Source of the DNA: an uncultured Planctomycetaceae bacterium
Lineage (GTDB): Bacteria; Planctomycetota; Phycisphaerae; Sedimentisphaerales; UBA12454
Length of the DNA stretch: 64,000 bases
NCBI GenBank assembly: GCA_964619675.1
Contig: CAZUEO010000009.1
Span: 139 to 64,138 of the forward strand
Direction of reading: 5' to 3'
Part shown: in pieces, positions 1 to 64,000 of the stretch
How positions within the stretch are numbered: position 1 is the first letter of the stretch
Layout: the number at the start of each line of letters is the position of its first letter
The notes under the pieces: generated by a model
What the model was told of the DNA's origin: nothing
Seen by the model: only the letters and a program-made list of their open reading frames with translations
Database searches by the model: none
Program-made: the position numbers and the translations under genes

Positions 1-1
1 G

Positions 2-487
2 TTGCCAAACAAAGTTTTGCTTAAAAAAAATCAAAAAAGTTTTTATCTCGGCTTCTGCCAAAGTTATCCTGATGAGCCGTTGCCTGTTCAATTAAAAATC
101 CCGGGCAGTGTTTGCTTTGCTGACTGGATTATTGAAACCGAAATTTTGTCTGCTGATAAATTCAATATCGAAAAAATCAAAAATGATAAAAATAATTTCA
201 CCGAATGGTTCGACTTTGAACTGATAAAGCCGCCTTTGATTGCTCGATGCAGACAGCAGGCAGATAGATTTAAACCCTTTGGGCTCGGTGTATCCAAAAA
301 GATTGGCAAATTTATAACATCAGCCAAGCTTGATATCGACCTGCGAAAAAAGACTTTTCTTGTCTGTGATAGCGAAAAAATCCTTTGGCTTGTGCCAATA
401 CGAAGAGGCAGCAAAGCTTCAGTAACGAATATTAGCAAATGTTTGTTGCAAATAAAAATAAGAAGCACTCAGAAACAGGATATGTAG
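2..487 (+). CDS. tilS: tRNA(Ile)-lysidine synthetase, C-terminal part (5' end cut by window edge)
   Basis: The ORF runs off the 5' edge. The segment ARCRQQADRFKPFG...KKIGKFITSAKL...ILWLVPIRRG resembles the TilS C-terminal domain. Confidence 0.6.
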   Translation: MPNKVLLKKNQKSFYLGFCQSYPDEPLPVQLKIPGSVCFADWIIETEILSADKFNIEKIKNDKNNFTEWFDFELIKPPLIARCRQQADRFKPFGLGVSKKIGKFITSAKLDIDLRKKTFLVCDSEKILWLVPIRRGSKASVTNISKCLLQIKIRSTQKQDM

Positions 488-539
488 AGTCTGTTTTGTT
501 AATATTTAAAAATTTTTAAAAAATTTTTAAATTTTTCTC

Positions 540-569
540 TTGACAATACCCCCCGATAACCTTTATACT
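540..569 (+). promoter_or_regulatory. sigma70-like promoter for the PEP-CTERM gene
   Basis: TTGACA (540-545), 18-nt spacer, TATACT (564-569). An A/T tract at 501-536 (aaaaatttttaaaaaatttttaaattttt) looks like an UP element. The 647 start has a GGAGGAG SD. Confidence 0.45.
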
Positions 570-646
570 ACGCTCAATTAAAATAACCGTAAATCCTTAA
601 GTATAGACATCTCAGAAAGTTTGGCGCAGGATTTTATGGAGGAGTA

Positions 647-1456
647 ATGAGAAAACAAGGGAAGAAGGGAAGGAGCAACATTAGGGCGGGGGTTGTATGT
701 ACACTTTTAGTTATTGTCTTTACGGCTTCTGCTTTTGGTCAAAATTTTAGTTATACTAATGTAGCTGCTCCGCCAACCGGCGAAGCGAATCATGCTGAAA
801 TCCTTCATAACATTTACGGCGGCACGTTTACCCAGCAAGCGTCATCAGTATCAGGCTTGTTAGTAGACTATGGGAACACCAGTAACATCGTGGCCAGGAG
901 AGTTTACGATTTTGACGATGAGTATGTCACTTTGGATGTACTGACAGATACGCTGGAAGGCAAAGTAGATCAAATCTGGACGGATGGTACCGTAACAGTA
1001 ACAGCAGAAGCAAAATATGCTTGTTACAACCAGTCATTCGGCTGGAATGGAGGTGGGACATCCACTGCAAACTACTACGAATTGCTTACGGATGACGATA
1101 TAGGAAATGGAGCAGCTGTTGTTGGTATTGACGGAGATTTCCTCTGGGGCAGCTGGCCTACCGATGATGATAAATGGTGGGATGAGGAGGGTGGCTACTG
1201 GTGTCCTTGGCCGGAGGAGGAAAAATGGTGGACGTATGAAATCAAGAACAATGATCTTAAAGACCACTTTGTAACGTATAAAATCGAGGGGCTTGGCGGT
1301 GAGGAAACTGTATGGCTGCTGTTCATGGAAGACGTTCATTACTGTCAGTCGGATCACGATTTTAATGATTTTGTAGTTGAGTTGTCAGCAATTCCTGAGC
1401 CGGCGACAATTGCACTATTACTCCTTGGTGGTTTGTTCTTAAGAAGAAAAAGTTAA
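647..1456 (+). CDS. secreted PEP-CTERM sorting-domain protein
   Basis: N-terminal signal peptide (VVCTLLVIVFTASAFG). The C-terminus IPEPATIALLLLGGLFLRRKS has the PEP motif, a TM helix and a basic tail. Confidence 0.8.
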   Translation: MRKQGKKGRSNIRAGVVCTLLVIVFTASAFGQNFSYTNVAAPPTGEANHAEILHNIYGGTFTQQASSVSGLLVDYGNTSNIVARRVYDFDDEYVTLDVLTDTLEGKVDQIWTDGTVTVTAEAKYACYNQSFGWNGGGTSTANYYELLTDDDIGNGAAVVGIDGDFLWGSWPTDDDKWWDEEGGYWCPWPEEEKWWTYEIKNNDLKDHFVTYKIEGLGGEETVWLLFMEDVHYCQSDHDFNDFVVELSAIPEPATIALLLLGGLFLRRKS

Positions 1457-1548
1457 GACTTTAGACGGTTGCTGAAATCAGCACCGATGCACAATATAAA
1501 TGCCCGAATCAGAGGTTCAAAATCCTGATCCGGGTAATTTTTTAATGA

Positions 1549-1818
1549 TACAATTATATCACGCCTGACTTTCCTGCATTTGGAATCATTGAGAATACCG
1601 CTAATGAGATATGGAGCGGCAGCAACGCCTATTATCACAAGTCGCAGGATGCAGGCGATGACTCAGCCGGTGCATTGTACGATTACTCATTTGCGACGGA
1701 CATTGTAAAAGCAACGGTAGCTGTGTTTGCGCAGGAAGCCATCCTGATTCCTGAACCCGCCACAATTCTTTTATTAACTTTTGGCGGTTTGATTCTGCAA
1801 AAATTCCGCAAGCCCTGA
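1549..1818 (+). pseudogene. start-less remnant of a second PEP-CTERM protein
   Basis: Frame 1 is open from the stop at 1546-1548 to TGA 1816-1818 and ends ...AQEAILIPEPATILLLTFGGLILQKFRKP*. It has no ATG or GTG and only a late TTG (1675), and no signal peptide. It is absent from the ORF track. Confidence 0.5.
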
Positions 1819-1917
1819 TTTGTGAATCATTCGCAGGTTTTAAGCTTATCGCACTGCATGCGGCCTGCAAATTCAATATTCAATCCAAAAGTCTATCTGC
1901 TTCCTGTGGATTTCTCC

Positions 1918-1946
1918 TTGACATTCCCCTGCCCTATCTCTAAAAT
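1918..1946 (+). promoter_or_regulatory. sigma70-like promoter for gap-pgk-rpe
   Basis: TTGACA (1918-1923), 17-nt spacer, TAAAAT (1941-1946), about 85 nt upstream of the gap start. Confidence 0.5.
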
Positions 1947-2031
1947 CCCTGTTCCGTAAATTTTGTAATCTGGCGGGTAAACACCCTGTCAACTTAACTT
2001 TAACTCTTATAATATGTTAAGGAGGCTCTAA

Positions 2032-3060
2032 ATGGCGACCAAAGTTGGTATTAACGGTTTCGGCAGGATAGGCCGGGCGGTGGCGAGAATCCTGATGGAA
2101 AAAAAGACAGGTCTTGAGCTGGTAGCGGTAAATGACCTGACAGACGCCAAGACAAATGCCCATATGTTCAAATACGACAGTGCAATGGGCACTTGGGGCG
2201 GCACAATAAGCGCAGCGGAAGATTCGCTGGTTATCAACGGGAAAAAAATAAAGGTACTTTCCGTAAAGAATCCCGCGGAACTGCCGTGGAGGGATATGGG
2301 CGTTGACATTGTCGTCGAGTCCACAGGCATTTTCAGGGATCGCGAATCGGCAAAAGGCGGTTATGGCGACCACATCAAAGCGGGCGCAAAAAAAGTTCTA
2401 CTGACAGTTCCGGCCAAGGATGAAATCGACCTGACAATGGTAATGGGCGTCAACGATAATATGCTGAAACCCGAACACAATTGTGTTTCAAATGCAAGCT
2501 GCACGACAAACTGCCTCGCTCCTCCTGCAAAGGTAATCCACGAGGTCTTCGGTATTGAAAAAGGTTTTATGACTACGGTTCATGCCTATACCAACGACCA
2601 GCATGTGGCCGACCTTTTCCACAAAGACCTGCGGCGCGCACGTGCAGCAGCGGTAAATATCATCCCGACCACGACAGGCGCCGCAAGAGCGGTTGGGAAA
2701 GTCATACCCGACCTGAACGGCAAGCTCGACGGCTTTGCGCTTCGTGTGCCGGTGCTCGTAGGCAGTGTGGTTGACCTTGTAGTGGAGTTGAAAAAGGAAG
2801 TTACGATTGAGGAAGTCAACGCTGCTGTAAAGAAAGCTGCCGAAGGCCCGATGAAAGGCATATTGATTTACTGTGACGAGCCGATAGTCAGCAGCGATGT
2901 TATTATGAATCCCGCTTCGAGCGTCTTTGATGCGCTGAGCACAATGACCATTCCGAAAGGCAAGGGAAAAATGATTAAGGTCGTGAGCTGGTATGACAAC
3001 GAATGGGGCTATTCAAACCGCACTGTTGATATAATGGAAAGACTTGCAAAGATGCTGTAA
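2032..3060 (+). CDS. gap: glyceraldehyde-3-phosphate dehydrogenase
   Basis: [12 protein letters not shown]-binding motif, [12 protein letters not shown] catalytic-Cys motif, WYDNEWGYS near the C-terminus. AGGAGG SD. Confidence 0.95.
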
Positions 3061-3070
3061 CCTGTTCTTA

Positions 3071-3109
3071 AAAGGCCTGTTTTTTACACAAAGCAGGCCT
3101 TTATTTTTT
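3071..3109 (+). terminator. rho-independent terminator after gap
   Basis: Stem AAAGGCCTG (3071-3079) pairs with CAGGCCTTT (3094-3102), followed by a T-run at 3104-3109. Confidence 0.7.
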
Positions 3110-3141
3110 ATTGTCTTTCTTGTTGATGTGGAGATTTAAAA

Positions 3142-4380
3142 ATGGCAAAGAAAACCGTGGCCGACATAGACGTAAACGGCAAGAAGGTGCTGATGCGGGT
3201 CGATTTCAACGTGCCATTGGATGAAAACCGCAATATTACCAGCGACGCCAGAATCGTCGCGGCACTGCCGACAATAAAGACAATCCTCGATAAAGGCGGC
3301 TGTGTAATACTGATGAGCCATCTCGGCAGGCCGGATGGCGAAAGAAAACCTGAATTCTCGCTGGCGCCGGTCGCTAAAAAATTGGGCGAACTTCTGAATA
3401 AAAACGTTATCTTCGCAAACGACTGCATCGGACAAGAAGTAAAACAAAAAGCAGCAGCACTCAGGCCCGGAGACATTATGCTGCTCGAAAATGTCAGATT
3501 CCATAAAGAAGAAGAAATAAAAGATAAAAAAGCAGTTGAAGACCCCAAACTGCGAAAAGCAAAAGACGACTTCGCAAGACAACTGGCAGAACTCGGCGAC
3601 GTATATGTCGATGATGCATTCGGAACCACGCACCGCGATAACGCATCAATGTACACCGTGCCGGAGATGATGAAAGGGAAAGATAAAGTCATCGGATTCC
3701 TCGTCGAAAAAGAACTCAAATTTTTAGGCGACGCCCTGAACAATCCGAAAAAGCCGTTTGTTGCCATATTAGGCGGAGCAAAAATATCCGATAAACTGAA
3801 AGTCATCGAAAACCTTATGAAAAAAGTGGACTGTATCCTCATTGGCGGAGCTATGGCCTATACCTTCTTTAAAGCTCAGGGATATACAGTCGGGGACAGC
3901 CTGTGCGAAAATGACTTCATCGATAAGGCAAAAGAACTTATGGCCTTAGCACAAAAAGGCGGATGCGAATTAGTGCTGCCGCTCGATAACGTCATCGTGC
4001 AGAAAATTGAGGCCAACGCAGCAAGTCAAATATCAGATGATAATATCCCTGCCGGCTGGCATGGAGTCGATATAGGGCCTGAAACGATGACACTATTCGT
4101 TAAAAAGCTCGAAGGGGCCAAAACAGTCGTATGGAACGGACCAATGGGCATATTTGAGATGCCGCCATTCGATGCAGGCACAAAAGCAGTGGCCCAGGCA
4201 GTGGCAAAAGCTACCGGTGCGGGCGCGGTAAGCGTTATCGGAGGCGGCGACAGCGTAAGCGCCATTAAAAAGCTGGGCCTTTCAAAACGAGTCAGCCATA
4301 TATCAACAGGCGGTGGAGCAAGCCTTGAGTTTATGGAAGGCAGAAAATTCAAGTGCCTGGAAATACTTGATGAAAAATAG
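3142..4380 (+). CDS. pgk: phosphoglycerate kinase
   Basis: RVDFNVP N-terminal motif, GGAKISDK, VIGGGDS, STGGGASLEF. Full length, 412 aa. Confidence 0.95.
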   Translation: MAKKTVADIDVNGKKVLMRVDFNVPLDENRNITSDARIVAALPTIKTILDKGGCVILMSHLGRPDGERKPEFSLAPVAKKLGELLNKNVIFANDCIGQEVKQKAAALRPGDIMLLENVRFHKEEEIKDKKAVEDPKLRKAKDDFARQLAELGDVYVDDAFGTTHRDNASMYTVPEMMKGKDKVIGFLVEKELKFLGDALNNPKKPFVAILGGAKISDKLKVIENLMKKVDCILIGGAMAYTFFKAQGYTVGDSLCENDFIDKAKELMALAQKGGCELVLPLDNVIVQKIEANAASQISDDNIPAGWHGVDIGPETMTLFVKKLEGAKTVVWNGPMGIFEMPPFDAGTKAVAQAVAKATGAGAVSVIGGGDSVSAIKKLGLSKRVSHISTGGGASLEFMEGRKFKCLEILDEK

Positions 4381-5044
4381 ACGTTTGCCACAAGCTGATA
4401 CAATTGAGGTTGTGCCGTCAGTATTGAGCGCGGACTTTGCTCATCTTGCAGATGAAATCGCCCAAATCGAACGGGCAGGCGTAAAAATGGTACACCTTGA
4501 CGTTATGGACGGGCATTTTGTGCCAAACATAACTATCGGCCCGCCTGTTATCGAAAAATTGCGAAAATATTCCAAACTCGTATTCGACAGCCATCTGATG
4601 ATTAGCGAGCCGGAAAAATATGCCGATGAATTTATAAAGGCAGGCGTTGACCATATTACCTTCCATATCGAGGTAGTACCCCGGCCAGAAGATTTCATAA
4701 AAAAATTACACAATGCCGGCATAACAGCAGGAATCTGCCTTAACCCTGAAACGCCTGTGTCAAAAATAGAAAAATACGCGCGATTAGCAGATATGATTCT
4801 GGTAATGACAGTTCATCCAGGTTTCGGCGGACAACATTTTATCCAGGAAGCCGCTGATAAGATTAAACCTATTCGCCAAATCGTGGGGCCAAATATACGC
4901 ATCGAGGTTGACGGCGGGATTGACCCCGATACTACGCCAATTGTAACCGGATTAGGAGCAGATACACTCGTTGCAGGCTATGCAATATTCGCCAAGCCAG
5001 ACCGCCTGCAGGCAATAGAAGCTATACGCAACGCCTGCAGATAA
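4370..5044 (+). CDS. rpe: ribulose-phosphate 3-epimerase
   Basis: VPSVLSADF, HLDVMDGHFVPN, MTVHPGFGGQ, VDGGI motifs. I chose the start at ATG 4370 (MKNRRL...), which overlaps the pgk stop by 11 nt. The longer 4313 ORF start lies inside pgk. Confidence 0.9.
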   Translation: MKNRRLPQADTIEVVPSVLSADFAHLADEIAQIERAGVKMVHLDVMDGHFVPNITIGPPVIEKLRKYSKLVFDSHLMISEPEKYADEFIKAGVDHITFHIEVVPRPEDFIKKLHNAGITAGICLNPETPVSKIEKYARLADMILVMTVHPGFGGQHFIQEAADKIKPIRQIVGPNIRIEVDGGIDPDTTPIVTGLGADTLVAGYAIFAKPDRLQAIEAIRNACR

Positions 5045-5172
5045 TCGCCGCAGAGGATAAATCGTACCTGCGGCGGATAAATCCGAAAAAGGGACAAATT
5101 ACAGCAAAACCAAAAGTTTTAATAAACCTTGCTGCTCAGCCAGAGAGGCAAATCGAAATGGAGGTCACAGTT

Positions 5173-6318
5173 ATGAAACGGATTGTTTTTGCAATTCTAA
5201 TTATCACGGTTGTATTCTCAATTGCCAATGCCAAATACTCAGGCGGCTCGGGCACTTCCAACGACCCCTACCTGATATCCACAGCCGAAGATATGAACCA
5301 AATCGGAGACAACTCCGCCGACTGGGACAAGCACTTTAAACTGACGGCTGATATAAACCTCAGCAATTATACCGGTACAGAATTCAGTCGTATCGGCACC
5401 AGTACTGTACCATTCAACGGCGTATTTAACGGTGACGGCCATACGATTTGGAGCTTTACATATACGGCAGAAAACAGCGACTACATCGGTATTTTCAGTA
5501 CCGTAGGCGGCTCAGGAAAAATCGAAGATATTTTCATTGCAGACGTAAATATAAGCGGCCGCGATTACATCGGCGGGCTGGCAGGATACAACGAAGGAAC
5601 CATCGACAACTGCAGTTCGACAGGTAAAATTACCGGCGGGAGCAGTTTGCGAAATATTGGCGGACTGGTGGGAGAAAATTGGGGTAATATCAGTAACTGT
5701 TATTCAGCGGCTGCGGTGGCTGGCGGCGAGTGGACAGGCTACATCGGCGGATTGATAGGGGAAAACTACGGAGACCTCAGCAATTGCTACGCAATAGGCA
5801 GCGTCAGCGGTGGAGATTTTTCATACAATATCGGCGGACTGACAGGAGAAAATAGCTCCGGCACCATCAGCAACTGTTATGCAGCAGGCAGCGTCAACGG
5901 CGGAGATTTTTCATACAACCTTGGCGGATTGACAGGAGAAAACTATAGCACCATCAGCAATTGCTATTTTCTTAATAGCGAACCGAATAACGGCTACGGA
6001 GAACCATTGACAGATGAACAAATGAAACAACAGAGTAGTTTTGTCGGCTGGGACTTTGTCTGGGAAATCGTTAACGGGCCGAATGATATCTGGGCGATGT
6101 GCGAAGGAGTCTGCTATCCCAAGCTTGCCTGGCAGTTTATGCCGGGCGACTGTGATAACGATAAGGATGTTGATTTCCTCGATTTTGCCCGGCTGGCTCT
6201 GAATTGGTCGCAGGCCGACCCAAACGTTTACTGCGGCGGAACAGACCTCACCGGCAACGGCTGGATCGATTACAACGACCTGGTAATAATGTGCAGCCAC
6301 TGGCTGGAGGGTGCATAA
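5173..6318 (+). CDS. secreted GLUG-repeat protein with C-terminal dockerin/EF-hand-like module
   Basis: GGAGG SD 8 nt before ATG 5173. Signal peptide MKRIVFAILIITVVFSIANA. Repeated IGGL(V/I/T)GEN(Y/W)G..SNCY units. C-terminal DCDNDKDVDFLDF and DLTGNGWIDYNDL. Confidence 0.75.
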   Translation: MKRIVFAILIITVVFSIANAKYSGGSGTSNDPYLISTAEDMNQIGDNSADWDKHFKLTADINLSNYTGTEFSRIGTSTVPFNGVFNGDGHTIWSFTYTAENSDYIGIFSTVGGSGKIEDIFIADVNISGRDYIGGLAGYNEGTIDNCSSTGKITGGSSLRNIGGLVGENWGNISNCYSAAAVAGGEWTGYIGGLIGENYGDLSNCYAIGSVSGGDFSYNIGGLTGENSSGTISNCYAAGSVNGGDFSYNLGGLTGENYSTISNCYFLNSEPNNGYGEPLTDEQMKQQSSFVGWDFVWEIVNGPNDIWAMCEGVCYPKLAWQFMPGDCDNDKDVDFLDFARLALNWSQADPNVYCGGTDLTGNGWIDYNDLVIMCSHWLEGA

Positions 6319-6370
6319 ATAAAACTCGATTCAGTTCTGCACTTCTGGTATAATCAGCCCTGCCTTATTT

Positions 6371-7243
6371 ATGAGCATAATAAAAACAATGGCAAAACAG
6401 TCAAAATCACAATGGGAGGGCTTTAGCTTAAAGCCGAGGAAGGAAATGCCTGAAGGGCTATGGCTTAAATGCCCGGGCTGCGAGAAACTCCTCTTTAAAA
6501 AAGCAGTCGAGGAAAATCTAAATGTTTGTCCTGAATGTGACTACCATTTCCGCATTGGAGCCGACAAAAGATTGAAATACCTCGTCGATAAAGGCTCATT
6601 CGAGCAGATTCTGACCGGAATGGTTACGGCAGACCCGCTGGAATTCAAGTTCAGGGGAACCACATATAAAGACAGAGCAAAGGCCGCTGAAAAGGTCTCG
6701 GCAGGCAAAGAGGCTATGCTCATCGGCAAGGCCTTTATCAAAGGCAGAGGCCTGATGCTGGCGGTAATGGATTTTAATTACCTAGGTGGCTCAATGGGAG
6801 CCGTAGTCGGTGAAAAATTGTGTACCGCTATTGAAAAGGCAATGGAAAACTCGCTGCCGCTGGTAGTGGTAAGCTCGACAGGCGGGGCAAGAATGCACGA
6901 AGGCGTCGTCTCTTTGGGGCAGATGGCTAAAACAAGCGCTGCCTTGGCCAAGTTTGATGACCAGGAAGGTCTTTTTATATCAGTCCTGACTGATCCGACC
7001 ACTGGCGGGGTTACGGCCAGCTTTGCAATGTTGGGTGATGTTATCATAGCTGAGCCGGGGGCATTGATAGGTTTTGCAGGGCCGAGAACAATCTATGAAA
7101 CCATCAAGGTCGAACTGCCTGAAGGCTTCCAAAGGGCTGAATTTCTGCTTGAACACGGCTTCGTCGATATGATTGTACGCCGCAAAGACTTACGAAGCGA
7201 AATAGCCCGGCTGATTGACTACTGCGGGAAAAACCTAGCGTAA
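6371..7243 (+). CDS. accD: acetyl-CoA carboxylase carboxyltransferase beta subunit
   Basis: N-terminal zinc ribbon CPGC...CPEC, and carboxyltransferase core LGGSMG / TGGARMHEG. Confidence 0.9.
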   Translation: MSIIKTMAKQSKSQWEGFSLKPRKEMPEGLWLKCPGCEKLLFKKAVEENLNVCPECDYHFRIGADKRLKYLVDKGSFEQILTGMVTADPLEFKFRGTTYKDRAKAAEKVSAGKEAMLIGKAFIKGRGLMLAVMDFNYLGGSMGAVVGEKLCTAIEKAMENSLPLVVVSSTGGARMHEGVVSLGQMAKTSAALAKFDDQEGLFISVLTDPTTGGVTASFAMLGDVIIAEPGALIGFAGPRTIYETIKVELPEGFQRAEFLLEHGFVDMIVRRKDLRSEIARLIDYCGKNLA

Positions 7244-7301
7244 AAACCCAAACAAAAATCATACTTTGCAATCCACACTTTTGTCCGTATAATTCCCAAC
7301 T

Positions 7302-8351
7302 ATGGGTTATTTCCGTGAAAATGTGGAAAAAATGACAGGTTACGAGCCGGGCTTTCAGCCATCTGAAACAGATATAATCAAGCTCAATACCAATGAAAAT
7401 CCATACCCGCCAAGCCCAAAAGCAACAGAGGCGATAAAGAATATAAGTCCTGCAGAGCTAAGGAGATACCCGCAGCCAATGGCGGATAGTTTCAGAGAGA
7501 CGGCAGGTAAAATTTTAGGTGTGCAGCCGAAAAATATTATCTGCGTCAACGGCGGCGATGAATTACTGAACATCGCAATAAGAGCATTCTGCGATGAGAA
7601 ACGAGCCGTTGCTTATCCTGCGCCGACATACTCGCTTTATCCTGTGCTGGCACAAATGGCAAACTGCCCTGCCGTCGAGATTCCGTTCGATAAGGAATTT
7701 AACCTGCCGGCAAAACTGGCCTCAAGCGGCGCGGCATTAACAGTCGTCTGCAATCCAAATGCGCCAAGCGGAACATTCATACCAAAAGAAGAATTGTCGC
7801 AGCTTGCAGAAGAAATAAAGGGAATACTTCTGATTGACGAGGCTTATGTCGATTTTGCAGAAGATAACTGCCTTGAGCTTGTAAAAAAATTCGACAATGT
7901 GATTATCCTTCGCACGATGAGCAAAGGCTATTCGCTGGCAGGTCTGCGATTCGGATTCGGCATCGCAAATGAAGAAATAATAAACGGCCTGATGAAACTT
8001 AAAGATTCCTATAACGTCGATGCTGTTGCGATTGCCGCTGCGACGGCTGCGATACAGGACCAGCAGTATTTCAAAAATAATATTCAAAAAATCAAGATAG
8101 AGCGAAAGTTCATGACGGAAAGATTAACGGAGCTCGGATTTGAAGTGCCCGCAAGCCAGGCAAATTTTGTGCTTGCAAAACCCTCAAAAGCCAGAGCTAT
8201 CGATATCTATGAAAAACTCAAGGACAGAAACATATACGTCCGATACTGGGCATATCCCGATATAAAAGATAAGCTGAGAATTACGGTTGGGACCGGCGAG
8301 CAGAATGAAAAACTTATTGACGCATTAAAGGAAATTTTGGCCGAGGGATAA
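7302..8351 (+). CDS. hisC: histidinol-phosphate aminotransferase
   Basis: LNTNENPYPPSP, NPNAPSG, and the TMSKGYSLAGLRFG PLP-lysine motif. Confidence 0.9.
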   Translation: MGYFRENVEKMTGYEPGFQPSETDIIKLNTNENPYPPSPKATEAIKNISPAELRRYPQPMADSFRETAGKILGVQPKNIICVNGGDELLNIAIRAFCDEKRAVAYPAPTYSLYPVLAQMANCPAVEIPFDKEFNLPAKLASSGAALTVVCNPNAPSGTFIPKEELSQLAEEIKGILLIDEAYVDFAEDNCLELVKKFDNVIILRTMSKGYSLAGLRFGFGIANEEIINGLMKLKDSYNVDAVAIAAATAAIQDQQYFKNNIQKIKIERKFMTERLTELGFEVPASQANFVLAKPSKARAIDIYEKLKDRNIYVRYWAYPDIKDKLRITVGTGEQNEKLIDALKEILAEG

Positions 8352-8354
8352 AAA

Positions 8355-8939
8355 ATGGCTGACAGAAAGGCAAAAGTAACAAGAAAAACAAAGGAAACGG
8401 ATATTAGCATTCAAATTAACCTCGACGGCGAAGGCAGATACGAAATCGACACCGGCATAGGCTTTCTGGACCATATGCTCTGCCATCTTGGCAAACATAG
8501 CAAAATCGACCTGATTCTAAAGGCCAAGGGAGACCTTGAAGTTGACCAGCATCATACCGTCGAAGACGTTGCAATATGCCTGGGAGAAGCACTCGTCGAG
8601 GCGCTTGGCGATAAAAAAGGCATCGCCCGCTACGGCAACAGCTCTGTGCCGATGGAAGATGCACTTGCAAATGTCGCTGTTGACCTGTCGGGCAGGCCCT
8701 TCTGCGTTTACAACGTTGAGTACAGAACGGAAAAGGTCGGCGATTTTGATGTTGAGTGCGTCGAAGAACTGCTCAGGAGCTTTGCAAATAATGGTAAATT
8801 CAACCTGCATATAACCGTGCCGCACGGCACAAACAGTCATCATATTGCAGAAGCAATTTTCAAGGCCCTTGGCCAGGCACTCGGACAGGCTGTTAAACTT
8901 ACCGGCAAAGATATTCCAAGCACGAAGGGAACGCTTTGA
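8355..8939 (+). CDS. hisB: imidazoleglycerol-phosphate dehydratase
   Basis: GIGFLDHML, DQHHTVEDVAI, NSHHIAEAIFKA motifs. Confidence 0.92.
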   Translation: MADRKAKVTRKTKETDISIQINLDGEGRYEIDTGIGFLDHMLCHLGKHSKIDLILKAKGDLEVDQHHTVEDVAICLGEALVEALGDKKGIARYGNSSVPMEDALANVAVDLSGRPFCVYNVEYRTEKVGDFDVECVEELLRSFANNGKFNLHITVPHGTNSHHIAEAIFKALGQALGQAVKLTGKDIPSTKGTL

Positions 8940-9448
8940 ACGGCGATTTAAACTACGAATACAGAACGGGCATAGGTACCGACATTCACCGTCTTGTCGA
9001 GGGTAAGGCATTGAAACTCGGCGGAATACTCATTCCATTTGAAAAAGGCCTGCTCGCCCACAGCGATGGTGACGTCGCCCTGCATGCCCTGATAGATGCA
9101 ATCGCGGGAGCAGCGGGACTTGGCGATATCGGAATGCTCTTTCCCGACAGTGACCCACAATTTAAAGATATTGACAGCAAAGAACTTGTTCTGAAGATTA
9201 AAAATTACATAATCGACAAAAACTGGGAAGTAGTCAACGCTGATATCATAATCACTGCTGAAGAACCAAAACTGGGGCCGTATAAAGCACAAATGAAAAG
9301 ATGTATCGCTTCTCTTTTAGAAATCGATTTTCTTAATGTAAATGTAAAGGCAAAAACCAATGAAGGGCTCGGCGATACAGGAGCAGGCCTTGCAATGTCG
9401 GCAATAGCAACGGTGCTTTTGCGAAGAAGAATTAAAAAGGCACTATAA
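8936..9448 (+). CDS. ispF: 2-C-methyl-D-erythritol 2,4-cyclodiphosphate synthase
   Basis: GIGTDIHRL and HSDGDVALHALIDAI motifs. 4-nt overlap with hisB. Confidence 0.92.
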   Translation: MNGDLNYEYRTGIGTDIHRLVEGKALKLGGILIPFEKGLLAHSDGDVALHALIDAIAGAAGLGDIGMLFPDSDPQFKDIDSKELVLKIKNYIIDKNWEVVNADIIITAEEPKLGPYKAQMKRCIASLLEIDFLNVNVKAKTNEGLGDTGAGLAMSAIATVLLRRRIKKAL

Positions 9449-9458
9449 GGAAAAGTAA

Positions 9459-10889
9459 ATGCCTCTTGAATTGTATAATACGCTGACTAAACGTAAAGAG
9501 CAGTTCAAGCCTATGCAGCCCGGCGAGGTGAAGATGTACAGCTGCGGGCCGACTGTATATTCACACCCGCATATAGGAAATTTCAGAAGCTTTCTTGTGG
9601 CTGATTTGTTGAAGCGGTTTCTCGAATTCAAAGGCTTTAAAGTTACTCATATTATGAACATAACAGATGTCGGACACCTTGTAGATGACGCCGATGAAGG
9701 AGCCGATAAGCTTGAGGAGACCGCAAGAAAGGAAAAAAAAGACCCTTTGGAAATCGCGAAAGTCTATACCGCCTCATTTATGGAGGCAAGCAGGCTTCTC
9801 AATATGAAACCTCCTGACAAATATCCCAAAGCAACGGAACATATCAAAGAAATGATTGATATGATTAAGATTCTTATAGATAAAGGTTATGCTTATGTTG
9901 TCGGGCATAATGTTTATTACGATATAACCAGGTTTCCTGATTACGGGCGGCTTTCCGGCAATACGCTGGAAGACTTAAATGCCGGTGCAAGAATTGAAGT
10001 CAATCCGGAAAAGAAAAATCCGCAGGACTTTGCTCTCTGGAAGCACGACCCCAAGCATCTTCAGCAGTGGGACAGCCCGTGGGGCAAAGGATTTCCAGGC
10101 TGGCATATAGAATGCTCGGTAATGAGCTCAAAATATCTGGGAGCAGAATTCGACATCCATACCGGCGGCGAAGACAATATATTCCCGCACCACGAATGCG
10201 AAATCGCACAGTCTGAAGCTGCAAGCGGGAGGAAATTCGTCCACTACTGGCTGCACACGCGATTTCTGGTATTCGACGGCGAAAAAATGTCCAAATCAAA
10301 GGGTAATCTGTACACAATCCAGGAGCTCATCGAGAAGGGTTTCAAGAAAAACGCTATACGATACGCACTTATTTCTTCTCATTACAGGCAAAACTATAAT
10401 TTTACCTTCGATGGCTTAAAAGCGGCAGAGCAGGCGATAGATAAAATACAACAATGCGTTCTTAGGCTGACAGATTTGTGCAAAAACAAAAAAGAAGGGA
10501 AAATCAGGGAGCAGTTACAAAATTTATCAACTGCTTGCCTATCTGAATTTGACAATGCTCTTTGTGATGATTTGAACATCTCAAAAGCTTTGGCTGTATG
10601 CTTTGATTTTATACGGGAAGTCAACAAGACGAATGATATGAATTCGACAGAAGCTTCTGCCCTGCTTGATACCATCAATAAAATCGATTCAGTACTCGGC
10701 GTTCTGGAAACCACAGACAAAGAAGTGCCGGACAAGATAAAAGAACTTGCTGAGAAAAGAAAAGAAGCCAAAATTGAGAAGAATTGGCAATTGGCTGATG
10801 CAACCCGATCTGAAATTTTTACTGAAGGCTGGAAAATTGTAGATACTCCCGGTGGAGGATACAGGATAGAACGCAGAGAGGGAACCTAA
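9459..10889 (+). CDS. cysS: cysteine--tRNA ligase
   Basis: HIGN signature ([10 protein letters not shown]), [15 protein letters not shown]. Confidence 0.95.
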
Positions 10890-11383
10890 TGAAAATTTTA
10901 GGCATTGACCCGGGACTGCAGATTTGCGGATATGCCGTGATAAACTCCAACGGCAGCGGTGAAAAACTTGTTGAGGCAGGAGTGTGCAGGACTTCCGCAA
11001 AGTTTGCTATGGAAAAAAGACTCGTGCAAATAGCAGAGGATATAAATTCGCTGCTAAAAAAACACCAGCCTGACTGCGTAGCGGTCGAAGATTTATACTC
11101 TCATTACGCACATCCGAAAACAGCGATATTGATGGGACACGCAAGAGGTGCTATACTTGCGCAGGTCTGTAAAAGCGGCATAAGAGTAAAGAGTTTTGCC
11201 GCAACAAAAATAAAAAAGTCGCTGACCGGCAACGGCAGAGCGTCAAAACAGCAGATTCAAAGGAGCATAAAAACTCTACTCGGGCTTGCGAAACTGCCTG
11301 AACCGCCGGACGTGGCAGACGCGATTGCAGTTGCGATGTGCTGCGCGAATGCAAAAAATGGATTCCCGCCTTCGCGGGAATGA
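10889..11383 (+). CDS. ruvC: crossover junction endodeoxyribonuclease RuvC
   Basis: [17 protein letters not shown]-terminus, AVEDLY, PPDVADAIAVA. 1-nt overlap with the cysS stop. The last 8 codons and the stop are supplied by a hairpin repeat. Confidence 0.9.
   Translation: MKILGIDPGLQICGYAVINSNGSGEKLVEAGVCRTSAKFAMEKRLVQIAEDINSLLKKHQPDCVAVEDLYSHYAHPKTAILMGHARGAILAQVCKSGIRVKSFAATKIKKSLTGNGRASKQQIQRSIKTLLGLAKLPEPPDVADAIAVAMCCANAKNGFPPSRE
11362..11381. repeat. GC-rich REP-like hairpin at the ruvC/ruvA junction
   Basis: ATTCCCGC-cttc-GCGGGAAT, an 8-bp stem with a tetraloop. Its last T is the first base of the ruvC TGA, and it lies 9 nt before the ruvA ATG. Analogous hairpins: CCCCTGC-gaaa-GCAGGGG (42452-42469) and TCCTCGC-gaag-GCGGGGA (about 44192-44210). 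Confidence 0.6.
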
Positions 11384-11390
11384 CAAGAAT

Positions 11391-12020
11391 ATGATTGCAC
11401 AGATTGAAGGAAAACTCGTTAGTCTTAACAGCGATACCGCTCTGGTGCAAATCGGACAGATTTGCTATGAGATACTTTTGCCCGGCTATCTTACAAATCT
11501 GCTATCCGGCAAAATCGGACAGGATATTACCCTCTGCACGATGGAATATTACGAGGGCAATATAGCAGGCGGCAATCTTGTGCCGCAAATGATTGGTTTT
11601 TTAACCGCCGGCGAGAAGGAATTTTTCAGACGGTACACATCCGTCAGCGGTATTGGCATCAAAAAAGCGCTAAAATCGCTCGCTATACCGATTGCAACGA
11701 TAGCTTCGGCTGTGGAAAGCGGCGATGAAAAAACGCTAACCGCCCTGCCGGGAATCGGCAAAAGACTTGCACAGCATATAATCGCAGAGCTTAAAGGTAA
11801 ACTAACCGACTTTGCTATCGGAGAACCGGCAAAAGGTACGCTAGAGCCGGTATTTGCAGGTTTCCAGATTGAGGCTCTTGAGATACTAATTGCGTGGGGT
11901 GAAAAACGAACAGAAGCAACGGAGCTTATCAATCTGGCATGTAGAAAATATCCGCAAATTAAGACTGCAGAAGAACTTGTGCCGCTGGTTTACAGAATGA
12001 AACAGGGAATTGAGGTCTAA
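11391..12020 (+). CDS. ruvA: Holliday junction DNA helicase RuvA
   Basis: MIAQIEGKL start is typical of RuvA. HhH motif LPGIGKRLAQHI. The longer 11286 ORF start overlaps ruvC and the hairpin. Confidence 0.88.
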   Translation: MIAQIEGKLVSLNSDTALVQIGQICYEILLPGYLTNLLSGKIGQDITLCTMEYYEGNIAGGNLVPQMIGFLTAGEKEFFRRYTSVSGIGIKKALKSLAIPIATIASAVESGDEKTLTALPGIGKRLAQHIIAELKGKLTDFAIGEPAKGTLEPVFAGFQIEALEILIAWGEKRTEATELINLACRKYPQIKTAEELVPLVYRMKQGIEV

Positions 12021-12023
12021 AAA

Positions 12024-13058
12024 ATGGCAATAGACAGGGTTTTAAACTCTGATTCGACAGGCGAGCAGGAGGAAAATTTCAATGCCTCACTGCGGCCGAC
12101 AAATCTCGCCGAATGCACAGGGCAGGAAAATGTAAAGGAAAAACTGGCTATCGCCATGGCCGCCGCAAAAAAACGAGGTGAACCGCTCGACCATATTCTC
12201 TTTTATGGCCCGCCAGGTCTGGGAAAGACAACTCTTGCTCACGTAATCGCCAACGAGATGGGTGCAAAGATAAAAACCACATCAGGCCCTGCACTTGTCA
12301 AACAGGGAGATGTAATGGGTCTTTTGAGCAATGTCAATACCGGCGATATACTTTTCATCGATGAAATACATCGCCTCAGCACTCCCGTCGAAGAGTTTAT
12401 TTATCCTGCAATGGAAGAATTCAGAGTTGATTTTACGGTTGACAGTGGTATGCACGCAAAGACGATAAACTTTCCATTGAAGCGATTTACACTTATCGGC
12501 GCGACAACACGGGCAGGCCTTTTAAGCGCACCCCTGAGGGGCAGATTCGGCATTCTTTATCATCTTAAATTTTACAGCAGCGAGGAGCTGGCGAGGATTC
12601 TGGCCCGCTCGGCAAGACTGCTTAACCTTTCCTGCCAGGACGGCACGCTCGAACTTATTGCCTCACGCAGCAGAGGCACACCAAGAATTGCAAACAGGCT
12701 CTTAAAAAGGGTACGCGATTACGCACAGGTCAAAGGAAAAGGTAAACTCACCGAAGATATTGTCGGCAGTGCCTTGCAGATGGAACAAATTGATCGGCTC
12801 GGCCTTGATGAGCTTGACAGGTTGTTTCTAAGGGCGATTGTAAACGTCTATAACGGCGGGCCGGCAGGTATCGAAGCACTTGCCGCTACGCTCGGTGAGG
12901 AAAAAGATACGCTGGAAGATGTTGTCGAGCCGTATTTACTGCAGATAGGATTTGTCCGCAGAACAAAAAGAGGCAGAGAAATAACCGATGAAGGCTGCAA
13001 ACACCTTAACATACAATTAAAAGAAAAAAAGCAACAGGATAATGCAGAACTCTTTTAG
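12024..13058 (+). CDS. ruvB: Holliday junction ATPase RuvB
   Basis: Walker A GPPGLGKTT, Walker B FIDEIHRL, GTPRIANRLL. Confidence 0.95.
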   Translation: MAIDRVLNSDSTGEQEENFNASLRPTNLAECTGQENVKEKLAIAMAAAKKRGEPLDHILFYGPPGLGKTTLAHVIANEMGAKIKTTSGPALVKQGDVMGLLSNVNTGDILFIDEIHRLSTPVEEFIYPAMEEFRVDFTVDSGMHAKTINFPLKRFTLIGATTRAGLLSAPLRGRFGILYHLKFYSSEELARILARSARLLNLSCQDGTLELIASRSRGTPRIANRLLKRVRDYAQVKGKGKLTEDIVGSALQMEQIDRLGLDELDRLFLRAIVNVYNGGPAGIEALAATLGEEKDTLEDVVEPYLLQIGFVRRTKRGREITDEGCKHLNIQLKEKKQQDNAELF

Positions 13059-13092
13059 AAACAAAAATGACAACAGGTAAAAGGGATTAACA

Positions 13093-14046
13093 ATGAGAAG
13101 AAATGCTTTGCCGATTTTGTTATTTGTCTTCACAATATTTGCAATAGCAGGCTGTCAGCAGCCTGCTAAGCGAGCCGCCGGAGGTTTACTGGCGGCAAAT
13201 GAACAGCCGGTGAATATATATTATCTTGCCGGCAAACTTGGTATGACGGTGTCGCAGGCTAATGATAACAAAATTATCTTCAGCAATACAAGCAATACCG
13301 TGACAATTTATCCGAAAAACGACCAGGTTTATGTCAACAACAATTATCTTACGCTTTTGGGCAGGACAAAAAAAATAAATGACATGCTGCACGTCCGGTC
13401 GAGCCTTCAGCAGCAGATTCAAAGCGAGCTTATAAAAACCGAGATAAAACAAGTTGCGCCGCCACCGGCAAAACCTGCTGAGAGAACGCCTGTCCGCCCA
13501 GCCGTTTCCGGCAGGACCGTCGTAATTGACCCAGGCCATGGCGGAAAAGACCCCGGCGCAATAAGCACCTACGGTTATAATGAAAAAACCGTCAATCTTG
13601 ACGTCGCCCTGCAAATCACACAACTATTACGTGATAAAGGACTTAGAGTTATAATGACCCGCGACAGCGACAGGTTTATCGAACTTGAACAGCGCGCCGA
13701 CATTGCAAACCGCAATCGAGCCGATATTTTTATAAGTATTCATGCAGATTCCTGCGCAAAGAGCAGTAAAAACGGCTTTACACTTTATGTTGAGCGGAAC
13801 AGTCAATGGGCCTCGACAAAACTTGCCAATTCGATTGACAACCGCATGGCTCAAACAGGCATAAGCAGCAACGGTGTCAGAAAAGCAGACTATAGAGTGC
13901 TTACGCATACCGGCTGCCCTGCCGTTCTGATTGAACTTGGGTATCTGTCAAACTACTGGGAGGCAAAACAGCTCAAAAACAAAGATATGCAAAGGAAACT
14001 TGCGATGGCGATTACGAATGGTATAACCGATTATATAGAACGATAA
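13093..14046 (+). CDS. N-acetylmuramoyl-L-alanine amidase (lipoprotein)
   Basis: Lipobox FAIAGC. Amidase_3 motifs [30 protein letters not shown]. Confidence 0.85.
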
Positions 14047-14053
14047 TGATAAG

Positions 14054-14872
14054 ATGACTACGACATTCCAAAATGTCTTAGTAGCATTTGGTCTGACACT
14101 TTTTGCTGGACTTTCAACCGGCATTGGAAGTGCAATGGCCTTTTTTGCCAGAAGGACCAGTACCCGATTCCTCTCAACGTCACTGGGCTTCTCGGCAGGG
14201 GTTATGATTTATGTTTCCCTGATTGAAATATTTGCCAAGGCGAAAGCCGGCCTGGTTGCCGAACTGGGTCCTGTAAAAGGCTACTGGCTGACAGTCGCTT
14301 CGTTTTTTGCCGGTATTTTTGTGATAGCAGTTATTGACAAACTTATACCTGCTATCGACAATCCTCATGAATTTCGAGATGTTGAAAAACTTGACGATAC
14401 TGCCGCTGCAGATGAATATCGCAGTCTATACAGAATGGGATTGTTCACTGCACTTGCAATCGCAATACATAACTTTCCCGAAGGTCTTGCGACATTCACC
14501 GCTGCACTAAAAGATATCCGAATCGGGATACCAATAGCCATTGCCATTGCTATTCACAATATACCAGAAGGTATTGCGGTATCCGTACCGATATATTATG
14601 CGACCGGCAGCAGAAAAAAAGCATTCTGGCTTTCGTTTCTTTCGGGCCTTGCCGAACCTGCAGGCGCCTTGCTGGGCTATATAATTCTTATACGTATTCT
14701 GAATGAAATAGTATGCAGCGCGTTATTTGCAGCGGTCGGCGGAATAATGGTATTTATCTCCATTGATGAGCTTCTGCCGGCAGCGGAAAAATATGGTAAG
14801 CATCACTACGCCGCTTACGGTTTTATCGCGGGTATGATTGTAATGGCGCTAAGTTTATTAATGTTTATTTAG
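14054..14872 (+). CDS. zupT: ZIP-family zinc transporter ZupT
   Basis: HNFPEGLA and HNIPEGIAV metal-binding motifs, with multiple hydrophobic helices. Confidence 0.85.
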
Positions 14873-14878
14873 ATAAAA

Positions 14879-15823
14879 ATGAAATTTTATCCTCTGAAAT
14901 TCAAGCCGATTTACAAGGAGCTTATATGGGGAGGTGATAAGCTGTATAAATCTTTCGGCAAAGATATTCCTGCGGGCAAAAAAATCGGTGAAAGCTGGGA
15001 GCTTGCCGATTTGCCGAATGACAAATCCGTTATTACAAACGGAGAATTTGACGGCAAAACAATTACGGAAATTTTACAAAAGTTTCCAGAGCAAATTGCA
15101 GGAAAAAAAGATTATAAGCCCCCTTTCGGACTTCTTATAAAATTTATTGATGCTGCCGATGTCTTGAGTGTTCAGGTTCATCCCGATTCACAGGCGGTAA
15201 AAAGACTCAAAACAGGAACGCCTAAAACCGAGTGCTGGTATATCATAGACGCTGAAGCTAACACTTGTATTTACAAAGGGTTAAAGGCCGGAACAACAAA
15301 AGAGCAATTTGCAGCAGCGATAAAGAACGGCAGTTGTACAGAGTTTCTTAATAAAGTGCCGGTGAAGCCCGGCCAGTGCCATTTTCTGCCTGCCGGCACT
15401 GTTCATGCTATAGGCGCGGGAATTTTAATAGCCGAGATTCAGACGCCTTCAGATACAACGTTCAGAGTTTTTGACTGGAACAGACTCCCAAATGGCAAAC
15501 CTCGCCGGCTTCATATTGAGCAGGCTCTTGAAAGTATTAACTTCAACCAAAAAGCAGAAGACCTGCCGGTAAGCACCAACGGCAGACTTGTCGATACCGG
15601 ACTTTTCAAGGTTGATAAAATCACTGCACAAGCCGGCACACCAATCCCGATTTCTGAAGGGATAATGAAAGTAATTATATTTATCAAAGGCGATGGACAG
15701 ATAAAATCAGGTAATTTGCAGATGGTTGATTTTTCAAAGGGACAGACAATCCTGCTGCCGGCAGCATTTGAGGGTCAAATGCTTTTTGACGATTACACCG
15801 AATGCCTGCAGGTTACCCTTTAA
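14879..15823 (+). CDS. manA: class I mannose-6-phosphate isomerase
   Basis: GESWELADL, SVQVHPD, PAGTVHAIG cupin motifs. Confidence 0.8.
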   Translation: MKFYPLKFKPIYKELIWGGDKLYKSFGKDIPAGKKIGESWELADLPNDKSVITNGEFDGKTITEILQKFPEQIAGKKDYKPPFGLLIKFIDAADVLSVQVHPDSQAVKRLKTGTPKTECWYIIDAEANTCIYKGLKAGTTKEQFAAAIKNGSCTEFLNKVPVKPGQCHFLPAGTVHAIGAGILIAEIQTPSDTTFRVFDWNRLPNGKPRRLHIEQALESINFNQKAEDLPVSTNGRLVDTGLFKVDKITAQAGTPIPISEGIMKVIIFIKGDGQIKSGNLQMVDFSKGQTILLPAAFEGQMLFDDYTECLQVTL

Positions 15824-15859
15824 ATTGACAGTAGTATTAATCCCTGGTACAATATACGT

Positions 15860-16414
15860 ATGCTGAAACCGGAAGAAAATCCGCCGATGGTATGGCCTGC
15901 TGATTCGAGTGTAAAAGACTTCCAGGGCATCTGGTGGGTCGCGCATACCAAAAGCAGAAATGAAAAGGCTCTTGCGTGGCAGATGCAGAAAAAAAATATC
16001 AGCTATTTTCTGCCGCTGACAGAGAAAGTGTACAGGAAAAGTCGAAGGGTATTTCGCTCAATGCTGCCGCTGTTTGGCGGATATGTTTTTTTCTGCGGCG
16101 ATGAGTCCGACAGACTGGAAGTGCTCAAAACAAACCGCGTTGCGGGCCTTCTGGAAGTAAAAGACCAGCAGCATCTGGCAGCGGAGCTTTTGCCGATTGA
16201 AAAGGTTCTTACAAGCGGAATAAATCTTGCACCGTATACCTACATCAAAGCAGGTCAGCAATGCAAGGTCATAGCAGGGCCTCTTATGGGAACGGAAGGA
16301 TTGGTTGTCAGCGACCGGAATAAAACAAGACTCATTCTTCAGGTAGATATACTCGGCAAAGCTACCTGTCTTGAAATAGATTCCACATTGCTTGAGGTCA
16401 TTGGCGGAGATTGA
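15860..16414 (+). CDS. NusG-paralog transcription antiterminator (RfaH/UpxY/LoaP-like)
   Basis: NGN-like WWVAHTKSRNEKALAWQM...FLPL...LPLFGGYVFF, and a KOW-like GQQCKVIAGPLMGTEGLVV. Confidence 0.7.
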   Translation: MLKPEENPPMVWPADSSVKDFQGIWWVAHTKSRNEKALAWQMQKKNISYFLPLTEKVYRKSRRVFRSMLPLFGGYVFFCGDESDRLEVLKTNRVAGLLEVKDQQHLAAELLPIEKVLTSGINLAPYTYIKAGQQCKVIAGPLMGTEGLVVSDRNKTRLILQVDILGKATCLEIDSTLLEVIGGD

Positions 16415-16443
16415 TTTTAAAGGATTTTTACACGGAGGTGATT

Positions 16444-16809
16444 ATGAACTGGCTGCCCAAAATCGTCGCGGTTTTAATTGTAATTGATGCGATTATAATA
16501 CTGCTGCGTCCTTATTTTTTGAAAAAATATTTTCAGCTCCTCTGCCAGGGTTTGGCGATTTACCTTGACGCTGCTATCAAGGCATTGGTAGGGATTGCTT
16601 TTCTGTTTGGCCTTTCAGACAAATGCAATGTTCCGGCTGTTATCATAGCTTTCGGCATTCTGGCACTGGCAGGAGCGGTTTTCATCGTCATTGTGCCGCA
16701 AAAAGCCAGAGCTGTGGCGGGCTGGTTTGCAGCTAAAAGCAATACGACTCTGCGGTTTTTCGCATTGATTTATCTGCTCATCGGTGCTCTTCTGGTATAT
16801 TCAGCCTAA
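16444..16809 (+). CDS. small integral membrane protein, unknown function
   Basis: GGAGGTG SD before ATG 16444. About four hydrophobic helices. 9-nt convergent overlap with the feoB 3' end. Confidence 0.5.
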   Translation: MNWLPKIVAVLIVIDAIIILLRPYFLKKYFQLLCQGLAIYLDAAIKALVGIAFLFGLSDKCNVPAVIIAFGILALAGAVFIVIVPQKARAVAGWFAAKSNTTLRFFALIYLLIGALLVYSA

Positions 16810-18855
16810 TAAGAAACTTCCAACCTGATATACGATAAGGGTAACAATGTAAGCTAATGCAGTAAGGCCTGCCCATTGGAACAGCGCCCAGCCCCATCTG
16901 CCTGTTTCCGCCCGCGTAATTGCCAGAGTTGCGACACAGGGCGCGCTTATCAGGCAAAACAACATAATACAAAATGCCTGCAATGGTGTGTAATCTTCCC
17001 TTAATTTCGCGCGAAGAACTGAAACGTCCTCATGCTCACTTATCGCATAGGTAATGCTCATCTGGGCAACAAATACTTCCTTGGCTGCAACAGCACCAAT
17101 AAGGGCAGTTACCACTTTTCGGTCAAAACCGAGCGGTTTAAAAACCGGCCCAAGAACAGTTGCCACTCTTCCAATTATTGAATACTCAAGTCTTTTCTGC
17201 CCGGCAATTTGAGATTTTATTTCCTTACCCGGCTTGGGAAAATTACCAGCAAACCATAAAATAATTGATATAACCAGAATAATTGTGCCGGCCTTTTTCA
17301 GATACAGCCAGCCTCTTTCCCACATATGAATCAGGACCGCCCGCAATGTCGGCATTCTGTATGGCGGCAGCTCCATCACAAACGGTACTGTTTCACCCTT
17401 AAGCAGCGTGCTTCTTAAAATTTTTGCCGATATAACGGCAAGGGCAATGCCAATAAAATAAATCAGCAGCATTACCGCACCCCGCCACTTTAGAGCAAAA
17501 AATGCAGGTATAAAAAGTGCATAAATGGTTATTCTTGCTCCGCAACTGAACAGAGGTAATACCAATATCGTCGTGATTTTGTTCCTGCGGTTTTCAAGTA
17601 TTCTGCAGGCCATAATGGCAGGTACAGTGCAACCGAAACCGATGAGCATCGGGATAAAGCTTTTCCCGTGCAACCCGATTTTGTGCATTATCCTGTCGGT
17701 AACAAATGCCGCCCTTGCCATATATCCGGTTCCTTCAAGAATTGCAATTGCCATAAAGAGCAAAAGAATATTAGGCAAAAAAATGACTATACTCCCCACG
17801 CCGTCTATAATACCATCGGTAAGCAGCGACCTGACAAGACTTTCCTGGCCGGCAGGCCACAGGCCGGCGACAAATCTCGAAAGCAGGCCGAAAAGATATT
17901 CAAGAGCAGCCATCGGGTATTTGCCGATTCTGAAAGTAAGGTCAAAAACTATATACATCAGAATAATAAAAATCGGCAATCCAAAGATTCTGTGCGTAAT
18001 TACCACATCAATCATATCGCTTCGGCTGTGTCTGATTTCAATGGTGTTTTTTACCGCTTCCTGACAGGCACCGGAAATAAAGCCATACCTTCTGTCGGCA
18101 ATTATAATTTCCGGTTCTTCGCCAAAAATGGTCCGGAGGTGTTTAATGCTGTCCTGGACGGTACCAGGAATTTCAGAATCCTGAATTTCTTTTATGATTT
18201 CTTCATCCTGTTCAAGAAGTTTTATAGCGACCCATCTGCCGTTATATCTTTCCAGAAGTTTTTTTTCTGCCTGCAGCTTTTGCACTAATTTTTCAAGTTC
18301 ATCTTCAATTTCTTTGCCGTATTTAATCCTGACAGCGAAATTATTTTGCTGTTGCGATGTCTCGACTACCGCTTTAAGCAATTCATCTATACCTTGCTGT
18401 TTATTTCCTACGGTTTGGACGATTCTTGTGCCAAGCAGAATTGAAAGTTTCCCGATATCAAAAACAAGCCCCCTGCGATTGGCGATATCGCTCATATTAA
18501 AGGCAAGAACCAGCGGCACATTAAGCTCCAGAAGCTGGACGGCAAGATAGAGACTTCTTTCGACATTCGAGGCATCGATAACATCGACCACAACATCAGG
18601 CTTTTGTTCAACAATAAAATTTCTTGCCACAAGCTCTTCATCTGAGTACGCGGTAAGGCTGTAGGTTCCCGGCAGGTCAATAACCTCCAGTTCGCAGCCT
18701 TGATAAAAGCACTTGCCCTGTTTTTTTTCAACGGTAACGCCGGGCCAGTTGCCGACATGCTGGCGCATACCGGTAAGCGAATTGAAAATAGTCGTTTTCC
18801 CGCTGTTTGGATTGCCGGCAAGTGCAACGGTAATTTTTTTCGCCGCTTCAGTCAA
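16801..18855 (-). CDS. feoB: ferrous iron transporter FeoB
   Basis: N-terminal G-domain GNPNSGKTTIFN, DLPGTYSL, and a large polytopic C-terminal domain. Confidence 0.95.
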   Translation of the reverse strand: MTEAAKKITVALAGNPNSGKTTIFNSLTGMRQHVGNWPGVTVEKKQGKCFYQGCELEVIDLPGTYSLTAYSDEELVARNFIVEQKPDVVVDVIDASNVERSLYLAVQLLELNVPLVLAFNMSDIANRRGLVFDIGKLSILLGTRIVQTVGNKQQGIDELLKAVVETSQQQNNFAVRIKYGKEIEDELEKLVQKLQAEKKLLERYNGRWVAIKLLEQDEEIIKEIQDSEIPGTVQDSIKHLRTIFGEEPEIIIADRRYGFISGACQEAVKNTIEIRHSRSDMIDVVITHRIFGLPIFIILMYIVFDLTFRIGKYPMAALEYLFGLLSRFVAGLWPAGQESLVRSLLTDGIIDGVGSIVIFLPNILLLFMAIAILEGTGYMARAAFVTDRIMHKIGLHGKSFIPMLIGFGCTVPAIMACRILENRRNKITTILVLPLFSCGARITIYALFIPAFFALKWRGAVMLLIYFIGIALAVISAKILRSTLLKGETVPFVMELPPYRMPTLRAVLIHMWERGWLYLKKAGTIILVISIILWFAGNFPKPGKEIKSQIAGQKRLEYSIIGRVATVLGPVFKPLGFDRKVVTALIGAVAAKEVFVAQMSITYAISEHEDVSVLRAKLREDYTPLQAFCIMLFCLISAPCVATLAITRAETGRWGWALFQWAGLTALAYIVTLIVYQVGSFLLG

Positions 18856-18863
18856 AGGTGCTG

Positions 18864-19115
18864 CTAACCCCCTGTCGGTTTCACAAAAATCTTGGCTGCC
18901 ATACCCTTGCCGAGAATTATTCGAGCGCCTTTTAAATCAATCACGAAAGGCCCGGGGTGACCGTTATTAACTATTCTAAACTGGACACCGGGCAAAAGCC
19001 CCATTGCGGCAAGTCTTGCCTTCAACCCCCTGCCGGCTTCGATTCTTAATAATCGAACTTGTGTGCCGCTGGCTGCCTTTCTCAATGAAATCTGTGCTTG
19101 AACAACCATAGTCAA
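18864..19115 (-). CDS. feoA: FeoA family iron transport protein
   Basis: 83-aa SH3-like FeoA (RLAAMGLLPGVQFRIV) directly upstream of feoB. Confidence 0.85.
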   Translation of the reverse strand: MTMVVQAQISLRKAASGTQVRLLRIEAGRGLKARLAAMGLLPGVQFRIVNNGHPGPFVIDLKGARIILGKGMAAKIFVKPTGG

Positions 19116-19564
19116 ACGCCTTTTGCCCTGCAGAACTTCTGAAACTCGGCTGCTATATCGGCGCCTTTTTTGCTGTATTTTTCAGAAAATTCCGTGAAAT
19201 TTAATAGTTTTGAAATAACAACAGGCCCTAAAGCGTGTTCAGCTCGACAGGCAGCCTGTTCTGCGGCCTGCTGCTGGACACCGAGAACATTCACAAAAAA
19301 AGATTCGATAATAGTATGCCTGCCGGCAACTGCCTTGGCCTCTTTTCCGCCTTGTTCTGTCAAAGTAACAAAACCATAAGGCTTGTAATTTACTAACCCC
19401 TTGCTGTACAAAAGCTTAAGCGCACCGGTAACCGAAGCTCTCGATACCTGCAAACTGCGGGCAATATCTCTGCTTCTGGCTACTTTAAAATCCCTGGTTA
19501 GATTGTATATAGCCTCAAGATAATCTTCCAGCGATGCACTTAATTTCTTCTTAATGGATGTCAT
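19112..19564 (-). CDS. DtxR/MntR-family metal-dependent transcriptional regulator
   Basis: LEDYLEAIYNL, ARSRDIARSLQVSRASVTGALKLL (wHTH), HTIIESFF. I chose the start at ATG 19564 (MTSIKKK). 4-nt overlap with feoA. Confidence 0.85.
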   Translation of the reverse strand: MTSIKKKLSASLEDYLEAIYNLTRDFKVARSRDIARSLQVSRASVTGALKLLYSKGLVNYKPYGFVTLTEQGGKEAKAVAGRHTIIESFFVNVLGVQQQAAEQAACRAEHALGPVVISKLLNFTEFSEKYSKKGADIAAEFQKFCRAKGV

Positions 19565-19586
19565 AATCGACCTTTTAACTGTTACT

Positions 19587-19615
19587 AATATAGTTAGTTG
19601 CACCTAACTTGTCAA
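19587..19615 (-). promoter_or_regulatory. promoter of the dtxR-feoA-feoB operon with an embedded palindromic operator
   Basis: On the minus strand: TTGACA (19615-19610), 17-nt spacer, TATATT (19592-19587). The spacer is occupied by the inverted repeat AGTTAG-N6-CTAACT (19592-19609). Confidence 0.5.
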
Positions 19616-19643
19616 ATGCTTTTTATTTTATTAAGCCCTTTAC

Positions 19644-19705
19644 AGACAATAACAAATGCGTAAAATCTTCACAGACAGGTCTTTACGTTTTTATTGTCTT
19701 TTTTT
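19644..19705 (+). terminator. long hairpin plus T-run (terminator/attenuator-like) in the leader of the glycan operon
   Basis: AGACAATAA (19644-19652) pairs with TTATTGTCT (19691-19699). Inner stem CGTAAA (19659-19664) / TTTACG (19682-19687). T-run to 19705. A TTGTCT-18 nt-TATAAT (19694-19723) promoter-like pair overlaps its 3' arm. Confidence 0.35.
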
Positions 19706-19763
19706 AGAATACTCCGATATAATTTAGTGTTCCATAAAAACATACAATTGGAAGAATAACTAT

Positions 19764-20738
19764 ATGCGAAACAATCTGGAAATATCGGTAGTTATCCCGG
19801 TTTTTGACGAGCAGGAGAATCTGGAAAATATATATCAGCAGGTTTCGGATTCCCTGCAAAACAAGTACTCATTTGAGATAATATTCATAGATGACGGCAG
19901 CACAGATGGCAGTCGAAAAGTTCTTGAGAAGATACACCTTAAAGACTCAAAAGTGAAAGTAATAATATTCCGCCGAAATTTCGGTCAGACTGCGGCGATG
20001 AGCGCAGGTTTCGACCACGCGAAAGGCCAGATAATAGTTCCGCTCGATGCCGATGGCCAGAATGACCCTGCGGATATTCCGGCGCTGGTAGAGAGGCTAA
20101 AGGAAGGCTATGATATAGTAAGCGGCTGGCGAAAAGACCGAAAGGACAGAACCATCAGCAGAAAAATCCCGTCAGTAATGGCTAACTGGCTGATTGGAAA
20201 AATGACCGGCGTTAAACTTCATGATTATGGATGCAGCCTTAAGGCATACAAACGCGAAGTACTTGAAACGATTAACTTATACGGCGAGATGCACAGATTT
20301 ATACCTGCAATTGCAAGCTGGTCAGGTGCAAGAATTACGGAAATGGTTGTAAATCATCGGCCAAGAGTTGCCGGCGTCGCAAAATACGGCCTTGAAAGGA
20401 CAATGAAGGTATTTCTTGACCTTATGACGGTCAAGTTTTTAGGTTCTTATGCCACTAAACCCATATATATATTCGGCGGCTTGGGGGTTTTCAGCAGTAT
20501 AGGCGCTATCATCTGCAGCTTTATCGTATTATATATGAAATTTATAAGCGAGGAACACCTTGGAATGAACCGCAACCCACTTCTGCTGCTTACGGCAATT
20601 CTTATAATCACGACCATTCAGCTTATACTTATGGGGCTGCTTGCAGAAATGATTGTAAGAACTTATCACGAATCTCAAAAACGACCGATATACGTGATTC
20701 GAGAAATCCTCGAGTCAGCCGTCGGAGACGGTAAATGA
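19764..20738 (+). CDS. family 2 glycosyltransferase, polyprenyl-phosphate sugar synthase type (GtrB/ArnC-like)
   Basis: SVVIPVFDEQENL, FIDDGSTDGS, PLDADGQNDP, GEMHRFIP, plus two C-terminal TM helices. Confidence 0.88.
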   Translation: MRNNLEISVVIPVFDEQENLENIYQQVSDSLQNKYSFEIIFIDDGSTDGSRKVLEKIHLKDSKVKVIIFRRNFGQTAAMSAGFDHAKGQIIVPLDADGQNDPADIPALVERLKEGYDIVSGWRKDRKDRTISRKIPSVMANWLIGKMTGVKLHDYGCSLKAYKREVLETINLYGEMHRFIPAIASWSGARITEMVVNHRPRVAGVAKYGLERTMKVFLDLMTVKFLGSYATKPIYIFGGLGVFSSIGAIICSFIVLYMKFISEEHLGMNRNPLLLLTAILIITTIQLILMGLLAEMIVRTYHESQKRPIYVIREILESAVGDGK

Positions 20739-22600
20739 CAATGGGCAGGGTAAAGGGCAGACCGGTGCATAAAGATAAGAAACCGGCTGCAGTAACAGGC
20801 AAATCCGGCTCGGAGCTGACTGCAATTATCCTTGTTGCGATTCTTGCAGGAATACCATTTGGAATCGGCCGATATCTCGAGCTCAACTACCCTGACCCAT
20901 ACGACAGCGCTGCTAATGTTTATTCTGCACAACATATCCTCAATGGGGCAAGAATCGGGATTGATGAAAAGCCAAGCGCTGCTCTGGGAACATTATTAGT
21001 CAATATTTTAGGCGTTTGGCTACTGGGGTTCAGGGAATTAGGACCTAAACTGATTCAAATGATTTGTCAAGCAAGCGCTTTAATAGCAATGTATATTGCT
21101 CTGCGGAAACTGCTTGGCAAACTGCCGGCGGCTGTCAGTGTAATCGTTGCTTCAATTTATATCTCATCCCCTCTTATCGCCAAGTTCGGTAATGTCAAAG
21201 AGCAATATATGATAACTTGTATGGTAACGGCGATGAGTCTGTTTGTGCTCAGACAAACAGGTGGAAGCTGGTGGTACAGCTTTCTGGCCGGTGCCATTGT
21301 CAGTTGGGCACCCCTTTTCAAGGAGACAGGCTTATCCGCAATAGGAGCAATCGGGTTATTTGTAATACTGCAACCGATATTCCGTCACAGAACATGGAAA
21401 CAGACTGGGATTGATATTGCCCTGCTGCTGGCCGGTGCAACAGCAGCAATGGCACCCTTGTACGTCTGGATAATCGGATGGAAGGTTCAAATATCATTAC
21501 CGTATTCATTTGTGTGGGAGAATGTCAAAGGACTCCTACCAGGACACCAGGCATTGCCACAGGCGGACACTTATGTCTCGTCACTAAGGGCAACGATACC
21601 TTTTTCCCAGCAGTGGCCGCGGGTACTTCGATTTTATCTCGCCTTGTGTCTGCCGGTCTCGCTGGCTCTTGGTTCAATCGCTGCAAGAATTGGAAAAATG
21701 GTATTAAATCCCTCGAAAAAATCCGAACCCGCAATTGTCGGACGCGATTATGACCGGTTCGTTCTGCTGTTTGCAATCTGGTGGATTCTTGATATGGCTT
21801 TTGTCTGGATAAGCCCGGCCTCTTATGAGCAGTATTACCTGCCGTTAACCGCCTCCGGTGCAATGACAGGCGGTTATCTCATAGCCGTCTGGCGAGACAA
21901 ACTTATCAGTGCAGTATTCAAAACCAAATGGGTTATTACTGGAATCGGCAGTCTTATTCTGATGGTGATTATGTCCTGGCATATATTCTTCGGTCTGCCG
22001 AGAAGTCCGTACTCAGGTATAAAGTACCCTGCAAAACGAAACGGTTACGTTCAGCGATGGAATGAAGTCTGGCACCGCAAGCACGCGGGCTGGAAAGGGC
22101 CTTGGGAGATTGCGGGTGAGTATGTCCGCGACCATACACAGCCGAGCGATAAAATTTATGTATGGGGCTGGGTGCCGAGCATATATCTGTCGGCACAAAG
22201 GTTCTGTCCTGCTCCCAAAGCCTTTGAAAGTGAAATGCACACACGACCTCCCGAGCAGCTCGAACAGATAATCGATGGACTGCTCGGCTACTTTAACAAA
22301 GAAATGCCCAAATATATCGTGGACAGCAGAAAACAGCATTTGCCGCTGGACCGGCTTAAATTCGAGCTTTGGCCTATTGTAAACTATTCCAGCCGAGGAC
22401 AACCGCAGTTTTTACAGCTTGACCCGCAAATAGTGGCCGAATTTGAAAGGCAATGGGAGCAGATAACACGGGACAGATTTGGAAACGATGAGGCTCGTAG
22501 ATTCGAGATTATGGGCAAATTCAGAAAATTCATTAGAGAAAATTACGATATAGTCCAGATGTTCGGCAATTGTGTTGTTTTCAAACTGAAGAAAAAATAA
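20735..22600 (+). CDS. polytopic GT-C-type glycosyltransferase (ArnT/PMT family 39-like)
   Basis: 621 aa with more than 10 hydrophobic helices. Early loop has a DE motif (RIGIDEKPSA). Soluble C-terminal domain. 4-nt overlap with the upstream GT2. Confidence 0.6.
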   Translation: MTMGRVKGRPVHKDKKPAAVTGKSGSELTAIILVAILAGIPFGIGRYLELNYPDPYDSAANVYSAQHILNGARIGIDEKPSAALGTLLVNILGVWLLGFRELGPKLIQMICQASALIAMYIALRKLLGKLPAAVSVIVASIYISSPLIAKFGNVKEQYMITCMVTAMSLFVLRQTGGSWWYSFLAGAIVSWAPLFKETGLSAIGAIGLFVILQPIFRHRTWKQTGIDIALLLAGATAAMAPLYVWIIGWKVQISLPYSFVWENVKGLLPGHQALPQADTYVSSLRATIPFSQQWPRVLRFYLALCLPVSLALGSIAARIGKMVLNPSKKSEPAIVGRDYDRFVLLFAIWWILDMAFVWISPASYEQYYLPLTASGAMTGGYLIAVWRDKLISAVFKTKWVITGIGSLILMVIMSWHIFFGLPRSPYSGIKYPAKRNGYVQRWNEVWHRKHAGWKGPWEIAGEYVRDHTQPSDKIYVWGWVPSIYLSAQRFCPAPKAFESEMHTRPPEQLEQIIDGLLGYFNKEMPKYIVDSRKQHLPLDRLKFELWPIVNYSSRGQPQFLQLDPQIVAEFERQWEQITRDRFGNDEARRFEIMGKFRKFIRENYDIVQMFGNCVVFKLKKK

Positions 22601-23737
22601 ATGAATATCTTAATGTTGAATTATGAATTTCCTCCCATAGGAGGTGGTGCAGGTAAAGTGCATCTGAATATGCTCAGGGAATACTCAAAACAAAAAGACC
22701 TGAACATCGACGTATTGACCTCGGCACCACAACCATCAAATCTCATTATCGAATTTTCTGATAACGTAAATATTCATAAAGTCGGTATTCATAAAAAAAA
22801 TCTGCATTTCTGGAGAAAAACAGAAATTCTTGAGTGGATTATCAAGGCCGGCCATTATTATAAAAAACTGATTAAGCACAAAAAATACGACCTGGTTCAT
22901 TCTTTTTTCGGATTTCCTACAGGCTGGTTCTGCTATAAAAGCAGAAACAAGCTGCCTTATATGGTTTCACTAAGAGGTTCGGATGTTCCCGGCAAAAATT
23001 TAAGATTTGCATTCGAATACAAGCTGCTGGGAATCATATTTAAAGCTATCTGGAGAAACGCTTCTGTCCTGATAGCATGCAGTAAGGGATTAAAGCAAAG
23101 AGCATTAAAATTTTACCCTCAGGCAAAGATAGATGTTGTGCCAAACGGTGTTGACATCGAAAAATTTCACCCTGCACCAGAAAACAAGGTAAAAAAATCC
23201 AACATAATCAGTCTTATCACCGTCGGCAGACTAAGTATTACCAAAAGAGTCGACATTTTAATCGATGCGGTCAAAATTCTTGTCGAGCAGGAGAAAAACG
23301 TCAAGTTGCTCATTGTCGGCGGAGGCTCCCTTAAAGATTCTCTTGAAAAAATTACCGTTCAGAAAAATCTTGCGGATTTTATTGAATTCAAAGGAATCGT
23401 AGATTCACAGGAAATGCCCCGGCTTTACCAAAATAATGACCTGTATATCAGTGCTACTATGCAGGAGGGAATGAGCAACGCTATGCTCGAGGCAATGGCG
23501 TGCGGTTTGCCAATTATAACAACGCCATGCGAAGGTATTGACGAACTGATAAAGAATAACGGTATAATAGTCAGCCAAGAATCGGCAGAGGCAATTGCAA
23601 AAGCGATATCAGGGCTGGTTATGGATACCGAGAAGATGGAATCAATGTCCAAAGCGGCAAGAAAACACTCCGAAAACTTTACCTGGGAATCTGTTTCGCA
23701 GGCTTATCTGAAACTTTACAAGAAAATTTTACCGTGA
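22601..23737 (+). CDS. family 4 (GT-B) glycosyltransferase
   Basis: EFPPIGGGAGKV N-terminus and the EGMSNAMLEAMACGLPIITT (EX7E) motif. Confidence 0.88.
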   Translation: MNILMLNYEFPPIGGGAGKVHLNMLREYSKQKDLNIDVLTSAPQPSNLIIEFSDNVNIHKVGIHKKNLHFWRKTEILEWIIKAGHYYKKLIKHKKYDLVHSFFGFPTGWFCYKSRNKLPYMVSLRGSDVPGKNLRFAFEYKLLGIIFKAIWRNASVLIACSKGLKQRALKFYPQAKIDVVPNGVDIEKFHPAPENKVKKSNIISLITVGRLSITKRVDILIDAVKILVEQEKNVKLLIVGGGSLKDSLEKITVQKNLADFIEFKGIVDSQEMPRLYQNNDLYISATMQEGMSNAMLEAMACGLPIITTPCEGIDELIKNNGIIVSQESAEAIAKAISGLVMDTEKMESMSKAARKHSENFTWESVSQAYLKLYKKILP

Positions 23738-24645
23738 AAACATTCTGCATAACAATCGATACCGAACCGGATTGCGATATTCACTGGAAAAGATCGCAGC
23801 CACTATCCTTCGAGTCTGTTTTGTCCGGCATTCCTTATATTCTACGGCCTATCTGGGATTTATATGGAATCAGGCCGGTATATTTCGTTTCTCCGGAAGT
23901 AATCAACAACAATCAATGCTGCCAGGCACTAAAAAACGAAATTAAATCAGGAGCAGAAATAGGCACGCACCTGCATTCGGAGTATGTAGAGCCCCAGATA
24001 AAACATAATCAGGCAGATGGAACTGCAAGCGATGAATTTCCCTGCTTTGCTTACAGTGAGGCAATAGAATTTGAAAAAATAAAAAATCTTACCAACTCAA
24101 TAAAGCAGAATTTAAATATTCAGCCTGTTTCCTACAGAGCCGCAAGATACGGAGCGGATTTATCAACTATAAAATCTCTTGAGAAACTGGGCTATAAAGT
24201 GGATAGTTCCGTTACGCCGAACATTAACTGGTCTTCTATCGGAGGGCCAGACCATTCAGCCGCATTAAAACAGCCATATTTCGTTAACCACGAAAACCTA
24301 TATCGCGCCGGCAATATGAAAATCCTTGAAGTGCCAATCACTATTTCGAAAAAACGACTGCCTTTGCTGCCTGACAAATGGCTGTTTTACCGCTGGCTAA
24401 GACCGAGCCATATGACCATTTTTGAGATGAAAATGGTAGTAAACGAGCTTCTTGCCAATTTTGAAAATCCCGTTTTAAATATGATGTTTCATTCAATGGA
24501 AATAATTGTCGGCAAAACGCCGTTTGTGCGCACTAAGTTTGAACAAAAATTTTTCCTGCGAAGACTTGAAAAAATCATACAATATATGACAAAAAAGGAC
24601 TTCAGAAATAAAACTCTTAAAGAAATTTACGATGAAAAATTATGA
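23734..24645 (+). CDS. putative polysaccharide deacetylase-like (CE4-like) protein
   Basis: FCITIDTEPD N-terminus and a GTHLHSEY His cluster. The assignment is weak. Confidence 0.4.
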   Translation: MKTFCITIDTEPDCDIHWKRSQPLSFESVLSGIPYILRPIWDLYGIRPVYFVSPEVINNNQCCQALKNEIKSGAEIGTHLHSEYVEPQIKHNQADGTASDEFPCFAYSEAIEFEKIKNLTNSIKQNLNIQPVSYRAARYGADLSTIKSLEKLGYKVDSSVTPNINWSSIGGPDHSAALKQPYFVNHENLYRAGNMKILEVPITISKKRLPLLPDKWLFYRWLRPSHMTIFEMKMVVNELLANFENPVLNMMFHSMEIIVGKTPFVRTKFEQKFFLRRLEKIIQYMTKKDFRNKTLKEIYDEKL

Positions 24646-25255
24646 AAGATATAAATCCGTAAGCACTGCCGATTACGACAAAAAGACTTTTATGTTCTGG
24701 CTTTGCCGAGTACCTTCAGACAAAAAAATACTCCCATACATATCCGGTCTGAAGAATAAAAAAATCCTCGATGTCGGTCTTGGCACAGGCTATTACGCAA
24801 AAATGCTAATTAAAAATAACAACGTCATCGGTGTCGACCAGAACATCCATCTTTGCAGATTGCCTATCCGGCTGTATCAAGGTGATGCAACACAGCTTTC
24901 AAAAATCGTTAAAAGCGAAAAATTTGATGTTGTGTTTTCGACGTGGATGACGGAATATTTGAATCCTGAACAATTAAGTGCCTTCTTAAGTGAGGCCAAA
25001 AAAGTTTTAAACGAAAATGGAACATTCATCAGCACATTTATTTCAAATTATTGTTTAGGCTACGCCTATATAAAACTTGCAAAAACATTGAAGAATATCG
25101 ATAAATATTACTATAGTAAAAAACAGATATTGGAACTCATCAGCCAGGCAGGCTTCAAAGATATCGAAATCATCAATATAAACTCCTGGCTGAATATTCC
25201 ATGGGCTTATATGGTAACTGCAGAAAAAATGGTAGATGTTCTGGCGGCAATTTGA
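24632..25255 (+). CDS. class I SAM-dependent methyltransferase
   Basis: Motif I ILDVGLGTGYYAKML, VIGVDQ, FDVVFSTWMTEYL. Confidence 0.75.
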   Translation: MKNYERYKSVSTADYDKKTFMFWLCRVPSDKKILPYISGLKNKKILDVGLGTGYYAKMLIKNNNVIGVDQNIHLCRLPIRLYQGDATQLSKIVKSEKFDVVFSTWMTEYLNPEQLSAFLSEAKKVLNENGTFISTFISNYCLGYAYIKLAKTLKNIDKYYYSKKQILELISQAGFKDIEIININSWLNIPWAYMVTAEKMVDVLAAI

Positions 25256-25324
25256 TAACATGGTGCATTATAATTGATGTGTAAATTAAAAAAAATCATA
25301 AGGTGGTTTTAAGGAGATAGAAAA

Positions 25325-26038
25325 TTGGTCAAACAGCTAAACAGCAATGAAAACAAACGGTTATTTGAGGGAATGCCAGACCATGAATATTCAGGCGACC
25401 TGATATGTAACGTGATTGCAGGTATGTCTCGGGCATATACGAAGGGCAAAGTGCTCGATGTAGGGGCTGGAACAGGGGCCTTGCTTAAAGCAATCAAAGC
25501 CAAGGTTGCTATTGGTATTGGTATTGGTATTGGTATTGGTATTGGTATTGATCTTGCTCCAAAATCCGAAGCTGTCCAACGTGGCGATTGCACACACCTT
25601 GATTTTGGCGATTGCAGTTTTGACACCGTCTTTTGCACAGATGTCATTGAACACCTATCTGATAAAGATTTAGCCGCCTGTCTAACCGAAATACACCGAG
25701 TATTAAAACCTGGCGGACACGCAATATTTACCACGAACAACAATGAGCGGTTAGAACAGCGGGCAGTTTGTTGCCCGGAATGTGGATGCCGATTTCACGC
25801 CATAGGTCATTGCCAGGTTTTTAATGAGGAAAGAATAAGGGATGTGTTTCCAAAACTTGGATTTAAAATTTGCAAAGTTCGGGTAGCCAATTTCGGTTTT
25901 ATAGCGACCTTTGGCTGGATGGCCAAGTTATTTTATTTACTACGGTTACACAAATTAAAACCAGTCTACAGAATTACAAGTGATATGTTTTTTGCGGCAA
26001 AAAAAATGGGGCCAAATCAAATAGATATTAAGCAATAG
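25325..26038 (+). CDS. class I SAM-dependent methyltransferase carrying an in-frame (GI)n repeat
   Basis: TTG start 8 nt after AGGAGA. Motif I VLDVGAGTGALL, FDTVFCTDVIEHL, LKPGGHAIF. Cys/His cluster CCPECGCRFHAIGHC. Confidence 0.8.
   Translation: MVKQLNSNENKRLFEGMPDHEYSGDLICNVIAGMSRAYTKGKVLDVGAGTGALLKAIKAKVAIGIGIGIGIGIGIDLAPKSEAVQRGDCTHLDFGDCSFDTVFCTDVIEHLSDKDLAACLTEIHRVLKPGGHAIFTTNNNERLEQRAVCCPECGCRFHAIGHCQVFNEERIRDVFPKLGFKICKVRVANFGFIATFGWMAKLFYLLRLHKLKPVYRITSDMFFAAKKMGPNQIDIKQ
25511..25550. repeat. hexanucleotide microsatellite (ATTGGT)x6 plus partial unit, inside the CDS
   Basis: Six perfect tandem ATTGGT units at 25511-25546, then ATTG. Translates to IGIGIGIGIGIGID. Confidence 0.95.
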
Positions 26039-26130
26039 TCAAAAAAGATTTACTATAATCTCTAAAAAAATATCATAAAAAGCAATACATAATATCCTGA
26101 GACGTAAATATTGTCAGGTATCTTTGAGGA

Positions 26131-27123
26131 TTGTTTTTGAACGAAAGAAATAAAAGAATAGTTAAACTTCTGGTCAGGGTCTTGATTACCTTGTTACTCC
26201 TGACATGGGTCTTTACGAAAATTGATTTCCAGCAGTTTGTTGACATTGCAAGGAAAACCAAGTGGTCTTTTTTGATTTTAAGCTGGATATTGACTCTTTT
26301 CAGCTTCTGGGTGATGTCCTTTACAATGCGCCTTATTATGAAGCGACTGGATTGTGAAGTTAGTACAGGCACCGTTTTTCTTGCATCTGCGATTACCGCA
26401 CTTTATGGAATGATACTCCCCGGCATACTGGACGTGTCTGCGAAATGGTATGTTCTTAAACTTCACACAGGTAAGCCAAGCCATGTGCTTAGCGGTATGG
26501 TGTATAATCAATTCATATCGATTTTGATGATAGTTATTTTTGGCTTGTCTGCATTAATAATATCCAACCCAACCTCGAATTTTAAGTTGCCTTTAATCTG
26601 TATTTTTTTGCTTATAATAACTATTTTATGTTGCCTATTATTACTTAACCGAATCACTGGCCCTAAAGTAACTAATTTTTTTGGTTCAATGTTAAACCGA
26701 CTGCCTGCAAGAATAAATAACGTAGGCCAAAAAATATTGGACCATCTGTCGATATTTCAAACGGCCGAGTGGAAGTTTCATTTACAAATATTATTGCTGG
26801 CCGCGTTTGCAACCTCTTTAGGCATAATAGTTTACGTTTTTGCAGCAAAAGCAGCGGGTATAACAGTTTCGTTCGGGGTTCTCGTATGGCAAAGCTCGCT
26901 TATTTACCTGTTGGGACGGCTGCCGATTTCCGTAGCTAACCTCGGTGTAAGGGAAATTACCATAGTCGGGAGTCTGACTCAATACGGGGTCTCAGCACCA
27001 GAGGCCTTGTTAATGTCAATGGTAGTATTTTCAAACAAGATTATAATGGCGATTTTGGGAGCGATTTATCAAATCTACCTGGTATTTCACGATAACAAAT
27101 CTACTCAAGCCGAAAAACATTAA
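26131..27123 (+). CDS. flippase-like membrane protein (lysylphosphatidylglycerol-synthase TM-domain family)
   Basis: N-terminus RIVKLLVRVLITLLLLTWVFTKIDFQQF and about 8 TM helices. TTG start. Confidence 0.55.
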   Translation: MFLNERNKRIVKLLVRVLITLLLLTWVFTKIDFQQFVDIARKTKWSFLILSWILTLFSFWVMSFTMRLIMKRLDCEVSTGTVFLASAITALYGMILPGILDVSAKWYVLKLHTGKPSHVLSGMVYNQFISILMIVIFGLSALIISNPTSNFKLPLICIFLLIITILCCLLLLNRITGPKVTNFFGSMLNRLPARINNVGQKILDHLSIFQTAEWKFHLQILLLAAFATSLGIIVYVFAAKAAGITVSFGVLVWQSSLIYLLGRLPISVANLGVREITIVGSLTQYGVSAPEALLMSMVVFSNKIIMAILGAIYQIYLVFHDNKSTQAEKH

Positions 27124-28855
27124 TGAATCTACCGTTACTCCTGATTTGTGTTATGAATTTATAAGGGCCTGCATCCTTGGTATTAATCAGGAAGGGTATT
27201 GTTTTGTGAAGGTTTAGAGCGCGGTCGCCCCACGGGTCCTTGCTAAGACCTTCTCTGCTTGCCCAGCAGACATAGGTAACATTTTTCTCTCTAAGTTTTT
27301 CCACAAGCTGCTCCGGACTATCAGCATAAGGAAAATTGATAAAACATTCGGCAGACCGGGGGACAAATATAGCCACCGTCTCATGCATATATACCACCAT
27401 TTTCTCGTCCGGTTTGGCATTGTCGGCATACCAGTCAGCCAGATATTTAAATTCAATGTCCTGCTGGCCGTCCCCCAGCAAAGGCGCAATGGAAAACTGA
27501 CTCGACAGTATTACAGGAATAATTACTGCTGCAATCACCGCATCTGACAATAAATGCCTGAATTTGTACAGAAAAGCTCTGGATAATACGATCAGAATAA
27601 TCACAGAAATCATAATAAAGGGCAAAAATCTGACCGCAGGACAAATCGCTGCCAATTGTCGTAAATAAGACACAAGAGGAGTTATTAAAAATAAAGCGAT
27701 AATTATCATAACTGCCTGAAAAACCATAATTACAACGCCGGGAAAATGTAATTTGTCATTTACAATGTTCCAGAACTGCCTTACGCCGAATATACCTATC
27801 AGCAGAGCTATCCAGGAAATTGTTGAATGATACCTGGGAATCGGATAAGGATAATAGGCATGAACAAGAAAATAAGGGACAAAGAAAATCAACAAGATAA
27901 ATATGAGTCGGTTTCTTTTTATAAGACCATAGACTGCCCCAAATGCAAAAGTCACCAGTGCCGTGAATTTACTGACAGACCATAACGTTTCAAACGCTTC
28001 CCGGCCTGACTTAGGGTCTATCATAAGCAAAGGTCTGAAACCCACATTCCACATCAGGCCCAAATGCTTTACTATTCCTGTACGTTCCTGACGTGTCTTG
28101 AGAAAATACTGTGTATGTCTTTTTGTAAAAACCGCCAGATAATGATCGGTGGAGGTTCCAATGTCGGTATACAGGAAAGTGCCCAAAAGCCACAACATCA
28201 GAGGAATAGAAGCCAGCACAGAGTAAACAAACGCAATAATCCTCTCCTTGTTCGTTTTTTTGTAAATCATATCCATTACAAACGCAGCAAGTATCAGTGC
28301 GGCGCCTTCATATCTTACCATCGTTGTTATAGAGGCCGTCAGATACGCCCAGCTTGAATTTCTGCAGATGAGATATATCGTCAGCAAAACAAAAAACAGC
28401 AGGGGCATTTCAGCCAGAGGCTCCCTGAGCATATATAGTGTCCAGGGAGTAATCGAGACAATTATAGCAAGCCATATGGCGCCCCTGCCAATCAGTCTCT
28501 TGCCGATTAACCACAGAAGAATAAGATTCAACGGATTAAGAATGGAATTCAGCAGCCAGCCCCCTCTTAAATCAGGAAACCTTCCTCCCGCCAGTTTGCC
28601 GAAAAGAATCTGCAGAACACCCGTCACAGGCCCTCGTTTAAAATCTGATGGACGCTGGAAAGATAAAATCTCACGCCCCGTTTGTACAAAGGCGGGAAAA
28701 TCGGATATCGGTACAATCTTATGCCCAAAAAGAATAAAACTCTGATAAATACCGACAGCCACCAAAATACAAACTGCAAAATACTCAAAGTATTTATCCT
28801 GTTTGTCCGTGTTTATCTTTACCTCAATATGCTTTGACCGCTTTTTTGCCTTCAC
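27101..28855 (-). CDS. large polytopic membrane protein, GT-C-like glycosyltransferase candidate
   Basis: 584 aa with more than 10 hydrophobic helices and a soluble C-terminal domain. Last gene of the minus-strand operon. 23-nt convergent overlap with 26131..27123. Confidence 0.45.
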   Translation of the reverse strand: MKAKKRSKHIEVKINTDKQDKYFEYFAVCILVAVGIYQSFILFGHKIVPISDFPAFVQTGREILSFQRPSDFKRGPVTGVLQILFGKLAGGRFPDLRGGWLLNSILNPLNLILLWLIGKRLIGRGAIWLAIIVSITPWTLYMLREPLAEMPLLFFVLLTIYLICRNSSWAYLTASITTMVRYEGAALILAAFVMDMIYKKTNKERIIAFVYSVLASIPLMLWLLGTFLYTDIGTSTDHYLAVFTKRHTQYFLKTRQERTGIVKHLGLMWNVGFRPLLMIDPKSGREAFETLWSVSKFTALVTFAFGAVYGLIKRNRLIFILLIFFVPYFLVHAYYPYPIPRYHSTISWIALLIGIFGVRQFWNIVNDKLHFPGVVIMVFQAVMIIIALFLITPLVSYLRQLAAICPAVRFLPFIMISVIILIVLSRAFLYKFRHLLSDAVIAAVIIPVILSSQFSIAPLLGDGQQDIEFKYLADWYADNAKPDEKMVVYMHETVAIFVPRSAECFINFPYADSPEQLVEKLREKNVTYVCWASREGLSKDPWGDRALNLHKTIPFLINTKDAGPYKFITQIRSNGRFINVFRLE

Positions 28856-28881
28856 TTTTCAAGCTTCTAAAAATTACCATA

Positions 28882-30948
28882 CTATTTATATACCAAACCG
28901 GGCTTGTAAACAAATTTTATATGATGCCGACCCTTATCGACAGCAACCGATTTGAATGTGCCAAAAAGCAATTCTATCTCCTTTTCTTCACCGTTAACAA
29001 ACGCCTTCCAATTATGGTCCCAGTTATCAATGAAACTAACATGTCCCGCCACAGGAGTTTCAATCTCCCATTCCAGTTCATCGCCGGTATATAATAACAG
29101 ATAACCCTGGTTTTTATAATGAAATGAATCCCTCAAAAAATCTATTATATTTTCATAAGAGATAGATTCAGAGAAAAATACTCTCCTTCTGCCTTTCACC
29201 CCAAACAGAATTTCCTGAGCCTGCAAATCATCGGAGTGCCCCTTTAAAAATTTTACATAACGGTCAAAATACCAGCTCGGCAATACGCTAACATTAAAGA
29301 CAGGGCCAAGAGAAATGGAATTTTTACGATTTATTCTCGAATAACTGAACGATGCCTGATTTATGGCATCAACATCAAGCTTTATGCGTTCTTTCATGAC
29401 CCTCCCCTCGTAAGTCCAACTATGAGTTCCAACAGGCCACATCTCGCAAACGCTGATGACTATCAGCAGAATAGTAACTACGCCCAATATTTTACTCGAT
29501 TCCAGGGTATATTTTTTACTAACGGCCAATATCAACAAAACGACAGCAAAGGCCGGAATTCCCAAATACACGAACCACACATTATATGGCCAGACATTCC
29601 GGAACCAGTCTTTCCACTGCGTATCATATACTTTATTCGAAAGCAGATAAAGCTGAGTACACAGAATTGCAATATAAATCATAGCCAGCGTTATAATCAT
29701 CCCGTATCTTTTATAGAAACTTTTGCCTGCTGGCCGTCCGGAACCAGAAATCAGACTTTCAAAATGATTAAAAGACAACGATAACAGCCAGGCCAGTATC
29801 GGCAAAAGAATAATACTCAATCTGCCCCAGACGCGAAGACTGGAAAAACCCGGCATATATTTCCATAAGAATATAAAAAGATACGAATATTTACCATAAC
29901 TTATGTAGCTTATTATTCCAATCCAGAGAACAAAAAATATTTTTACCGCCGGTTCCTTCGTAAAATTTGTAAACAAATATAAAAGAACTATTAACAAAGC
30001 CGTAATACTGAAAAAATACCAGCCTTCGGCTTCCGCAGCGGGCGGATAAACCAGCGAACCAATTGTATCAACAAGATTAAATAGATAGTAATCCGTCGAG
30101 TAATCAAAATCCCTGCCCGTTCGATCTGTTGTTTGAGACATCAGATTTTTAACACCTAATAAATACGGACCGCAAACAAGAGCCACTAATACCGCACAAA
30201 CAGCGAAAGTATAAATAACCTTTTTCCATTTGATTGAATCTATACCAAATAAGCGCAGGCGGAGCGGCTTAATAAGGAAAAGAAGGAAATACGGTACGAA
30301 TAAAAACTGGGAATAATAAACATAATACAGATATCCCGCCGTGCAAAAACAAACAAGTGAGACAACAAGAGTTATACCGCCCCAAAGACTGTCTTTAAAA
30401 GACTGACTTTTAAATATTCTTGTAATCGCATAGAGCACCCATGGATACCAGGCGGCTGTATGTACGGCGTTGGGAAATCTCAATATCTCTGTTATTTTAA
30501 AGCTCACCGAAATAATAATAGTACTAAGAATCACGGCTCTTGTATTTTTGTTAATCAACCGAAGCCATTTATAAATACCAAGAGCAAATATTGAAATGCC
30601 GATTATAGTAAAAAACTGATGGTTTATCGGATTGTAACCGCCGGATATTTTATACCACACAACCAGCGGCAGATTCAGGGGATAAAATACCTGAGCGAAC
30701 GGATTTATATAAAATGGGAAACCGGCGCCTTCGGAAGGAGACCAAAGGGGAAATTTAAGTTCAGCCAGACATGCAAGCAAATAGACTTTATAGTTATAGT
30801 ACAGCATAATAAAATCATTGCCTATGGCAGTATATTGACTGTTTATTGGCAGGATTAGACGAAACAAATATATTAGCGGCCAGAGAAAAATAAAAACGCC
30901 GACAGGGTATTTAAAACCGTTTGTTTGTCTACTCTTTTTATCTTTCAA
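28882..30948 (-). CDS. large polytopic membrane protein, YfhO/GT-C-like glycosyltransferase candidate
   Basis: 688 aa with many TM helices and a C-terminal beta-rich soluble domain. 4-nt overlap with the upstream GT2-MT gene. Confidence 0.45.
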   Translation of the reverse strand: MKDKKSRQTNGFKYPVGVFIFLWPLIYLFRLILPINSQYTAIGNDFIMLYYNYKVYLLACLAELKFPLWSPSEGAGFPFYINPFAQVFYPLNLPLVVWYKISGGYNPINHQFFTIIGISIFALGIYKWLRLINKNTRAVILSTIIISVSFKITEILRFPNAVHTAAWYPWVLYAITRIFKSQSFKDSLWGGITLVVSLVCFCTAGYLYYVYYSQFLFVPYFLLFLIKPLRLRLFGIDSIKWKKVIYTFAVCAVLVALVCGPYLLGVKNLMSQTTDRTGRDFDYSTDYYLFNLVDTIGSLVYPPAAEAEGWYFFSITALLIVLLYLFTNFTKEPAVKIFFVLWIGIISYISYGKYSYLFIFLWKYMPGFSSLRVWGRLSIILLPILAWLLSLSFNHFESLISGSGRPAGKSFYKRYGMIITLAMIYIAILCTQLYLLSNKVYDTQWKDWFRNVWPYNVWFVYLGIPAFAVVLLILAVSKKYTLESSKILGVVTILLIVISVCEMWPVGTHSWTYEGRVMKERIKLDVDAINQASFSYSRINRKNSISLGPVFNVSVLPSWYFDRYVKFLKGHSDDLQAQEILFGVKGRRRVFFSESISYENIIDFLRDSFHYKNQGYLLLYTGDELEWEIETPVAGHVSFIDNWDHNWKAFVNGEEKEIELLFGTFKSVAVDKGRHHIKFVYKPGLVYK

Positions 30949-32477
30949 TTCTGAATTTCCTGTATTTTTTTGTCCTTCGCTTTATAGGCATCATCAAGCA
31001 GATGTTCCAATGTCGGCAAGGGTCTTGCTATAACCGCAATTTGGTAGGAAAACAAAGTTCTTGAAAACAAAATTAAAATCTTATTAATCCAAAGCAAAAA
31101 ACGGGCAGATTTACCTTTCCCCACAGCCACCGGAAACGGTGCCGGAATGCCTTGTTTTTTTACGACCTCATACCCATGAATTTCCAGTGTTTTTACCAAC
31201 GAGTAAAATGTGAACAAACGCGTGTGGTCAAGGTCGAGAATGCCTCTCTTGCCGTAATTAAAGCTGCCGCAAAACAAACTTAACCTGACAGGCAAAAAGG
31301 CGACATTCGCTGTTGTTATGATTATAGTCGGCCTGTCTTTTGAGAATCTTTGTCGCATCACTTTCAGAAATTGCTCCAGCGACTTGAGATGTTCGATAAT
31401 ATCAAGAAGCAGTAAGTAATCGACTTTGCCGAAATCATCGTTAAAATCGTATTTTTCAATATCTGCTTCGATACTCCTGAAGGAATTTTCCTTCACCTGC
31501 GGCTGAATCTGTAAATCGATCGAGATGGTTTTTACTTTTTTATTTTTTAGCTCTTCTGCCATAAAGCCCGGCCCGCAGCCGATATCAATTACTGTTGATT
31601 GGGGCTTGATATTATCCAGTGCAAACTGCTGCGAGCTTGGATACCCAAATTTGCTTCGATAATGAGCGTTTGAATCCTGATAATAATCAAATTTGGGCTG
31701 ATAATACAACCCAAGTCTGTTTAAACGCGATTGTATACAGGATTTAATAATCCGAAACGCATATTTAATTCCGTTAACTCTGCAAATTTCATTTCCGTAG
31801 AAAGTAGGAATAGGAATTTCCTTTATTCTTTTTTTGGTATCTACGAGCTGGACTATGATGTCAGTATCAAAATCGAAATAGTTTGAATTGTATTCAAATG
31901 GAATTTCCGAAAGCGTTTTTACTCTGTAAGCCCGATAACCGCTGTGGAATTCCGACAATTGCGATTTTATAATCCTGTTCTGGATAAAAGTCAGAATCTG
32001 GTTGCCTATCCATTTATATAAAGGCATTTGACCTTTAAGGGCATCGACGCGGTTAATCATACGCGAACCAAAAACCGCATCTGCCTGGTTATTGATAATT
32101 GGTTCTATCATCTTGCCGAGATATTCAGGGGCATATTGTCCATCGCCGTGCAGCAAAACAACTGCATCGAAACCCTGCCGGACAGCGTAGCAATAGCCGA
32201 TTTTCTGATTGCCGCCATAGCCCTGGTTTTCGGGATTATACAGCACCGTAATGAGACGTTCAGGATTAAGCTTCGAGTATTCATAAGCCCTGTAAAAGGT
32301 CCGGTCGAAAGATTGGTCATCTATGATTAACGCCTCGCTGTAATAATTTTCATTTCCCCATATCTCCTTCCCGATGCGGTCAAGAACAGGCTCTATGGTG
32401 TGTTCTGCGTTATAACATACAATAAAAATCAGCACTTTCTTTTTTCCATTTATTTCCATTTTCGCCGCTTCCGTCAT
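30945..32477 (-). CDS. bifunctional GT2 glycosyltransferase (N-terminal) / SAM methyltransferase (C-terminal)
   Basis: GT2: VLIFIVCYNAE, IIDDQSFDRT, LLHGDGQY. MT: VIDIGCGPGFMAEEL, LLLLDIIEHL. Confidence 0.8.
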   Translation of the reverse strand: MTEAAKMEINGKKKVLIFIVCYNAEHTIEPVLDRIGKEIWGNENYYSEALIIDDQSFDRTFYRAYEYSKLNPERLITVLYNPENQGYGGNQKIGYCYAVRQGFDAVVLLHGDGQYAPEYLGKMIEPIINNQADAVFGSRMINRVDALKGQMPLYKWIGNQILTFIQNRIIKSQLSEFHSGYRAYRVKTLSEIPFEYNSNYFDFDTDIIVQLVDTKKRIKEIPIPTFYGNEICRVNGIKYAFRIIKSCIQSRLNRLGLYYQPKFDYYQDSNAHYRSKFGYPSSQQFALDNIKPQSTVIDIGCGPGFMAEELKNKKVKTISIDLQIQPQVKENSFRSIEADIEKYDFNDDFGKVDYLLLLDIIEHLKSLEQFLKVMRQRFSKDRPTIIITTANVAFLPVRLSLFCGSFNYGKRGILDLDHTRLFTFYSLVKTLEIHGYEVVKKQGIPAPFPVAVGKGKSARFLLWINKILILFSRTLFSYQIAVIARPLPTLEHLLDDAYKAKDKKIQEIQN

Positions 32478-33247
32478 TGTTTTTCCAGAACTACCGTTTC
32501 AAACATTCCAAGCCATTTGTTAAAGGGACGAAGACAAACTTCCAGAAGTTTCACAAAGCCGTACATAAACGCAGGGACCAATTGCCTGTAACTCAGTCCT
32601 CCGCTCAGTATATATCGCAAAGGCGTATGAAAACTGATATTTATAATCTTTAAGTTAGGAAACTGCGATTCAAATACTTTCCTGTCTCTCTCGAATATTA
32701 TCCAAGCCAGCGCTCCGTTTGCGTCGGATAGCGGCCCGGCTTTATCCATCTCCCAGCCTGCCGAAGTGTCGAACATTTCATGATGAAAGTTTTTATACAC
32801 AAATCTGCCCCACAGTGTATTGGCAGGCTCTATCATAACGATTTTGCCGCCGCTTTTAAGACATCTTTGCGCTTCAGCCAGAAAAACTGCCGGCCTTTTA
32901 ATGTGATGCAACACATCCATCATAAAAAACGCGTCAACACTGCCGCTTTCAAAAGACATCTCTTCTGCTGAAAATACCATATCCACATTGGCAAGCTTAA
33001 TAATATCAGAGGTTATCACAGCCGGTATGATTTCCTTTATAAACCCGCCTCCGCTGCCCAATTCAACCAGCTTTTCAGCTTTTGGGCCGATTGCTTCTTT
33101 GAAAATTTTATAAAAATCGGCATACAGCTCTCTCAGAAAAACTTTTTTCTTTATAATTTGCGAATGCAGCACCGTTGTCTGAGGGGCATCAAGATTTTTA
33201 ACTTCTTTTACCTCAGGCTGCCTCAGATATTCCAGCAAACTCATCAC
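32474..33247 (-). CDS. class I SAM-dependent methyltransferase
   Basis: LVELGSGGGFIKEI motif I, DAFFMMDVLHHI, LKSGGKIVMIEP. Confidence 0.8.
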   Translation of the reverse strand: MMSLLEYLRQPEVKEVKNLDAPQTTVLHSQIIKKKVFLRELYADFYKIFKEAIGPKAEKLVELGSGGGFIKEIIPAVITSDIIKLANVDMVFSAEEMSFESGSVDAFFMMDVLHHIKRPAVFLAEAQRCLKSGGKIVMIEPANTLWGRFVYKNFHHEMFDTSAGWEMDKAGPLSDANGALAWIIFERDRKVFESQFPNLKIINISFHTPLRYILSGGLSYRQLVPAFMYGFVKLLEVCLRPFNKWLGMFETVVLEKQ

Positions 33248-33248
33248 A

Positions 33249-34652
33249 TTAACCTTTGCCCAGCCACTTTATTTTTTTGAATGCTATCCAGCTCATCTTC
33301 AGCAAAAGCCAGCCGTGCTGGAATCTGCTGATATTTGTAGTTCCATAAGTTCTTGCCTTATAATTTACCGGAATTTCAACGACTTTGAGATTTTGTTTTA
33401 CCGCACCGAAAATCAGGTCGAAATCCCCGAAGGGGTCAAACTCACCGAAATAGGCACGGTTGGCGGCGATAAGCTCGTAATTCTTTTTGCTTATCATTTT
33501 AGTCCCGCACAGCGTGTCCTTGAATCTCTGGCCCAGAATCCAGGTAAATACGGCGCTGAAAAATTTATTTCCAAGCAGATTCAGGAATCTCATTGCCTCT
33601 TTTTCCATAGGATAAACCAATCTTGTACCGTTGATATACTCGCCTTTGCCCTGGCACAATGCCCTGAAAAATTTCGGTAAATCTTCAGGCGGCGCCGTCA
33701 AATCGGCATCCTGTATCACCAACACATCGCCGCCGGCCGCTGCAAAACCTTTTCTAACCGCATCGGCTTTGCCTTTTGCCTGACCCTGATGAATTAATTT
33801 GATATTCCTTTTGGGATGAAGCTTTATCTGCCTTTTTATTTCTTCCACAGTGCCATCGGTGCTATTGCCGTCAACAAAAACAATTTCCGTCTGGCGCCCC
33901 ATCTGAGGTATTCGTTTGATAGCGTCCTCGATATTGCCTCTTTCATTTCTGCACGGCACTATTACAGATACAGAAAGCTCATCTTCAGCTATGCCGGCAG
34001 CGGCAGCCCTTGCAATTATAAGATTTACTAGGTTCAGATGTCTTATACCAGGCAGCAGAGAAAGAAAATAATTGGAAATGGAAGTTATCGGCCAGATTCG
34101 CTTGGGAAGTAAAACATAAGAATCCTGCCTGATTACGTCAAAATCAGCGACATTCAGAAGATTAATTATATCGCTCTGAGCAAGCCAGTTCTGATACTTG
34201 CAGGGCCTTCTCAACCTCAAAAGAGAACCCAGCCTAAGCACAGACTCCCAAAGGTAATTGTAATATGTTACTATAATCCGCGTTTCAGCAGTTGTTGCCG
34301 AACGCATATTTTCAAAAACCTTTTGAATATCTCCCCAGTGTCCCAGCGAATTGCATATAATTATGTAATCGAATTTTTCATTTGTCTTAAACTCATGAGG
34401 GTCGGCAATCTGAAAATCAAGCTTTGGAAATCTCTTTCTCGCCAGCTCGATATTCCCTTTGTCAGGGTCTATTCCCAGCCCGTACGAAGGATTAACCCCT
34501 GCCAGCAAATCGCCGGTTTCGCAGCCGATATGCAAAATCCTGCTGCCGGGCCTTACTATAAATTTATGAATCTTTTCTATCCATCCGTAATAATAGAAAT
34601 TTCTCTTCCTCCATTTCAAAATACCGTTTATGTCGATTTTGTCTTCACTCAT
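33249..34652 (-). CDS. bifunctional SAM methyltransferase (N-terminal) / GT2 glycosyltransferase (C-terminal)
   Basis: MT: ILHIGCETGDLL, GIDPD, YIIICNSLGH. GT2: VSVIVPCRNERGNI, VFVDGNSTDGT, VIQDADLT. Confidence 0.8.
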   Translation of the reverse strand: MSEDKIDINGILKWRKRNFYYYGWIEKIHKFIVRPGSRILHIGCETGDLLAGVNPSYGLGIDPDKGNIELARKRFPKLDFQIADPHEFKTNEKFDYIIICNSLGHWGDIQKVFENMRSATTAETRIIVTYYNYLWESVLRLGSLLRLRRPCKYQNWLAQSDIINLLNVADFDVIRQDSYVLLPKRIWPITSISNYFLSLLPGIRHLNLVNLIIARAAAAGIAEDELSVSVIVPCRNERGNIEDAIKRIPQMGRQTEIVFVDGNSTDGTVEEIKRQIKLHPKRNIKLIHQGQAKGKADAVRKGFAAAGGDVLVIQDADLTAPPEDLPKFFRALCQGKGEYINGTRLVYPMEKEAMRFLNLLGNKFFSAVFTWILGQRFKDTLCGTKMISKKNYELIAANRAYFGEFDPFGDFDLIFGAVKQNLKVVEIPVNYKARTYGTTNISRFQHGWLLLKMSWIAFKKIKWLGKG

Positions 34653-34671
34653 CTGGCATTATCCTTTTCAG

Positions 34672-36801
34672 TTACCTGTTGAAGAAAACTCTTACAATAT
34701 CATTAAATGTAATTATTACAAACAAAGCTCCTATTATGGCAAGCCCGACGTAGGTAAGCCCCTCCTGCACCTTCGCATGCACCGGCGAGCCTTTGATTTT
34801 TTCAATTATCAGCATTACAACAAGTCCTCCATCGAGTATCGGCAGCGGCAGAAAATTCATAACTGCAAGGCAGGCGCTTATCAGGCCCATAAAATAAAAA
34901 TACACCATAAATTCACGCTCTGCGATAATCCTCGAACTGGCTGCTATCATACCAACAGGCCCCATAAGACCCTTGGGGCTTATAGTGCCGAGAATAAGGC
35001 CCTTAAGCGTGATATACGTCTGCACTATAAAGACCACTGTCTTTCGGCAGCCGAGTCTTACCGCGTCAAACGGCCCCGCCGCCTTATACAGCTTCTCCAA
35101 CGGTTTAAATGGAACGTTATCAGCCAGATATGACGATAGCCCGACAGCTTCATCTTTGGGCACTTTAAATACAACCTGACCAGTCTCATCAGCCTCTGCC
35201 ATACGACATTTCAGTTTTATCTGACTGCCCTTCGATGCTCTCATTACCCGGATAACATCATAAAAGTCCGAAATTTTTTCATTATTAATACTGATTATCT
35301 CTGCCCCTGTCGGAATTGCCGGCGGCTCATAGCCGTCGACTTTTATAGTCTTGGCAACAACACTATGTTCAATATCGAGTTCAGGCAGTATCCCAATGAC
35401 GAATCTATCGCCGTCCTTGACAGGCTTGACTTCTCCAGACACCCCGGCCCCGTCCCGCAGGACCGTTATCGGCATATACTTATCACCGTATTCACCTGTT
35501 AACGTACGAAGCTCAAGAAATGTCGGGTTATTTATCTCGGCGACTTTTACGATTATATCGCCGGCCAGCAGCTCAAATTCCGGTTTGACTTCCAACTTTA
35601 TAATGCCGAAACGGCCAAAAAGTATCTTCAACCTGTCCGTGAATGCAACCTTTTTTTCCGCAATAGCGGCTATCTTTAACCTCGGCACCATTGAATAGAT
35701 GCGTCCCAGATCACTGTCCGTCCGGACTTCAAAGTTTTCTGCAAGCGAAAGTGCCAGTTTAAAGCGCATCTGAACCGGCTCGGCCTGTCCCTGCCTTTGA
35801 ACCTCAACAGGAATCTCTTTTTTGAGGGCGTCTTTAACAATTTCTGCAAATTGCCAGTACTGTTCAACTTTTTTGCCGTCTGCCGCTACAATTTTATCGC
35901 CGGGCTTTAAACCCATACTCTCGAATAAAACGTTAGGCTCTGAAACCTTTGCTATTTCAAGCGTAGCCGGCTTATAAATGCCAAATTCCCGAATCCCCCT
36001 GTCTGAAGCCTCAGGTTTTATTTCCACATTCTCTACCGTACCGTCTCTGCGTTCGATCTTTAACCCGATGATTTTATTTCTGCCCGCAAGCGCCGCCGTC
36101 ATTGCGACATCTGCGAAATCAACATTTGTTTTACCGTTAACGGCTATTATTTTGTCTCCCGCCTTCAGGCCCGCCTTGTCAGCAGGCATACCCGGCACAA
36201 CACCGCCGACAATTGCCGGCGGCATCTTGATGCCTATCGTAAAAACCGCAATGAAAAGTGCTATCGCCACGATGACGTTGAAGGTTACGCCTGCAACCCC
36301 AACCACTATTCTTTTCCAGACAGGCTTGTTTAAAAATGAGCGAGGGTTATCGCTCGGCTTGTCTGCACCGACATCCTCCTGCCCGAGAAGTTTTACGAAA
36401 CCGCCTATCGGGAAAATCCTAAACTGATATTCCGTTTCGCCTGCTTTGCAGCGGGCGGGGATTTTGAAACATAAAAGGCCTCGATTATCAGGGTCATTGT
36501 CTTTGACAAGAATGGTCGGCAGGATTCGCACCTGTAAAAAATTCTCCAATTTTTTAACGCCCACAACAACCGGCCCGAACCCTATCGCAAAAGCCTCGAC
36601 ATTTATATCGCACAGCTTTCCAGCGATAAAATGCCCAAGCTCATGCAGAAATATCACAACACCAAGCCCTACAAGAGCAGATATTACATTTACAGCTCTT
36701 TCTGCATCTGACCAGACCCAGCGGACAAACAGTCCCGTCAATATCACAAGGATTGCGGCGTTTATAAAGTTTCGTTCTATTACGTTTTTCTTTTCAGACA
36801 T
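34672..36801 (-). CDS. rseP: RIP metalloprotease RseP (site-2 protease), extended multi-PDZ form
   Basis: HELGHF zinc motif in TM1 and C-terminal NFLPLPILDGG. Four PDZ-like GD segments (KAGDKIIAVNG, KPGDKIVAADG, LAGDIIVKV, TGAEIISINN). Confidence 0.85.
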   Translation of the reverse strand: MSEKKNVIERNFINAAILVILTGLFVRWVWSDAERAVNVISALVGLGVVIFLHELGHFIAGKLCDINVEAFAIGFGPVVVGVKKLENFLQVRILPTILVKDNDPDNRGLLCFKIPARCKAGETEYQFRIFPIGGFVKLLGQEDVGADKPSDNPRSFLNKPVWKRIVVGVAGVTFNVIVAIALFIAVFTIGIKMPPAIVGGVVPGMPADKAGLKAGDKIIAVNGKTNVDFADVAMTAALAGRNKIIGLKIERRDGTVENVEIKPEASDRGIREFGIYKPATLEIAKVSEPNVLFESMGLKPGDKIVAADGKKVEQYWQFAEIVKDALKKEIPVEVQRQGQAEPVQMRFKLALSLAENFEVRTDSDLGRIYSMVPRLKIAAIAEKKVAFTDRLKILFGRFGIIKLEVKPEFELLAGDIIVKVAEINNPTFLELRTLTGEYGDKYMPITVLRDGAGVSGEVKPVKDGDRFVIGILPELDIEHSVVAKTIKVDGYEPPAIPTGAEIISINNEKISDFYDVIRVMRASKGSQIKLKCRMAEADETGQVVFKVPKDEAVGLSSYLADNVPFKPLEKLYKAAGPFDAVRLGCRKTVVFIVQTYITLKGLILGTISPKGLMGPVGMIAASSRIIAEREFMVYFYFMGLISACLAVMNFLPLPILDGGLVVMLIIEKIKGSPVHAKVQEGLTYVGLAIIGALFVIITFNDIVRVFFNR

Positions 36802-37940
36802 TCCCTGACCTCATTTCTTGCCCAGTTATCGGCTGAAAGCAAATCCTTCAGCGTCGCATTTTTCTTTACTTTGTGCTTATTGAGACAATATTCAATAAGT
36901 TCGACAATATTAACAAATTTTATGTTTCCTTCCAGAAATTCTTTGACAGCCGCTTCATTGGCAGCATTAAAGACTGCCGCTGCCGTCCCGCCTGCACGTG
37001 CGGCCTCGTAACCGAGCTTCAGCGCCCTGAACACTTCCATATCCGGCTTTTCAAACGTCAGTTTCCCTGTTTGCTCCAGTTTTAGGTGCCCTGCTATTCC
37101 CTTTACCCTTTTCGGATATGTCAGAGCATATTGTATCGGCAGACACATATCCGGCGCAGACATCTGAGCAATTATTGAACCATCGACAAACTCGACCATC
37201 GAATGCACGATTGACTCGGGGTGTACAAGGACCTCGATTTTTTCCACCGGCACATCAAACAGCCATCTCGCCTCGATTACCTCCAGTGCCTTGTTCATCA
37301 TCGTTGCCGAGTCGATGGTAACTTTTTTGCCCATATTCCAGGTCGGATGCGCCAGTGCCTGCTCAACCGTTACATCTTTAATCTGCTCGGCGCTAAAGCC
37401 CCGCAGCGGCCCCCCGCTTGCCGTCAGGATGATTCTGTTTACTTCTCCTGCCTCTCCCGACCGCATAGCCTGAAAAATTGCCGAATGTTCGCTGTCAACC
37501 GGCAGCAGCCTGGCGTTATTTTCACGCGCAATTTTTGTCAAAAGTTCGCCTGCGACAACCAGCGGCTCTTTATTGGCGATGGCAATAGTTTTGCCTGCCT
37601 GTGCAGCCGACAAAACGGCCTCGAGCCCCGCTGCACCCACAATCGCCGCTATCACTATATCAACATCTCTATCTGATGCCGCAGCGCAGAGCCCCTTCTC
37701 GCCCGTGAGAATCTCAGTATTGACGCCCTGCAGCAAAGCCTTCAATTCGTCAAGTTTCCCGGTATTGGCAACTACTGCCATTTTCGGCCCAAATTTCCTG
37801 ACCTGCTCGGCAAGCAGCTTAACGTTACTACCCGCAGTAAGTGCGACAGCTTCGTAATCGCTGCCGAGCGATTCTATAACTCGCAGGGCATTTGTGCCGA
37901 TTGAGCCTGTCGAACCAAGTATTGCTATTCTCTTGGCCAT
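36780..37940 (-). CDS. dxr: 1-deoxy-D-xylulose 5-phosphate reductoisomerase
   Basis: ILGSTGSIGTN, LPVDSEHSAIFQ, HPTWNMG, VHPESIVHSMVEF. Confidence 0.95.
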   Translation of the reverse strand: MAKRIAILGSTGSIGTNALRVIESLGSDYEAVALTAGSNVKLLAEQVRKFGPKMAVVANTGKLDELKALLQGVNTEILTGEKGLCAAASDRDVDIVIAAIVGAAGLEAVLSAAQAGKTIAIANKEPLVVAGELLTKIARENNARLLPVDSEHSAIFQAMRSGEAGEVNRIILTASGGPLRGFSAEQIKDVTVEQALAHPTWNMGKKVTIDSATMMNKALEVIEARWLFDVPVEKIEVLVHPESIVHSMVEFVDGSIIAQMSAPDMCLPIQYALTYPKRVKGIAGHLKLEQTGKLTFEKPDMEVFRALKLGYEAARAGGTAAAVFNAANEAAVKEFLEGNIKFVNIVELIEYCLNKHKVKKNATLKDLLSADNWARNEVRECLKRKT

Positions 37941-39203
37941 TTATTTCCTTCTGTTCATTTCCCGAAACTGCCTGGGCGTAACTCCGACAAGTTCCTTGAA
38001 CGTCTGCGTAAAATAACTCTGATTATTATAGCCCGTTTCGAAACATATTTCAGTACAGTTTTTATTTGTGGATATTAAAAGTTCTTTTGCAAATTCAATG
38101 CGGGCATTTGTCAGGTAATCTACAATAGTAGCCCCTGCCTGCTCCCTGAAGACATGGCTTAATCTCGAAACGCTCAAATGAGCTGCTTTCGCGATATCCT
38201 TAAGGGTCATCTGCTCGCAGAAATGTGCCTTGATATATTCGATTGCAGGCCTGATTTGTAAAACTCTTTTACTGTCCTGCGCCGAATAAACCAGCTCGAT
38301 AAAATCGTCGAGTGCGCTGCCTATCCAGACGCACAAATCCTGCTGATTGTCGATTTGCATTGCTTTATTCATATATTCGAGATTTTTTTTGAGCAGGAAA
38401 TTCGCATCGACCCCGCCTTCTACGGCGCTTCTGCTCAGAACGCTCAGAAGCTCGAGCATTCTTGCCCTCAGAACTGCCAAATCGCCGGGGTCTTTCAGCA
38501 TAATACTTGCCAGAATCATATTAAGAATTTGCCTTGCCCCGATTCGGTCGCCGATTCTGACCTTGCTCATAAGCTGTTTTTCAGCCTCTATCGGGTACTG
38601 GCCCGCACCGCTTTCTTCCTTATGCTCGCGGATAAACTCGCCGATTTCAGACTGCTGCTGACTCCTCTGCTTTCGCCACTGAATAACATAAGGGTCCAGG
38701 CCTGTCGTCTCATACAGCAGCACCAACATAAATTCAGCAGCCTGATGAATCTTCCTTGCCGCGATAACCGGCAATTTCCTTATCGCCCGAACTATCTTCT
38801 CCTCGTCTATATGTGTCGGCCCCAGCCGTTTACTAATATCTTCAATCAGCACCGTATCCGGCGCATCCTGCAGGCACTTGCCGAAAAATATTCCGCCTAA
38901 AGGTTTATCCTTATCCATTGCAGGCACACAAGCCAGTGCAATTCCCGCATGGCAGATAGTAATATATGGCTGGCCGGTGCTGAAAGCTGCTCTGACGCTT
39001 CTCAACCTTTCCTGCCGGCAGCGTTTCCGGCCGACAGGGCTGTTTTGAACGATTCTGCAAAATTCCGGCCGGCAGTTTTTACCGCAAAAGCGCACAATCT
39101 CTTTGCCGCGTGCATCCGTAACTTCGATAGCCATACCGAACTTATTGCGGAAAACGGCCTCTGCTTTCGCAAAATCTTTTTCTGTAAATAGTGTTCTTTT
39201 CAT
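37941..39203 (-). CDS. AraC-family transcriptional regulator with N-terminal PocR-like sensor domain
   Basis: Cys-rich PocR-like N-terminus (FCGKNCRPEFCRIV...RCRQ) and a C-terminal AraC HTH (LKDIAKAAHLSVSRLSHVF...GYNNQSYFTQTFK). Its stop abuts the dxr start. Confidence 0.8.
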   Translation of the reverse strand: MKRTLFTEKDFAKAEAVFRNKFGMAIEVTDARGKEIVRFCGKNCRPEFCRIVQNSPVGRKRCRQERLRSVRAAFSTGQPYITICHAGIALACVPAMDKDKPLGGIFFGKCLQDAPDTVLIEDISKRLGPTHIDEEKIVRAIRKLPVIAARKIHQAAEFMLVLLYETTGLDPYVIQWRKQRSQQQSEIGEFIREHKEESGAGQYPIEAEKQLMSKVRIGDRIGARQILNMILASIMLKDPGDLAVLRARMLELLSVLSRSAVEGGVDANFLLKKNLEYMNKAMQIDNQQDLCVWIGSALDDFIELVYSAQDSKRVLQIRPAIEYIKAHFCEQMTLKDIAKAAHLSVSRLSHVFREQAGATIVDYLTNARIEFAKELLISTNKNCTEICFETGYNNQSYFTQTFKELVGVTPRQFREMNRRK

Positions 39204-39438
39204 CTGTTAATAAAAAACGGCTATAACTCTTGTCGGCCAATTATACGCTAAAAAAATAAATTTTAGCACTATTTTGCTAAAAATTCCGTAAGTATTTGAT
39301 TTTAAAAGTCTTATATAAGTAAAATTTTCACTTTTTAGAGTTTTCTTATACTTGTAAAAGGCTGAATTTTTGCATATAACTACTTTTATTAAATTGGGTT
39401 ACTACAGATTGTAGGATGGGCTTTGCCCATACGGCTTT

Positions 39439-39475
39439 CTGATAACCGATAACTGTAAACTGATAACTGATAATT
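39439..39475. repeat. GATAAC-run low-complexity repeat abutting a start codon
   Basis: ctgataaccgataactgtaaactgataactgataatt sits immediately before ATG 39476. Related copies are at 43661-43709 and, inverted, at 46126-46157. Confidence 0.8.
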
Positions 39476-40573
39476 ATGAAACCACTTTATATCAGCGCCA
39501 CCGGCCAGGACAGCGGCAAGACCAGCGTAATATGCGGCCTGATTCAGTATTTACGCCAGCATGGCCATAACCCCGGTTATTTCAAGCCTGTCGGCCAGCG
39601 TTACGTCCAGTACGAAGGCCACAACATTGACGAGGATGCCGTCCTTGCTCACCAGGCCTTTGGATTTGATGACCGCCCTTCTGATATGAGCCCCATAGCG
39701 GTCGCGGAAGGTTTTACAACCCAGTTTATTTTAAAGCCCGATGTTTCAGCCCTCGAAAAACGGATAATGGAAAGTTTTCAAAAGCTCAGGGAAAAACATT
39801 CGATGCTCATCGTGGAAGGCACAGGCCACGCAGGCGTTGGAAGCTGTTTTGGCCTGTCGAACGCCCGCGTCGCGCAAATGCTCGGTGCAAATGTCGTCAT
39901 AGTCTCATCAGGCGGCATTGGCAGGCCGATTGATGAAATCTCAATGTCGCTCGCCTTGTTTAAGGAATACAAGATTAACGTCATTGGCGTAATCCTGAAC
40001 AAAATTTATCCGCACAAATACGAAAAAATCCGTGCTATTGCCCCCAAAGGGCTGCAGCTAATCGGCACAAAGCTGGTTGGCAATATTCTTTACGACTCAT
40101 CGCTGTCGTTTTTCACTGTCGGCCAGGTAGCCGAGGAGTTTAACTACGATGTGCTGTGCGGCAGGCAATCGCTTTCCAACAAAATCGGCCATACCGTCAT
40201 TGCCGCGATGGAGCCGCAGAATGCATTGCATTATATCGAAAAAAACACCCTTATAATCACGCCTGGCGACCGCATTGACAACATATTGCTTACTTTGGCC
40301 TTGTCCGACTCGGCCGATTTTCATGATAAGATATGCAGCGGCGGCCTTATACTCACTGGCGGCTTAAAGCCCGATTCAACAATTCTGTCGCTTCTTTTAA
40401 AGAGCAGTATTCCGGTCCTTCTTACGGATGAGGATACTTTTACTGTTACAGCCAAGATGAAGGATTTGCATTTTAAGATTCGTTCTGACGATGTCGATAA
40501 AATCGCCCGCACTCACGAGCTTTTGCGCGACAACGTCGATGTCGATGTTATTCTTCAGAACTTATCTGCCTAA
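39476..40573 (+). CDS. phosphotransacetylase-family N-terminal-type protein (BioD-like P-loop + DRTGG domain)
   Basis: ISATGQDSGKTSV P-loop, VEGTGH, and a C-terminal DRTGG-like LIITPGDR..GGLILTGG. No Pta catalytic domain. Confidence 0.65.
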   Translation: MKPLYISATGQDSGKTSVICGLIQYLRQHGHNPGYFKPVGQRYVQYEGHNIDEDAVLAHQAFGFDDRPSDMSPIAVAEGFTTQFILKPDVSALEKRIMESFQKLREKHSMLIVEGTGHAGVGSCFGLSNARVAQMLGANVVIVSSGGIGRPIDEISMSLALFKEYKINVIGVILNKIYPHKYEKIRAIAPKGLQLIGTKLVGNILYDSSLSFFTVGQVAEEFNYDVLCGRQSLSNKIGHTVIAAMEPQNALHYIEKNTLIITPGDRIDNILLTLALSDSADFHDKICSGGLILTGGLKPDSTILSLLLKSSIPVLLTDEDTFTVTAKMKDLHFKIRSDDVDKIARTHELLRDNVDVDVILQNLSA

Positions 40574-40769
40574 GTGGTTAGCCTGCACCCCCGCGGTGCA
40601 GGGTTATTAAACAACGGTTAGCCCTGCCAACATTTATCCGCCTGCGGTGGATGGTGGGGCTTGTTTCAAATTTCGACTTTCTATTCCCCCTTCCGGGGGG
40701 TGTCGTTTTCACTTGGGAAACTTCTTTGTGCAGACGGGGGGAATTAAAAACATTTGTTCCCCTAACTCG

Positions 40770-41801
40770 TCAGGAAACCTTGTCATCCTTATTATCAGTA
40801 TTCTCCTTTTTCTTTTCGTCTGAAAATTTTCCCGCTGGCCCGCCTGCTGTGAACATTATTGCGAACCGCGTAACTAATGCACCCAAAAGAAGATATCCCA
40901 AAATCGCCTGCAACGCTATGAGTATATGCCCCCATATACTCTGTGCCTTCGCATACATATCACTAAAACCCAGCGTCATCGTAATTATGGAAAAGTAAAG
41001 CGCCCGCAAAGGCACTATCCAACACGGCACTTGAACACCGTTCCTATCCACAAATAAATTATCAATAATCCCTGTCGGTGATATCAGCCCCCAAAGATAG
41101 TAGATAATCGAAAAGATAAACACCAAAGATAAGAAAACTTTTACTATTCTTTTCTCAGATAAACCATAGTCACTCATCCACCAAAAAGTCTTAAAACCCC
41201 ATTTTAATTTCGAATGCTCCTTATACCAATCCTCCCAGTTCATCCGTCTTATATTATATTTCAGAAGCTGTTTTGTAGCTGGGTCAATTCTAATACTATC
41301 CAGTCCGACACCACTAAAATCAGTAAATCTACAATCTTTGTTATATCGATTAACTTTAAGTTCCCACAGATACGCCCCTTCCAGATGTGCAGAGAATAAA
41401 TCCGCACCCTCCAAATGGGCATCGGCTAAGTCGGCACCTTCCAAGTGAGCAAACTTTAACGTAGATTTTTCAAGATGGCAACCCATAAGGCTTGCGCCTT
41501 CTAAATGCGCCCAGCCCAAATTTGCACCACGTAAATACACATCACTTTTACCTTTTCGCGAAGTATCAACAGTATCATCATCATTTAAAAAATCGACACC
41601 GCTGCAGTTTAAGTGTACATCTTTTAGGTAACACTCACCAAGAGCAGCCCCCTCTAAAAGAATATCTTCATATTCATTTTTTTCTCTCCACTCATTCCAT
41701 TCGGCCATATCTTTTTTGTCGGAGCATTTTTTAAGCAGGTCGTATTGTTCTTGGCTGAATCTTGTTGGCTGATTTTCATTTTGGTTATTTTCTTCGCTCA
41801 T
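40770..41801 (-). CDS. pentapeptide-repeat protein fused to a two-TM ion-channel (K+-channel-like pore) domain
   Basis: AEWNEWREKN N-terminus. Tandem AHLEGA(D/S/Y)L pentapeptide repeats. C-terminal TM-pore-TM with FSIITMTLGFSDMY, which has GFSD in place of the canonical GYGD/GFGD filter. Confidence 0.8.
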   Translation of the reverse strand: MSEENNQNENQPTRFSQEQYDLLKKCSDKKDMAEWNEWREKNEYEDILLEGAALGECYLKDVHLNCSGVDFLNDDDTVDTSRKGKSDVYLRGANLGWAHLEGASLMGCHLEKSTLKFAHLEGADLADAHLEGADLFSAHLEGAYLWELKVNRYNKDCRFTDFSGVGLDSIRIDPATKQLLKYNIRRMNWEDWYKEHSKLKWGFKTFWWMSDYGLSEKRIVKVFLSLVFIFSIIYYLWGLISPTGIIDNLFVDRNGVQVPCWIVPLRALYFSIITMTLGFSDMYAKAQSIWGHILIALQAILGYLLLGALVTRFAIMFTAGGPAGKFSDEKKKENTDNKDDKVS

Positions 41802-42190
41802 TTTTGTCCCTGTTTACCTGTTAAATCTATCAAATTTATAACCGCAGGTATGTTGATATTTATTTCACTGCACCAGCGAACCCAGATTGGCACATAACCT
41901 TTGTTATATGCGTGAAGGAGTTTTTTCAAGGACCACTTTTTGTTGCTGCTGTCAATCTCTATCGCGTATTGCTTTCCATCAGAGCTTTTAATTATCATAT
42001 CTACAAGCCCTTTGTGTCCATCTGCTTTTCTTCTTAATCCCAAAAACACTTCTTTTTCGCATTCAAGTCTCTGCTCACGGACAAAGTTTTCTATTGATGA
42101 AGTGATATTTTCTGTACCTCCGTTTCTGTTGCCCCTGCCGTATGAATTTAAATCAGTTTTCTTTAAACAATGCTCAAGCAAATCTATCAT
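41798..42190 (-). CDS. small Vsr/DUF559-like PD-(D/E)xK-fold protein (putative)
   Basis: 130 aa. FLGLRRKADGHKGLVDMII...YAIEIDSSNKKW fits the RRx...D...(E)xD..K layout of restriction-endonuclease-like folds. ATGA overlap with the downstream channel gene. Confidence 0.45.
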   Translation of the reverse strand: MIDLLEHCLKKTDLNSYGRGNRNGGTENITSSIENFVREQRLECEKEVFLGLRRKADGHKGLVDMIIKSSDGKQYAIEIDSSNKKWSLKKLLHAYNKGYVPIWVRWCSEININIPAVINLIDLTGKQGQK

Positions 42191-42252
42191 TTTTATTTTT
42201 TTACCTTAATTTTTAATTCTCTTCTGTATCCTGTATTCTGAATTCTTATTTC

Positions 42253-42281
42253 ATTTTCCCTCTACCTGCTCTTTTTGTCAA
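42253..42281 (-). promoter_or_regulatory. candidate promoter for the 41798..42190 / 40770..41801 pair
   Basis: On the minus strand: TTGACA (42281-42276), 17-nt spacer, GAAAAT (42258-42253). Confidence 0.3.
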
Positions 42282-42693
42282 CAAATACGTTGCGATGTTT
42301 AAAAAGCCTCTTTTTGACCCGTAAAAACAGCGTTTTTATTTCTACTCTGTGTCCGGAGTTTACCCCGCCTGCCCTGTGAAGTGTCGCAACTACTTTATCG
42401 GGGTGAGATGTCGCACTTATCTCATCGGGGTGTTTCTTCGGTTCGGAGCCTGCCCCTGCGAAAGCAGGGGTGGTTAAAAATCTCCGCCGCAGGCGGCTCA
42501 TACAACTAGCGACTAACAACCAGCGACTAATTATCGCAGCCCTCGGCCGGCAACTGCAATTTTCCTTGTCCCGCATCTATTAGGCTCCTGCCGTGAATAG
42601 GTGCGGGATTTCTCCGCCTTTGGCGAATCCGCGGTTAATTTTTGATTTTTAAACTGTGGTTTTGGGCTTTTAGCTTTAACTTTTAAGTTCCAT

Positions 42694-42832
42694 TGCTCTC
42701 TGCATCTTTGATTGATAATTATCAACTATCATCTTTAGGTTCAATTTTTGATTTTTAATATGTCATTTTGCATTTTAATTTTTGATTTTTGATATTCTTT
42801 AATAGCGACTAACGACCAGCGACTAACGACTG
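42694..42832. repeat. composite repeat unit A+B, copy 1
   Basis: A module at 42694-42764, containing the perfect palindrome TTGATAATTATCAA (42712-42725). B module at 42761-42832 (tgtcattttgcattttaatttttgatttttgatattcttta...ctaacgaccagcgactaacgactg). Confidence 0.9.
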
Positions 42833-42962
42833 ACTTTCTTGCCTTTGATTGATAATTATCAACTATCGCTTTTTTTAAAAAATCCGCCGCATGGCGTAAG
42901 CCATCCCATAGGGAGGCGGCTCCACAAATCTTCAATCTACAATCTTCATTCTTCAATTCTGC

Positions 42963-43033
42963 TGCTCTCTGCATCTTTGATTGATAATTATCAACTATCA
43001 TCTTTAGGTTCAATTTTTGATTTTTAATATGTC
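42963..43033. repeat. A module copy 2 (71 nt, identical to 42694-42764)
   Basis: Perfect 71/71 direct repeat 269 bp downstream of copy 1, with the palindrome at 42981-42994. A short A core (ctttgattgataattatcaactatc) also occurs at 42843-42867. Confidence 0.95.
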
Positions 43034-43138
43034 GTTTTTATATTTTATTTTTTAGTTTTTATTTTATTACTACTCCTTTGCTTGACACTTGCCTGCCTTA
43101 GGCGGGTATCATTCTTCGCCTCAATTATAAATTCCTCA

Positions 43139-43344
43139 GCCACTATACTTGTATGCAGTATACTGCAATGCAGCATAGTGGCAACGTTCATTTGCTTTAG
43201 GGCATAACTGCGCAGCAGATTGCTTCAACTTTGACGATTTTGTCGGCAAAGATTCGGATTTGAAATCCTGCGGGCAAACTCGTTTGCTAAGCAGGTTGAT
43301 AATCTGAATTTAAGCTACCCTTAGGGTTGTTTAGTTGAAGCAAT
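43139..43344. ncRNA. candidate structured RNA (unclassified) in the only non-repetitive part of the desert
   Basis: Nested perfect stems: GCCACTAT (43139-43146) / ATAGTGGC (43175-43182), enclosing palindrome TGCAGTATACTGCA (43154-43167). A 12-bp stem ATTGCTTCAACT (43219-43230) / AGTTGAAGCAAT (43333-43344) encloses CCTGC/GCAGG (43267-43271 / 43291-43295) around GCAAAC/GTTTGC, plus ACCC-tta-GGGT (43317-43327). Strand and ends are unknown. Confidence 0.25.
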
Positions 43345-43489
43345 ACTCTGTGTGTTCTGTGAGCTCTGTGACTAAATTGATTTATTCTTCGTGTCCTTCG
43401 TGAGCTTCGTGGTGAAAAAATATGAGAACAAGGTCTCGGCTATTGGCCGAACTCCACAAATTTTGAATTTTAAACTTTCGTTTCTCCCT

Positions 43490-43612
43490 GTCTTTGCTTG
43501 ATAGTTATCAACTATTATTTTTTGTCCGCAATTTTTGAATTTTGATTTGTCATTTTGCATTTTAATTTTTGATTTTTGATATTCTTTACTAACGACCAGC
43601 GACTAGCGACTG
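43490..43612. repeat. composite repeat unit A'+B, copy 3 (divergent A, conserved B)
   Basis: Variant palindrome TTGATAGTTATCAA at 43498-43511. B module at 43548-43612: its first 41 nt are identical to 42761-42801 and its last 24 nt match 42809-42832 at 23 positions; the 42802-42808 segment is absent. Confidence 0.85.
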
Positions 43613-43713
43613 CATAATCCGTGGTTACTTCCCAAACTCAACTGAAATTGTCCGCAAAAACCGATAACAAATAACCGAATTTCTGATAACCGGTAACTGA
43701 TAACCGATATCTA

Positions 43714-43905
43714 TTTTTTACAAAATGCGCACGTTTTTTTACAAAACGCGCATTTTTTACCATTCAAAATCAGCGTAATCCGTGTAATCCGCGGTTAATT
43801 TACAAAACGCGCACGTTTTTCGACCGAATGCGCAATTTTCTACCCTCATTTTTGGGCTGATTTTTTAAAACATGCGCAAAATGCAAAAAAACATGCGCTT
43901 TTTGC
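43714..43905. repeat. cluster of six A-run/GCGCA/T-run mini-palindromes
   Basis: tacaaaatgcgcacgttttttt (43719-43740), acaaaacgcgcatttttt (43741-43758), ttacaaaacgcgcacgttttt (43800-43820), gaatgcgcaatttt, aacatgcgcaaaatg, aacatgcgctttttg. Confidence 0.8.
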
Positions 43906-44320
43906 AAAAAAAAATCGTTCCTAACTCCTTTATTTCGATAAAAAGTTAAGTACTTACGTCAAAATTCCCAGCGCAATTAAATGACTTACAACGATATTTT
44001 GCGCAACCGCAACCGATTGACGCAAATTTTCACCTGTTCTAATTTCAATTTTCGACTCTCGATTTTCGATTTTTCTCTTCCGACCCTTCCTTTGGTACTC
44101 CTGACCCGATATCGTCGCTGTTTGGTTTCAGAGGCGCCATTTTTGAGGTAAAAACGCCCATTTTTAAGGGGTTGAAGAATTTTAAACTTGTCCTCGCGAA
44201 GGCGGGGAAGTGGTCTCAAGCAGCTTTTACCCTCTAAATAGCACAATAGTTCAAAAAAACTGTTTACTGTTTATATCTAATCTCACGTTTTTAAGCGAAA
44301 ATTGCCGTTATAAAGTAATA

Positions 44321-44351
44321 TCTCTGTGTTTTCTGTGCCCCTGTGGCTAAA
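44321..44351. repeat. CTCTGTG...CTGTGGCTAAA element directly upstream of fhs
   Basis: tctctgtgttttctgtgcccctgtggctaaa ends 11 nt before ATG 44363. Relatives: 43346-43376, 46219-43 (before folD), and variants at 46165-46185 and 43386-43420. Confidence 0.8.
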
Positions 44352-44362
44352 GGATTACATAA

Positions 44363-46123
44363 ATGCTTGACCCTACAAAACTTAAGGATTGGCAGATTGC
44401 CGAAGCTGCTGAGGCTGATGCAAAACCCATCGTCAGGATTGCCGCCCAGCTTGGCATTAAGGAGGATGAAGTTATTCCTATGGGCAGGCTATTTGCCAAG
44501 ATTGACTATAAAAAAGTCCTTAGCAGGGTTGGCTCATTTCAAAAAGCAAAATATATTGATATCACAGCTATAACCCCTACGCCGCTTGGCGAAGGTAAAA
44601 CAACTACTACTATCGGCCTTATTGAGGGTCTTGGCAAACTCGGCAAGAAGGTTTCCGGCGCTATCAGGCAACCCAGCGGCGGCCCGACCTTTAACATTAA
44701 AGGCTCAGCCGCAGGCGGCGGCCTGGCTCAATGTATCCCGCTGGCTCCTCTTTCAATCAGGTTCACAGGCGATATTGATTCAATTACCAATGCGAACAAT
44801 CTCGCGATGGTGGCTCTTACGAGCAGGCTTCAGCACGAGAACAACTATGACGACGCCAGATTAGCTAAAAGCGGCTTAAAGAGGCTCGATATTGACCCAA
44901 AAAGAGTTCAAATGAAGTGGGCGATAGATTTCTGTGCCCAGGCCTTGCGGAACATAATCATCGGCAGAGGCGGGAAAATGGACGGCTTTGAGATGGAATC
45001 AGGATTCGCGATTTCCGTTTCCAGCGAGGTTATGGCGATTTTATCCGTCGCAAAGGACCTTGCGGATTTGCGCAAACGAATGGCAAAAATCGTCGTCGCA
45101 TACGGCAAAAACGGAAACGAAGTTACCACAGCAGACCTCGAAGTTGACGGCGCAATGACAAGCTGGATGCTGGACGCAATAAATCCAAATTTGATACAGA
45201 CGATTGAAGGGCAGCCGGTCTTTGTTCACGCAGGGCCGTTTGCAAATATCGCTATCGGCCAAAGTTCCATCATAGCTGATATGCTCGGAACAAGGCTTGC
45301 CGATTATCATATTACCGAAAGTGGATTCGGTACCGATATCGGCTTTGAAAAATTCTGGAATTTAAAATGCCGCTTGTCAGGCCTTACGCCCAATTCAGTG
45401 GTTATCGTGGCGACAATCAGAGCCCTGAAAATGCATGGCGGCGGCCCTGCCGTCAAGCCCGGCGCCGCTTTAAGCGAAGAATATACCAGGGAAAACCTCG
45501 AACTCGTCGAAAAAGGCTGCGAAAACCTGCTTGCTCATATAGAAATCGTCAAAAAAAGCGGTATCAAACCAATCATCTGTATTAACAGCTTTTCTGCCGA
45601 TACCAAACCTGAAATCGAGCTTGTAAAAAGGATTGCCGAGCAAAACGGGGCTTTATGCGCCGTCTCGCAGCATTGGCTCAAAGGCGGCGAAGGTGCAAAA
45701 GAGCTTGCCGAGATGGTTATATCGGTATCGCAGGAAAAAAATAATTTCAAATTTCTCTACGAACTTACAATGCCCTTACGACAGCGAATTGAACTTATAG
45801 CAAAACAGATTTATGGCGCTGACGGCGCCGAATACAACCCACAGGCCCTGGAAAAAATAAAAACGCTTGAAAAAGATTCTAATGCCGCAAAACTTGGAAT
45901 CTGTATGGCCAAGACGCACTTGTCGCTATCGCACGACCCGAATGTCAAAGGCAGGCCAAAAGGCTGGACACTGCCCGTAAGAGATATTATGATTTTCAAA
46001 GGCGCAGGCTTTATCGTGCCTGTGGCGGGTGATATAAAACTTATGCCCGGCACGGCTTCAAATCCTGCGTTCAGGAAAATCGACGTTGACGTCGAGACGG
46101 GAAAAGTCAAAGGCTTGTTTTAA
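44363..46123 (+). CDS. fhs: formate--tetrahydrofolate ligase
   Basis: ITPTPLGEGKTTTTIGL P-loop, HAGPFANIA, GFGTDIGFEKF. 586 aa. Confidence 0.95.
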   Translation: MLDPTKLKDWQIAEAAEADAKPIVRIAAQLGIKEDEVIPMGRLFAKIDYKKVLSRVGSFQKAKYIDITAITPTPLGEGKTTTTIGLIEGLGKLGKKVSGAIRQPSGGPTFNIKGSAAGGGLAQCIPLAPLSIRFTGDIDSITNANNLAMVALTSRLQHENNYDDARLAKSGLKRLDIDPKRVQMKWAIDFCAQALRNIIIGRGGKMDGFEMESGFAISVSSEVMAILSVAKDLADLRKRMAKIVVAYGKNGNEVTTADLEVDGAMTSWMLDAINPNLIQTIEGQPVFVHAGPFANIAIGQSSIIADMLGTRLADYHITESGFGTDIGFEKFWNLKCRLSGLTPNSVVIVATIRALKMHGGGPAVKPGAALSEEYTRENLELVEKGCENLLAHIEIVKKSGIKPIICINSFSADTKPEIELVKRIAEQNGALCAVSQHWLKGGEGAKELAEMVISVSQEKNNFKFLYELTMPLRQRIELIAKQIYGADGAEYNPQALEKIKTLEKDSNAAKLGICMAKTHLSLSHDPNVKGRPKGWTLPVRDIMIFKGAGFIVPVAGDIKLMPGTASNPAFRKIDVDVETGKVKGLF

Positions 46124-46243
46124 AACAGTTATCAGAAACTCGGTTATCAGTTATCAGTAAAAGGCTTTGTGCCTTTGTGGCTTTTATAACAGTGTTAATC
46201 CGTGTCTAAAAAATTATTTCTCTGTGGACTCTGTGGCTAAAAA
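46124..46243. repeat. fhs-folD spacer built largely from dispersed repeat modules
   Basis: Inverted GATAAC run (46126-46157), ctttgtgcctttgtggctttt (46165-46185), gttaatccgtgtct (46195-46208), tctctgtggactctgtggctaaaaa (46219-46243). Confidence 0.8.
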
Positions 46244-46255
46244 ATGGAGTATAAA

Positions 46256-47140
46256 ATGGCAGCCAAAATTATCGACGGCAAACAAATCGCAGCGGATATA
46301 CGAGCCGAACTAAAGGCTGAAGTTGAAAAACTAAAGGCAAAAGGCATTACGCCCGGGCTTGGCGTTATCCTCGTCGGCGCAAATGCCGCCAGTATCTCTT
46401 ATGTAACCGCAAAGGAAAAGGCCTGCGGCGAAGTCGGGATTTATTCAGATGATAACCGCCTGCCTGCCGAGACGAGCGAGTCGGACTTGCTTGCCCTCGT
46501 CAATAAAATGAACAAAGATGCCAAAATCAACGGCATTTTAGTTCAGCTGCCCCTGCCAAAACACATCGACGAGCAGAAAGTCCTGCTTGCAATCGACCCT
46601 GCGAAGGACGTTGACGGCTTTCATCCGGTAAGCGTCGGCAAAATGGTCGTCGGGCAAAAGGCATTTTTGCCCTGCACGCCAAATGGCGCTATCCAGTTGT
46701 TACTTCGCAGCGGCGTAAAACTCGAAGGCGCTGAGGTCGTAATCGTCGGCAGAAGCAATATCGTCGGCAAACCGCTTGCAAATATGCTTATTCAAAAGTC
46801 CCCTACCGGCAATGCTACGGTTACAATCTGCCATACGAGGACAAAGGATGTAGCTGCTCATACAAGGAGGGCTGATATAGTCATTGCCGCGGCGGGCAAA
46901 GTGAATGCCATAACGGCTGATATGATAAAAGATGGTGCCGTTGTTATCGATGTCGGCATAAACAGAATTGAGGATTCTACAAAAAAGAGCGGATTCAGGC
47001 TCGTAGGCGATGTGGATTTTGAAAATGTCAGTAAAAAAGCAAGCTTAATAACACCCGTGCCCGGCGGAGTCGGGCCGATGACAATTACAATGCTGCTCTA
47101 TAACACCGTTGAAAGTGCAAAAATGGCGTCGGGCGTTTAA
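46256..47140 (+). CDS. folD: bifunctional methylene-THF dehydrogenase / methenyl-THF cyclohydrolase
   Basis: MAAKIIDGK start is typical of FolD, with GGAG 7 nt upstream; ATG 46244 is an alternative. [24 protein letters not shown]. Confidence 0.93.
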
Positions 47141-47164
47141 TTTAGGCAGATTGCCACTATTTTA

Positions 47165-47193
47165 TTGACATAACTTATTTTGTTTTTTATACT
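47165..47193 (+). promoter_or_regulatory. near-consensus promoter of the MNT/HEPN cassette
   Basis: TTGACA (47165-47170), 17-nt spacer, TATACT (47188-47193). The ATG at 47200 lies 6 nt after the -10 element. Confidence 0.5.
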
Positions 47194-47199
47194 TAGGGT

Positions 47200-47478
47200 A
47201 TGTATTCGTCAAATCTAAAACAAATAGTAAAGTCCTGTGCCGAGCAATACGGGGTGAAAAGTGTCTGGCTGTTCGGCTCCGCAGTAGAGGATGAACAGCA
47301 TGCAAACGATATAGACCTTGCGGTTGAAGGCCTGGAGCCTGAAAAATTTTTTGATTTCTACGGCAGATTGTTTTTTGAGCTGCCGAAGATGGTTGACCTC
47401 GTTGACCTTTCACAAAATCCTCCGATAACATCCATAGTGCGACAGAAGGGAATCCGCATTTATGAGCGCAGAAGCTGA
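47200..47478 (+). CDS. MNT-type nucleotidyltransferase (antitoxin-like, MntA family)
   Basis: 92 aa with the minimal NTase motif LFGSAVEDEQHANDIDLAV. Confidence 0.8.
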   Translation: MYSSNLKQIVKSCAEQYGVKSVWLFGSAVEDEQHANDIDLAVEGLEPEKFFDFYGRLFFELPKMVDLVDLSQNPPITSIVRQKGIRIYERRS

Positions 47479-47872
47479 TTATATTTCCGCAGAACGCGAA
47501 AACATTTTGCGCACAGTAAAAATGACGGAAGATTTATTGTCGAAAAAAGACATCTCCGAATATGAAGTTATCGCATTGGGAAAATTACTGCAGGATATTT
47601 ATACAGGCATCGAACGAATATTTCGCACTCAACTTGAATCAATGAATATTAAAACCGACAAAACTCAAAGCTGGCACAAAGAGGCGCTTTTAGCAGCTAA
47701 AAAGCATAGCTTGGTATCAGAGGTTCAATTTAAGTGCTTCCGTGATTTGCTTTTGTTCAGGCATATGGAAATTCACGGATACGGTTATATGCTTGATAAG
47801 CAGCGGCTTTTAGAGCTTGCCAGGCCTGTGCCTGCTGTTTGCAGGGAATTTCTGGAGCATTTAAAACTGTAA
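47462..47872 (+). CDS. HEPN-domain protein (HepT-like toxin)
   Basis: 136 aa with the Rx4H motif in LLLFRHMEIHGYG. 17-nt overlap with the upstream NTase gene. Confidence 0.7.
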   Translation: MSAEADYISAERENILRTVKMTEDLLSKKDISEYEVIALGKLLQDIYTGIERIFRTQLESMNIKTDKTQSWHKEALLAAKKHSLVSEVQFKCFRDLLLFRHMEIHGYGYMLDKQRLLELARPVPAVCREFLEHLKL

Positions 47873-47876
47873 GAAT

Positions 47877-47963
47877 TGCGGCGTCGGGCCAATGACTATT
47901 ACTACGTTATTGTACAACACGGTCGAGAGCGCAAAAACCGCCGTCACAGAGCCGCGACAGTAA
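47877..47963 (+). pseudogene. detached, divergent copy of the folD 3' end
   Basis: Encodes [27 protein letters not shown], against the intact folD tail [24 protein letters not shown]. About 43 of 57 aligned nt are identical, with differences mainly at third codon positions. Confidence 0.75.
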
Positions 47964-47972
47964 TGGAGCGGT
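47946..47972. repeat. 27-bp inverted repeat, left copy
   Basis: ACAGAGCCGCGACAGTAATGGAGCGGT. The exact reverse complement is at 49325-49351. Confidence 0.95.
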
Positions 47973-48009
47973 AATTAAAACGTCATAAATAAATTATCTT
48001 TATTTACAT

Positions 48010-48510
48010 TCAAGGTTCTGTTTTGCCTAATGCCATAATTTTGCCCTGACCTGTTTTGACATATTCAATTGCGGAATGGAGTCTTTCTTTTGTCCATATA
48101 TATTTTGTACTTCCGTGTCTTGTCCAATATTTATCAGCCGGAATATTGCCTGTTTTTTTGATTGCATTTGTGGCGTATCTTTTAAAATCAGACATCATTT
48201 TTTCTGGTTCTTCCTGCCCACTGACAACAATATGGATATGATTGCTTCTGACGTGTGCAGAATGAGCATGCCAGCCGCGAAATTTGCACACATCCAAAAT
48301 CGCCTGCAATACTATCTCTCTGCACAACGCATCTAATTTAATTGATGGATTCTTTAAATTACTTTCCTCTTTTATATTCAGCCCGGGATTATTAGGCAGA
48401 AATTTTTCACCAAAGCGATTATGTTTTTTATCCACACTAGCACGTTCATCGCCGTGCAGCCACGTTCCGTATGTTGTAAAAGTTATCAGATATGCAAGCG
48501 GATATTCCAT
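48010..48510 (-). CDS. IS200/RAYT-like HUH (Y1) transposase-family protein
   Basis: YLITFTTYGTWLHGDERASVD N-terminus, HUH motif SNHIHIVV, C-terminal Tyr region HSAIEYVKTGQG. Confidence 0.7.
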   Translation of the reverse strand: MEYPLAYLITFTTYGTWLHGDERASVDKKHNRFGEKFLPNNPGLNIKEESNLKNPSIKLDALCREIVLQAILDVCKFRGWHAHSAHVRSNHIHIVVSGQEEPEKMMSDFKRYATNAIKKTGNIPADKYWTRHGSTKYIWTKERLHSAIEYVKTGQGKIMALGKTEP

Positions 48511-48550
48511 CTCAAATCCTTACCACAGACCCGCGTGGGCTAAAGCCTCA

Positions 48551-49219
48551 TCACTTATCTTGATTCGTTACCCACCTTTTTCTCCATTCTTTATACCACC
48601 GTTTTGATTTAATACCTGATCTAAATTTCCATTTTTTTAAACGTGTTAAAAGTCCTTTATTCAAAAGCTCATCTAACGCCTCATTCTCAAAATAATAAGA
48701 CCCTTGGAGTAATTTAATCTTACAGGACTCTATTAAAAGATCGTTGAGCATCGAAATCATTTGCTTGGCGTCTTTGTTTTTTATTCTCGTAGGCACAGAA
48801 ATTCGGCTATTGACATCTATTTTACCTTTGTCTCTATCTAATCCCACATATATTGCTCTCTGTTTTTTTAATTCAAGTTGCTTTTTCTCAACGAACTCAA
48901 CAAACTTTGGTGAATAGTCAGAAGCCATCCCCCATCCAAAAAAAGCTTTATGTTTTTCATGATGGAGGTATAAAAGTTTTAACCATTCTTGTTCAAAATC
49001 TTCATCTGGCCAATTATTGTTTGTATCCGATGACCAATAATAATGTTCAACCCAATATGATTTAGCAAGTTCTTCCATCGCAAGTACTGATAGATGGAAT
49101 GAAGAAGGAAAGGACTTATTCTTATATAAGAGGATTGAATCAAAATGAAGCCTTAACCCATTCTTAAATGACTCTGTTGCAATTCTTTTAAACTTATATT
49201 TAGAAAGATTTTTTCTCAT
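48551..49219 (-). CDS. AbiV-like (HEPN-type) abortive-infection protein
   Basis: FKNGLRLHFDSILLYKNKSFPSSFHLSVLAMEELAKSYWV fits the AbiV N-terminal helix pattern (N..rL..D...L......A..L..la.EE..K). The gene is AT-rich. Confidence 0.55.
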   Translation of the reverse strand: MRKNLSKYKFKRIATESFKNGLRLHFDSILLYKNKSFPSSFHLSVLAMEELAKSYWVEHYYWSSDTNNNWPDEDFEQEWLKLLYLHHEKHKAFFGWGMASDYSPKFVEFVEKKQLELKKQRAIYVGLDRDKGKIDVNSRISVPTRIKNKDAKQMISMLNDLLIESCKIKLLQGSYYFENEALDELLNKGLLTRLKKWKFRSGIKSKRWYKEWRKRWVTNQDK

Positions 49220-49236
49220 ATATTTTAATTGAAAAC

Positions 49237-49265
49237 ATTATCCTCTCAATTTTCGCCGAAGGCAA
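49237..49265 (-). promoter_or_regulatory. candidate promoter for the abiV-like/Y1 transposase-like pair
   Basis: On the minus strand: TTGCCT (49265-49260), 17-nt spacer, GATAAT (49242-49237). It lies inside the inverted-repeat-bounded segment. Confidence 0.4.
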
Positions 49266-49324
49266 GCCTAAATAAACGCCCTGTGAGCCCCCAATGTAAA
49301 TGAGGGGTAATTTATGTTATTTTG

Positions 49325-49351
49325 ACCGCTCCATTACTGTCGCGGCTCTGT
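49325..49351. repeat. 27-bp inverted repeat, right copy
   Basis: ACCGCTCCATTACTGTCGCGGCTCTGT, the exact reverse complement of 47946-47972. Confidence 0.95.
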
Positions 49352-49509
49352 TTGTTCAAAATTTAATTTCGCATAATCTCTGTAAAGTTCTTTGGCGGCC
49401 TCGTCATAAGCCTTTGCGACCAACCAAAACCTCTGGCATTTACAACACAGGTCGGTATAATAATGCGGCTGTTTTTAAAATAAGGCCATATACGAATAGG
49501 GAGCTCAAA

Positions 49510-51501
49510 ATGAGCAGTGAACACGTTCCGCTTGCGAAGAAACAAATCGAACAGCTTGAAAAGCAAAACTGCCATTGCGGCAGCTGGAAGGATGTTCTTG
49601 TCAGCCCGGATTTTAAGCCTGAAACAATCAAAAATACGACATTTTCAGGTAAAATCCGGCTGGGCAAATTCGATAAACAAACTGCCTTTTACGGCGGCGT
49701 CAGCAAGCCGGCAGGCATTTACAACGCATATCTTCACAACTGCACCGTCGGTAATAACGTTTATATTTCCAATGTATCAAATCACATAGCAAATTACGTT
49801 ATAGAAGATGACTGCATAATTGACCATATCGACCTGCTCGCGGTTGAAGGCGAGACGACGTTCGGCAACGGGACAAAAGCGGTAGTCATAAACGAAGGCG
49901 GCGGCAGAGAGGTAACGATATTTGACGGCCTTACGGCTCAGATTGCATATATTATAGCGCTGCACAGGCACAGAACAAAGGTTCGCGAAAGAATCGAAAA
50001 GCTGACAGCACAATACGCTGAAAGCGTCAAATCCGACACAGGCGTAATAGGCAAAGGCGCCCATCTTTCAAATTGCGGCACAATCAAGAACGTAAAAATC
50101 GGCCCTGCGGCAATTATCGGGAATGTAAGACGTCTTGAAAACGGCACTATAAAAAGCTGTGCTGAAGACCGGACTGAAGTCGGTGCAGGCGTAGTCGCAA
50201 AGGATTTCATCATCGCGGAAGGCGTAAAAATCAGCGAAAGCTCGATTATCTCGGACTGCTTTATCGGCCAGGCAACAAAAATGACCAAGCAGTTCTCTGC
50301 GGAAAATTCGGTCTGTTTTGCCAACTGCGGTTTTCATCATGGCGAGATATGCTCGATTTTCGCAGGCCCCTATACGGTCAGCCATCACAAGTCCACTCTG
50401 CTCATCGCGGGACTGTTCAGTTTCTTTAACGCAGGCAGCGGAACAAACGAGAGCAACCATATGTACAAGGTCGGCAGCGTTCATCAGGGCATATTCGAGC
50501 GCGGCTGTAAAATGACGAGCGATGGTTATGTTATGTATCCTGTGTGGATTGGCGCGTTTTCGGTTATACTGGGCAGGCATTATGCGCATCCGCAGACGGC
50601 TGATATACCATTTTCGTATCTCTTTGAAGAAAATGATAAAACTTTCGTCGTGCCCGGCATAAATCTGCGAACCGTAGGAATAGTCCGTGATGGTGAAAAA
50701 TGGCCTAAACGCGACGAAAGAAAAGCACCAAATAAAACCGATTTGATTATCTTCGATGTCCTAAGTCCTTACACCGTCCAGAAGATTATAAAAGGACTCG
50801 ACCTGCTGCTCAACCTACAGCCTGCACAAACTTCTGCGTCAAACATAGTCGTCTGCAATAACCTGCATTTCAGGACCTCGGCGCTTCAGAAAGGCATAGA
50901 ATATTACTCGATTGCAATTAATAAATTCCTCGGTGACTGTCTGATAGAAAAACTGCAAAACTCACCGCTAAAATCGGCTGCGGACCTTAAAAAACTTATG
51001 GAATCTGCAGATACAAACGGTACGGAAAAATGGCTTGACCTTGCAGGCCTGCTGGCGCCGGAACTGCGCGTGAATCAACTGCTCGACGATATCGAAAATG
51101 GGAAATTAGATACGCTCGAATCCATTGCCGACAGGTTCAAACGCCTTTATGAAAATTACAGCACATTCAAATGGAACTGGGCAATTAAAAAAATCCGCAA
51201 CATTATGAAAAATCAGCAGCATTCATCCGAAACTGAAAAAGTAATACAGATTATCAACGACTGGGCAAAGGCCTGTGAAAAATTGACCTTGCTAATCATA
51301 GACGATGCGGGCAAGGAATTTTCAGCCGAGCCGAGGCTCAGCTACGGCATCGACGGCGATGAAAAAACAAGGGACGCCGACTTCGATGCGGTAAGAGGTA
51401 CTCTCGAAGGCAACAACTTAGTCCGAAAACTCAAACAACGAATCGAAACAACAAAGAAAACCGCAGAAGAAATGATAAATAAAGTCAAATCGCTTCGATA
51501 G
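49510..51501 (+). CDS. left-handed beta-helix (hexapeptide-repeat) protein, DUF4954-like
   Basis: AGGGAG SD before ATG 49510. N-terminus LAKKQIEQLEKQNCHCGSWKDVLV, repeated hexapeptide-like turns (IGKGAHLSNCGTIKNVKIGPAAIIGNV...), and a helical C-terminal domain. Confidence 0.5.
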   Translation: MSSEHVPLAKKQIEQLEKQNCHCGSWKDVLVSPDFKPETIKNTTFSGKIRLGKFDKQTAFYGGVSKPAGIYNAYLHNCTVGNNVYISNVSNHIANYVIEDDCIIDHIDLLAVEGETTFGNGTKAVVINEGGGREVTIFDGLTAQIAYIIALHRHRTKVRERIEKLTAQYAESVKSDTGVIGKGAHLSNCGTIKNVKIGPAAIIGNVRRLENGTIKSCAEDRTEVGAGVVAKDFIIAEGVKISESSIISDCFIGQATKMTKQFSAENSVCFANCGFHHGEICSIFAGPYTVSHHKSTLLIAGLFSFFNAGSGTNESNHMYKVGSVHQGIFERGCKMTSDGYVMYPVWIGAFSVILGRHYAHPQTADIPFSYLFEENDKTFVVPGINLRTVGIVRDGEKWPKRDERKAPNKTDLIIFDVLSPYTVQKIIKGLDLLLNLQPAQTSASNIVVCNNLHFRTSALQKGIEYYSIAINKFLGDCLIEKLQNSPLKSAADLKKLMESADTNGTEKWLDLAGLLAPELRVNQLLDDIENGKLDTLESIADRFKRLYENYSTFKWNWAIKKIRNIMKNQQHSSETEKVIQIINDWAKACEKLTLLIIDDAGKEFSAEPRLSYGIDGDEKTRDADFDAVRGTLEGNNLVRKLKQRIETTKKTAEEMINKVKSLR

Positions 51502-51629
51502 AGGAAATAGTCGATTATTTTACAGTTGACTTTTCAGTAGAAATGCAGGAGAATACTTGCTGCCCGATTTCTCGGGGACAAGCTTCGTTAATAATGAAAT
51601 CTGAACTATGAATACAAAGGAAAAGGCAA

Positions 51630-53261
51630 ATGTTTAACGGTATTTTTCGCGTTCCGCAGCCGGTTAACGAACCCTGTCTGCAATACGCCCCGTCCAGTCC
51701 GGAACGGGTGACGCTAAAGGCCAAGCTGAAAGAGATGCTGGGCGGGCAGGCAGAAGTGCCAATAATAATCAACGGTAAAGAGATGCGCAGCGGTAAACTC
51801 GCAGATATGCGCTGTCCGCACGACCATCGGCATCTGCTTGGCAGGTATCACCAGGCCGATGCAGAGATTACAATCAAGGCTGTTGACGCTGCTCAAAAGG
51901 CCAAAAAGGAATGGGGTCGGATGCCGTGGGAATCGAGGGCGGTAGTACTGCTTAAGGCAGCGGAACTGCTGGCCGGCAAGTACCGCCAAACGCTCAACGC
52001 GGCCACGATGCTTAATACGAGTAAAACGCCCCACCAGGCGGAAATCGACTCCGCGTGCGAGCTGATAGACTTCTGGCGATTCAATCCTCATTTTATGGAA
52101 GAGGTTTACGGCGACCAGCCGATGTCCACAGCCGGCGTGCTGAATTATATGGAGCACCGGCCACTGGACGGGTACGTTCTGGCAATATCGCCATTTAACT
52201 TTACGTCAATCGCGGGCAACCTGCCGACGGCACCTGCGCTGATGGGTAATACGGTGGTGTGGAAGCCTGCGTCGGCGTCAGTACTGCCCGCGTATTTTAT
52301 TATGAAGATACTGGAAGAGGCGGGTATGCCGCCTGGGGTTATCAATATGGTGCCCGGGCCGGGTGCGGTCGTGGCCCCGCCTGCGTTGAATGACATCCGA
52401 CTTGGCGGTATTCATTTTACCGGAAGCACATACGTGTTCTCGACTATCTGGCTGGCGATCGGCTCTGACATTCGCAAGTACGTCTCTTATCCGCGAATAG
52501 TGGGTGAGACCGGCGGCAAGAACTTTATATTCGTTCACGCAAGCTGCGATATCGAGGCAACAGCGACGGCAGCGGTGCGAGGCGCGTTCGAGTATCAAGG
52601 ACAGAAATGCTCGGCGGCATCGAGAATGTACGTGCCCGATTCGATTTGGCCGAGACTTAAAGAACGAATGCTGGATATGATAGGCGATATCAGGATGGGC
52701 GACGTAACGGACTTTGGGAACTTTATGGGCGCGGTCATTGACAAAAAGTCCTTCGATACCATTAATGATTATATCGAATCCGCCAGGGCTTCGACCGATA
52801 TGGAAATTATAACCGGCGGCAAAAGCGACAGCTCAAAAGGGTATTTCATTGAGCCGACCGTCGTGGTAAGTAAAGACCCGAAATCAAAGCTGATGGTCGA
52901 GGAAATCTTCGGGCCGGTAATTACCATATACGTTTATCCCGAAGGCGAGTACGACAGGACATTGGAGCTGTGCGACCAGACTTCGCCATACGCGCTGACA
53001 GGGTCGATATTCGCTTTGGACCGCAGCGCGATAGTCAAGGCGATGGATATTCTGCGCCACTCGGCAGGCAATTTTTACGTCAACGATAAGCCCACAGGCG
53101 CAATAGTATCGCAGCAACCATTCGGCGGTACGCGGGCATCGGGGACAAATGATAAGGCGGGCAGCTGGCTTAATCTTGAGCGATGGGTCTCGCCTCGCGC
53201 CATTAAAGAAACATTCCTGCCGTCGAGAGATTTCCGGTATCCGTATATGGAAAAAGAGTAA
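51630..53261 (+). CDS. pruA: L-glutamate gamma-semialdehyde (1-pyrroline-5-carboxylate) dehydrogenase
   Basis: N-terminus FRVPQPVNEP, ALDH motifs VGETGGKNF and the catalytic Cys in EYQGQKCSAASR. Confidence 0.88.
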   Translation: MFNGIFRVPQPVNEPCLQYAPSSPERVTLKAKLKEMLGGQAEVPIIINGKEMRSGKLADMRCPHDHRHLLGRYHQADAEITIKAVDAAQKAKKEWGRMPWESRAVVLLKAAELLAGKYRQTLNAATMLNTSKTPHQAEIDSACELIDFWRFNPHFMEEVYGDQPMSTAGVLNYMEHRPLDGYVLAISPFNFTSIAGNLPTAPALMGNTVVWKPASASVLPAYFIMKILEEAGMPPGVINMVPGPGAVVAPPALNDIRLGGIHFTGSTYVFSTIWLAIGSDIRKYVSYPRIVGETGGKNFIFVHASCDIEATATAAVRGAFEYQGQKCSAASRMYVPDSIWPRLKERMLDMIGDIRMGDVTDFGNFMGAVIDKKSFDTINDYIESARASTDMEIITGGKSDSSKGYFIEPTVVVSKDPKSKLMVEEIFGPVITIYVYPEGEYDRTLELCDQTSPYALTGSIFALDRSAIVKAMDILRHSAGNFYVNDKPTGAIVSQQPFGGTRASGTNDKAGSWLNLERWVSPRAIKETFLPSRDFRYPYMEKE

Positions 53262-53317
53262 GGCATTGCGCCGCCGTGCCGGCGGCGGCTAAACAAACTA
53301 AATATCAAATAACCGTC

Positions 53318-53372
53318 CGCCAAAGGCGGACTCCACAATTTTGCATTTTACATTTTGATTTTTAATTTTCTT
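53318..53372. repeat. CCGCC-loop-GGCGG hairpin + CTCCACAA + A/T low-complexity tail element
   Basis: tccgccaaaggcggactccacaattttgcattttacattttgatttttaatttt. Relatives at 42883-42960, 43448-43480 and 42612-42650. Confidence 0.8.
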
Positions 53373-54260
53373 TTAGTATCTGTCGATAGGCAGTGAAAGG
53401 GTTTGCGGGCGGGTCAGGTCGATGAAACTGCCCTTTTGCGCCTTCCTTAACTGGACTGTTCCCAGCTCCTGATAAGTGTTGTAGAGTAATGTCAGCTTTT
53501 CCTCGTCTTTAGCTTCGAGATGTCTGGCCCAGGTGCCTTTTTCTGCTCCCCATTTTATCTCCGTACTGTCTTTGGCGTAAAACACTATATGAGGCTGTGA
53601 ATTGCTTCTCCTTCCGTTGAAATTGCTCATATCTATCGATTTTATCTCGGCAAGGAGAGGTTTATCAGGCGCAACCTGACTATCCATTTTTTCCAAAAGC
53701 GTCAGCAGTTCAACGGCAGCAGCGACATCGTCCCTTTGCCATTTGGCGCCGACGTTACGCCAGCTCAAAAGATAGCCCGGCACACCCGTAATTTCGACAA
53801 TCGGCAGTTTGCTTAGCGGAACGTAATCGAGGACGACAAGTTCACTATCCAGATAAAATTGCTGGCGATGGTCCTTTACAAGCCCGACAGGTTTTCTGTA
53901 TCTTGCACTTACAATTATCGCCTGGTTGCCTACCCTGACCCTGACATTGTCGAGCCAGGCAAGGGTAGCAATATTTTCCCCTATCTTCATAGCAGCATCA
54001 TCGGTCAGCCTGACCGGTGATTTACCTGCCGTTGATTCTATCTTTTCTTTAAGCTCGCTGTCCGCCCAGTCGGGAAAGTCAACAAGCTGGATAGGTACTG
54101 TTTTTTCGCTGAGGTTAAGATTGCTCTTTACATACCTGTTTAGAAATACAAAACCTACGCCGGCGGCCACAAATACCGCTATGAAGACAAACACTACAGC
54201 CGTTGTGCGTATGGCTGCAAAACGCTGCTTTTTCCCCGTTTTTGTAAGTTTCTTAAACAT
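53373..54260 (-). CDS. ftsQ: cell division protein FtsQ/DivIB-like (POTRA domain)
   Basis: Single N-terminal TM helix (AVVFVFIAVFVAAGVGFVFL) and a periplasmic POTRA/FtsQ-like region. Sits directly after ddl with a 1-nt overlap. Confidence 0.65.
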   Translation of the reverse strand: MFKKLTKTGKKQRFAAIRTTAVVFVFIAVFVAAGVGFVFLNRYVKSNLNLSEKTVPIQLVDFPDWADSELKEKIESTAGKSPVRLTDDAAMKIGENIATLAWLDNVRVRVGNQAIIVSARYRKPVGLVKDHRQQFYLDSELVVLDYVPLSKLPIVEITGVPGYLLSWRNVGAKWQRDDVAAAVELLTLLEKMDSQVAPDKPLLAEIKSIDMSNFNGRRSNSQPHIVFYAKDSTEIKWGAEKGTWARHLEAKDEEKLTLLYNTYQELGTVQLRKAQKGSFIDLTRPQTLSLPIDRY

Positions 54261-55204
54261 CAGTTAGCCGCCTTCTTAATCGCTGATTTAATTATTCTCA
54301 AACACAACTGACTCATATCAATGCCCGCTCTGGCAGCAGCTTTGGGCAGGAGCGAATGCATCGTAAAACCAGGGATGGTATTTATCTCAATTACATAAGG
54401 TATATTATCCCGCCCAAGTATCATATCAACCCTGCCGAAATCTCTGCAGCCAAGCGCATTAAAACTCTTCAGGGCAACATCATTTATTCTCTGTAAAGTT
54501 TGTTTATCGGTAATAGTATCAAATAAAAATTGTGTGGTATCATCGTTATATTTCGCATCATAATCATAAAACTGACGAGCTGTTTTAATCTCGATAACAG
54601 GCATCGCCGTATTTTCCAGGATTCCAACGGTAATTTCCCTTCCTGTTATAAATTTTTCGAGCATACAATCGCCAAACTGCTCGACGCATTTTTCAGCGGC
54701 GTTTTTTGCGTCGCCGGCGCCCTCGACAATCTGAATGCCGACACTGCTGCCCTGCCTGACGGGCTTTATTACGAACTTCGGCCCTATTTTTTCAAGCTTT
54801 GGGTCGATAGTATTCAGTTGTGCGGAATTTCCGATTTCGATATCATCTGCTACGGGCAATTTTGCCTGCCGCAGAGCCTTTTTGCAGGCGATTTTATCAA
54901 ATGCCAGCCTGCTTGACTTCGAATCACAGCCTGTAAAAACAAGTTTTCTTTTTTCACATATTTCCTGCATATCCCCGCCTTCGCCAAACTGGCCGTGAAA
55001 AGCGAGAAAAAAAACGTTTATGCTTCTGTCATCGAGAATTTCAGGGCTTTGCGGCTGATAATCCTGCCGGATAACCTCTAATAATTTCGTTTTTTCGAGG
55101 GCATCTGCAATACATTTTCCGCTCTGAAGACTAATCTGCCGCTCCTGGCCGACAGCACCCATTAAAACAGCAACTTTTAATCCGGACGGTATTGTTTGGG
55201 TCAT
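54260..55204 (-). CDS. ddl: D-alanine--D-alanine ligase
   Basis: FLAFHGQFGEGG, VIKPVRQGSSVGI, EINTIPGFT. Confidence 0.92.
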   Translation of the reverse strand: MTQTIPSGLKVAVLMGAVGQERQISLQSGKCIADALEKTKLLEVIRQDYQPQSPEILDDRSINVFFLAFHGQFGEGGDMQEICEKRKLVFTGCDSKSSRLAFDKIACKKALRQAKLPVADDIEIGNSAQLNTIDPKLEKIGPKFVIKPVRQGSSVGIQIVEGAGDAKNAAEKCVEQFGDCMLEKFITGREITVGILENTAMPVIEIKTARQFYDYDAKYNDDTTQFLFDTITDKQTLQRINDVALKSFNALGCRDFGRVDMILGRDNIPYVIEINTIPGFTMHSLLPKAAARAGIDMSQLCLRIIKSAIKKAAN

Positions 55205-55265
55205 TTGAATTTAGATAATTCGGATTTGTTTCGAATTTCGGATTTCGTGCTTCGGATTTTCTTAT
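55205..55265. repeat. TTCGGATTT low-complexity repeats filling the murB-ddl spacer
   Basis: cggattt at 55221, 55239 and 55253, plus cgaattt at 55232. A similar ttcgattttcg motif occurs at about 44041-44075. Confidence 0.75.
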
Positions 55266-56144
55266 TCACCAGATTTCAATTTCAAGCTCAAGCTCAACGT
55301 CAAATTTTTCTTTAACTTTTTCCCTGATTTTTTCGATAAGCGCGACTACATCGCCGCTTTTGCAGCCATCACCAGCGATGATGAAGTTTGCGTGTTTTTC
55401 GCTGACAACGGCGCCGCCGATTTTAGCGCCCTTCAGACCGGCCCTATCTATCATCGCTCCTGCGCTCATACCGCGAGAATTCTTGAAGATACAGCCTGCG
55501 TTTTTAGTATTCAAAGGCTGTGTGTTTTTCTTGTAAATCCACACTTCCTTCAAGGTTTTCAGGAGCTGCTGCGAATCCGATTCGTAGAGCCTGATTTTCG
55601 CGCCGAGAATAAATTTTGCGGTAATATTGGTGCTTCTGTAATCGAAGGAAAGTTCCGGTTTTTCCCTTTCAAAGATTTTCCCATCGCCGTCCATAAGCGT
55701 AACAGATTCGACAGCGGAGCCGAAGTCGCCAAAGTTTCCGCCTGCGTTCATTTTTACCGCCCCGCCAATCGAGCCGGGTATTCCGGCAAGCATTTCAATG
55801 CCGCCAAGCCCTTTTCTTACACAATCAAGCACAAGTTTATTTAAGTCCGCTCCCGCGCCGGCAGTCAGTAAGTTGCCGTTGAATTCAACGGCGGCAAAAT
55901 CGCTGCCGCTCAGCCTGACTACGGCACCTTTGACACCCTCGTCCCGCACAAGCAGATTAGAACCAAAGCCAAGCACATGAACCGGCAGATTGTTTTCATA
56001 GCAGCGTCTGATAACATCAGCCAACTGGTCCACATTTTGCGGCTGAATGAGATAATCGGCATTTCCGCCCAGGCCAAACCAAGTGTTTTTGCCCAGCGGG
56101 TAATCCTTCTCAACTATTTTTTCCAAGCCATTGAATATATTCAT
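55266..56144 (-). CDS. murB: UDP-N-acetylmuramate dehydrogenase
   Basis: WFGLGGNADYL, LGFGSNLLVRDEG, GCIFKN, VSEKHANFI. Confidence 0.92.
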   Translation of the reverse strand: MNIFNGLEKIVEKDYPLGKNTWFGLGGNADYLIQPQNVDQLADVIRRCYENNLPVHVLGFGSNLLVRDEGVKGAVVRLSGSDFAAVEFNGNLLTAGAGADLNKLVLDCVRKGLGGIEMLAGIPGSIGGAVKMNAGGNFGDFGSAVESVTLMDGDGKIFEREKPELSFDYRSTNITAKFILGAKIRLYESDSQQLLKTLKEVWIYKKNTQPLNTKNAGCIFKNSRGMSAGAMIDRAGLKGAKIGGAVVSEKHANFIIAGDGCKSGDVVALIEKIREKVKEKFDVELELEIEIW

Positions 56145-57582
56145 CTGTCACCTTCCAGACGTTTCCGGCGCCCATACTAATCAGGATATCGCCGGATTTT
56201 ACATTACTTTTAAGGAAATCGCAAATTTTTTCAAATGAGTCGATAAATACAGCCTGGCTGCCCTTTTGCTTTATCGCATCTGCGAGCATTTGCGAGTTGA
56301 CTTCGCCCTTACTTTTCTCGGTGTCCCTGACAAAGTAGATTTCCGGCACAATAGTCATATCGGCAAGTTTGAAGCTCTCGGCAAAATCCTTCAGCAGAAA
56401 TCTGGTTCTGCTGTACTGGTGCGGCTGAAAAACGCAGAATATTTTCTTATCGCCGTATCTCTGCCTGACGGCTTTAAGGCTGGCCTTTATCTCCGTCGGG
56501 TGATGAGCGTAATCATCGAGAACAATAACACCGTTGATTTGGGTTTTTTTCATAACCCGCCTGTCCATACCTTCGAAACCGCCGAGACTGTCAATAACTT
56601 CTTTTGCATCAAGTCCGAGCGCCTGCGTACAGGCCAGCACAGCAAGTGCATTTCTTACATTATGCTCGCCTGCCAGCCTGATTCTCGCTCTGCCGAGCAT
56701 ATCGCTGCGATAGAAACAACCAAACTGTGTAAAATCAGGCGTATATTCAATATTTCGAGCTGAAATAGCCGCCCCTTCTATGATTCCGAAAGTCAGCAGT
56801 TCTCTCTTGTCGCCTAAACCTGCAATGATTTTTGCGACATTCGCATCCTGCACACCTGCAACAAGGATTCCATCCTGAGAAATATTCGACGCAAAATCGG
56901 CAAAGGCCTGCACAATTTCATCAATGCCGCAGTAGTAATCGAGGTGGTCCTGCTCGATATTCAGGATGGCACCGATTTTCGGATGCAGATTGAGGAAACT
57001 CCTGTCGTATTCGCACGCTTCAGCGACAAAAATATCGCTGCCGCCGATGCCGGAGGACGTGCCGAATTGCAGAATGTCGGCGCCAATTACGAAGTTAGGC
57101 TCGATGCCGAGCTTTTTTAAAACAAAAATGAGCCAGCCGCAGGTAGTGCTTTTTCCATGAGTGCCTGCAATTGCAATTCCTTTGTATCTGTCTAAAACCA
57201 GGCCAAGCATCTGAGCATATTTGTAAACCATTATTTTTCTCTGCCGAGCGGCTTGCAGCTCAGGATTATCATCTGCTACAGCAGCCGAGACAATTACGCC
57301 ATCCAGCTTTTCAGGCAGGTTATCGGTACTGTGCCCAACAATAACTTTTGCTCCGCTATTTGAAAGCCGGTCGGTAAGCGATGAGCTTTGCATATCCGAG
57401 CCGGTGATAATTGCCTTTTCCTTCATCAGCACTGCAGCCAGAGCGCTTGTACCGACACCACCGATGCCAATAAAATGATACCGCTTATTTTCAGCCGGTG
57501 ATTTTACCGCCATATTTCTTCTACCTATCGGCACAAAATACTGATGAGCGCTTTTCACAGGCTTGTAGTCAGTTATCTTCAC
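56110..57582 (-). CDS. murC: UDP-N-acetylmuramate--L-alanine ligase
   Basis: HFIGIGGVGTSALA, GTHGKSTT, DDYAHHPTEI. GTG 57582 has GGAG 6 nt upstream; ATG 57513 is an alternative start. 35-nt overlap with murB. Confidence 0.92.
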   Translation of the reverse strand: MKITDYKPVKSAHQYFVPIGRRNMAVKSPAENKRYHFIGIGGVGTSALAAVLMKEKAIITGSDMQSSSLTDRLSNSGAKVIVGHSTDNLPEKLDGVIVSAAVADDNPELQAARQRKIMVYKYAQMLGLVLDRYKGIAIAGTHGKSTTCGWLIFVLKKLGIEPNFVIGADILQFGTSSGIGGSDIFVAEACEYDRSFLNLHPKIGAILNIEQDHLDYYCGIDEIVQAFADFASNISQDGILVAGVQDANVAKIIAGLGDKRELLTFGIIEGAAISARNIEYTPDFTQFGCFYRSDMLGRARIRLAGEHNVRNALAVLACTQALGLDAKEVIDSLGGFEGMDRRVMKKTQINGVIVLDDYAHHPTEIKASLKAVRQRYGDKKIFCVFQPHQYSRTRFLLKDFAESFKLADMTIVPEIYFVRDTEKSKGEVNSQMLADAIKQKGSQAVFIDSFEKICDFLKSNVKSGDILISMGAGNVWKVTDEYIQWLGKNS

Positions 57583-57646
57583 AGCAGTCTCCGTTTTCCA
57601 TCAGCTTTTTAGACTTCATTTATAGCCTTAAAATCCGTATTTGCAA

Positions 57647-57678
57647 TAAAAAAAAGCCCCCGTACGCGGTACGGGGGC
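57647..57678 (-). terminator. rho-independent terminator after the DUF11 gene
   Basis: GCCCCCGTAC (57656-57665), loop gcg, GTACGGGGGC (57669-57678). On the minus strand it is followed by a T-run of 9 (A-run at 57647-57655). Confidence 0.8.
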
Positions 57679-57703
57679 TTTTGTATGTGAGCTTTGGAGC
57701 CGC

Positions 57704-59296
57704 TTATTCGTATAATCGTGTGGCCTCAGTCTCTTCAACGTCCCTGTCGAGCTGGTCATTTCTCATTGTCGCCTTGAAACGGATATCCCCGGCAGCTTTG
57801 GCTTTAACAGTAACTTCCCATACCGCTCTCGACCTTGCCGCAAGCGAAGGCAGCGGAGCAAAGGTAATTGTATCGCCGGCTAACGTGCCCTGCGTTGCAC
57901 CGGCACTGCTTACATATTCCATTTGCGGCTCAAGCATTGCCTTGACAGCAATATTGGTGCCCACGGCAGAGCCCTGGTTTGTAACCATAATTCTGTAGGT
58001 TGTTTTATTACCAATCCTTACAGGGTCTGTCAGGTCGACAACCTCAAGCAGCACGGCAGGCACACCTCTGACTTCAGTTTGTGTGGTAGCAGTAACCGCA
58101 TCGGCACAGACTGCTGAAGCCTTTACGGTATCAACTACTGTTCCGATATTTTTCGGCATATACGTAACCGAGGTCTTGGCGGTAGCTCCGGGATTGAGAC
58201 TGGCGACCTTCCACATAACCTTATTCTGTACGAGCACGCCGCCCTGGCTTGCCCTGACAAAAGTAGCTGCCGCAGGAATTTCATCTTCTATAATGGTACT
58301 AACAGCGGGCCAGTCGCCCGTGTTGGTCACAGAGATTTCGTAAGTAACCTCTCTGTCGATATATTGGGTTTCAGGGCCTGTTTTTGTTATACTCAATTTT
58401 GGCTGCCTGACGGCGGTTGTTACAATAGATGATTGAACATTTATACCCCCATCGGCAACAGCAACGGCATTATTAGTATATGTGCCGCTCCTTTGAGCCC
58501 TGGCGACAACCGAGATATTTCGAGCGGTGCCGGCAGCGAGAGTGCCGATAGGCGCTTCAATCCTGCTGGCGCCCTGAGCGGTTACAAGACCGCTGGGAAG
58601 CTGGTCAACAACCCTGACGTTATTAGCAGGGCCTGTGCCGGTGTTTTCAACTCTTATGGTGTAACTAATCGTATCGCATATCGATATCTCTGCAGGAGCG
58701 GTTTTCGTAACAACGATAATCGGCTGAACACTTACAGCCTGCAGGCAAACCGGCATCTTATAGGTAACATCCGCACAGTTCTGGACGACCCCGCTGGCGG
58801 TGGCAATTGCAATACCGGTGATTTCCTTCGTTTCTCTTGGTGCTACGCTGGGAAATACCCAGATAAGCTTATTGCCCTGAACAGTTGCCGGCGGATTTGA
58901 ACTCCTATGCTGGAAATTGCTGACGAGCGTATCCGTTACGACAACATCAGCCAGTGCAGAATCGGTCTGGTTCGTAACCCTTATTTGATATTCGAATTCC
59001 GCGCCTGTCTGTACCTGCGAGGGCATACACTTTTCAAGCTTTACAACACCGCAGTCTCCGCAGGGATAAATTCTTGTCGCACAATTGGGAACAGGCGCCG
59101 GCTTGGGACAAGGCGGTTCACACTCTTCCGGCAGCGGCATAGGCGCCGAACGACAGTTCTGGTCCCACATAAACTTTGCTGCCGGATCCGCAGGTTTCTG
59201 ACCCTGCATACCCATCCACGTCTCACAGCTATAGCAGCCCCCAGCTACGACTAAACAGGCAAGTAATAATGTCAATAAAACCTTCTTCATAACCAT
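57704..59296 (-). CDS. DUF11-repeat, Cys-rich envelope protein (OmcB-like)
   Basis: Signal peptide with a possible lipobox (LVVAGGC), a Cys/Pro-rich N-terminal region (ECEPPCPKPAPVPNCATRIYPCGDCG), then four or more DUF11-type repeats (VTKTAP..., ITKTGP..., YRIMVTNQG...). Confidence 0.75.
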   Translation of the reverse strand: MVMKKVLLTLLLACLVVAGGCYSCETWMGMQGQKPADPAAKFMWDQNCRSAPMPLPEECEPPCPKPAPVPNCATRIYPCGDCGVVKLEKCMPSQVQTGAEFEYQIRVTNQTDSALADVVVTDTLVSNFQHRSSNPPATVQGNKLIWVFPSVAPRETKEITGIAIATASGVVQNCADVTYKMPVCLQAVSVQPIIVVTKTAPAEISICDTISYTIRVENTGTGPANNVRVVDQLPSGLVTAQGASRIEAPIGTLAAGTARNISVVARAQRSGTYTNNAVAVADGGINVQSSIVTTAVRQPKLSITKTGPETQYIDREVTYEISVTNTGDWPAVSTIIEDEIPAAATFVRASQGGVLVQNKVMWKVASLNPGATAKTSVTYMPKNIGTVVDTVKASAVCADAVTATTQTEVRGVPAVLLEVVDLTDPVRIGNKTTYRIMVTNQGSAVGTNIAVKAMLEPQMEYVSSAGATQGTLAGDTITFAPLPSLAARSRAVWEVTVKAKAAGDIRFKATMRNDQLDRDVEETEATRLYE

Positions 59297-59464
59297 CCTC
59301 CTTCAAAGGATATTCTCAAAAGGATATTCTCGTAAAGTAGTATTATAACACCTATAAGCAGAGTAATAAAGTACTTTTTCAAGAAAAATTACCTATTTTG
59401 ACAAAAAGTCTTGTTCTACCGCAATATTGGGTCTAAAAAATCTTCAATTTACTGCTTTATAATT

Positions 59465-59493
59465 TTGACGATTTTGGGCAGAAGGGCTATAAT
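59465..59493 (+). promoter_or_regulatory. near-consensus promoter for rmuC
   Basis: TTGACG (59465-59470), 17-nt spacer, TATAAT (59488-59493). Confidence 0.55.
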
Positions 59494-59528
59494 TTCAAAA
59501 AAATTGAACTTGTCGGGAAACTGGTAGA

Positions 59529-60494
59529 ATGGAACAGATACTTATCATTGTTTTAATAATGGCCGTTTTGACGGTAATAGGGGTTTTACTGTGGTTTGCT
59601 ATCCGCTCGCAGCTGGCGGAGATTAAGAAGGCACAGGAGAATCTGTCTGCCAGCCTTCAGCAATCTCTTATTTCAGGTCAGGATACAGTAAACAAAAATC
59701 TCCAGTTCCAGGTCCAGACCTTAGAGAGGCTCAATAATCAGCTCGGCCAGCTCCAGAGCACCGGCCAGAGGATAATGGAGCTAAGTTCGGATTTGAAAAA
59801 CCTCCAGCAAATACTTGCAAGCCCCAAGCTCCGCGGCGGATTCGGGGAATGGTCGCTTGAAAAAATCCTGGCTGCCCTGCTGCCAGCCGATAGTTTCACC
59901 ATTCAGCATTCGTTCCGCGACGGCAAAAAAGTTGATGCCCTGATAAAAATGCCGCAGTATTCAGTCCCGATTGATGCGAAATTTCCGTTGAGCAATTTTG
60001 AAAAACTCCAGCAGGCCCAAAGTGATACTGAAAAACAACGATTCCACAAGGATTTTCTGAAAGATGTGCAGAAACACATCGACAAAATCGCAGAAAGCTA
60101 TATCAAGCCTGACGAAGGAACGCTGGACTTTGCGATTATGTATATCCCCGCCGAAAATATCTATTATGAAGCAATGGTGAAAACCGCCGAAGATACAATA
60201 AGCGTTCAGGATTACGCGATGGAAAGGAAGGTTTTTCCGGTTTCGCCGAACCTGCTTTATGTCTATCTTATGACGATAGTGATGGGTCTTCACGGCCTGC
60301 AAATAGAAAAACAGGCCGCCGAGATACGGCAAAATCTCAAAACTCTCAATACCTCATTTGCGGATTTTATCACGCTGTGGGACACGCTCGGCACACACCT
60401 GCGAAATGCACAGGGCAAGCACGACGAGGGCCAGAAAAAACTCGACAAATTTGTAATGCAATTAGGACAAATACAAAACGAAAATAAGGTATGA
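59529..60494 (+). CDS. rmuC: DNA recombination protein RmuC
   Basis: N-terminal TM helix, a coiled-coil, then the RmuC nuclease-like core VDALIKMPQYSVPIDAKFPL...MYIPAE. Confidence 0.85.
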   Translation: MEQILIIVLIMAVLTVIGVLLWFAIRSQLAEIKKAQENLSASLQQSLISGQDTVNKNLQFQVQTLERLNNQLGQLQSTGQRIMELSSDLKNLQQILASPKLRGGFGEWSLEKILAALLPADSFTIQHSFRDGKKVDALIKMPQYSVPIDAKFPLSNFEKLQQAQSDTEKQRFHKDFLKDVQKHIDKIAESYIKPDEGTLDFAIMYIPAENIYYEAMVKTAEDTISVQDYAMERKVFPVSPNLLYVYLMTIVMGLHGLQIEKQAAEIRQNLKTLNTSFADFITLWDTLGTHLRNAQGKHDEGQKKLDKFVMQLGQIQNENKV

Positions 60495-61252
60495 TATACG
60501 AAGATTTAAAAGGTAAAAGGGTTCTTGTAACAGGTTCATCGAGCGGAATCGGGGCTGCGACGGCAGAAATGTTTGCCGAGCAGGGCTGCTTCGTTGGTGT
60601 TCATTACTTCAGGACAAAAGAAGGTGGCGAAAAGACCTTTGCCGAAGTGAAAAAACTTTCCAATGGCTGTCTGCTTAAAGCTGATATGCGGGACAAAAAA
60701 CAGGTAACCAAACTTATAGATGATTTTGTCAAAAACGCAGGCGGTATCGATGTCCTTGTCAATAACGCAGGCTCACTTATAGCAAGGCAATTTTTTGCCG
60801 ATGCAGCCGAAGAATATCTCGAAGATGTCTTTGCAACAAATGTTAAAAACGTATTCTTTGCGGCACAGGCAGTTCTCGAGCATTTAAAAAAGACAAATGG
60901 TTGTATAGTTAATATCGGCTCAATTGCCGGCCATAGCGGCGGAGCAGGTGGCGGTGGTATTTATGCCGCTGCAAAGGCAGCGGTTGCGACAATGACGATA
61001 GCAATGGCAAAGGAGTTTGCTCCCTTCGGCATCAGAGTCAACTCTGTTCTACCGGGTCTGATTGAAACCCGCTTTCACGAACAGTTCAGCACACCTGAAA
61101 GACGCAAAGCCGTTGCCCAGCAAACACCGCTCGGCAGAAACGGCAGAGCTGAAGATGTTGCAAAGGCGATTTTATTTCTCGCAAGCGATGCGGCAGGATT
61201 TATCACGGGTGAATATATCGCTGTCAACGGCGGCCTGTATATGAGAGCATAA
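60491..61252 (+). CDS. SDR-family oxidoreductase (FabG-like)
   Basis: VLVTGSSSGIGAATA, NNAG, YAAAKAAV (YxxxK). Confidence 0.85.
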   Translation: MIYEDLKGKRVLVTGSSSGIGAATAEMFAEQGCFVGVHYFRTKEGGEKTFAEVKKLSNGCLLKADMRDKKQVTKLIDDFVKNAGGIDVLVNNAGSLIARQFFADAAEEYLEDVFATNVKNVFFAAQAVLEHLKKTNGCIVNIGSIAGHSGGAGGGGIYAAAKAAVATMTIAMAKEFAPFGIRVNSVLPGLIETRFHEQFSTPERRKAVAQQTPLGRNGRAEDVAKAILFLASDAAGFITGEYIAVNGGLYMRA

Positions 61253-61258
61253 AATTAT

Positions 61259-62638
61259 ATGTTGAAAAAACTCTCAGTCCTAATTTTATTGCCCTTACTT
61301 TTTGCCGTTTTAAGCCGATTTTCAGGATTGACTAATCAGCAGGCAATAATCGTCGGTGTTTTTTCAGTCTCCATTCTCGGCACGCTGCTTTTCTGGGATT
61401 TAAGATTAGGTTTTTTATTCGTCGGCAGCGGTGTGCTTTTTATGATTCATAGCATAAATATGGAGCAATTTATCCAGTATGCCTCGCTTGATGTGATTTT
61501 TTTCCTCGTGGGTATGATGATAGTTGTTGCCTCTATGAGGGACTGCGGCCTATTCGAATGGCTGGTAAGCGTCATATTAAAAACCAGAAACCTTAGCGGG
61601 ATGGAGATGTTCACAATAATAATGGTTCTTTCAGCCGTCTTTTCCGGCCTTACAGGAGAGGCGGCCTCAATTGTTGTTATGATAGCCATCATTCTTGAGC
61701 TTTGCGATTTACTTGAAGTCAACCCTGTCCCGTTAATCATCTCCTCCGTTCTGGCAACGAATATAGGTTCGGCTGCAACATTGTTCGGCAATCCCATCGG
61801 CATCATTATAGCTTTAAGGGGAAAACTGAGTTTTGAGGATTTCCTTACTCATGCACTGCCAACTTCTGTTTTTCTTCTCGTAATTACTGTTTTTATCCTC
61901 GGTCTGTGGTATCGAAAATATATAAAGGAACTTTCGTCAAAACTCAAATCCAAACGCGATGAAATACTCAGGCGGCATACGATTGGCTGGGATATGGGAA
62001 AGCAGACAAGCCTTATTATTTTCACTGTAATGCTTTTTATTATAGCAATGCACAAAAGGCTGGAAATTTTATTTAGTCTTGAAAACAATACTCTTCTTAT
62101 AATCACACCAATCGTTTTCGCAGGGTTTATAATATTTTTACATCGCGATAGAGCCATAAATTATATAGAAAACGGGGTCGAATGGGCATCTTTGCTGTTT
62201 TTTATGTTCCTTTTCGTGCAGGCAGGCGTGATACAATCCTCCGGCGTCGCAGGATTTTTTGCCCAGCGGCTTATGCACAGCAGCGGCGGCCAGGACCAGT
62301 TATTGTGCGGTATTACAATTTTTTCCAGCGGTCTTTTGTCCGGGGTTCTGGATAATACGGTTGTAGTAGCTTCATTTGTACCTGTCGTTAAAAATCTGCA
62401 TATGACGCATATGACATTGCGGCCGCTTTGGTGGTGTTTGCTGTTTGGCGCCTGCTTAGGCGGCAACCTGACCGCAATTGGCTCGACAGCAAATATTATC
62501 GCAGTAGGTATGCTTGAAAGACAGCGGAAAATAAAAGTGAACTTTATAGAATGGCTGAAAATCGGAACAATTGTCAGTTTAGTTACTCTGATTGCAGCGT
62601 TTATTTGCATAACCCTGCTGCCTTTCTTCAATAAGTAA
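61259..62638 (+). CDS. ArsB/NhaD (SLC13-like) family permease
   Basis: 459 aa with about 12 TM helices. Motifs SAVLDNTVVVA-like (SGVLDNTVVVASF) and GGNLTAIGSTANI. Confidence 0.65.
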   Translation: MLKKLSVLILLPLLFAVLSRFSGLTNQQAIIVGVFSVSILGTLLFWDLRLGFLFVGSGVLFMIHSINMEQFIQYASLDVIFFLVGMMIVVASMRDCGLFEWLVSVILKTRNLSGMEMFTIIMVLSAVFSGLTGEAASIVVMIAIILELCDLLEVNPVPLIISSVLATNIGSAATLFGNPIGIIIALRGKLSFEDFLTHALPTSVFLLVITVFILGLWYRKYIKELSSKLKSKRDEILRRHTIGWDMGKQTSLIIFTVMLFIIAMHKRLEILFSLENNTLLIITPIVFAGFIIFLHRDRAINYIENGVEWASLLFFMFLFVQAGVIQSSGVAGFFAQRLMHSSGGQDQLLCGITIFSSGLLSGVLDNTVVVASFVPVVKNLHMTHMTLRPLWWCLLFGACLGGNLTAIGSTANIIAVGMLERQRKIKVNFIEWLKIGTIVSLVTLIAAFICITLLPFFNK

Positions 62639-62678
62639 TATGGATTAAACGACCTGGTTTTGTTATAATAAGGAAAAT

Positions 62679-63599
62679 ATGAAAAAGGCAAATATAATTG
62701 TAATGTGGATAACCGGCATAGTTTTGCTGGTTGCGTCAGCGTTAAAGATTCATCAACTGCTTACCGAGCCGATTATCAGTAAAACTTTTTGGGAGTCGTG
62801 GGAATTTTTTCTTATTCAAATACCGCTTGAGGCAGGTCTCGGTATCTGGCTGATAAGCGGCCTGTTCAGGAAGGCCGGCTGGCTGATCGTATTAATCGCC
62901 TTCGGCGGATTTATCGGTGTTACATTATATAAAGGTTTTATCGGTGCCGAGTCCTGTGGCTGTTTCGGTGCTGTTCACGTTAATCCCTGGGTTACGCTTG
63001 CTGCAGTTGATATCCCAATATTTATATTACTCGTGATTTTCAGGCCTAAAGGCTGCAAATTATTTCCCCCGCCATGGCCTAAACCGGCTCACTTCTTCGC
63101 TATTGCTATACCGACTTTTATTCTGCTGCCGGCGATTGAATATATCCTTATCACAAACAAGCCGCCGCTGAAGACCGACAAATACGAAGTTGTCGACACA
63201 AATGAGTGGACAACGTCAGAGCAGAATCTCTGGCCGATGCTGGAATACGTTGATATAAGAGAGCAGTTACAGACCGGCCTGTGGGTGATATTGATGTATC
63301 ATTATGACTGTCCCGATTGCGCCCAAGCGATACCGGAATACGAGCAAATACACAAATCGCTTAAAGGCAATGAAAACGCAATAAACTTTGCTTTTATTGA
63401 GATACCGCCATACGGCAATGAAAAACAGCAGATGGTAAGTCCCGACAGCGAGGTCGTCTGCGGCAGATTAAGCGACAAAAAGAAATGGTTTTTACAGACG
63501 CCTGTGGCTGTCGTTCTCGATAACGGCCAAGCTCTCAAGGCCTGGGAAGGCACAGCTCCCGACTTTGACGAACTTCTCAATGCCGTCTTCGGCCAATAA
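62679..63599 (+). CDS. MauE/DoxX-like membrane domain fused to a thioredoxin-like CxxC domain
   Basis: Four N-terminal TM helices (VASALKIHQLL...) and a C-terminal soluble domain with YHYDCPDCAQ. Confidence 0.5.
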   Translation: MKKANIIVMWITGIVLLVASALKIHQLLTEPIISKTFWESWEFFLIQIPLEAGLGIWLISGLFRKAGWLIVLIAFGGFIGVTLYKGFIGAESCGCFGAVHVNPWVTLAAVDIPIFILLVIFRPKGCKLFPPPWPKPAHFFAIAIPTFILLPAIEYILITNKPPLKTDKYEVVDTNEWTTSEQNLWPMLEYVDIREQLQTGLWVILMYHYDCPDCAQAIPEYEQIHKSLKGNENAINFAFIEIPPYGNEKQQMVSPDSEVVCGRLSDKKKWFLQTPVAVVLDNGQALKAWEGTAPDFDELLNAVFGQ

Positions 63600-63600
63600 A

Positions 63601-63987
63601 CTAAAGTTTCAATTCGATTGAATCCGTGAGATGTTTACCTTCAGCGGTGAAGCAGACTGCCTGCAAAACATACGTTTTATCGCCTGCGAGGTCAATATCA
63701 AGATTAAGCTCAAACTTATAGCATCGCAGGTAATCCTGCCAAAAGCTGTAGTTTGTTTTTGCATCGGCAAGATTTACATCCGGCCAGAGATATAATCTTG
63801 TGCCCTTCGACTTAGACGAGCGCGGCACATATTCGTAAAGCTCAAACCGCCAGATACCTGCCGTTTTTATACGTGCACCAAACTGGTCGAGCATATCAAT
63901 ATAAGCGGCTATCTGCCAGTTTTGGGTAAATTCGGCAAGCTGGTTGAATCTGATTTTTTCCGGAACAAAAAGGCACTTTTTCTGCAT
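63601..63987 (-). CDS. hypothetical protein (may extend upstream beyond the window)
   Basis: 128-aa ORF with no recognisable motif. The frame stays open upstream of ATG 63987 to the window edge. Confidence 0.35.
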   Translation of the reverse strand: MQKKCLFVPEKIRFNQLAEFTQNWQIAAYIDMLDQFGARIKTAGIWRFELYEYVPRSSKSKGTRLYLWPDVNLADAKTNYSFWQDYLRCYKFELNLDIDLAGDKTYVLQAVCFTAEGKHLTDSIELKL

Positions 63988-64000
63988 TTCGACGGCTGGA

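Follow-up and report, generated by a model that had tools for sequence, protein, structure and literature searches.

The described systems closest to the gene cluster considered here follow a logic that it probably shares: a polyprenyl-monophosphate-linked sugar is made by a cytoplasmic enzyme and is then used outside the cytoplasm by a GT-C glycosyltransferase. Named three-component systems of this kind are the GtrA/GtrB/Gtr* O-antigen glucosylation system and the polyprenyl-phosphoribose synthase/MATE flippase/GT136 system, and in the pentofuranose system epimerases serve as auxiliary enzymes altering the lipid-linked donor prior to transfer (PMC11127046); the same framework covers CsbB/YfhO (GtlA/GtlB), which glycosylates lipoteichoic acid (LTA) in Firmicutes (PMC5836110, PMC8035078). 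Our literature search found neither a description of a widespread fusion of a sugar-lipid loader with a methyltransferase (MT) nor any case in which an MT-GT2 or GT2-MT protein of this sort makes a lipid-linked monosaccharide donor that is methylated. Two further pathways bear on what follows. In lipid A aminoarabinose synthesis, ArnD is a CE4-type deformylase acting on a lipid-linked sugar. In archaeal N-glycosylation, AglP-type SAM-dependent methylation of dolichol-phosphate-linked sugars takes place on the cytoplasmic face before flipping, with AglP being a separate protein whose substrate is a lipid-linked oligosaccharide.

The cluster spans about 15 kb in an uncultured planctomycete, within the 64,000-nucleotide stretch of DNA that was analysed as a whole (the window), and comprises 12 genes in two convergent sets that overlap by 23 nt (Table 1). 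With a probability of roughly 0.6, we propose that it is a chromosomal envelope-glycan locus of a Phycisphaerae (Sedimentisphaerales-like) bacterium, in which several "three-component" extracytoplasmic glycosylation modules are stacked and their donors are methylated in the cytoplasm.

Table 1. Genes and convergent overlap of the glycosylation locus; positions refer to the window.
Feature	Coordinates	Strand	Assignment
g01	19764..20738	+	GtrB/ArnC-type GT2, putative polyprenyl-phosphate sugar synthase; Pfam Glycos_transf_2 1.2e-34
g02	20735..22600	+	GT-C of the PMT_2 (ArnT/PMT-like) family; PMT_2 30.2 bits, gathering score 26.1
g03	22601..23737	+	Cytoplasmic GT4; Glycos_transf_1 1.7e-35, Glyco_transf_4 1.2e-15
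g04	23734..24645	+	Conserved 300-aa domain without Pfam model; distant NodB/CE4 (deacetylase-like) relationship
g05	24632..25255	+	Class I SAM methyltransferase, third member of the g03-g05 triad; Methyltransf_25/11 ~6e-12
g06	25325..26038	+	Class I SAM methyltransferase; Methyltransf_23 1.1e-17
g07	26131..27123	+	MprF-type TM (flippase-like) protein; LPG_synthase_TM 4.2e-25, 89 bits, gathering score 33.4
Convergent 3' ends of g07/g08	27101..27123	.	23-nt overlap, read from sequence
g08	27101..28855	-	GT-C-fold glycosyltransferase of a family without Pfam model; putative partner of g12 and g11
g09	28882..30948	-	Divergent YfhO-like GT-C glycosyltransferase; putative partner of g10
g10	30945..32477	-	GT2-MT fusion: DPM1/AglJ-like GT2 (1-260), class I SAM MT (285-440); Glycos_transf_2 6.5e-19, Methyltransf_23 1.1e-8
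g11	32474..33247	-	Class I SAM methyltransferase; Methyltransf_11 1.9e-11
g12	33249..34652	-	MT-GT2 fusion: class I SAM MT (30-200), DPM1/AglJ-like GT2 (226-440), C-terminal amphipathic helix

The gene inventory agrees with the original prediction: all 12 open reading frames lie where it placed them, and searches with Pfam and NCBIfam models, from which our domain calls derive, return the same three GT2 and five SAM-methyltransferase domains. The remaining products are a GT4, a flippase-like protein of the MprF type, a deacetylase-like protein and three membrane proteins of the GT-C type. The predicted terminator-less convergent overlap is likewise real, a terminator scan of 27101-27123 being empty. 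The predicted joining of genes by 1-4-nt overlaps holds for four junctions, all of 4 nt (g01/g02, g03/g04, g11/g10 and g10/g09), but the others abut directly (g02/g03), overlap by 14 nt (g04/g05) or are separated by gaps of 1 nt (g12/g11), 26 nt (g09/g08), 69 nt (g05/g06) and 92 nt (g06/g07).

The GT2s most resemble enzymes of the polyprenyl-phosphate type, as anticipated: their closest curated families, ArnC and PgfS for g01 and AglJ and the Dol-P-hexose transferase for g10 and g12, together with PpgS, are all polyprenyl-phosphate sugar synthases, although no protein of the locus attains an NCBIfam equivalog cut-off. The full-length matches of g01 to ArnC (8.7e-62) and PgfS (5.9e-52) both fall under these cut-offs, the former at 209 bits where 529 are needed. 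g01 possesses a DAD motif and, like GtrB-type enzymes, a pair of TM helices at the C terminus (240-258 and 273-291), and its putative partner g02 has at least eight TM segments. The two are always neighbours in the relatives, and the pair is kept in six further loci.

The g12-encoded fusion belongs to a family that is conserved in many phyla, at least 435 genome matches having been confirmed. Its GT2 domain matches AglJ (2.1e-29) and the Dol-P-hexose transferase (2.4e-15), and it has no TM segment. The catalytic motifs of the family are strongly conserved: 72-75 of 75 sequences keep the DAD motif, R434/Y436/G437 and the SAM motif G43/G47/G60/D62/D95. Conservation of the SAM-binding residues in the MT domain extends across phyla, and the family also retains R-x-Y-G-x-T as a motif and, at the C terminus, an amphipathic helix of basic character. 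The free-standing methyltransferase g11 accompanies g12 in most Phycisphaerae loci and does so in some other phyla too, there with 31-49% identity. The third member of this module, g08, has no Pfam match and at least 460 homologues, none of them Pfam-annotated. Its AF2 model (pLDDT 86, pTM 0.87) retrieves GT-C structures as all of its best 16 PDB fold matches (STT3, AglB, ArnT, DPY19, ALG9/12 and Pmt4; probability 1.0), and the family has an invariant aspartate, D52, in the loop after TM1, which is where GT-C enzymes carry their catalytic Asp. A transporter assignment for g08 was rejected, transporters appearing among the fold matches only at a probability of ~0.1.

In the g10-g09 module, the GT2 domain of g10 is closest to AglJ (4.8e-20) and PpgS (1e-10). 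It has GDG at the usual DxD position and, judging from this substitution, might be impaired or work differently. g09 matches only the C-terminal end of the YfhO model, weakly and below the gathering score; homologues with 50-55% identity carry the YfhO domain (PF09586), and the best 13 PDB fold matches of its AF2 model (pLDDT 80, pTM 0.85) are GT-C throughout (AftA, ArnT, DPY19, STT3 and AftD). Thus, in line with the original prediction, the polytopic proteins are of the GT-C type rather than transporters, by fold matches for g08 and g09 and by the PMT_2 gathering score for g02. In most loci g10 is followed by g09, and the pair is optional, standing alone in other contexts in four loci; two loci have g09 without g10, which means that the genes are not strictly paired one to one. 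The reciprocal domain order of the two fusions had been regarded as unusual, but neither arrangement is peculiar to this locus, the GT2-MT architecture itself recurring in 57 related metagenome loci. As the GT2 domains of g10 and g12 share only ~23% identity, these are independent fusions rather than a mirror-image pair.

A further module is the triad of g03, which has no TM segment, g04 and g05. The predicted deacetylase-like character of g04 finds weak support: neither the single sequence nor a close profile gives a match in Pfam or the PDB, whereas a broad 96-sequence family profile matches only NodB/CE4 deacetylases in the PDB (3rxz 3.9e-4, 3qbu 9.4e-4). E11, H81 and H253 are invariant in this family, and D9, D13 and H79 almost so. 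The domain, with matches in 1927 representative clusters at E-values up to 1e-3, is fused with MT and/or GT4 domains in single proteins of other organisms and, as far as sequence indicates, is functionally linked to its GT4 and MT neighbours. In relatives, g05 comes after g04 or AsnB. The methyltransferase g06, with an in-frame (Gly-Ile)n repeat encoded by 7.5 copies of TTGGTA at 25506-25550, is a variable gene with no close homologue among the related loci. The flippase-like g07, with seven TM segments and a match to the TIGR00374 flippase-like domain (2.6e-5), is confined to the nearest relatives (L001/L081, L082 and L085), of which L081 and L082 retain the identical 23-nt overlap; its absence from most related loci implies that it is not an obligatory component.

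Taken together, we advance the following plausible mechanism. On the cytoplasmic face, g01, g10 and g12 would each load a monosaccharide onto a lipid acceptor, probably polyprenyl phosphate. The fused class I MTs of g10 and g12, aided by g11, would methylate the sugar in the cytoplasm, the likeliest substrate being the lipid-linked donor. Because SAM-dependent methylation takes place in the cytoplasm, whereas the active sites of GT-C enzymes lie on the periplasmic side, any methyl group would have to be added before flipping. The donors would then be flipped across the membrane, for which g07 is the only candidate in the locus, and on the periplasmic side g02, g08 and g09, each presumably served by a particular synthase, would move the sugars onto an acceptor, with LPS or another polysaccharide, a glycolipid or a protein as candidates. 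The separate cytoplasmic triad might build or modify a part of the same glycoconjugate prior to export. The heavily methylated sugars and the decorating function that were originally put forward are conjectural.

Two alternatives, both of which we regard as unlikely, need to be weighed against this mechanism. In the first, the fusions serve as ordinary cytoplasmic enzymes of glycan assembly or chain capping, which extend a lipid-pyrophosphate-linked glycan by a sugar and methylate its terminus, as in the termination of ABC-transporter-dependent O-antigens and S-layer glycans, and the polytopic proteins act later and independently. MT-GT fusions indeed function in cytoplasmic O-antigen/S-layer glycan assembly, e.g., the multidomain MT and GT2 enzymes of Klebsiella (PMC11231755), which counts against our preferred reading; PMC11127046 refers to a methyltransferase terminator of the WbdD type, and additional GT2, GT4, AsnB-like and epimerase genes lie downstream in related loci. 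However, both fused GT2s are closest to Dol-P/polyprenyl-P sugar synthases and not to polymerizing GT2s, neither a coiled-coil ruler nor a further GT domain is present, and genes for an ABC exporter, Wzx, Wzy and WaaL are absent from the locus and the related loci examined. Moreover, homologues of g12 with at least 50% identity usually lie beside a large polytopic protein in many phyla: one of at least seven TM segments and 400 aa occurs within three genes in 60 of 78 g12 loci, directly adjacent in 42, far above the background of 21 in 444 ORFs. Three of five such neighbours tested give sub-threshold PMT_2 matches (23.9-25.0 bits; gathering score 26.1).

The second alternative, for which we see comparably little likelihood, is that the PMT-, PgfM- and YfhO-like GT-Cs glycosylate secreted or surface proteins rather than a polysaccharide or lipid. 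The family of g02, PMT_2, is named after protein O-mannosyltransferases, PgfS belongs to streptococcal Pgf adhesin glycosylation, and Pmt4 and DPY19 are among the fold matches; further, some partners of g12 homologues bear C-terminal TPR repeats, as do the eukaryotic TMTC protein O-mannosyltransferases. However, PMT_2 also includes ArnT-like lipid A and glycan transferases, the locus encodes no candidate target protein, and the presence of the GT4/CE4-like/MT triad points to a glycan or glycolipid that is built up, as opposed to a single-sugar protein modification.

Comparative genomics resolves the locus into the modules g01+g02, g12+g11+g08, g10+g09 and g03+g04+g05, with a minimal unit of g12-(MT)-g11-g08 found in five loci. 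In more distant Sedimentisphaerales these genes form a single co-directional operon; hence, the convergent arrangement reflects a rearrangement specific to the lineage. The close-packed pocR-dxr-rseP genes lie upstream of the minus-strand set, rseP ending 19 nt from g12 on the same strand, and in view of this spacing that transcription unit may start upstream of 34652. The predicted AT-rich core corresponds to a real, if mild, dip in GC content, to 36-42% in g03-g07 and 38-40% in g09-g10 versus 44.2% for the whole window, with comparable dips at 41-44 kb and 48-49 kb. Least probable of all is that these low-GC tracts, the variable presence of g05, g06, g07, g09 and g10 among relatives and the insertion of AsnB and a radical-SAM gene in the closest relative mark a recently acquired, strain-variable surface-antigen island shaped by diversifying selection (phage or grazers) rather than one pathway, since the core (g01, g02, g08, g12, g11, g03 and g04) is 40-75% identical across Sedimentisphaerales in parallel with the flanking housekeeping genes, five loci share the rseP-dxr flank, the borders have no integrase, transposase or tRNA, and accessory-gene variability is compatible with stacked glycosylation modules without being a substitute for them.

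Read as a set of stacked modules with methylated donors, the locus differs from each of its nearest counterparts. The architecture of g01 is GtrB-like, the GT2 domain preceding the two C-terminal TM helices; yet, unlike the three-component systems, the locus stacks three putative synthase/GT-C pairs, its synthases g10 and g12 are devoid of TM helices and fused to SAM methyltransferases, and it has no GtrA-, SMR- or MATE-type flippase but only the MprF-type g07. With CsbB/YfhO it shares a GT2 lipid-sugar synthase coupled to a YfhO-family GT-C, g09 recurring directly 3' of g10; in contrast, it resides in a planctomycete, a diderm that lacks LTA, the score of g09 itself is under the YfhO gathering threshold, and the partner GT2 bears a C-terminal methyltransferase. 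The ArnC-like g01, ArnT/PMT_2-like g02 and NodB/CE4-like g04 lie in one operon, recalling the ArnC/ArnD/ArnT pathway, whereas ArnA and ArnB genes are missing, g01 scores far under the ArnC equivalog cut-off and the gene fusions of g04 tie it to GT4 and MT rather than GT2. Mycobacterial PIM/LM/LAM and eukaryotic GPI-anchor assembly similarly combine cytoplasmic GT4 steps, flipping and extension by several GT-Cs using polyprenyl/dolichyl-phosphate sugars from DPM1-type GT2s, with de-N-acetylation included in the GPI case, and structures of ALG, PimE, AftA and AftD are among those matched by the models of g08 and g09, a likeness at the fold/family level; however, the methyltransferase fusions have no counterpart there, and the deacetylase of the locus is CE4-like, not of the LmbE/PIG-L type. 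Finally, in comparison with AglP, the host is bacterial and the methyltransferase forms one protein with the synthase, whose product is presumed to be a monosaccharide donor, even as the GT2 domains of g10 and g12 match archaeal AglJ best.

The architecture of the locus fits, three times over, the established scheme of three-component extracytoplasmic glycosylation, whose parts are a synthase of lipid-phosphate sugars, a flippase and an enzyme of the GT-C (membrane glycosyltransferase) fold (PMC11127046; PMC5836110, PMC8035078); beside these components lies a cytoplasmic unit of a GT4, a CE4-like protein and a SAM methyltransferase (MT). The twelve genes, g01 to g12, occupy exactly the positions assigned to them in the original prediction (Table). 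As it had also stated, g07 and g08 converge with a 23-nt overlap (stop codons TAA at 27121-27123 for g07 and TAG on the complement at 27101-27103 for g08), and a consensus scan found no terminator-like hairpin at this junction. The further claim that genes are joined by 1-4-nt overlaps stands in part: junctions are mostly tight and four are 4-nt overlaps, but elsewhere two genes directly abut, another pair overlaps by 14 nt, one pair is separated by 1 nt, and three pairs have gaps of 26, 69 and 92 nt. Similarly, the AT-rich core is a real dip in GC content (36-42% in g03-g07 and 38-40% in g09-g10, against 44.2% for the window), but a modest one; further low-GC stretches (36-40%) occur at 41000-44000 and 48000-49000, and hence the dip is not unique to the locus. 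No RNA families were found in the window with Rfam.

Table. Genes of the glycosylation/methylation locus, with window positions from the ORF listing
Gene	Position	Strand
g01	19764-20738	+
g02	20735-22600	+
g03	22601-23737	+
g04	23734-24645	+
g05	24632-25255	+
g06	25325-26038	+
g07	26131-27123	+
g08	28855-27101	-
g09	30948-28882	-
g10	32477-30945	-
g11	33247-32474	-
g12	34652-33249	-

The synthase components are putative and were assigned by their closest curated families. The g01 protein gives full-length NCBIfam alignments to ArnC (8.7e-62) and PgfS (5.9e-52), below the equivalog cut-offs, and has the two C-terminal TM helices of the GtrB/ArnC architecture. The GT2 domains of the fusion proteins g10 and g12 find their best matches, again below equivalog cut-offs, in archaeal AglJ, a haloarchaeal Dol-P-hexose transferase and mycobacterial PpgS, all of which are lipid-phosphate sugar synthases. 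According to Pfam, the GT2 domain precedes the MT in g10 and follows it in g12, and g10 has GDG at the position of the DAD found in the other GT2 domains. Across the locus, the GT2 domains share 23-26% pairwise identity and the MT domains at most 36%, implying that the two fusions arose independently; that they are circular permutations of each other can be dismissed at 23% (GT2) and 22% (MT) identity.

The predicted count of five MT domains agrees with our analysis: g05, g06, the C-terminal part of g10, g11 and the N-terminal part of g12 all match Rossmann-fold, class I SAM-MT families above the Pfam gathering scores, and the GxGxG SAM motif (motif I) is visible in each of the five sequences. 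Within g06 we also observed an in-frame hexanucleotide repeat, TTGGTA x7.5 with 97% matches (25506-25550), which encodes a (Gly-Ile)n stretch immediately ahead of the strand predicted as beta-2 in the SAM-binding fold; slippage at this repeat could give rise to a length polymorphism.

Three proteins of the locus, g02, g08 and g09, are polytopic candidates for the GT-C component. With at least eight TM segments, g02 belongs to PMT_2 (PF13231; 30.2 bits against a gathering score of 26.1). Single-sequence PDB searches with g02, g08, g09 and g04 returned nothing useful, leaving g08 and g09, for which Pfam also offered no usable annotation, to structure prediction after the collection and alignment of homologues (41 sequences for each). 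The g08 model (pLDDT 86, pTM 0.87) has as its top Foldseek matches in the PDB exclusively GT-C enzymes (STT3, AglB, ArnT, DPY19, ALG12, ALG9 and Pmt4; E 7e-7 to 5e-3, probability 1.0, TM-score ~0.5), and the same is true of the g09 model (pLDDT 80, pTM 0.85; AftA, ArnT, DPY19, STT3 and AftD). The competing possibility that g08 and g09 are transporters was rejected on these fold matches, among which transporters appear only at a probability of ~0.1 and a TM-score of ~0.1. Taken together, the Pfam match of g02 and the predicted folds of g08 and g09 bear out the expectation that the polytopic proteins are GT-C-like rather than transporters; these transferases are encoded with the putative synthases, and the adjacency is conserved.

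A profile-profile comparison of the g08 and g09 families was not significant (probability 9%), which indicates that they are not close paralogues. The g08 family has at least 460 members, all lacking Pfam domains, and an invariant D52 just after TM1. The g09 protein is clearly related to the YfhO family although it falls below the gathering score of PF09586 (17.6 against 28.5 bits, over the C-terminal 40 residues only): about one-fifth of the listed homologues at 50-55% identity carry this domain in precomputed annotation, and one bears the name YfhO family protein.

The cytoplasmic unit is formed by g03, g04 and g05. By Pfam, g03 is a GT4. Neither the single g04 sequence nor a profile of its close homologues matched any Pfam family or PDB entry. 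When 1.84 billion representatives were searched with a profile, 1927 clusters were recovered at E <=1e-3, and a 96-sequence alignment of these compared with the PDB found six chains, all NodB/CE4-type, over part of the domain and at marginal E-values (3rxz, 3.9e-4; the Helicobacter peptidoglycan deacetylase 3qbu, 9.4e-4; weakest 5e-2). Conservation of D9/E11/D13, H79/H81 and H253 would suit a metal-dependent hydrolase. The earlier designation of g04 as deacetylase-like is plausible but not proven; g04 represents a domain family absent from Pfam. Gene fusions are more telling: elsewhere, single proteins combine the g04 domain with a SAM-MT, with a GT4, or with both, the order then being g04-MT-GT4. 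This pattern ties the neighbouring g03, g04 and g05 together functionally.

Housekeeping genes flank the locus. Those to its left encode FeoB and a DtxR-type repressor, those to its right RseP, Dxr and a PocR/AraC regulator, and RuvAB, an amidase, CysRS, FTHFS and FolD are encoded farther out. The end of rseP lies 19 nt from g12 on the same strand; hence, the minus-strand unit may begin before the border originally drawn. The genes pocR/araC-dxr-rseP (34672-39203, minus strand) stand directly upstream of g12, with junctions that overlap or abut, and this flank is conserved in related loci from other genomes and metagenomes (L001-L003, L085, L106). The arrangement may provide a transcriptional tie between the synthesis of isoprenoids, as lipid-carrier precursors, and the glycosylation genes. 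The RseP homologue itself (34672-36801) is unusually long, at 709 aa, the two halves of its M50 protease domain being split by a large insert with at least two PDZ domains. On the other side, 4 kb to the left of the locus and beyond feoB and the dtxR-like gene, is a type I phosphomannose isomerase gene (14879-15823); it could supply mannose precursors, although this is unproven.

Comparison of Phycisphaerae loci by tblastn and ORF maps reveals a modular organization. Several of the related loci (L008, L010-L012, L015, L019) have a single co-directional operon, g01-g02-g08-g12-[g10-g09]-g11-g03-g04-AsnB-like-g05, with housekeeping genes, iPGM and MutL among them, at its borders, and others (L003, L007, L016-L018) have a smaller stand-alone unit, g12-(MT)-g11-g08. 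The closest relative, L081 (GCA_041478555.1), shares the convergent layout of the window and the identical 23-nt g07/g08 overlap. Among its MTs it has two genes absent from the window (13905-15365), coding for an AsnB-like amidotransferase and a B12-binding radical-SAM protein, which may introduce other changes, for instance C-methylation or amidation. In a metagenome scan for g10, which yielded 57 loci, the next ORF was polytopic in 25 of the 39 with sufficient downstream sequence, and mostly g09-like (700-770 aa, ~11 TM). The g10-g09 pair is sometimes isolated in unrelated contexts; however, g09 occurs without g10 in L010 and L015, and the pairing is thus preferential rather than absolute.

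The MT-GT2 fusion g12 is widespread. A back-translated pattern scan of one genome per species gave at least 435 confirmed matches, the best being Phycisphaerae/Sedimentisphaerales MAGs (70-85% identity). Full-length homologues at 50-57% identity are found in Bacteroidota (including the cultured Dyadobacter and Fibrisoma), Omnitrophota, Elusimicrobiota, Nitrospirota, Desulfobacterota, Acidobacteriota, Verrucomicrobiota, Leptospiraceae and candidate-phyla bacteria. Motif I of the MT is conserved in 73-75 of 75 family sequences, and 72-75 of them keep the MT residues G43, G47, G60, D62 and D95, together with the GT2 DAD, an R-x-Y-G-x-T motif and a basic amphipathic C-terminal helix, which suggests selection on both domains. 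Within three genes of the g12 homologue, 60/78 loci encode a protein with at least seven TM segments and a length of 400 aa or more; this protein is adjacent in 42/78, against a background of 21/444 among ORFs at least five genes from the fusion. Of five such neighbours tested, three match PMT_2 below its gathering score of 26.1 (at 23.9-25.0 bits). C-terminal TPR repeats are present in two, of which one is also PMT_2-like. Outside the Phycisphaerae loci, the g08 and g09 HMMs found nothing beside g12 homologues save a few weak g09-like matches. The GT-C partner differs from phylum to phylum.

Some neighborhoods of the fusion hold additional genes. An IF-2B family gene lies directly upstream of the MT-GT2 in L004 (8812-9885) and in L006, L007, L013 and L016-L018, preceded in those Phycisphaerae/Pirellulales-labelled MAGs by a gene for an FAD-binding protein; as the IF-2B family includes methylthioribose-1-phosphate isomerase, there may be a connection to methionine/SAM salvage. 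In L006 (11400-14105) and L009 (5620-8292), the gene after the MT-GT2 encodes a polytopic, YfhO-like protein of 890-900 aa that ends in an F5/8 type C (discoidin, galactose-binding-like) domain.

The only flippase candidate in the locus is g07. This protein, with seven TM segments, belongs to the MprF-type family PF03706 (89.3 bits against a gathering score of 33.4). Pfam scans of the twelve genes, in which GtrA and similar families were not singled out, reported no other flippase-type family and no dedicated GtrA/SMR/MATE-type flippase, and the intergenic gaps do not exceed 92 nt. A flippase role for g07 can be inferred, but is weakened by its absence from most relatives.

SAM-dependent enzymes are cytoplasmic and the active sites of GT-C enzymes face outward; hence, the fused MTs must act before flipping. 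On the simplest reading, each would methylate the lipid-linked monosaccharide produced by its own GT2 domain. The pentofuranose system, with donor-level modification by epimerases, offers an analogue of this proposed donor methylation. Possible acceptors include LPS or other polysaccharides, glycolipids and proteins. A more elaborate alternative, which we consider unlikely, draws on analogy with the GPI or PIM/LM routes to yield a lipid-anchored, heavily methylated glycan: the GT4, the CE4-like de-N-acetylase and an MT would start on a membrane lipid, the MprF-type protein would flip the intermediate, and the three GT-C enzymes would elongate it on the periplasmic side, using O-methyl-sugar-phosphopolyprenol donors from the MT-fused synthases. 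If that were true, the cross-phylum MT-GT2 and GT-C combination would be a general, undescribed means of delivering pre-methylated sugars to the surface.

Specialists may value the locus itself less than what it led to: the cross-phylum MT-GT2/GT-C module, the Pfam-less GT-C family of g08 and the g04 domain family. With the MT-GT2 kept at 50% identity or more over many phyla, an assay of one cultivable homologue (e.g., from Dyadobacter or Fibrisoma) would annotate hundreds of genomes.

Among characterized pathways we found no match for the locus, consistent with the original prediction. For the ArnC/ArnT/ArnD lipid A Ara4N pathway, g01 reaches 208.9 bits against the ArnC equivalog cut-off of 529, and no ArnA- or ArnB-like domains were detected in the locus or the scanned flanking genes; g09 likewise fails the YfhO threshold. 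MT-glycosyltransferase fusions are known from cytoplasmic O-antigen assembly (PMC11231755). The literature searched did not describe any DPM1/AglJ-type synthase that is fused to an MT and paired with a GT-C; this absence does not by itself establish novelty. As an analogue delivering a methyl-bearing sugar via a GT2/GT-C pair, the mycobacterial methylthioxylose system (Rv0539/Rv0541c) was considered and set aside, as the window has no sign of methylthio-sugar metabolism. Bacterial surface methyl-sugars are usually attributed to methylation of nucleotide-sugars or of cytoplasmic lipid-pyrophosphate intermediates. An MT-fused lipid-monophosphate sugar synthase acting with a GT-C would constitute a different route, in which the donor is methylated first and the sugar is then transferred extracytoplasmically.

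Follow-up and report, generated by a model that had tools for sequence, protein, structure and literature searches.

A small nuclease-fold protein paired with a pentapeptide-repeat channel in Planctomycetota: an accessory cassette with a possible likeness to Hailong

Pentapeptide-repeat proteins such as MfpA, Qnr, AlbG and cyanobacterial Rfr/Np275 are soluble, and several of them act on DNA gyrase; MfpA and Qnr are treated as DNA mimics. Channels with a cytoplasmic partner are known from the anti-phage system Hailong (HalA/HalB). The Hailong channel is reported to be closed by a nucleic-acid ligand from its partner, and its release to depolarise the cell; this ligand is reported as an oligonucleotide bound between subunits, and not as a protein on the solenoid. 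A Hailong-like system in which a protein combining pentapeptide repeats with an IRK channel has a nucleotidyltransferase partner is also described. Our literature search found no paper on pentapeptide-channel fusions paired with nucleases and no functional study of the pentapeptide-repeat channel family.

The window analysed here (64,000 nucleotides of contig CAZUEO010000009.1, from an uncultured Planctomycetaceae bacterium) carries such a fusion directly behind a gene for a small protein with a predicted nuclease fold. We tentatively read the two genes as an accessory cassette of Phycisphaerae-type Planctomycetota, possibly combining a cytoplasmic sensor or regulator with a membrane effector in a Hailong-like logic. 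An ordinary regulated channel is nearly as likely.

Layout, surroundings and recurrence of the pair

Both genes lie on the minus strand and have the coordinates and the ATGA overlap that a first-pass annotation of this DNA gave them. The small gene (41798..42190) encodes a basic protein of 130 residues (pI 9.2) with a PD-(D/E)xK-type fold, as judged from the open reading frame and an AF2 model, and its stop overlaps the start of the channel gene (40770..41801) at 41798..41801, as read directly. The channel gene encodes 343 residues that comprise a pentapeptide-repeat solenoid and a two-helix potassium-channel-type pore. We conclude that both open reading frames are real genes. Differences between the small gene and ten orthologues fall on codon positions 1, 2 and 3 in the numbers 211, 165 and 435, a skew that points to purifying selection on this gene.

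The cassette and adjoining repeat-rich non-coding DNA form a low-GC accessory stretch (40650..44362, no strand; GC 0.37-0.40) amid two housekeeping blocks. GC is 0.369 in the small gene and 0.400 in the channel gene, against 0.47 in both flanks and 0.442 in the window, and the two genes are indeed AT-rich, as first described. The reported gene-poor stretch beside the pair is also present (42191-44362), with many local repeats and no credible gene. No direct repeats were found at the boundaries of the low-GC stretch. The flanks consist, as had been noted, of unrelated housekeeping genes: an RseP-type M50 protease, Dxr, a PocR/AraC regulator and an AAA_26-DRTGG protein on one side, and formate-tetrahydrofolate ligase and FolD on the other.

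Elements on the minus strand at either end of the pair recur in related loci. About 60 nt upstream of the small-gene ATG, a consensus scan finds a putative promoter, TTGACA-17-GAAAAT (42253..42281; 10 of 12 matches), and relatives have TTGAGT-17-TAGAAT upstream of the small gene at a comparable position. Behind the channel stop codon is a conserved element of about 90 nt (40650..40769) with a hairpin, GACACCCCCC-GGAA-GGGGG, at 40686-40704. Each paired locus whose sequence extends far enough has a single copy of it 3' of the channel gene, and the unpaired channel loci L035-L044 have none. Since this cassette-specific element is shared, the two genes appear to be bounded as one unit. The simplest guess is that it is a terminator or 3' UTR. 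A structured RNA was considered and rejected, as the only predicted structure is a C5/G5 hairpin, with no compensatory changes and no Rfam match.

The gene-neighbourhood association whose absence had been set in advance as a ground for dropping the two-gene idea was found: at 14 distinct loci in Planctomycetota/Phycisphaerae assemblies, with differing flanks, the small gene is followed by the channel at a spacing of -4 to +4 nt, and relatives have spacers of 2-4 nt in place of the ATGA overlap of the window. The channel lies directly 3' at a fixed junction in 14 of the 15 loci that have close homologues of the small protein (at least 67% identity) and readable downstream sequence; the single exception is a syntenic deletion (L001) with the small gene alone. 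The loci were collected via the small gene, and the survey is blind to cassettes that have lost it. At least one assembled genome has two cassette copies, and a second copy is present in the metagenome sample of the window itself. The pair is patchy, occurs at varied chromosomal sites, is low in GC and mosaic, and has decayed in some lineages; it is thus not the ubiquitous core content that would have spoken against a specialised system. Neither a transposase nor an integrase accompanies the pair at the paired loci, and a search for terminal repeats was negative.

The defence context is inconsistent for the pair and clearer for distant relatives of the small protein. Within 5 kb, genes of defence or mobile type occur at about 4-5 of 11 distinct paired loci, a sample too small to tell this from chance; they include type IIG restriction-modification, Cas9-like, HNH, MNT/HEPN and IS1595. 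About half of the other paired loci have housekeeping flanks like those at the window. The first-pass annotation had put placement in defence islands up for survey; defence-type or mobile neighbours occur at these few loci and not at the others, the window included. PADLOC has no match to the small protein or the channel. The small protein gave no tblastn match to any of 50,697 phage records, nor any match to viral contigs, and we rejected a phage origin of this protein; channel matches in phages are to the repeats only.

The small protein and the channel

The small protein has about 50 close homologues in a family of 255 clusters at 50% identity. Its AF2 model (pLDDT 89.7) has an alpha-beta-beta-beta-alpha-beta topology (H19-39, E43-53, E60-68, E74-79, H84-96, E100-105), and its Foldseek neighbours in the PDB are DrdV, Bax1, Card1, McrC, SfsA, PspGI and VRR_NUC (E 4e-3 to 0.1). 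Five BFVD matches lie below 1e-3, the best viral structural match having TM 0.62 and E 4.8e-6, and many annotated PD-(D/E)XK nucleases are among the BFVD matches; DUF2726 and MmcB-like proteins come up there no better than at E about 7e-3. We conclude that the modelled core fold is of the PD-(D/E)xK type, and the nuclease fold first proposed is borne out at this level. The more specific label, Vsr/DUF559, has to be given up in favour of the generic fold class: no Pfam or NCBIfam model matches (E up to 1), nor does any in PADLOC, and Vsr is not among the listed structural neighbours. The family profile has no match to PDB sequences at E up to 10, PHROGs returns only the unnamed family phrog_1347 (1.2e-6) and a faint transposase match, and a profile search with the wide alignment mostly recovered the same close homologues again.

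The motifs VDMII and YAIEIDSSNKK, quoted in the first-pass annotation, are present and hold the most conserved residues of the family. In the family alignment these are E47 (42050-42052), D64 (41999-42001), E78 (41957-41959), D80 (41951-41953), and N83 and K84 (41939-41944), all on the minus strand. Among 58 diverse relatives (23-45% identity), D64 is invariant and E47, E78, D80 and K84 are at least 90% conserved. The protein retains the acidic and lysine residues used by PD-(D/E)xK enzymes, which read D64...E78-I-D80...K84 in linear order and form a candidate catalytic motif. Its relatives elsewhere have other partners or none. Some are fused to RNase H, Cas2, helix-turn-helix or zinc-finger domains, and others are neighbours of McrBC or are flanked by a type XI retron RT-protease and an HNH nuclease.

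In the channel (AF2 model, pLDDT 81.7; all coordinates on the minus strand), an N-terminal helical cap at residues 14-39 (RFSQEQYDLLKKCSDKKDMAEWNEWR; 41685..41762; model helices 17-29 and 33-41) is conserved in paired and unpaired family members alike. DNA identity between cassettes continues through the cap segment and stops where the repeats begin. The cassettes come in types A-E, and besides the cap the invariant parts are the linker helices at residues 174-210 and the C-terminal tail TAGGPAGKF. The predicted cytoplasmic solenoid follows at residues 47-170 (41292..41663; net charge -11), as indicated by Pfam, AF2 and Foldseek. The protein passes the Pfam Pentapeptide model (PF00805; 2.8e-12, 46.4 bits, cut-off 20.2), and its top Foldseek matches are pentapeptide proteins, MfpA and Qnr among them. 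The model has a regular strand every five residues from 47 to 170, with an insertion of low confidence at residues 77-81. The count of about eight repeats first given was too low, although the repeats themselves are real, as about 12 are counted in the clean stretch of residues 92-150 by itself. Solenoid length in paired channels ranges from 73 to 225 residues.

The pore domain has the membrane topology first described, namely a first transmembrane helix (residues 216-240; 41082..41156, from the AF2 secondary structure), a pore helix (residues 260-277) that leads into the filter TLGFSD (residues 276-281; 40959-40976; together 40959..41024), and a second, inner transmembrane helix (residues 289-318; 40848..40937), the last two also aligned to NaK/NaK2K. 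The match to Pfam Ion_trans_2 (1.2e-3, 19.1 bits) is below the cut-off of 22.5, and the channel homologue P0073 reaches 32.3 bits; a profile of the channel family matches the pore region of GORK, SKOR, NaK and KcsA at 2.5e-6 and weaker. We conclude from sequence and model together that the channel belongs to the potassium-channel pore superfamily. The filter, read directly, is not the canonical T-[VIL]-G-[YF]-G-D. Aligned to 'ALYFSvvTLTtVGFGD' of NaK/NaK2K it has a one-residue gap and S for G, so that it reads TLGFSD after a one-residue deletion, and TTLGFGD, the consensus of the family, is present in 77 of 130 aligned sequences (longer consensus TMTTLGFGD). This degeneracy makes potassium selectivity of the window channel doubtful. 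Across the channel family the filter variants are TTLGFGD, TLGFSD, TVGFTN and TGFED. A degenerate filter was ruled out as a mark of paired channels, given that P0124 (TLGFSD) and P0091 (TVGFTN) are unpaired and that L014 is paired and canonical.

HalA (9nyi_A) is the only solved structure that matches the window channel over its full length (Foldseek, E 8.5e-4, 304 columns, TM 0.27). Sequence searches of the PDB did not recover HalA, and with the NCBIfam model anti_phage_HalA, whose cut-off is 250 bits, the channel scores 13.9 bits (E 0.024). The channel is thus outside the HalA family and has only a weak full-length structural likeness to it. A HalB-like partner nearby was considered and rejected. 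An MNT/HEPN pair lies in the window at 47.2-47.9 kb, and another is next to the cassette in L017, the only locus in which an MNT-type nucleotidyltransferase adjoins it (MntA 4.8e-4, HalB 1.1e-3); the likeness to HalB is in both cases no better than that to MntA antitoxins.

Possible functions of the pair

The Hailong-like reading to which we tentatively incline runs as follows. The small PD-(D/E)xK-fold protein would bind or cut nucleic acid and would restrain the channel, directly or via a nucleic-acid ligand. An altered nucleic-acid state of the cell, for example infection, would release the channel. The TLGFSD pore, whose degenerate filter suggests a cation pore that is not potassium-selective, would then conduct cations and depolarise the cell. 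The conserved pair, its common promoter-like region and 3' element, its copies and low GC, the nuclease fold, the partners of the small protein's relatives and some defence neighbours are consistent with such a system. So is the decay of the channel: among the loci collected via the small gene, it is disrupted or deleted in three lineages in which the small gene is intact, the order expected if the effector is harmful and its partner restrains it. The match to HalA, a nucleic-acid-gated defence channel, gives the proposed abortive-infection-type module a precedent, and the defence context around the pair is inconsistent. The sub-cut-off HalA match, the larger channel family, the uncorrelated divergence of the two proteins, the synteny of unpaired channels, solo small genes, housekeeping flanks and the want of a PADLOC or phage link all argue against the Hailong-like reading.

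Several of these points suit a regulated cation channel of the ordinary kind, one that has a cytoplasmic accessory subunit and a role outside defence, in which a channel paralogue would serve ion homeostasis or signalling and a nuclease fold would be re-used as a regulatory or assembly partner; this is possible, and we rate it nearly as highly. Compared with that of the small protein, the channel family is larger by a factor of at least 40, and its unpaired members, with canonical filters and with TLGFSD, keep a conserved housekeeping synteny that includes SpoVG, DedA-type, AMMECR1 and Maf genes, which suggests an ordinary physiological channel. Housekeeping genes also flank the pair in the window, PADLOC and phage searches were negative, and tight coupling with equal gene dosage suits a stable complex. 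A purely structural subunit, however, would not be expected to conserve catalytic-type residues across such diverse relatives, nor does a physiological channel readily account for a pair that has a patchy occurrence, low GC, several copies and a mosaic make-up and has been pseudogenised repeatedly, or for the association of the small protein's relatives with RNase H, Cas2, a retron and McrBC. The two proteins could also have no functional link at all, the small gene being an independent nuclease (for repair, restriction-like or selfish) that is co-transcribed with channel genes and recombines in front of them, which we consider unlikely. Pairwise divergences of the two proteins are uncorrelated (r = 0.035; ten pairs, among which the identity of the small protein saturates at about 70-80%), which argues against simple co-inheritance, interaction being beyond the reach of a ten-pair test. 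From the small gene into the first ~120 nt of the channel gene, the DNA of L017 and L021 is 94% identical, and their channel types differ; the small gene stands alone in L001 and intact beside dead channels, and its relatives manage with other partners or none. Against independence stand the fixed junction in 14 of 15 loci, the common 3' element that bounds both genes as one unit, and the fact that neither transposase or integrase nor terminal repeats were found with the pair.

How the two proteins might meet is a narrower question. The first-pass annotation speculated that the nuclease-fold protein could sit on the solenoid as on a DNA mimic and gate the channel; in this model the protein, bound to the acidic solenoid, would keep the pore shut until competing foreign DNA opened it. 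In favour are a small protein that is basic in nine of ten pairs (pI about 9.2-9.6), solenoids with an acidic net charge of -2 to -11, the tight coupling of the genes, and the presence of MfpA and Qnr among the structural matches of the channel. Nevertheless, several of the solenoids are only weakly acidic, those of unpaired channels are just as acidic, and solenoid length varies threefold among paired channels. The divergences of the two proteins do not co-vary, the small gene persists without the channel, and the Hailong ligand is reported to be an oligonucleotide between subunits. We regard this docking model as improbable, the least probable of the explanations weighed here. A bolder version of the Hailong-like reading is hardly more probable, namely that HalA-like pentapeptide channels make up a modular class of effectors open to control by different nucleic-acid-sensing partners, in which a minimal PD-(D/E)xK protein here replaces the nucleotidyltransferase and gates the pore directly, by docking on the DNA-like solenoid or through a nucleic-acid ligand that it holds or cuts, as a new two-gene abortive-infection system of Planctomycetota.

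If the link is functional, Hailong-type channels would not be bound to one partner, and a pentapeptide-solenoid pore could couple to different nucleic-acid sensors, as other defence effectors do. A function would then be in sight for the unnamed 255-cluster family of small nuclease-fold proteins and for the very large family of pentapeptide-repeat channels, and membrane-depolarising immunity would extend to Planctomycetota, a phylum whose phages have been little studied. Should the link lie outside defence, the cassette would still be a compact example of a channel that has an accessory protein of nuclease fold, and the filter series of its family a natural set for the study of ion selectivity.

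Comparison with known systems

The likeness of each part to its superfamily is partial. The small protein was compared with restriction enzymes, McrC, Card1, Bax1, RecB-type, MmcB-like and DUF2726 members of the PD-(D/E)xK superfamily. It has their alpha-beta-beta-beta-alpha-beta core, structural neighbours that are nucleases of this superfamily, and conserved acidic residues on strands 2 and 3. In contrast to them, its third motif is E-x-D with the lysine four residues later, and not (D/E)xK; the protein is also very small, lacks an additional domain for DNA recognition, and falls outside every existing sequence family searched (Pfam, NCBIfam and PADLOC). The modelled solenoid is a right-handed quadrilateral beta-helix of A(D/N)LXX repeats like those of MfpA, Qnr, AlbG and Rfr/Np275, but it is tethered to a membrane pore and is highly variable in length among relatives. 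The pore has the first transmembrane helix, pore helix, filter and second transmembrane helix of KcsA, NaK/NaK2K and Kir. Pore helix and filter can be aligned with those of NaK2K and KcsA, and the wider family keeps TTLGFGD, whereas the window filter is one residue shorter with Ser for the second Gly, and the cytoplasmic domain is a pentapeptide solenoid in place of an RCK or Kir domain.

Hailong and the window cassette are both two-gene operons of a cytoplasmic nucleic-acid-related protein and a channel, and both channels have a C-terminal pore domain and an N-terminal cytoplasmic domain. The partners differ, as HalB is a nucleotidyltransferase and the window protein is a 130-residue protein of the PD-(D/E)xK fold. 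The partner gene comes first in the window cassette, and the context is mostly housekeeping. Hailong is an anti-phage system, an activity for which the window cassette is at most a candidate.

Two overlapping genes in a low-GC interval

Two minus-strand ORFs lie exactly where the first-pass annotation placed them and are joined, as it described, by an ATGA overlap. The small gene (41798..42190, 130 aa) comes first and is followed by the gene of a pentapeptide-repeat and pore protein, here called the channel (40770..41801, 343 aa). Judged by sequence comparison, both are genuine genes, because the small protein has about 50 close homologues and the channel at least 1,904, and because differences between the small gene and ten orthologues fall 211/165/435 at codon positions 1/2/3. 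A putative promoter-like TTGACA-17-GAAAAT is found ~60 nt upstream of the small gene's ATG. The GC content of the pair is 0.37-0.40 and that of the 2.2-kb non-coding stretch upstream (42191-44362) is 0.38, compared to 0.47 in the blocks on either side. These blocks are housekeeping in character: one carries genes for an M50/RseP protease, Dxr, a PocR-AraC regulator, and an AAA_26-DRTGG protein, and in the other are those for formate-tetrahydrofolate ligase and FolD.

The non-coding stretch is rich in repeats and has no match in Rfam. A 24-nt repeat containing the perfect palindrome TTGATAATTATCAA occurs at 42707, 42844, 42976, and 43493 (chance expectation, none), accompanied by a 124-nt repeat in three copies and by TTTACAAAAYGCGCA-type repeats at 43696-43904. 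From its sequence, the palindrome looks like a putative operator for a dimeric regulator. A 115-nt piece of the stretch recurs, at 88.7% identity, upstream of a second copy of the gene pair (L020/L031). Another low-GC stretch (0.32-0.38) lies at 48000-49500, with minus-strand ORFs at 48013-48510 and 48554-49219.

Fold of the small protein and architecture of the channel

The small protein has no match in Pfam, NCBIfam, or PADLOC, nor does the profile of its family match any solved structure at the sequence level. An AlphaFold2 model built with 19 homologues is confident (pLDDT 89.7, pTM 0.84) and comprises a helix (residues 19-39), three strands (43-53, 60-68, and 74-79), a second helix (84-96), and a final strand (100-105), an order that in the model is that of the PD-(D/E)xK core. 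Among the PDB matches listed by Foldseek are DrdV, Bax1, Card1, McrC, SfsA, PspGI, HindIII, and VRR_NUC; as far as about E = 0.1, the listed matches belong to the PD-(D/E)xK superfamily, and all are weak, with E values of 4e-3 or more. Among predicted viral structures, five match below 1e-3, the best being a 128-aa protein of Escherichia phage phi191 (TM 0.62, E 4.8e-6), and the list includes many proteins annotated as PD-(D/E)XK, RecB-family, Mrr, MmcB-like, or DUF2726. By sequence, no phage homologue was found in the phage records and viral contigs searched. The modelled topology and the Foldseek matches support the nuclease fold class, whereas the specific label in the initial "Vsr/DUF559-like" description is not supported. 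An exhaustive profile search returned 255 clusters of relatives. In 58 diverse relatives (23-45% identity), D64 never varies, and T26, E47, E78, D80, and K84 each reach 90% conservation or more, a pattern that suggests a working metal-dependent active site. With its nuclease fold and conserved residues of catalytic type, the small protein is a member of an unnamed family within that known fold.

In the channel, Pfam detects pentapeptide repeats (2.8e-12), with Ion_trans_2 slightly below the cut-off, and a profile from 46 family members matches the pore region of GORK, SKOR, NaK, and KcsA (2.5e-6 and weaker). The model (pLDDT 81.7) shows an N-terminal two-helix cap (residues 17-41), the solenoid (47-170), linker helices (174-210), TM1 (216-240), a pore helix (260-277), and TM2 (289-318). 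Aligned with NaK2K, the filter region reads 'ivPlrALYFSiiTMt-LGFsD' against 'lrPidALYFSvvTLTtVGFGD'. The family consensus is TMTTLGFGD (77/130 sequences); the subgroup of this channel has TM-TLGFSD, and other subgroups have TVGFTN, T-GFED, or T[TI]GFGD. Given the known behavior of KcsA-type filters, loss of one residue together with the change of the second glycine should abolish potassium selectivity. This pentapeptide-repeat channel belongs to the potassium-channel superfamily, and its filter is degenerate. It is a new and divergent form of known kinds, joining pentapeptide repeats to a potassium-channel pore in a HalA-like architecture.

Conservation, mosaicism, and decay of the cassette

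Genome and metagenome scans with the small-protein family, together with individual protein look-ups, gathered 14 distinct paired loci: that of the window (L012), L003, L006, L008, L013, L014/L030, L016, L017/L018, L020/L031, L021, L022, L023, L024, and L033/L034. At all 14, a channel-family gene comes immediately after the small gene, with -4 to +4 nt between them, and the flanking genes vary. The cassette is a conserved, tightly coupled operon, and the pairing is conserved within a narrow clade, which bears out the proposed association of the two families. No description of this pairing was found in the libraries and papers searched.

A sequence of ~90 nt, lying 3' of the channel stop and ending in the hairpin GACACCCCCC-loop-GGGGG (40686-40704 in the window), is common to all paired loci that reach far enough. 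Unpaired channel loci lack this element, which shows no covariation. Because the layout is shared across loci, the promoter region, both genes, and the 3' element can be regarded as one unit. The element (40650-40769, minus strand) exists in two sequence types. At L001, a copy (7854-7990) lies just upstream of an orphan small gene whose channel is gone, a position that tandem cassettes or recombination at the element would leave as a remnant.

Other observations argue against strict coupling. The channel family is far larger than the small-protein family, and no small gene lies beside the homologous channels P0124 (TLGFSD), P0091 (TVGFTN), and P0112 (canonical filter). Their loci (L035-L043) have the same neighborhood across assemblies for two of the three and partly for the third: GHMP kinase and SpoVG, both on the opposite strand, followed by the channel, a DedA-type VTT protein, AMMECR1, an unknown gene, and Maf. 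The arrangement suggests that the family's main branch has a core role related to the membrane. A fourth unpaired channel, P0085, adjoins type VI secretion genes. Across ten pairs, pairwise identities of small proteins (0.67-0.90) and of channels (0.50-0.87) are uncorrelated (r = 0.035), and by this comparison the two have different histories. In L017 and L021, the DNA is 94% identical from the small gene through the initial ~120 nt of the channel gene; the identity stops where the repeats start, and the two loci carry different channel types. The cassettes are mosaics.

The channel gene has also decayed repeatedly. The syntenic loci L001 and L008 both lie between glgP and the EIIA/QueA genes; L008 has the full pair and L001 the small gene alone. 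The L017/L018 channel carries in-frame stop codons in two independent metagenome assemblies (Trp-to-stop in the outer pore loop at L017 5527-5529 and at the same position in L018, which has one further stop), and that of L016 is frameshifted in the repeat region (about 1240-1364). The small ORF is intact beside all three. Two cassette copies occur on different contigs of one assembled genome, and the window's metagenome sample holds a second copy. With its patchy distribution, multiple copies, low GC, mosaicism, and repeated decay, the pair is accessory rather than core, in agreement with the check set by the first-pass annotation.

More distant relatives of the small protein also occur in other settings. 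In L009/L025/L026, the gene 2 nt downstream encodes a PCC-domain protein, and L009 also has McrBC upstream. In L010 (5992-7131)/L027 and in the relative P0320, one ORF combines the small-protein domain with RNase H (PF00075, 7.4e-38) and a Cys-rich C-terminal tail; L010 also has DUF3800-like, ASCH-like, and antirepressor-like genes (by sequence only). Others are fused to Cas2, helix-turn-helix, or zinc-finger domains, one sits between a type XI retron RT-protease (PADLOC 4.8e-143) and an HNH nuclease, and P0177 has plain housekeeping neighbors.

Genomic context, rival readings, and likeness to Hailong

PADLOC matched neither product. A defence scan covered 71 neighboring ORFs at ten paired loci. 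Around L030 are a DprA-like gene, an HNH gene, and, upstream of the paired copy, a type IIG restriction-modification enzyme (3195-6065, plus strand; 1.5e-40). L031 has a Cas9-like ORF (2411-4441, minus strand; PADLOC 6e-60) 2.8 kb from the paired copy, and the cassette is followed by an MNT/HEPN pair at L017 and by HNH at L021. The orphan locus L001, outside the 71-ORF scan, has IS1595 and HNH genes nearby. No defence-type or mobile neighbors were found at the window, L006, L008, L022, L033, or L013. The resulting four or five of eleven loci are suggestive, a count not separable from chance at this sample size, and the defence context of the pair is weak.

In the window, 5 kb from the cassette and directly after FolD, overlapping plus-strand ORFs (47200-47478 and 47462-47872) resemble an MntA/HepT toxin-antitoxin module, with a minimal nucleotidyltransferase (LFGSAVEDEQHANDIDLAV) and a HEPN protein (RHMEIHGY). 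PADLOC families PDC-S09 and AbiV were matched within the window set. The similar MNT+HEPN pair at L017 occupies 6242-7025, and its MNT matches MntA (4.8e-4) and HalB (1.1e-3) about equally.

We tentatively favor, by analogy, a Hailong-like cassette of small-protein regulator or sensor and effector channel. The channel would let cations through non-selectively, the small protein would act in the cytoplasm as the channel's nucleic-acid-directed regulator or sensor, in the role that HalB has for HalA, and the pore would open when the nucleic-acid signal is disturbed. Channel decay with survival of the small gene fits a harmful effector restrained by its partner, in a set of loci found via the small gene, where the opposite loss would be invisible. 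An ordinary regulated channel with an accessory subunit, to be weighed with the conserved neighborhood of unpaired channels and with the repeated decay of paired ones, is nearly as likely. That the genes are unrelated and merely co-transcribed is unlikely; the uncorrelated identities are to be set beside the constant adjacency at 14 loci. As a sub-case, the first-pass annotation had the small protein dock on the solenoid as a DNA mimic. A basic small protein and an acidic solenoid are compatible with such docking, but solenoid lengths range from 73 to 225 residues and unpaired channels are equally acidic, and we consider it very unlikely. The original observation is confirmed and its interpretation partly supported; the cassette merits a targeted experiment but does not so far amount to evidence of a new defence system.

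According to a review (PMC13434031), HalA of the Hailong anti-phage system is a tetrameric channel kept closed by oligodeoxyadenylate from its partner HalB, and it opens once a phage nuclease removes this ligand. Foldseek matches of the window's channel mostly cover the solenoid only, and the only solved structure aligned across both domains is HalA (9nyi_A; E 8.5e-4, 304 columns, TM 0.27). The NCBIfam HalA match on the pore is faint (E 0.024, 13.9 bits against a cut-off of 250). By sequence the channel is not a member of the HalA family, but in architecture it is weakly alike.

Follow-up and report, generated by a model that had tools for sequence, protein, structure and literature searches.

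A putative toxin–antitoxin cassette inserted in the 3' end of folD supplies a new gene end and displaces the old one downstream

The folD locus and its MNT/HEPN cassette

The window (the whole 64,000-nt stretch of DNA that was analysed, from an uncultured Planctomycetaceae bacterium) contains a folD gene, an MNT/HEPN operon with its own predicted promoter, and a start-less second folD tail, in that order (Table 1). The folD gene spans 46244/46256–47140, the second start being that of the database protein P0121, and its homologs share 78–94% identity with it. A sequence-only reading of this DNA had described folD ending at 47140, followed by a toxin–antitoxin (TA) pair and a start-less folD tail, and all of these sequence statements hold. 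The same arrangement, identical, was found in an independent assembly (Logan SRR9705735, L161), ruling out an assembly artefact.

Table 1 Features of the folD locus, with positions given within the window
Feature	Position	Strand	Basis or remark
folD body (bifunctional methylene-THF dehydrogenase/cyclohydrolase)	46244–47063	+	Pfam THF_DHG_CYH, E 1e-43; THF_DHG_CYH_C, E 9e-68
X_L, functional conserved last-helix segment of folD, left direct-repeat copy	47064–47122	+	Repeat family D1, 60 nt, 77% identical
Replacement tail MASGV plus stop, cassette-borne	47123–47140	+	Homologous to the L178 tail ATCGCGTCAAGTCTTTAA
Cassette promoter (predicted), TTGACA-17-TATACT	47165–47193	+	11/12 consensus matches
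MNT nucleotidyltransferase (MntA-like putative antitoxin), 92 aa	47200–47478	+	Pfam Polbeta, NTP_transf_2
HEPN RNase (HepT-like putative toxin), 136 aa	47462–47872	+	Pfam HepT-like_2, E 8e-12
HEPN-stop/folD-fragment junction	47873–47877	+	Homologous in the window and 7 other contexts
X_R, displaced start-less last-helix copy (remnant)	47878–47937	+	Repeat to X_L; differences almost all synonymous
Displaced native tail TAV plus TEPRQ-stop	47937–47963	+	Final 18 nt are REP-like repeat
Left arm of 36-nt inverted repeat (27 nt perfect)	47946–47981	.	Partner arm 49316–49351; neighbour context, outside the cassette

The predicted MNT nucleotidyltransferase was recognized by its Pfam scores (Polbeta, 44.0 bits against a cutoff of 26.9; NTP_transf_2, 31.5 against 21), and contains the active-site motif GSx10DxD as GSAVEDEQHANDID at residues 26–39. 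It matches the PDB entry HI0073 (1NO5) with an E value of 0.007, while its score against NCBIfam MntA_antitoxin (41.3 bits) lies under the equivalog cutoff of 60. The HEPN gene, which overlaps the MNT gene by 17 nt, encodes a putative RNase that scores 45.7 bits against HepT-like_2 (cutoff 27) and carries the Rx4H motif as RHMEIH; 119 of 120 homologs keep the R....HGYG pattern. Searches of NCBIfam, PADLOC and PDB sequences returned no match for the HEPN protein. On the basis of domains and motifs, the two genes are predicted to form a HepT-MntA-like (type VII) TA pair. Both of these putative TA genes are shown by sequence comparison to be under purifying selection, with dN/dS values of 0.07–0.17 in most MNT pairs (0.53 in the near-identical L162/L163 pair) and 0.06–0.25 for HEPN.

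The predicted promoter is kept in all carriers of the cassette, and likewise in distant MNT–HEPN modules at other loci. A cassette-specific motif, CRCRGATT, is present in the window as GGCAGATT at 47145–47152, and across carriers it occurs in one to three tandem copies adjoining the replacement tail.

The duplicated segment of folD, designated X, comprises the codons GGVGPM...SAK. The start-less copy of the folD tail begins at 47878, with codons from 47880, and reads on to 47963. The two copies (47064–47123 and 47878–47937) are identical at 46 of 60 nt, or at 43 of 57 when counted from 47066 as in the sequence-only reading, and 12 of their codons differ with a single amino-acid change (M to T). 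The copies come from different folD alleles, in agreement with that reading's view that this is not a recent tandem duplication. Only two stretches coding for GVGPMT occur in the 64 kb, namely X_L and X_R, and neither the folD tail nor the right end of the cassette was found anywhere else in the 64-kb window.

A neutral simulation for the window copies gave 9.0 expected amino-acid changes, and no simulated set came down to 1. In 12 comparisons involving X_R copies, 0–2 amino-acid changes were observed versus 5.5–9.5 expected (P ≤ 0.0004). Translation of the remnant was considered and rejected, as it has no start codon, is preceded by an in-frame stop five codons upstream, and sits in frame +1 with respect to HEPN; a reading of the sequence revealed no conserved frameshift site. 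Decay of the remnant is slight, consisting of M to T, V to I and S to N changes, a degenerate start in L176, and a 71-nt insert that disrupts it in L163–L165. Since the differences among remnants are almost only synonymous, their displacement must have been recent and repeated.

The 10-nt string GGCGTCGGGC occurs exactly twice, at 47125 and 47880, as previously noted. The accompanying suggestion that it represents junction microhomology was discarded, other carriers showing CGCGTCAAGTC or GCCGCTGCAGGC at the homologous place. Its recurrence is a coincidence of codon composition, because native tails of the form xASGx-stop (e.g. L182, AGCGTCCGGCA) resemble Gly-Val-Gly codons.

Downstream of the cassette, a REP-like inverted repeat flanks a Y1-transposase/AbiV unit; the TA cassette does not lie between its arms. 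The last five codons of the remnant (TEPRQ-stop) derive from this repeat, a point missed by the sequence-only reading. In L181, the 36-nt repeat unit forms a tandem array of 10.8 copies with a 36-nt period. The Y1 gene scores 24.5 bits against Pfam Y1_Tnp (cutoff 23) and 21 bits against NCBIfam REP_Tyr_transpos (cutoff 80). At the other border of the island, an AP2/HNH gene likewise leaves 3' remnants.

Carriers and cassette-free relatives

The same cassette was found in five more assembled contexts, from Sedimentisphaerales relatives. The junction between the HEPN stop and the folD fragment, 7–10 nt past the stop, is the same in these contexts, and is homologous in the window, L162, L163/164, L165, L166/167, L176, L177/178 and L028, being 3 nt shorter in the window and in L176. 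The order folD–replacement tail–MNT–HEPN–junction–X_R was observed in L162, L163/164, L176 and L178, and the order HEPN–junction–X_R in L165 and L166/167. Contexts were looked up for six of the seven nearest HEPN homologs (83–90% identity), and the architecture was present in all six. HEPN homologs of ≤78% identity lie at other loci (beside ArsP, nth and others) and show no tail duplication, so that duplication of the upstream gene end was rejected as a general habit of the MNT–HEPN family. Since the same junction is present in every carrier, the right-hand folD fragment is, as judged from these alignments, part of the travelling unit and moves with the cassette, a feature that had previously been overlooked.

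The TA pair is absent in the cassette-free relatives L001, L081, L181 and L182. In three cases the distal tails match functional tails of cassette-free relatives, which identifies the remnant as the native folD end. The L028 remnant and tail differ from the functional end of cassette-free L081 (LVLSKVEGTAAG) at 14 nt, with no amino-acid change in 31 codons; the remnant of the window and the functional folD end of L181 both run through TEPRQ-stop into an identical REP 27-mer; and the L178 remnant tail matches that of P0124/P0126 (LVLSEVEG). Among functional relatives, P0136, P0138, P0141 and P0191 have the folD end SAKM(T/A)TEPRQ-stop. The cassette-free relatives and the matching tails confirm that the MNT/HEPN cassette is inserted in the folD 3' end, supplying a new gene end and leaving the original displaced downstream as a remnant, as the sequence-only reading had proposed. 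An attempt to assign orthology to either X copy through its identity to cassette-free relatives was abandoned, since a segment of 57 nt is too small for this purpose and gave mixed results.

Two loci contain additional cargo. L162 is a two-cassette array with the layout folD–(MNT–HEPN)–X–tail–(DUF5678...), and L028 has the layout folD–(DUF5678–aspartyl protease)–30-nt HEPN 3' remnant–junction–X–native tail, in which the 30-nt HEPN stump is fused to the protease ORF. The left ends of L177 and L166 are ragged. From its sequence, the locus appears to behave like a sequential-displacement array, which had also gone unnoticed. We regard the displacement architecture, together with the mobility of the cassette, as highly probable.

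Joining and spread of the cassette

The best explanation for the locus as a whole is C-terminal displacement of folD by a spreading TA cassette through homology-anchored joining, to which we assign a probability of roughly 0.6. In the proposed mechanism, recombination at the start of X would bring the cassette into folD. The incoming DNA would bring a working folD end, made up of a copy of X, a short tail of the form xAxGx and a stop codon, together with a promoter of the sigma-70 type and the overlapping pair of TA genes. The X, tail and stop native to the recipient would move downstream and persist there as an untranslated remnant with no start codon, while folD itself would keep its function. 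The left anchor would be folD itself, while the GC-rich short folD fragment at the right end of the cassette (CCGGCGGCGTCGGGCC) would be the place of joining with the new host folD, with the right joint in register at this fragment. Ordinary recombination between cassettes would follow as a later step. Our best model places the joint where the repeat begins on its left, at a GC-rich edge; GCGG and GTCGGGCC are common to both X copies in the window.

Secondary conversion between cassettes is needed by this model, since the X_L copies of L162 and L163 are 84% alike beside a cassette that is 97–100% identical, the identity rising from ~84% exactly where X_L ends. In L028, lineage-specific codons (GGT CCT, common to L081) start at codon 3 of X_R, which places the joint within about 14 nt of the heterology border at the left edge of X. 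A joint so near the border is unusual for RecA crossovers and expected of a site-specific core, and counts against homology anchoring. Along folD, identity shows no gradient toward the 3' end. Genome and metagenome scans yielded no occupied/empty pair above about 84% nt identity for crossover mapping, and the exact crossover point is therefore unmapped. Joining is most likely homology-anchored rather than mediated by an integrase, and we infer homology-anchored joining at about even odds.

The sequence-only reading had attributed the insertion to site-specific or homology-driven recombination; the insertion stands, and no positive evidence emerged for a site-specific recombinase. The site-specific form of its model, in which a tyrosine or serine recombinase encoded at another place in the genome would move a miniature integrative cassette, is in our estimate rather unlikely. 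Here attB would correspond to the GC-rich folD codons PGGVGP and attP to the same core plus a mimic of the folD tail, with attL as the new functional end and attR as the displaced native end. Such a model neatly explains the coding-type conservation of both X copies, and is consistent with the confinement of the L028 joint to the left edge of X, with a right end that is constant despite differing cargo, with the CRCRGATT copies beside the replacement tail, a possible location of arm-type sites, and with X_L being slightly more alike among the five MNT–HEPN carriers (47–50/57 nt) than X_R (44–49/57).

However, neither the 64-kb window nor the carrier loci with listed gene calls yielded a recombinase. 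A Pfam scan of 58 of the 59 selected window ORFs (non-overlapping, ≥90 aa) revealed no integrase or site-specific recombinase, in line with the earlier statement that the window has no integrase; the only recombination-related ORFs among those scanned are RuvAB, RmuC and the Y1 HUH-like gene. The called-gene Pfam lists of L162–L187, which include the carrier loci L162–L178, likewise contain no site-specific recombinase. The 30-nt HEPN stump left by the cargo swap in L028 is an arbitrary joint and not a site-specific one, the left ends of L177 and L166 vary as described above, and X_L is divergent in L162/L163 beside near-identical cassettes. A conserved dyad-symmetric core is absent, as is a viral or plasmid link; neither the HEPN protein nor a degenerate pattern for X gave a match in IMG/VR. 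The att- or attC-like structure that had been suggested for the junctions did not materialize, as neither junction showed an attC-like fold on either strand (single-strand z-scores of −1.39 to +1.53, no better than shuffled). An integron gene cassette was rejected, there being no attC hairpin at the junctions and no integrase among the scanned ORFs of the window.

A broader proposal, which we consider doubtful, is that the TA operon constitutes a minimal selfish element whose sole 'mobility module' would be a sequence imitating the best-conserved 3' part of an essential gene. Such an element would enter any related folD, leave it intact, and be stabilised by TA addiction. Entry could proceed through a dedicated recombinase acting in trans, or by homing on the folD fragment with no recombinase involved, possibly aided by the HNH/AP2 endonuclease of the island.

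Among carriers, dS is 0.9–1.2 for folD, 0.03–0.7 for MNT, and 0.3–0.8 for HEPN in most pairs, L176 pairs excepted. The lower synonymous divergence of the cassette genes relative to folD in most pairs indicates horizontal spread of the cassette, with the qualification that dS may vary between genes for causes besides transfer. For the L162–L163 pair, dS is 0.03 for MNT and 0.29 for HEPN, and this inequality inside one cassette points to cassette–cassette recombination. In the folD tree, the carriers all fall in one clade alongside four cassette-free members, so that vertical inheritance contributes and independent insertions are uncountable.

The tree would also accommodate a single ancient insertion in the ancestor of the Sedimentisphaerales clade, inherited only vertically, with precise loss between X_L and X_R yielding the cassette-free relatives. 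The single origin of the junction is compatible with such a history, and loss between direct repeats would be clean. Nevertheless, this explanation is disfavoured and very improbable. Had the remnant evolved neutrally from the clade ancestor onwards (folD dS of about 1), it should hold many amino-acid changes and indels, whereas the observed differences are almost only synonymous; MNT dS is at most about half of folD dS in most pairs, and 30-fold lower in L162–L163; and synteny upstream varies between carriers (fhs-folD versus AAA_26/DRTGG-folD).

Homing enzymes usually target conserved sequence in essential genes. That the HNH/AP2 enzyme of the island cuts cassette-free folD in X, with repair copying the cassette in, is scarcely credible: synonymous recoding of X would give resistance, and HNH_3+AP2 genes or remnants are present in the folD–DUF4954 island of the window, L028, L162 and L181, but the argument is purely circumstantial with no known cleavage site, L181 has the endonuclease gene without the TA cassette, and the window keeps only a 90-nt endonuclease remnant.

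If the displacement of folD is correct, the 'tip displacement' of polymorphic toxin genes would also act on an ordinary essential metabolic gene, and a tiny TA or defence cassette could spread without a mobility gene of its own, by means of a short copy of a conserved coding segment. The process would leave a searchable signature, namely a start-less, synonymously diverged copy of a gene 3' end a few hundred bases downstream. This signature could be used to find hidden cassettes and seeding points of defence islands in uncultured bacteria. There is also a bearing on genome annotation, since cassette turnover can leave scars in the form of duplicated gene ends and of conserved enzymes whose C-terminal tails vary.

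Comparison with known systems

The predicted TA pair resembles type VII HepT/MntA systems (Shewanella SO_3165/3166, Aphanizomenon HepT-MntA, Haemophilus HI0073/HI0074) in having a small MNT with GSx10DxD upstream of, and overlapping, a HEPN with Rx4H, with both genes under purifying selection. It differs in that the HEPN protein falls in the Pfam family HepT-like_2, with no relative in PDB at the sequence level, and in that the MNT scores under the NCBIfam MntA equivalog cutoff; the activity of the pair is predicted from sequence.

Integrase-borne islands and prophages at gene 3' ends (tRNA/tmRNA genes, SCCmec in rlmH, SGI1 in trmE) share with the folD locus a duplicated gene end, an element-supplied replacement and a native end at the far junction, and cassette-free relatives exist for the folD cassette. 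In contrast to these islands, the folD unit is only 0.8 kb and has no integrase, the identical core in the window is at most 8–11 nt, and joints in variants are ragged.

Neisseria minimal mobile elements and Acinetobacter pdif modules are one- or two-gene cassettes, often TA pairs, that have no mobility genes of their own and are exchanged between fixed flanks by host recombination. The minimal mobile elements have a conserved gene on either side and no gene-end duplication, and the pdif modules are bordered by inverted XerC/D sites. The folD cassette differs from the former in duplicating a gene end, and from the latter in the absence of inverted XerC/D sites.

The rhs, cdiA-CT and T6SS effector–immunity loci (Jackson 2009; Poole 2011; Kirchberger 2017, PMC5361080) differ from the present locus in several respects: folD is a housekeeping enzyme and not a toxin, the swapped 'tip' is a functionally neutral tail of 3–8 residues, the cargo is a self-contained putative TA operon with its own promoter, and no more than about 85 nt are displaced. 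In both, the conserved 5' part of the gene is kept, and the incoming module consists of a new 3' end with accessory genes. Start-less orphan 3' ends lie downstream with the conserved stretch retained (here in the window, L028, L162, L163, L176 and L178), and stacked arrays are ordered by acquisition time, with the two-module array of L162 and the arbitrary distal joint of L028 as counterparts. Modules spread horizontally, and the proposed mechanism is likewise a homology anchor combined with an illegitimate joint, for which these loci provide a published precedent (PMC5361080).

A toxin-antitoxin cassette between two folD ends

An approximately 0.8-kb MNT/HEPN toxin-antitoxin (TA) unit lies between the intact folD gene of the window and a displaced copy of the folD 3' end, with HEPN overlapping MNT by 17 nt. 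The same arrangement is found in an independent Logan assembly (L161). MNT scored under the cutoff of the NCBIfam MntA equivalog, the Rx4H motif of HEPN is kept in 119 of 120 homologs, and the MNT protein HI0073 was the sole sequence relative of the TA proteins in the PDB.

Features of the folD cassette locus and its neighbouring repeat in the window
Feature	Position	Remarks
fhs	44363-46123	
folD	46244/46256-47140	downstream of fhs
Cassette promoter	47165-47193	strong, sigma-70-type, TTGACA-17-TATACT; 3' of folD
MNT nucleotidyltransferase, 92 aa	47200-47478	GSx10DxD; Pfam Polbeta/NTP_transf_2
HEPN protein, 136 aa	47462-47872	Rx4H; Pfam HepT-like_2
Second copy of folD 3' end	47878-47963	start-less; begins five bases past HEPN stop
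36-nt inverted repeat, 27 nt perfect	47946-47981 and 49316-49351	encloses 48010-48510 and 48551-49219

The closest folD genes to that of the window come from Sedimentisphaerales/Phycisphaerae MAGs. Genome and metagenome scans of 160 folD loci revealed a second tail copy at one other locus only, L028, and there in the same codon position (GGVGPM). The L028 cargo differs, consisting of DUF5678 and a clan-AA aspartyl protease; directly 5' of its remnant lie about 30 nt matching the 3' end of the window HEPN, plus the same short junction. Further carriers, that is, loci with the cassette or its junction, were retrieved by protein search with HEPN followed by context look-ups. HEPN homologs at 83-90% identity end in FLEHxK or FLENxK, and the junction to a folD fragment lies 7-10 nt past the HEPN stop in all six contexts retrieved for the seven closest homologs. 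The complete structure, in which folD with a cassette-borne replacement end is followed by MNT, HEPN and the remnant copy (X_R) of the conserved last-helix segment of folD (X, GGVGPM...SAK), occurs in L162, L163/164, L176 and L178. L165 and L166/167 show HEPN, junction and X_R, and L177 shows MNT, HEPN and X_R behind a different gene. L162 holds a two-module array of folD, MNT-HEPN, then X, a tail and a DUF5678 cassette. HEPN homologs at or below 78% identity whose contexts were looked up sit in unrelated loci, where the upstream gene end is not duplicated. The junction alignment traces the HEPN/folD-fragment joint to a single origin; beyond X_R, every lineage has a tail of its own.

In L166 and L177 the left side of the cassette is replaced. 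L166 (3034-3453) encodes HEPN with a new N-terminus and without MNT, behind opposite-strand genes, and a toxin without its antitoxin calls for explanation. L177 (1-1431) has a 476-aa gene other than folD, which meets the cassette 28 nt beyond the expected folD-stop position. In L031, a 'Pirellulales' MAG, a masked or gap N run (~6720-6820) starts exactly past the folD GGVGP codons; a duplicated tail may have broken the assembly there.

The native folD end and the position of the joints

The sequence-only reading held that TA insertion supplied a replacement folD tail and left the native tail as a remnant. The observation is real and this central inference correct; three independent comparisons identify the remnant as the native end. 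First, the L028 remnant tail (LVLSKVEGTAAGIK, then stop) matches the functional tail of its uninterrupted relative L081 (LVLSKVEGTAAGL, then stop); over 31 codons, 14 nt differ and the encoded protein is unchanged. Second, the L178 remnant reads LVLSEVEGG..., compared with functional tails LVLSEVEGSR-stop and LVLSEVEGNR-stop drawn from the 120 closest folD proteins. Third, functional folD of four relatives ends SAKM(T/A)TEPRQ-stop, and TEPRQ-stop also closes the window remnant; in L181 this end runs into the 27-mer ACAGAGCCGCGACAGTAATGGAGCGGT, exactly that following the window remnant. Cassette-free layouts extend from folD, REP array and AP2 gene in L181 to folD followed directly by DUF4954 in L182.

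The two window copies (47064-47123 and 47878-47937), the only GVGPMT-type folD-tail stretches in the window, are identical at 46 of 60 nt. They differ in 12 codons, one with an amino-acid change, against 9.0 changes expected in a neutral simulation, where no simulated set was as low. Likewise, 12 comparisons involving X_R copies gave 0-2 amino-acid changes versus 5.5-9.5 expected (P <= 0.0004). Decay of X_R is light. The substitutions are M to T (window), V to I and S to N; in L163-165 a 71-nt palindrome is inserted, and in L176 the start is degenerate. Because its changes are almost only synonymous and its decay light, the remnants are parts of folD that worked until recently, separately in each lineage; a remnant neutral over the folD dS among carriers (0.9-1.2) would be past recognition. 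The insert (CTGGCCTTCGTAGCC...CTGCGAAGGACGGG...; L163 4057-4127, also L164 and L165, three contigs with one and the same HEPN protein) resembles a small MITE or a REP-like element.

On the left side, identity between L162 and L163 jumps from ~84% to 97-100% exactly past the SAK codon; on the right, lineage-specific codons start around the third codon of X_R (GGT CCT in L028, common to L081). Both boundaries cannot stem from one simple exchange. We interpret the boundary in L162/L163 as the trace of a subsequent conversion between cassettes, consistent with dS of 0.03 for MNT versus 0.29 for HEPN in this pair; the primary joint then falls at the left, GC-rich edge of X (CCGGCGGCGTCGGGCC). Incoming DNA would supply the functional left copy, X_L, and the new folD tail. 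Among carriers, X_L copies resemble one another slightly more than X_R copies do, over 57 nt, too short for proof. The 10-nt string earlier suggested as possible junction microhomology does occur twice in the window, but belongs to the tail that the cassette brings rather than to a joint, and is absent from homologous cassettes; the codons that make up the common xASGx tail account for its recurrence.

Repeats and gene-end remnants around the island

The remnant's final five codons (TEPRQ-stop) derive from a REP-like repeat, which on the other strand gives the same codons to an AP2-domain gene remnant. Its inverted copies enclose a Y1 HUH transposase-like gene (RAYT/IS200-like, HIH motif) and an AbiV abortive-infection gene. 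In L181 (GCA_041652575.1), a 10.8-copy tandem array of the 36-nt unit (CCGCGACAGTAATGGAGCGGTCATTCTTTTTATGTC; 6880-7269) lies directly 3' of functional folD ending ...MTTEPRQ-stop, with an inverted copy farther on (7407-7433); here the repeat, behaving like a REP, closes an essential gene.

The folD-DUF4954 interval, or island, is bordered on its far side by the HNH_3+AP2 endonuclease gene, which has 3'-end remnants too: a 90-nt stump in the window (49334-49423, minus strand) and, in L181, a 5'-truncated copy beside the full gene (~7434-7660 and 7665-8258, minus strand). Gene-end duplication is therefore found on both flanks of the island. L182-L187 and sibling contigs (folD 90% identical) are without the island: an AAA_26/DRTGG gene, a 44-aa FTHFS fragment, with fhs reduced to a stump, and folD are followed directly by DUF4954. 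In the window, 6 kb separate folD from the AAA_26/DRTGG gene (39476-40573) upstream.

Joining, selection and spread of the cassette

No integrase or site-specific recombinase was found in the window (Pfam scan, 58 of 59 selected ORFs) or among the called genes of carrier loci, folding of the junctions gave no attC-like fold, and no viral link was found. Several features speak for illegitimate joints and host recombination: the arbitrary HEPN stump of L028, the ragged L166 and L177, the stacked L162 array and, on the other border of the island, the 3' remnants of the AP2/HNH gene. A serious rival, though one we consider rather unlikely, is a trans-acting recombinase whose core would lie at X's left edge; the joint is tightly localised, and the cassette-specific CRCRGATT motif adjoins the replacement tail. 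One to three tandem copies of the motif lie upstream of the -35 box, past the folD stop that the cassette carries (window 47145-47152; L162 ~2150-2180; L178 ~610-690; L028 ~768-790), in both cargo types; cassette-free relatives lack it 3' of folD. The motif may serve as an operator or as an accessory site in recombination.

Among carrier pairs, dS was 0.03-0.7 for MNT and mostly 0.3-0.8 for HEPN, reaching 1.0-1.7 in pairs with L176. For both genes dN/dS was 0.06-0.25 in almost every pair; only MNT of the near-identical L162/L163 pair stood out, at 0.53. By these estimates the TA genes are under selection, younger than host divergence and mosaic. All carriers fall in one folD clade, together with four cassette-free members. 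The cassette has therefore spread among relatives only, in part by vertical descent. Purely vertical inheritance of the cassette is disfavoured by the synonymous-only change in remnants and by the dS contrast between TA genes and folD. The cassette family is recurrent and horizontally spreading, with a built-in folD fragment.

Joining by illegitimate joints and host recombination would follow a scheme already put forward for rhs, cdiA and T6SS effector-immunity arrays (PMC5361080), known as 'C-terminal displacement' or homology-facilitated illegitimate recombination. The folD cassette is filed as a fresh variant among known displacement/integration architectures.
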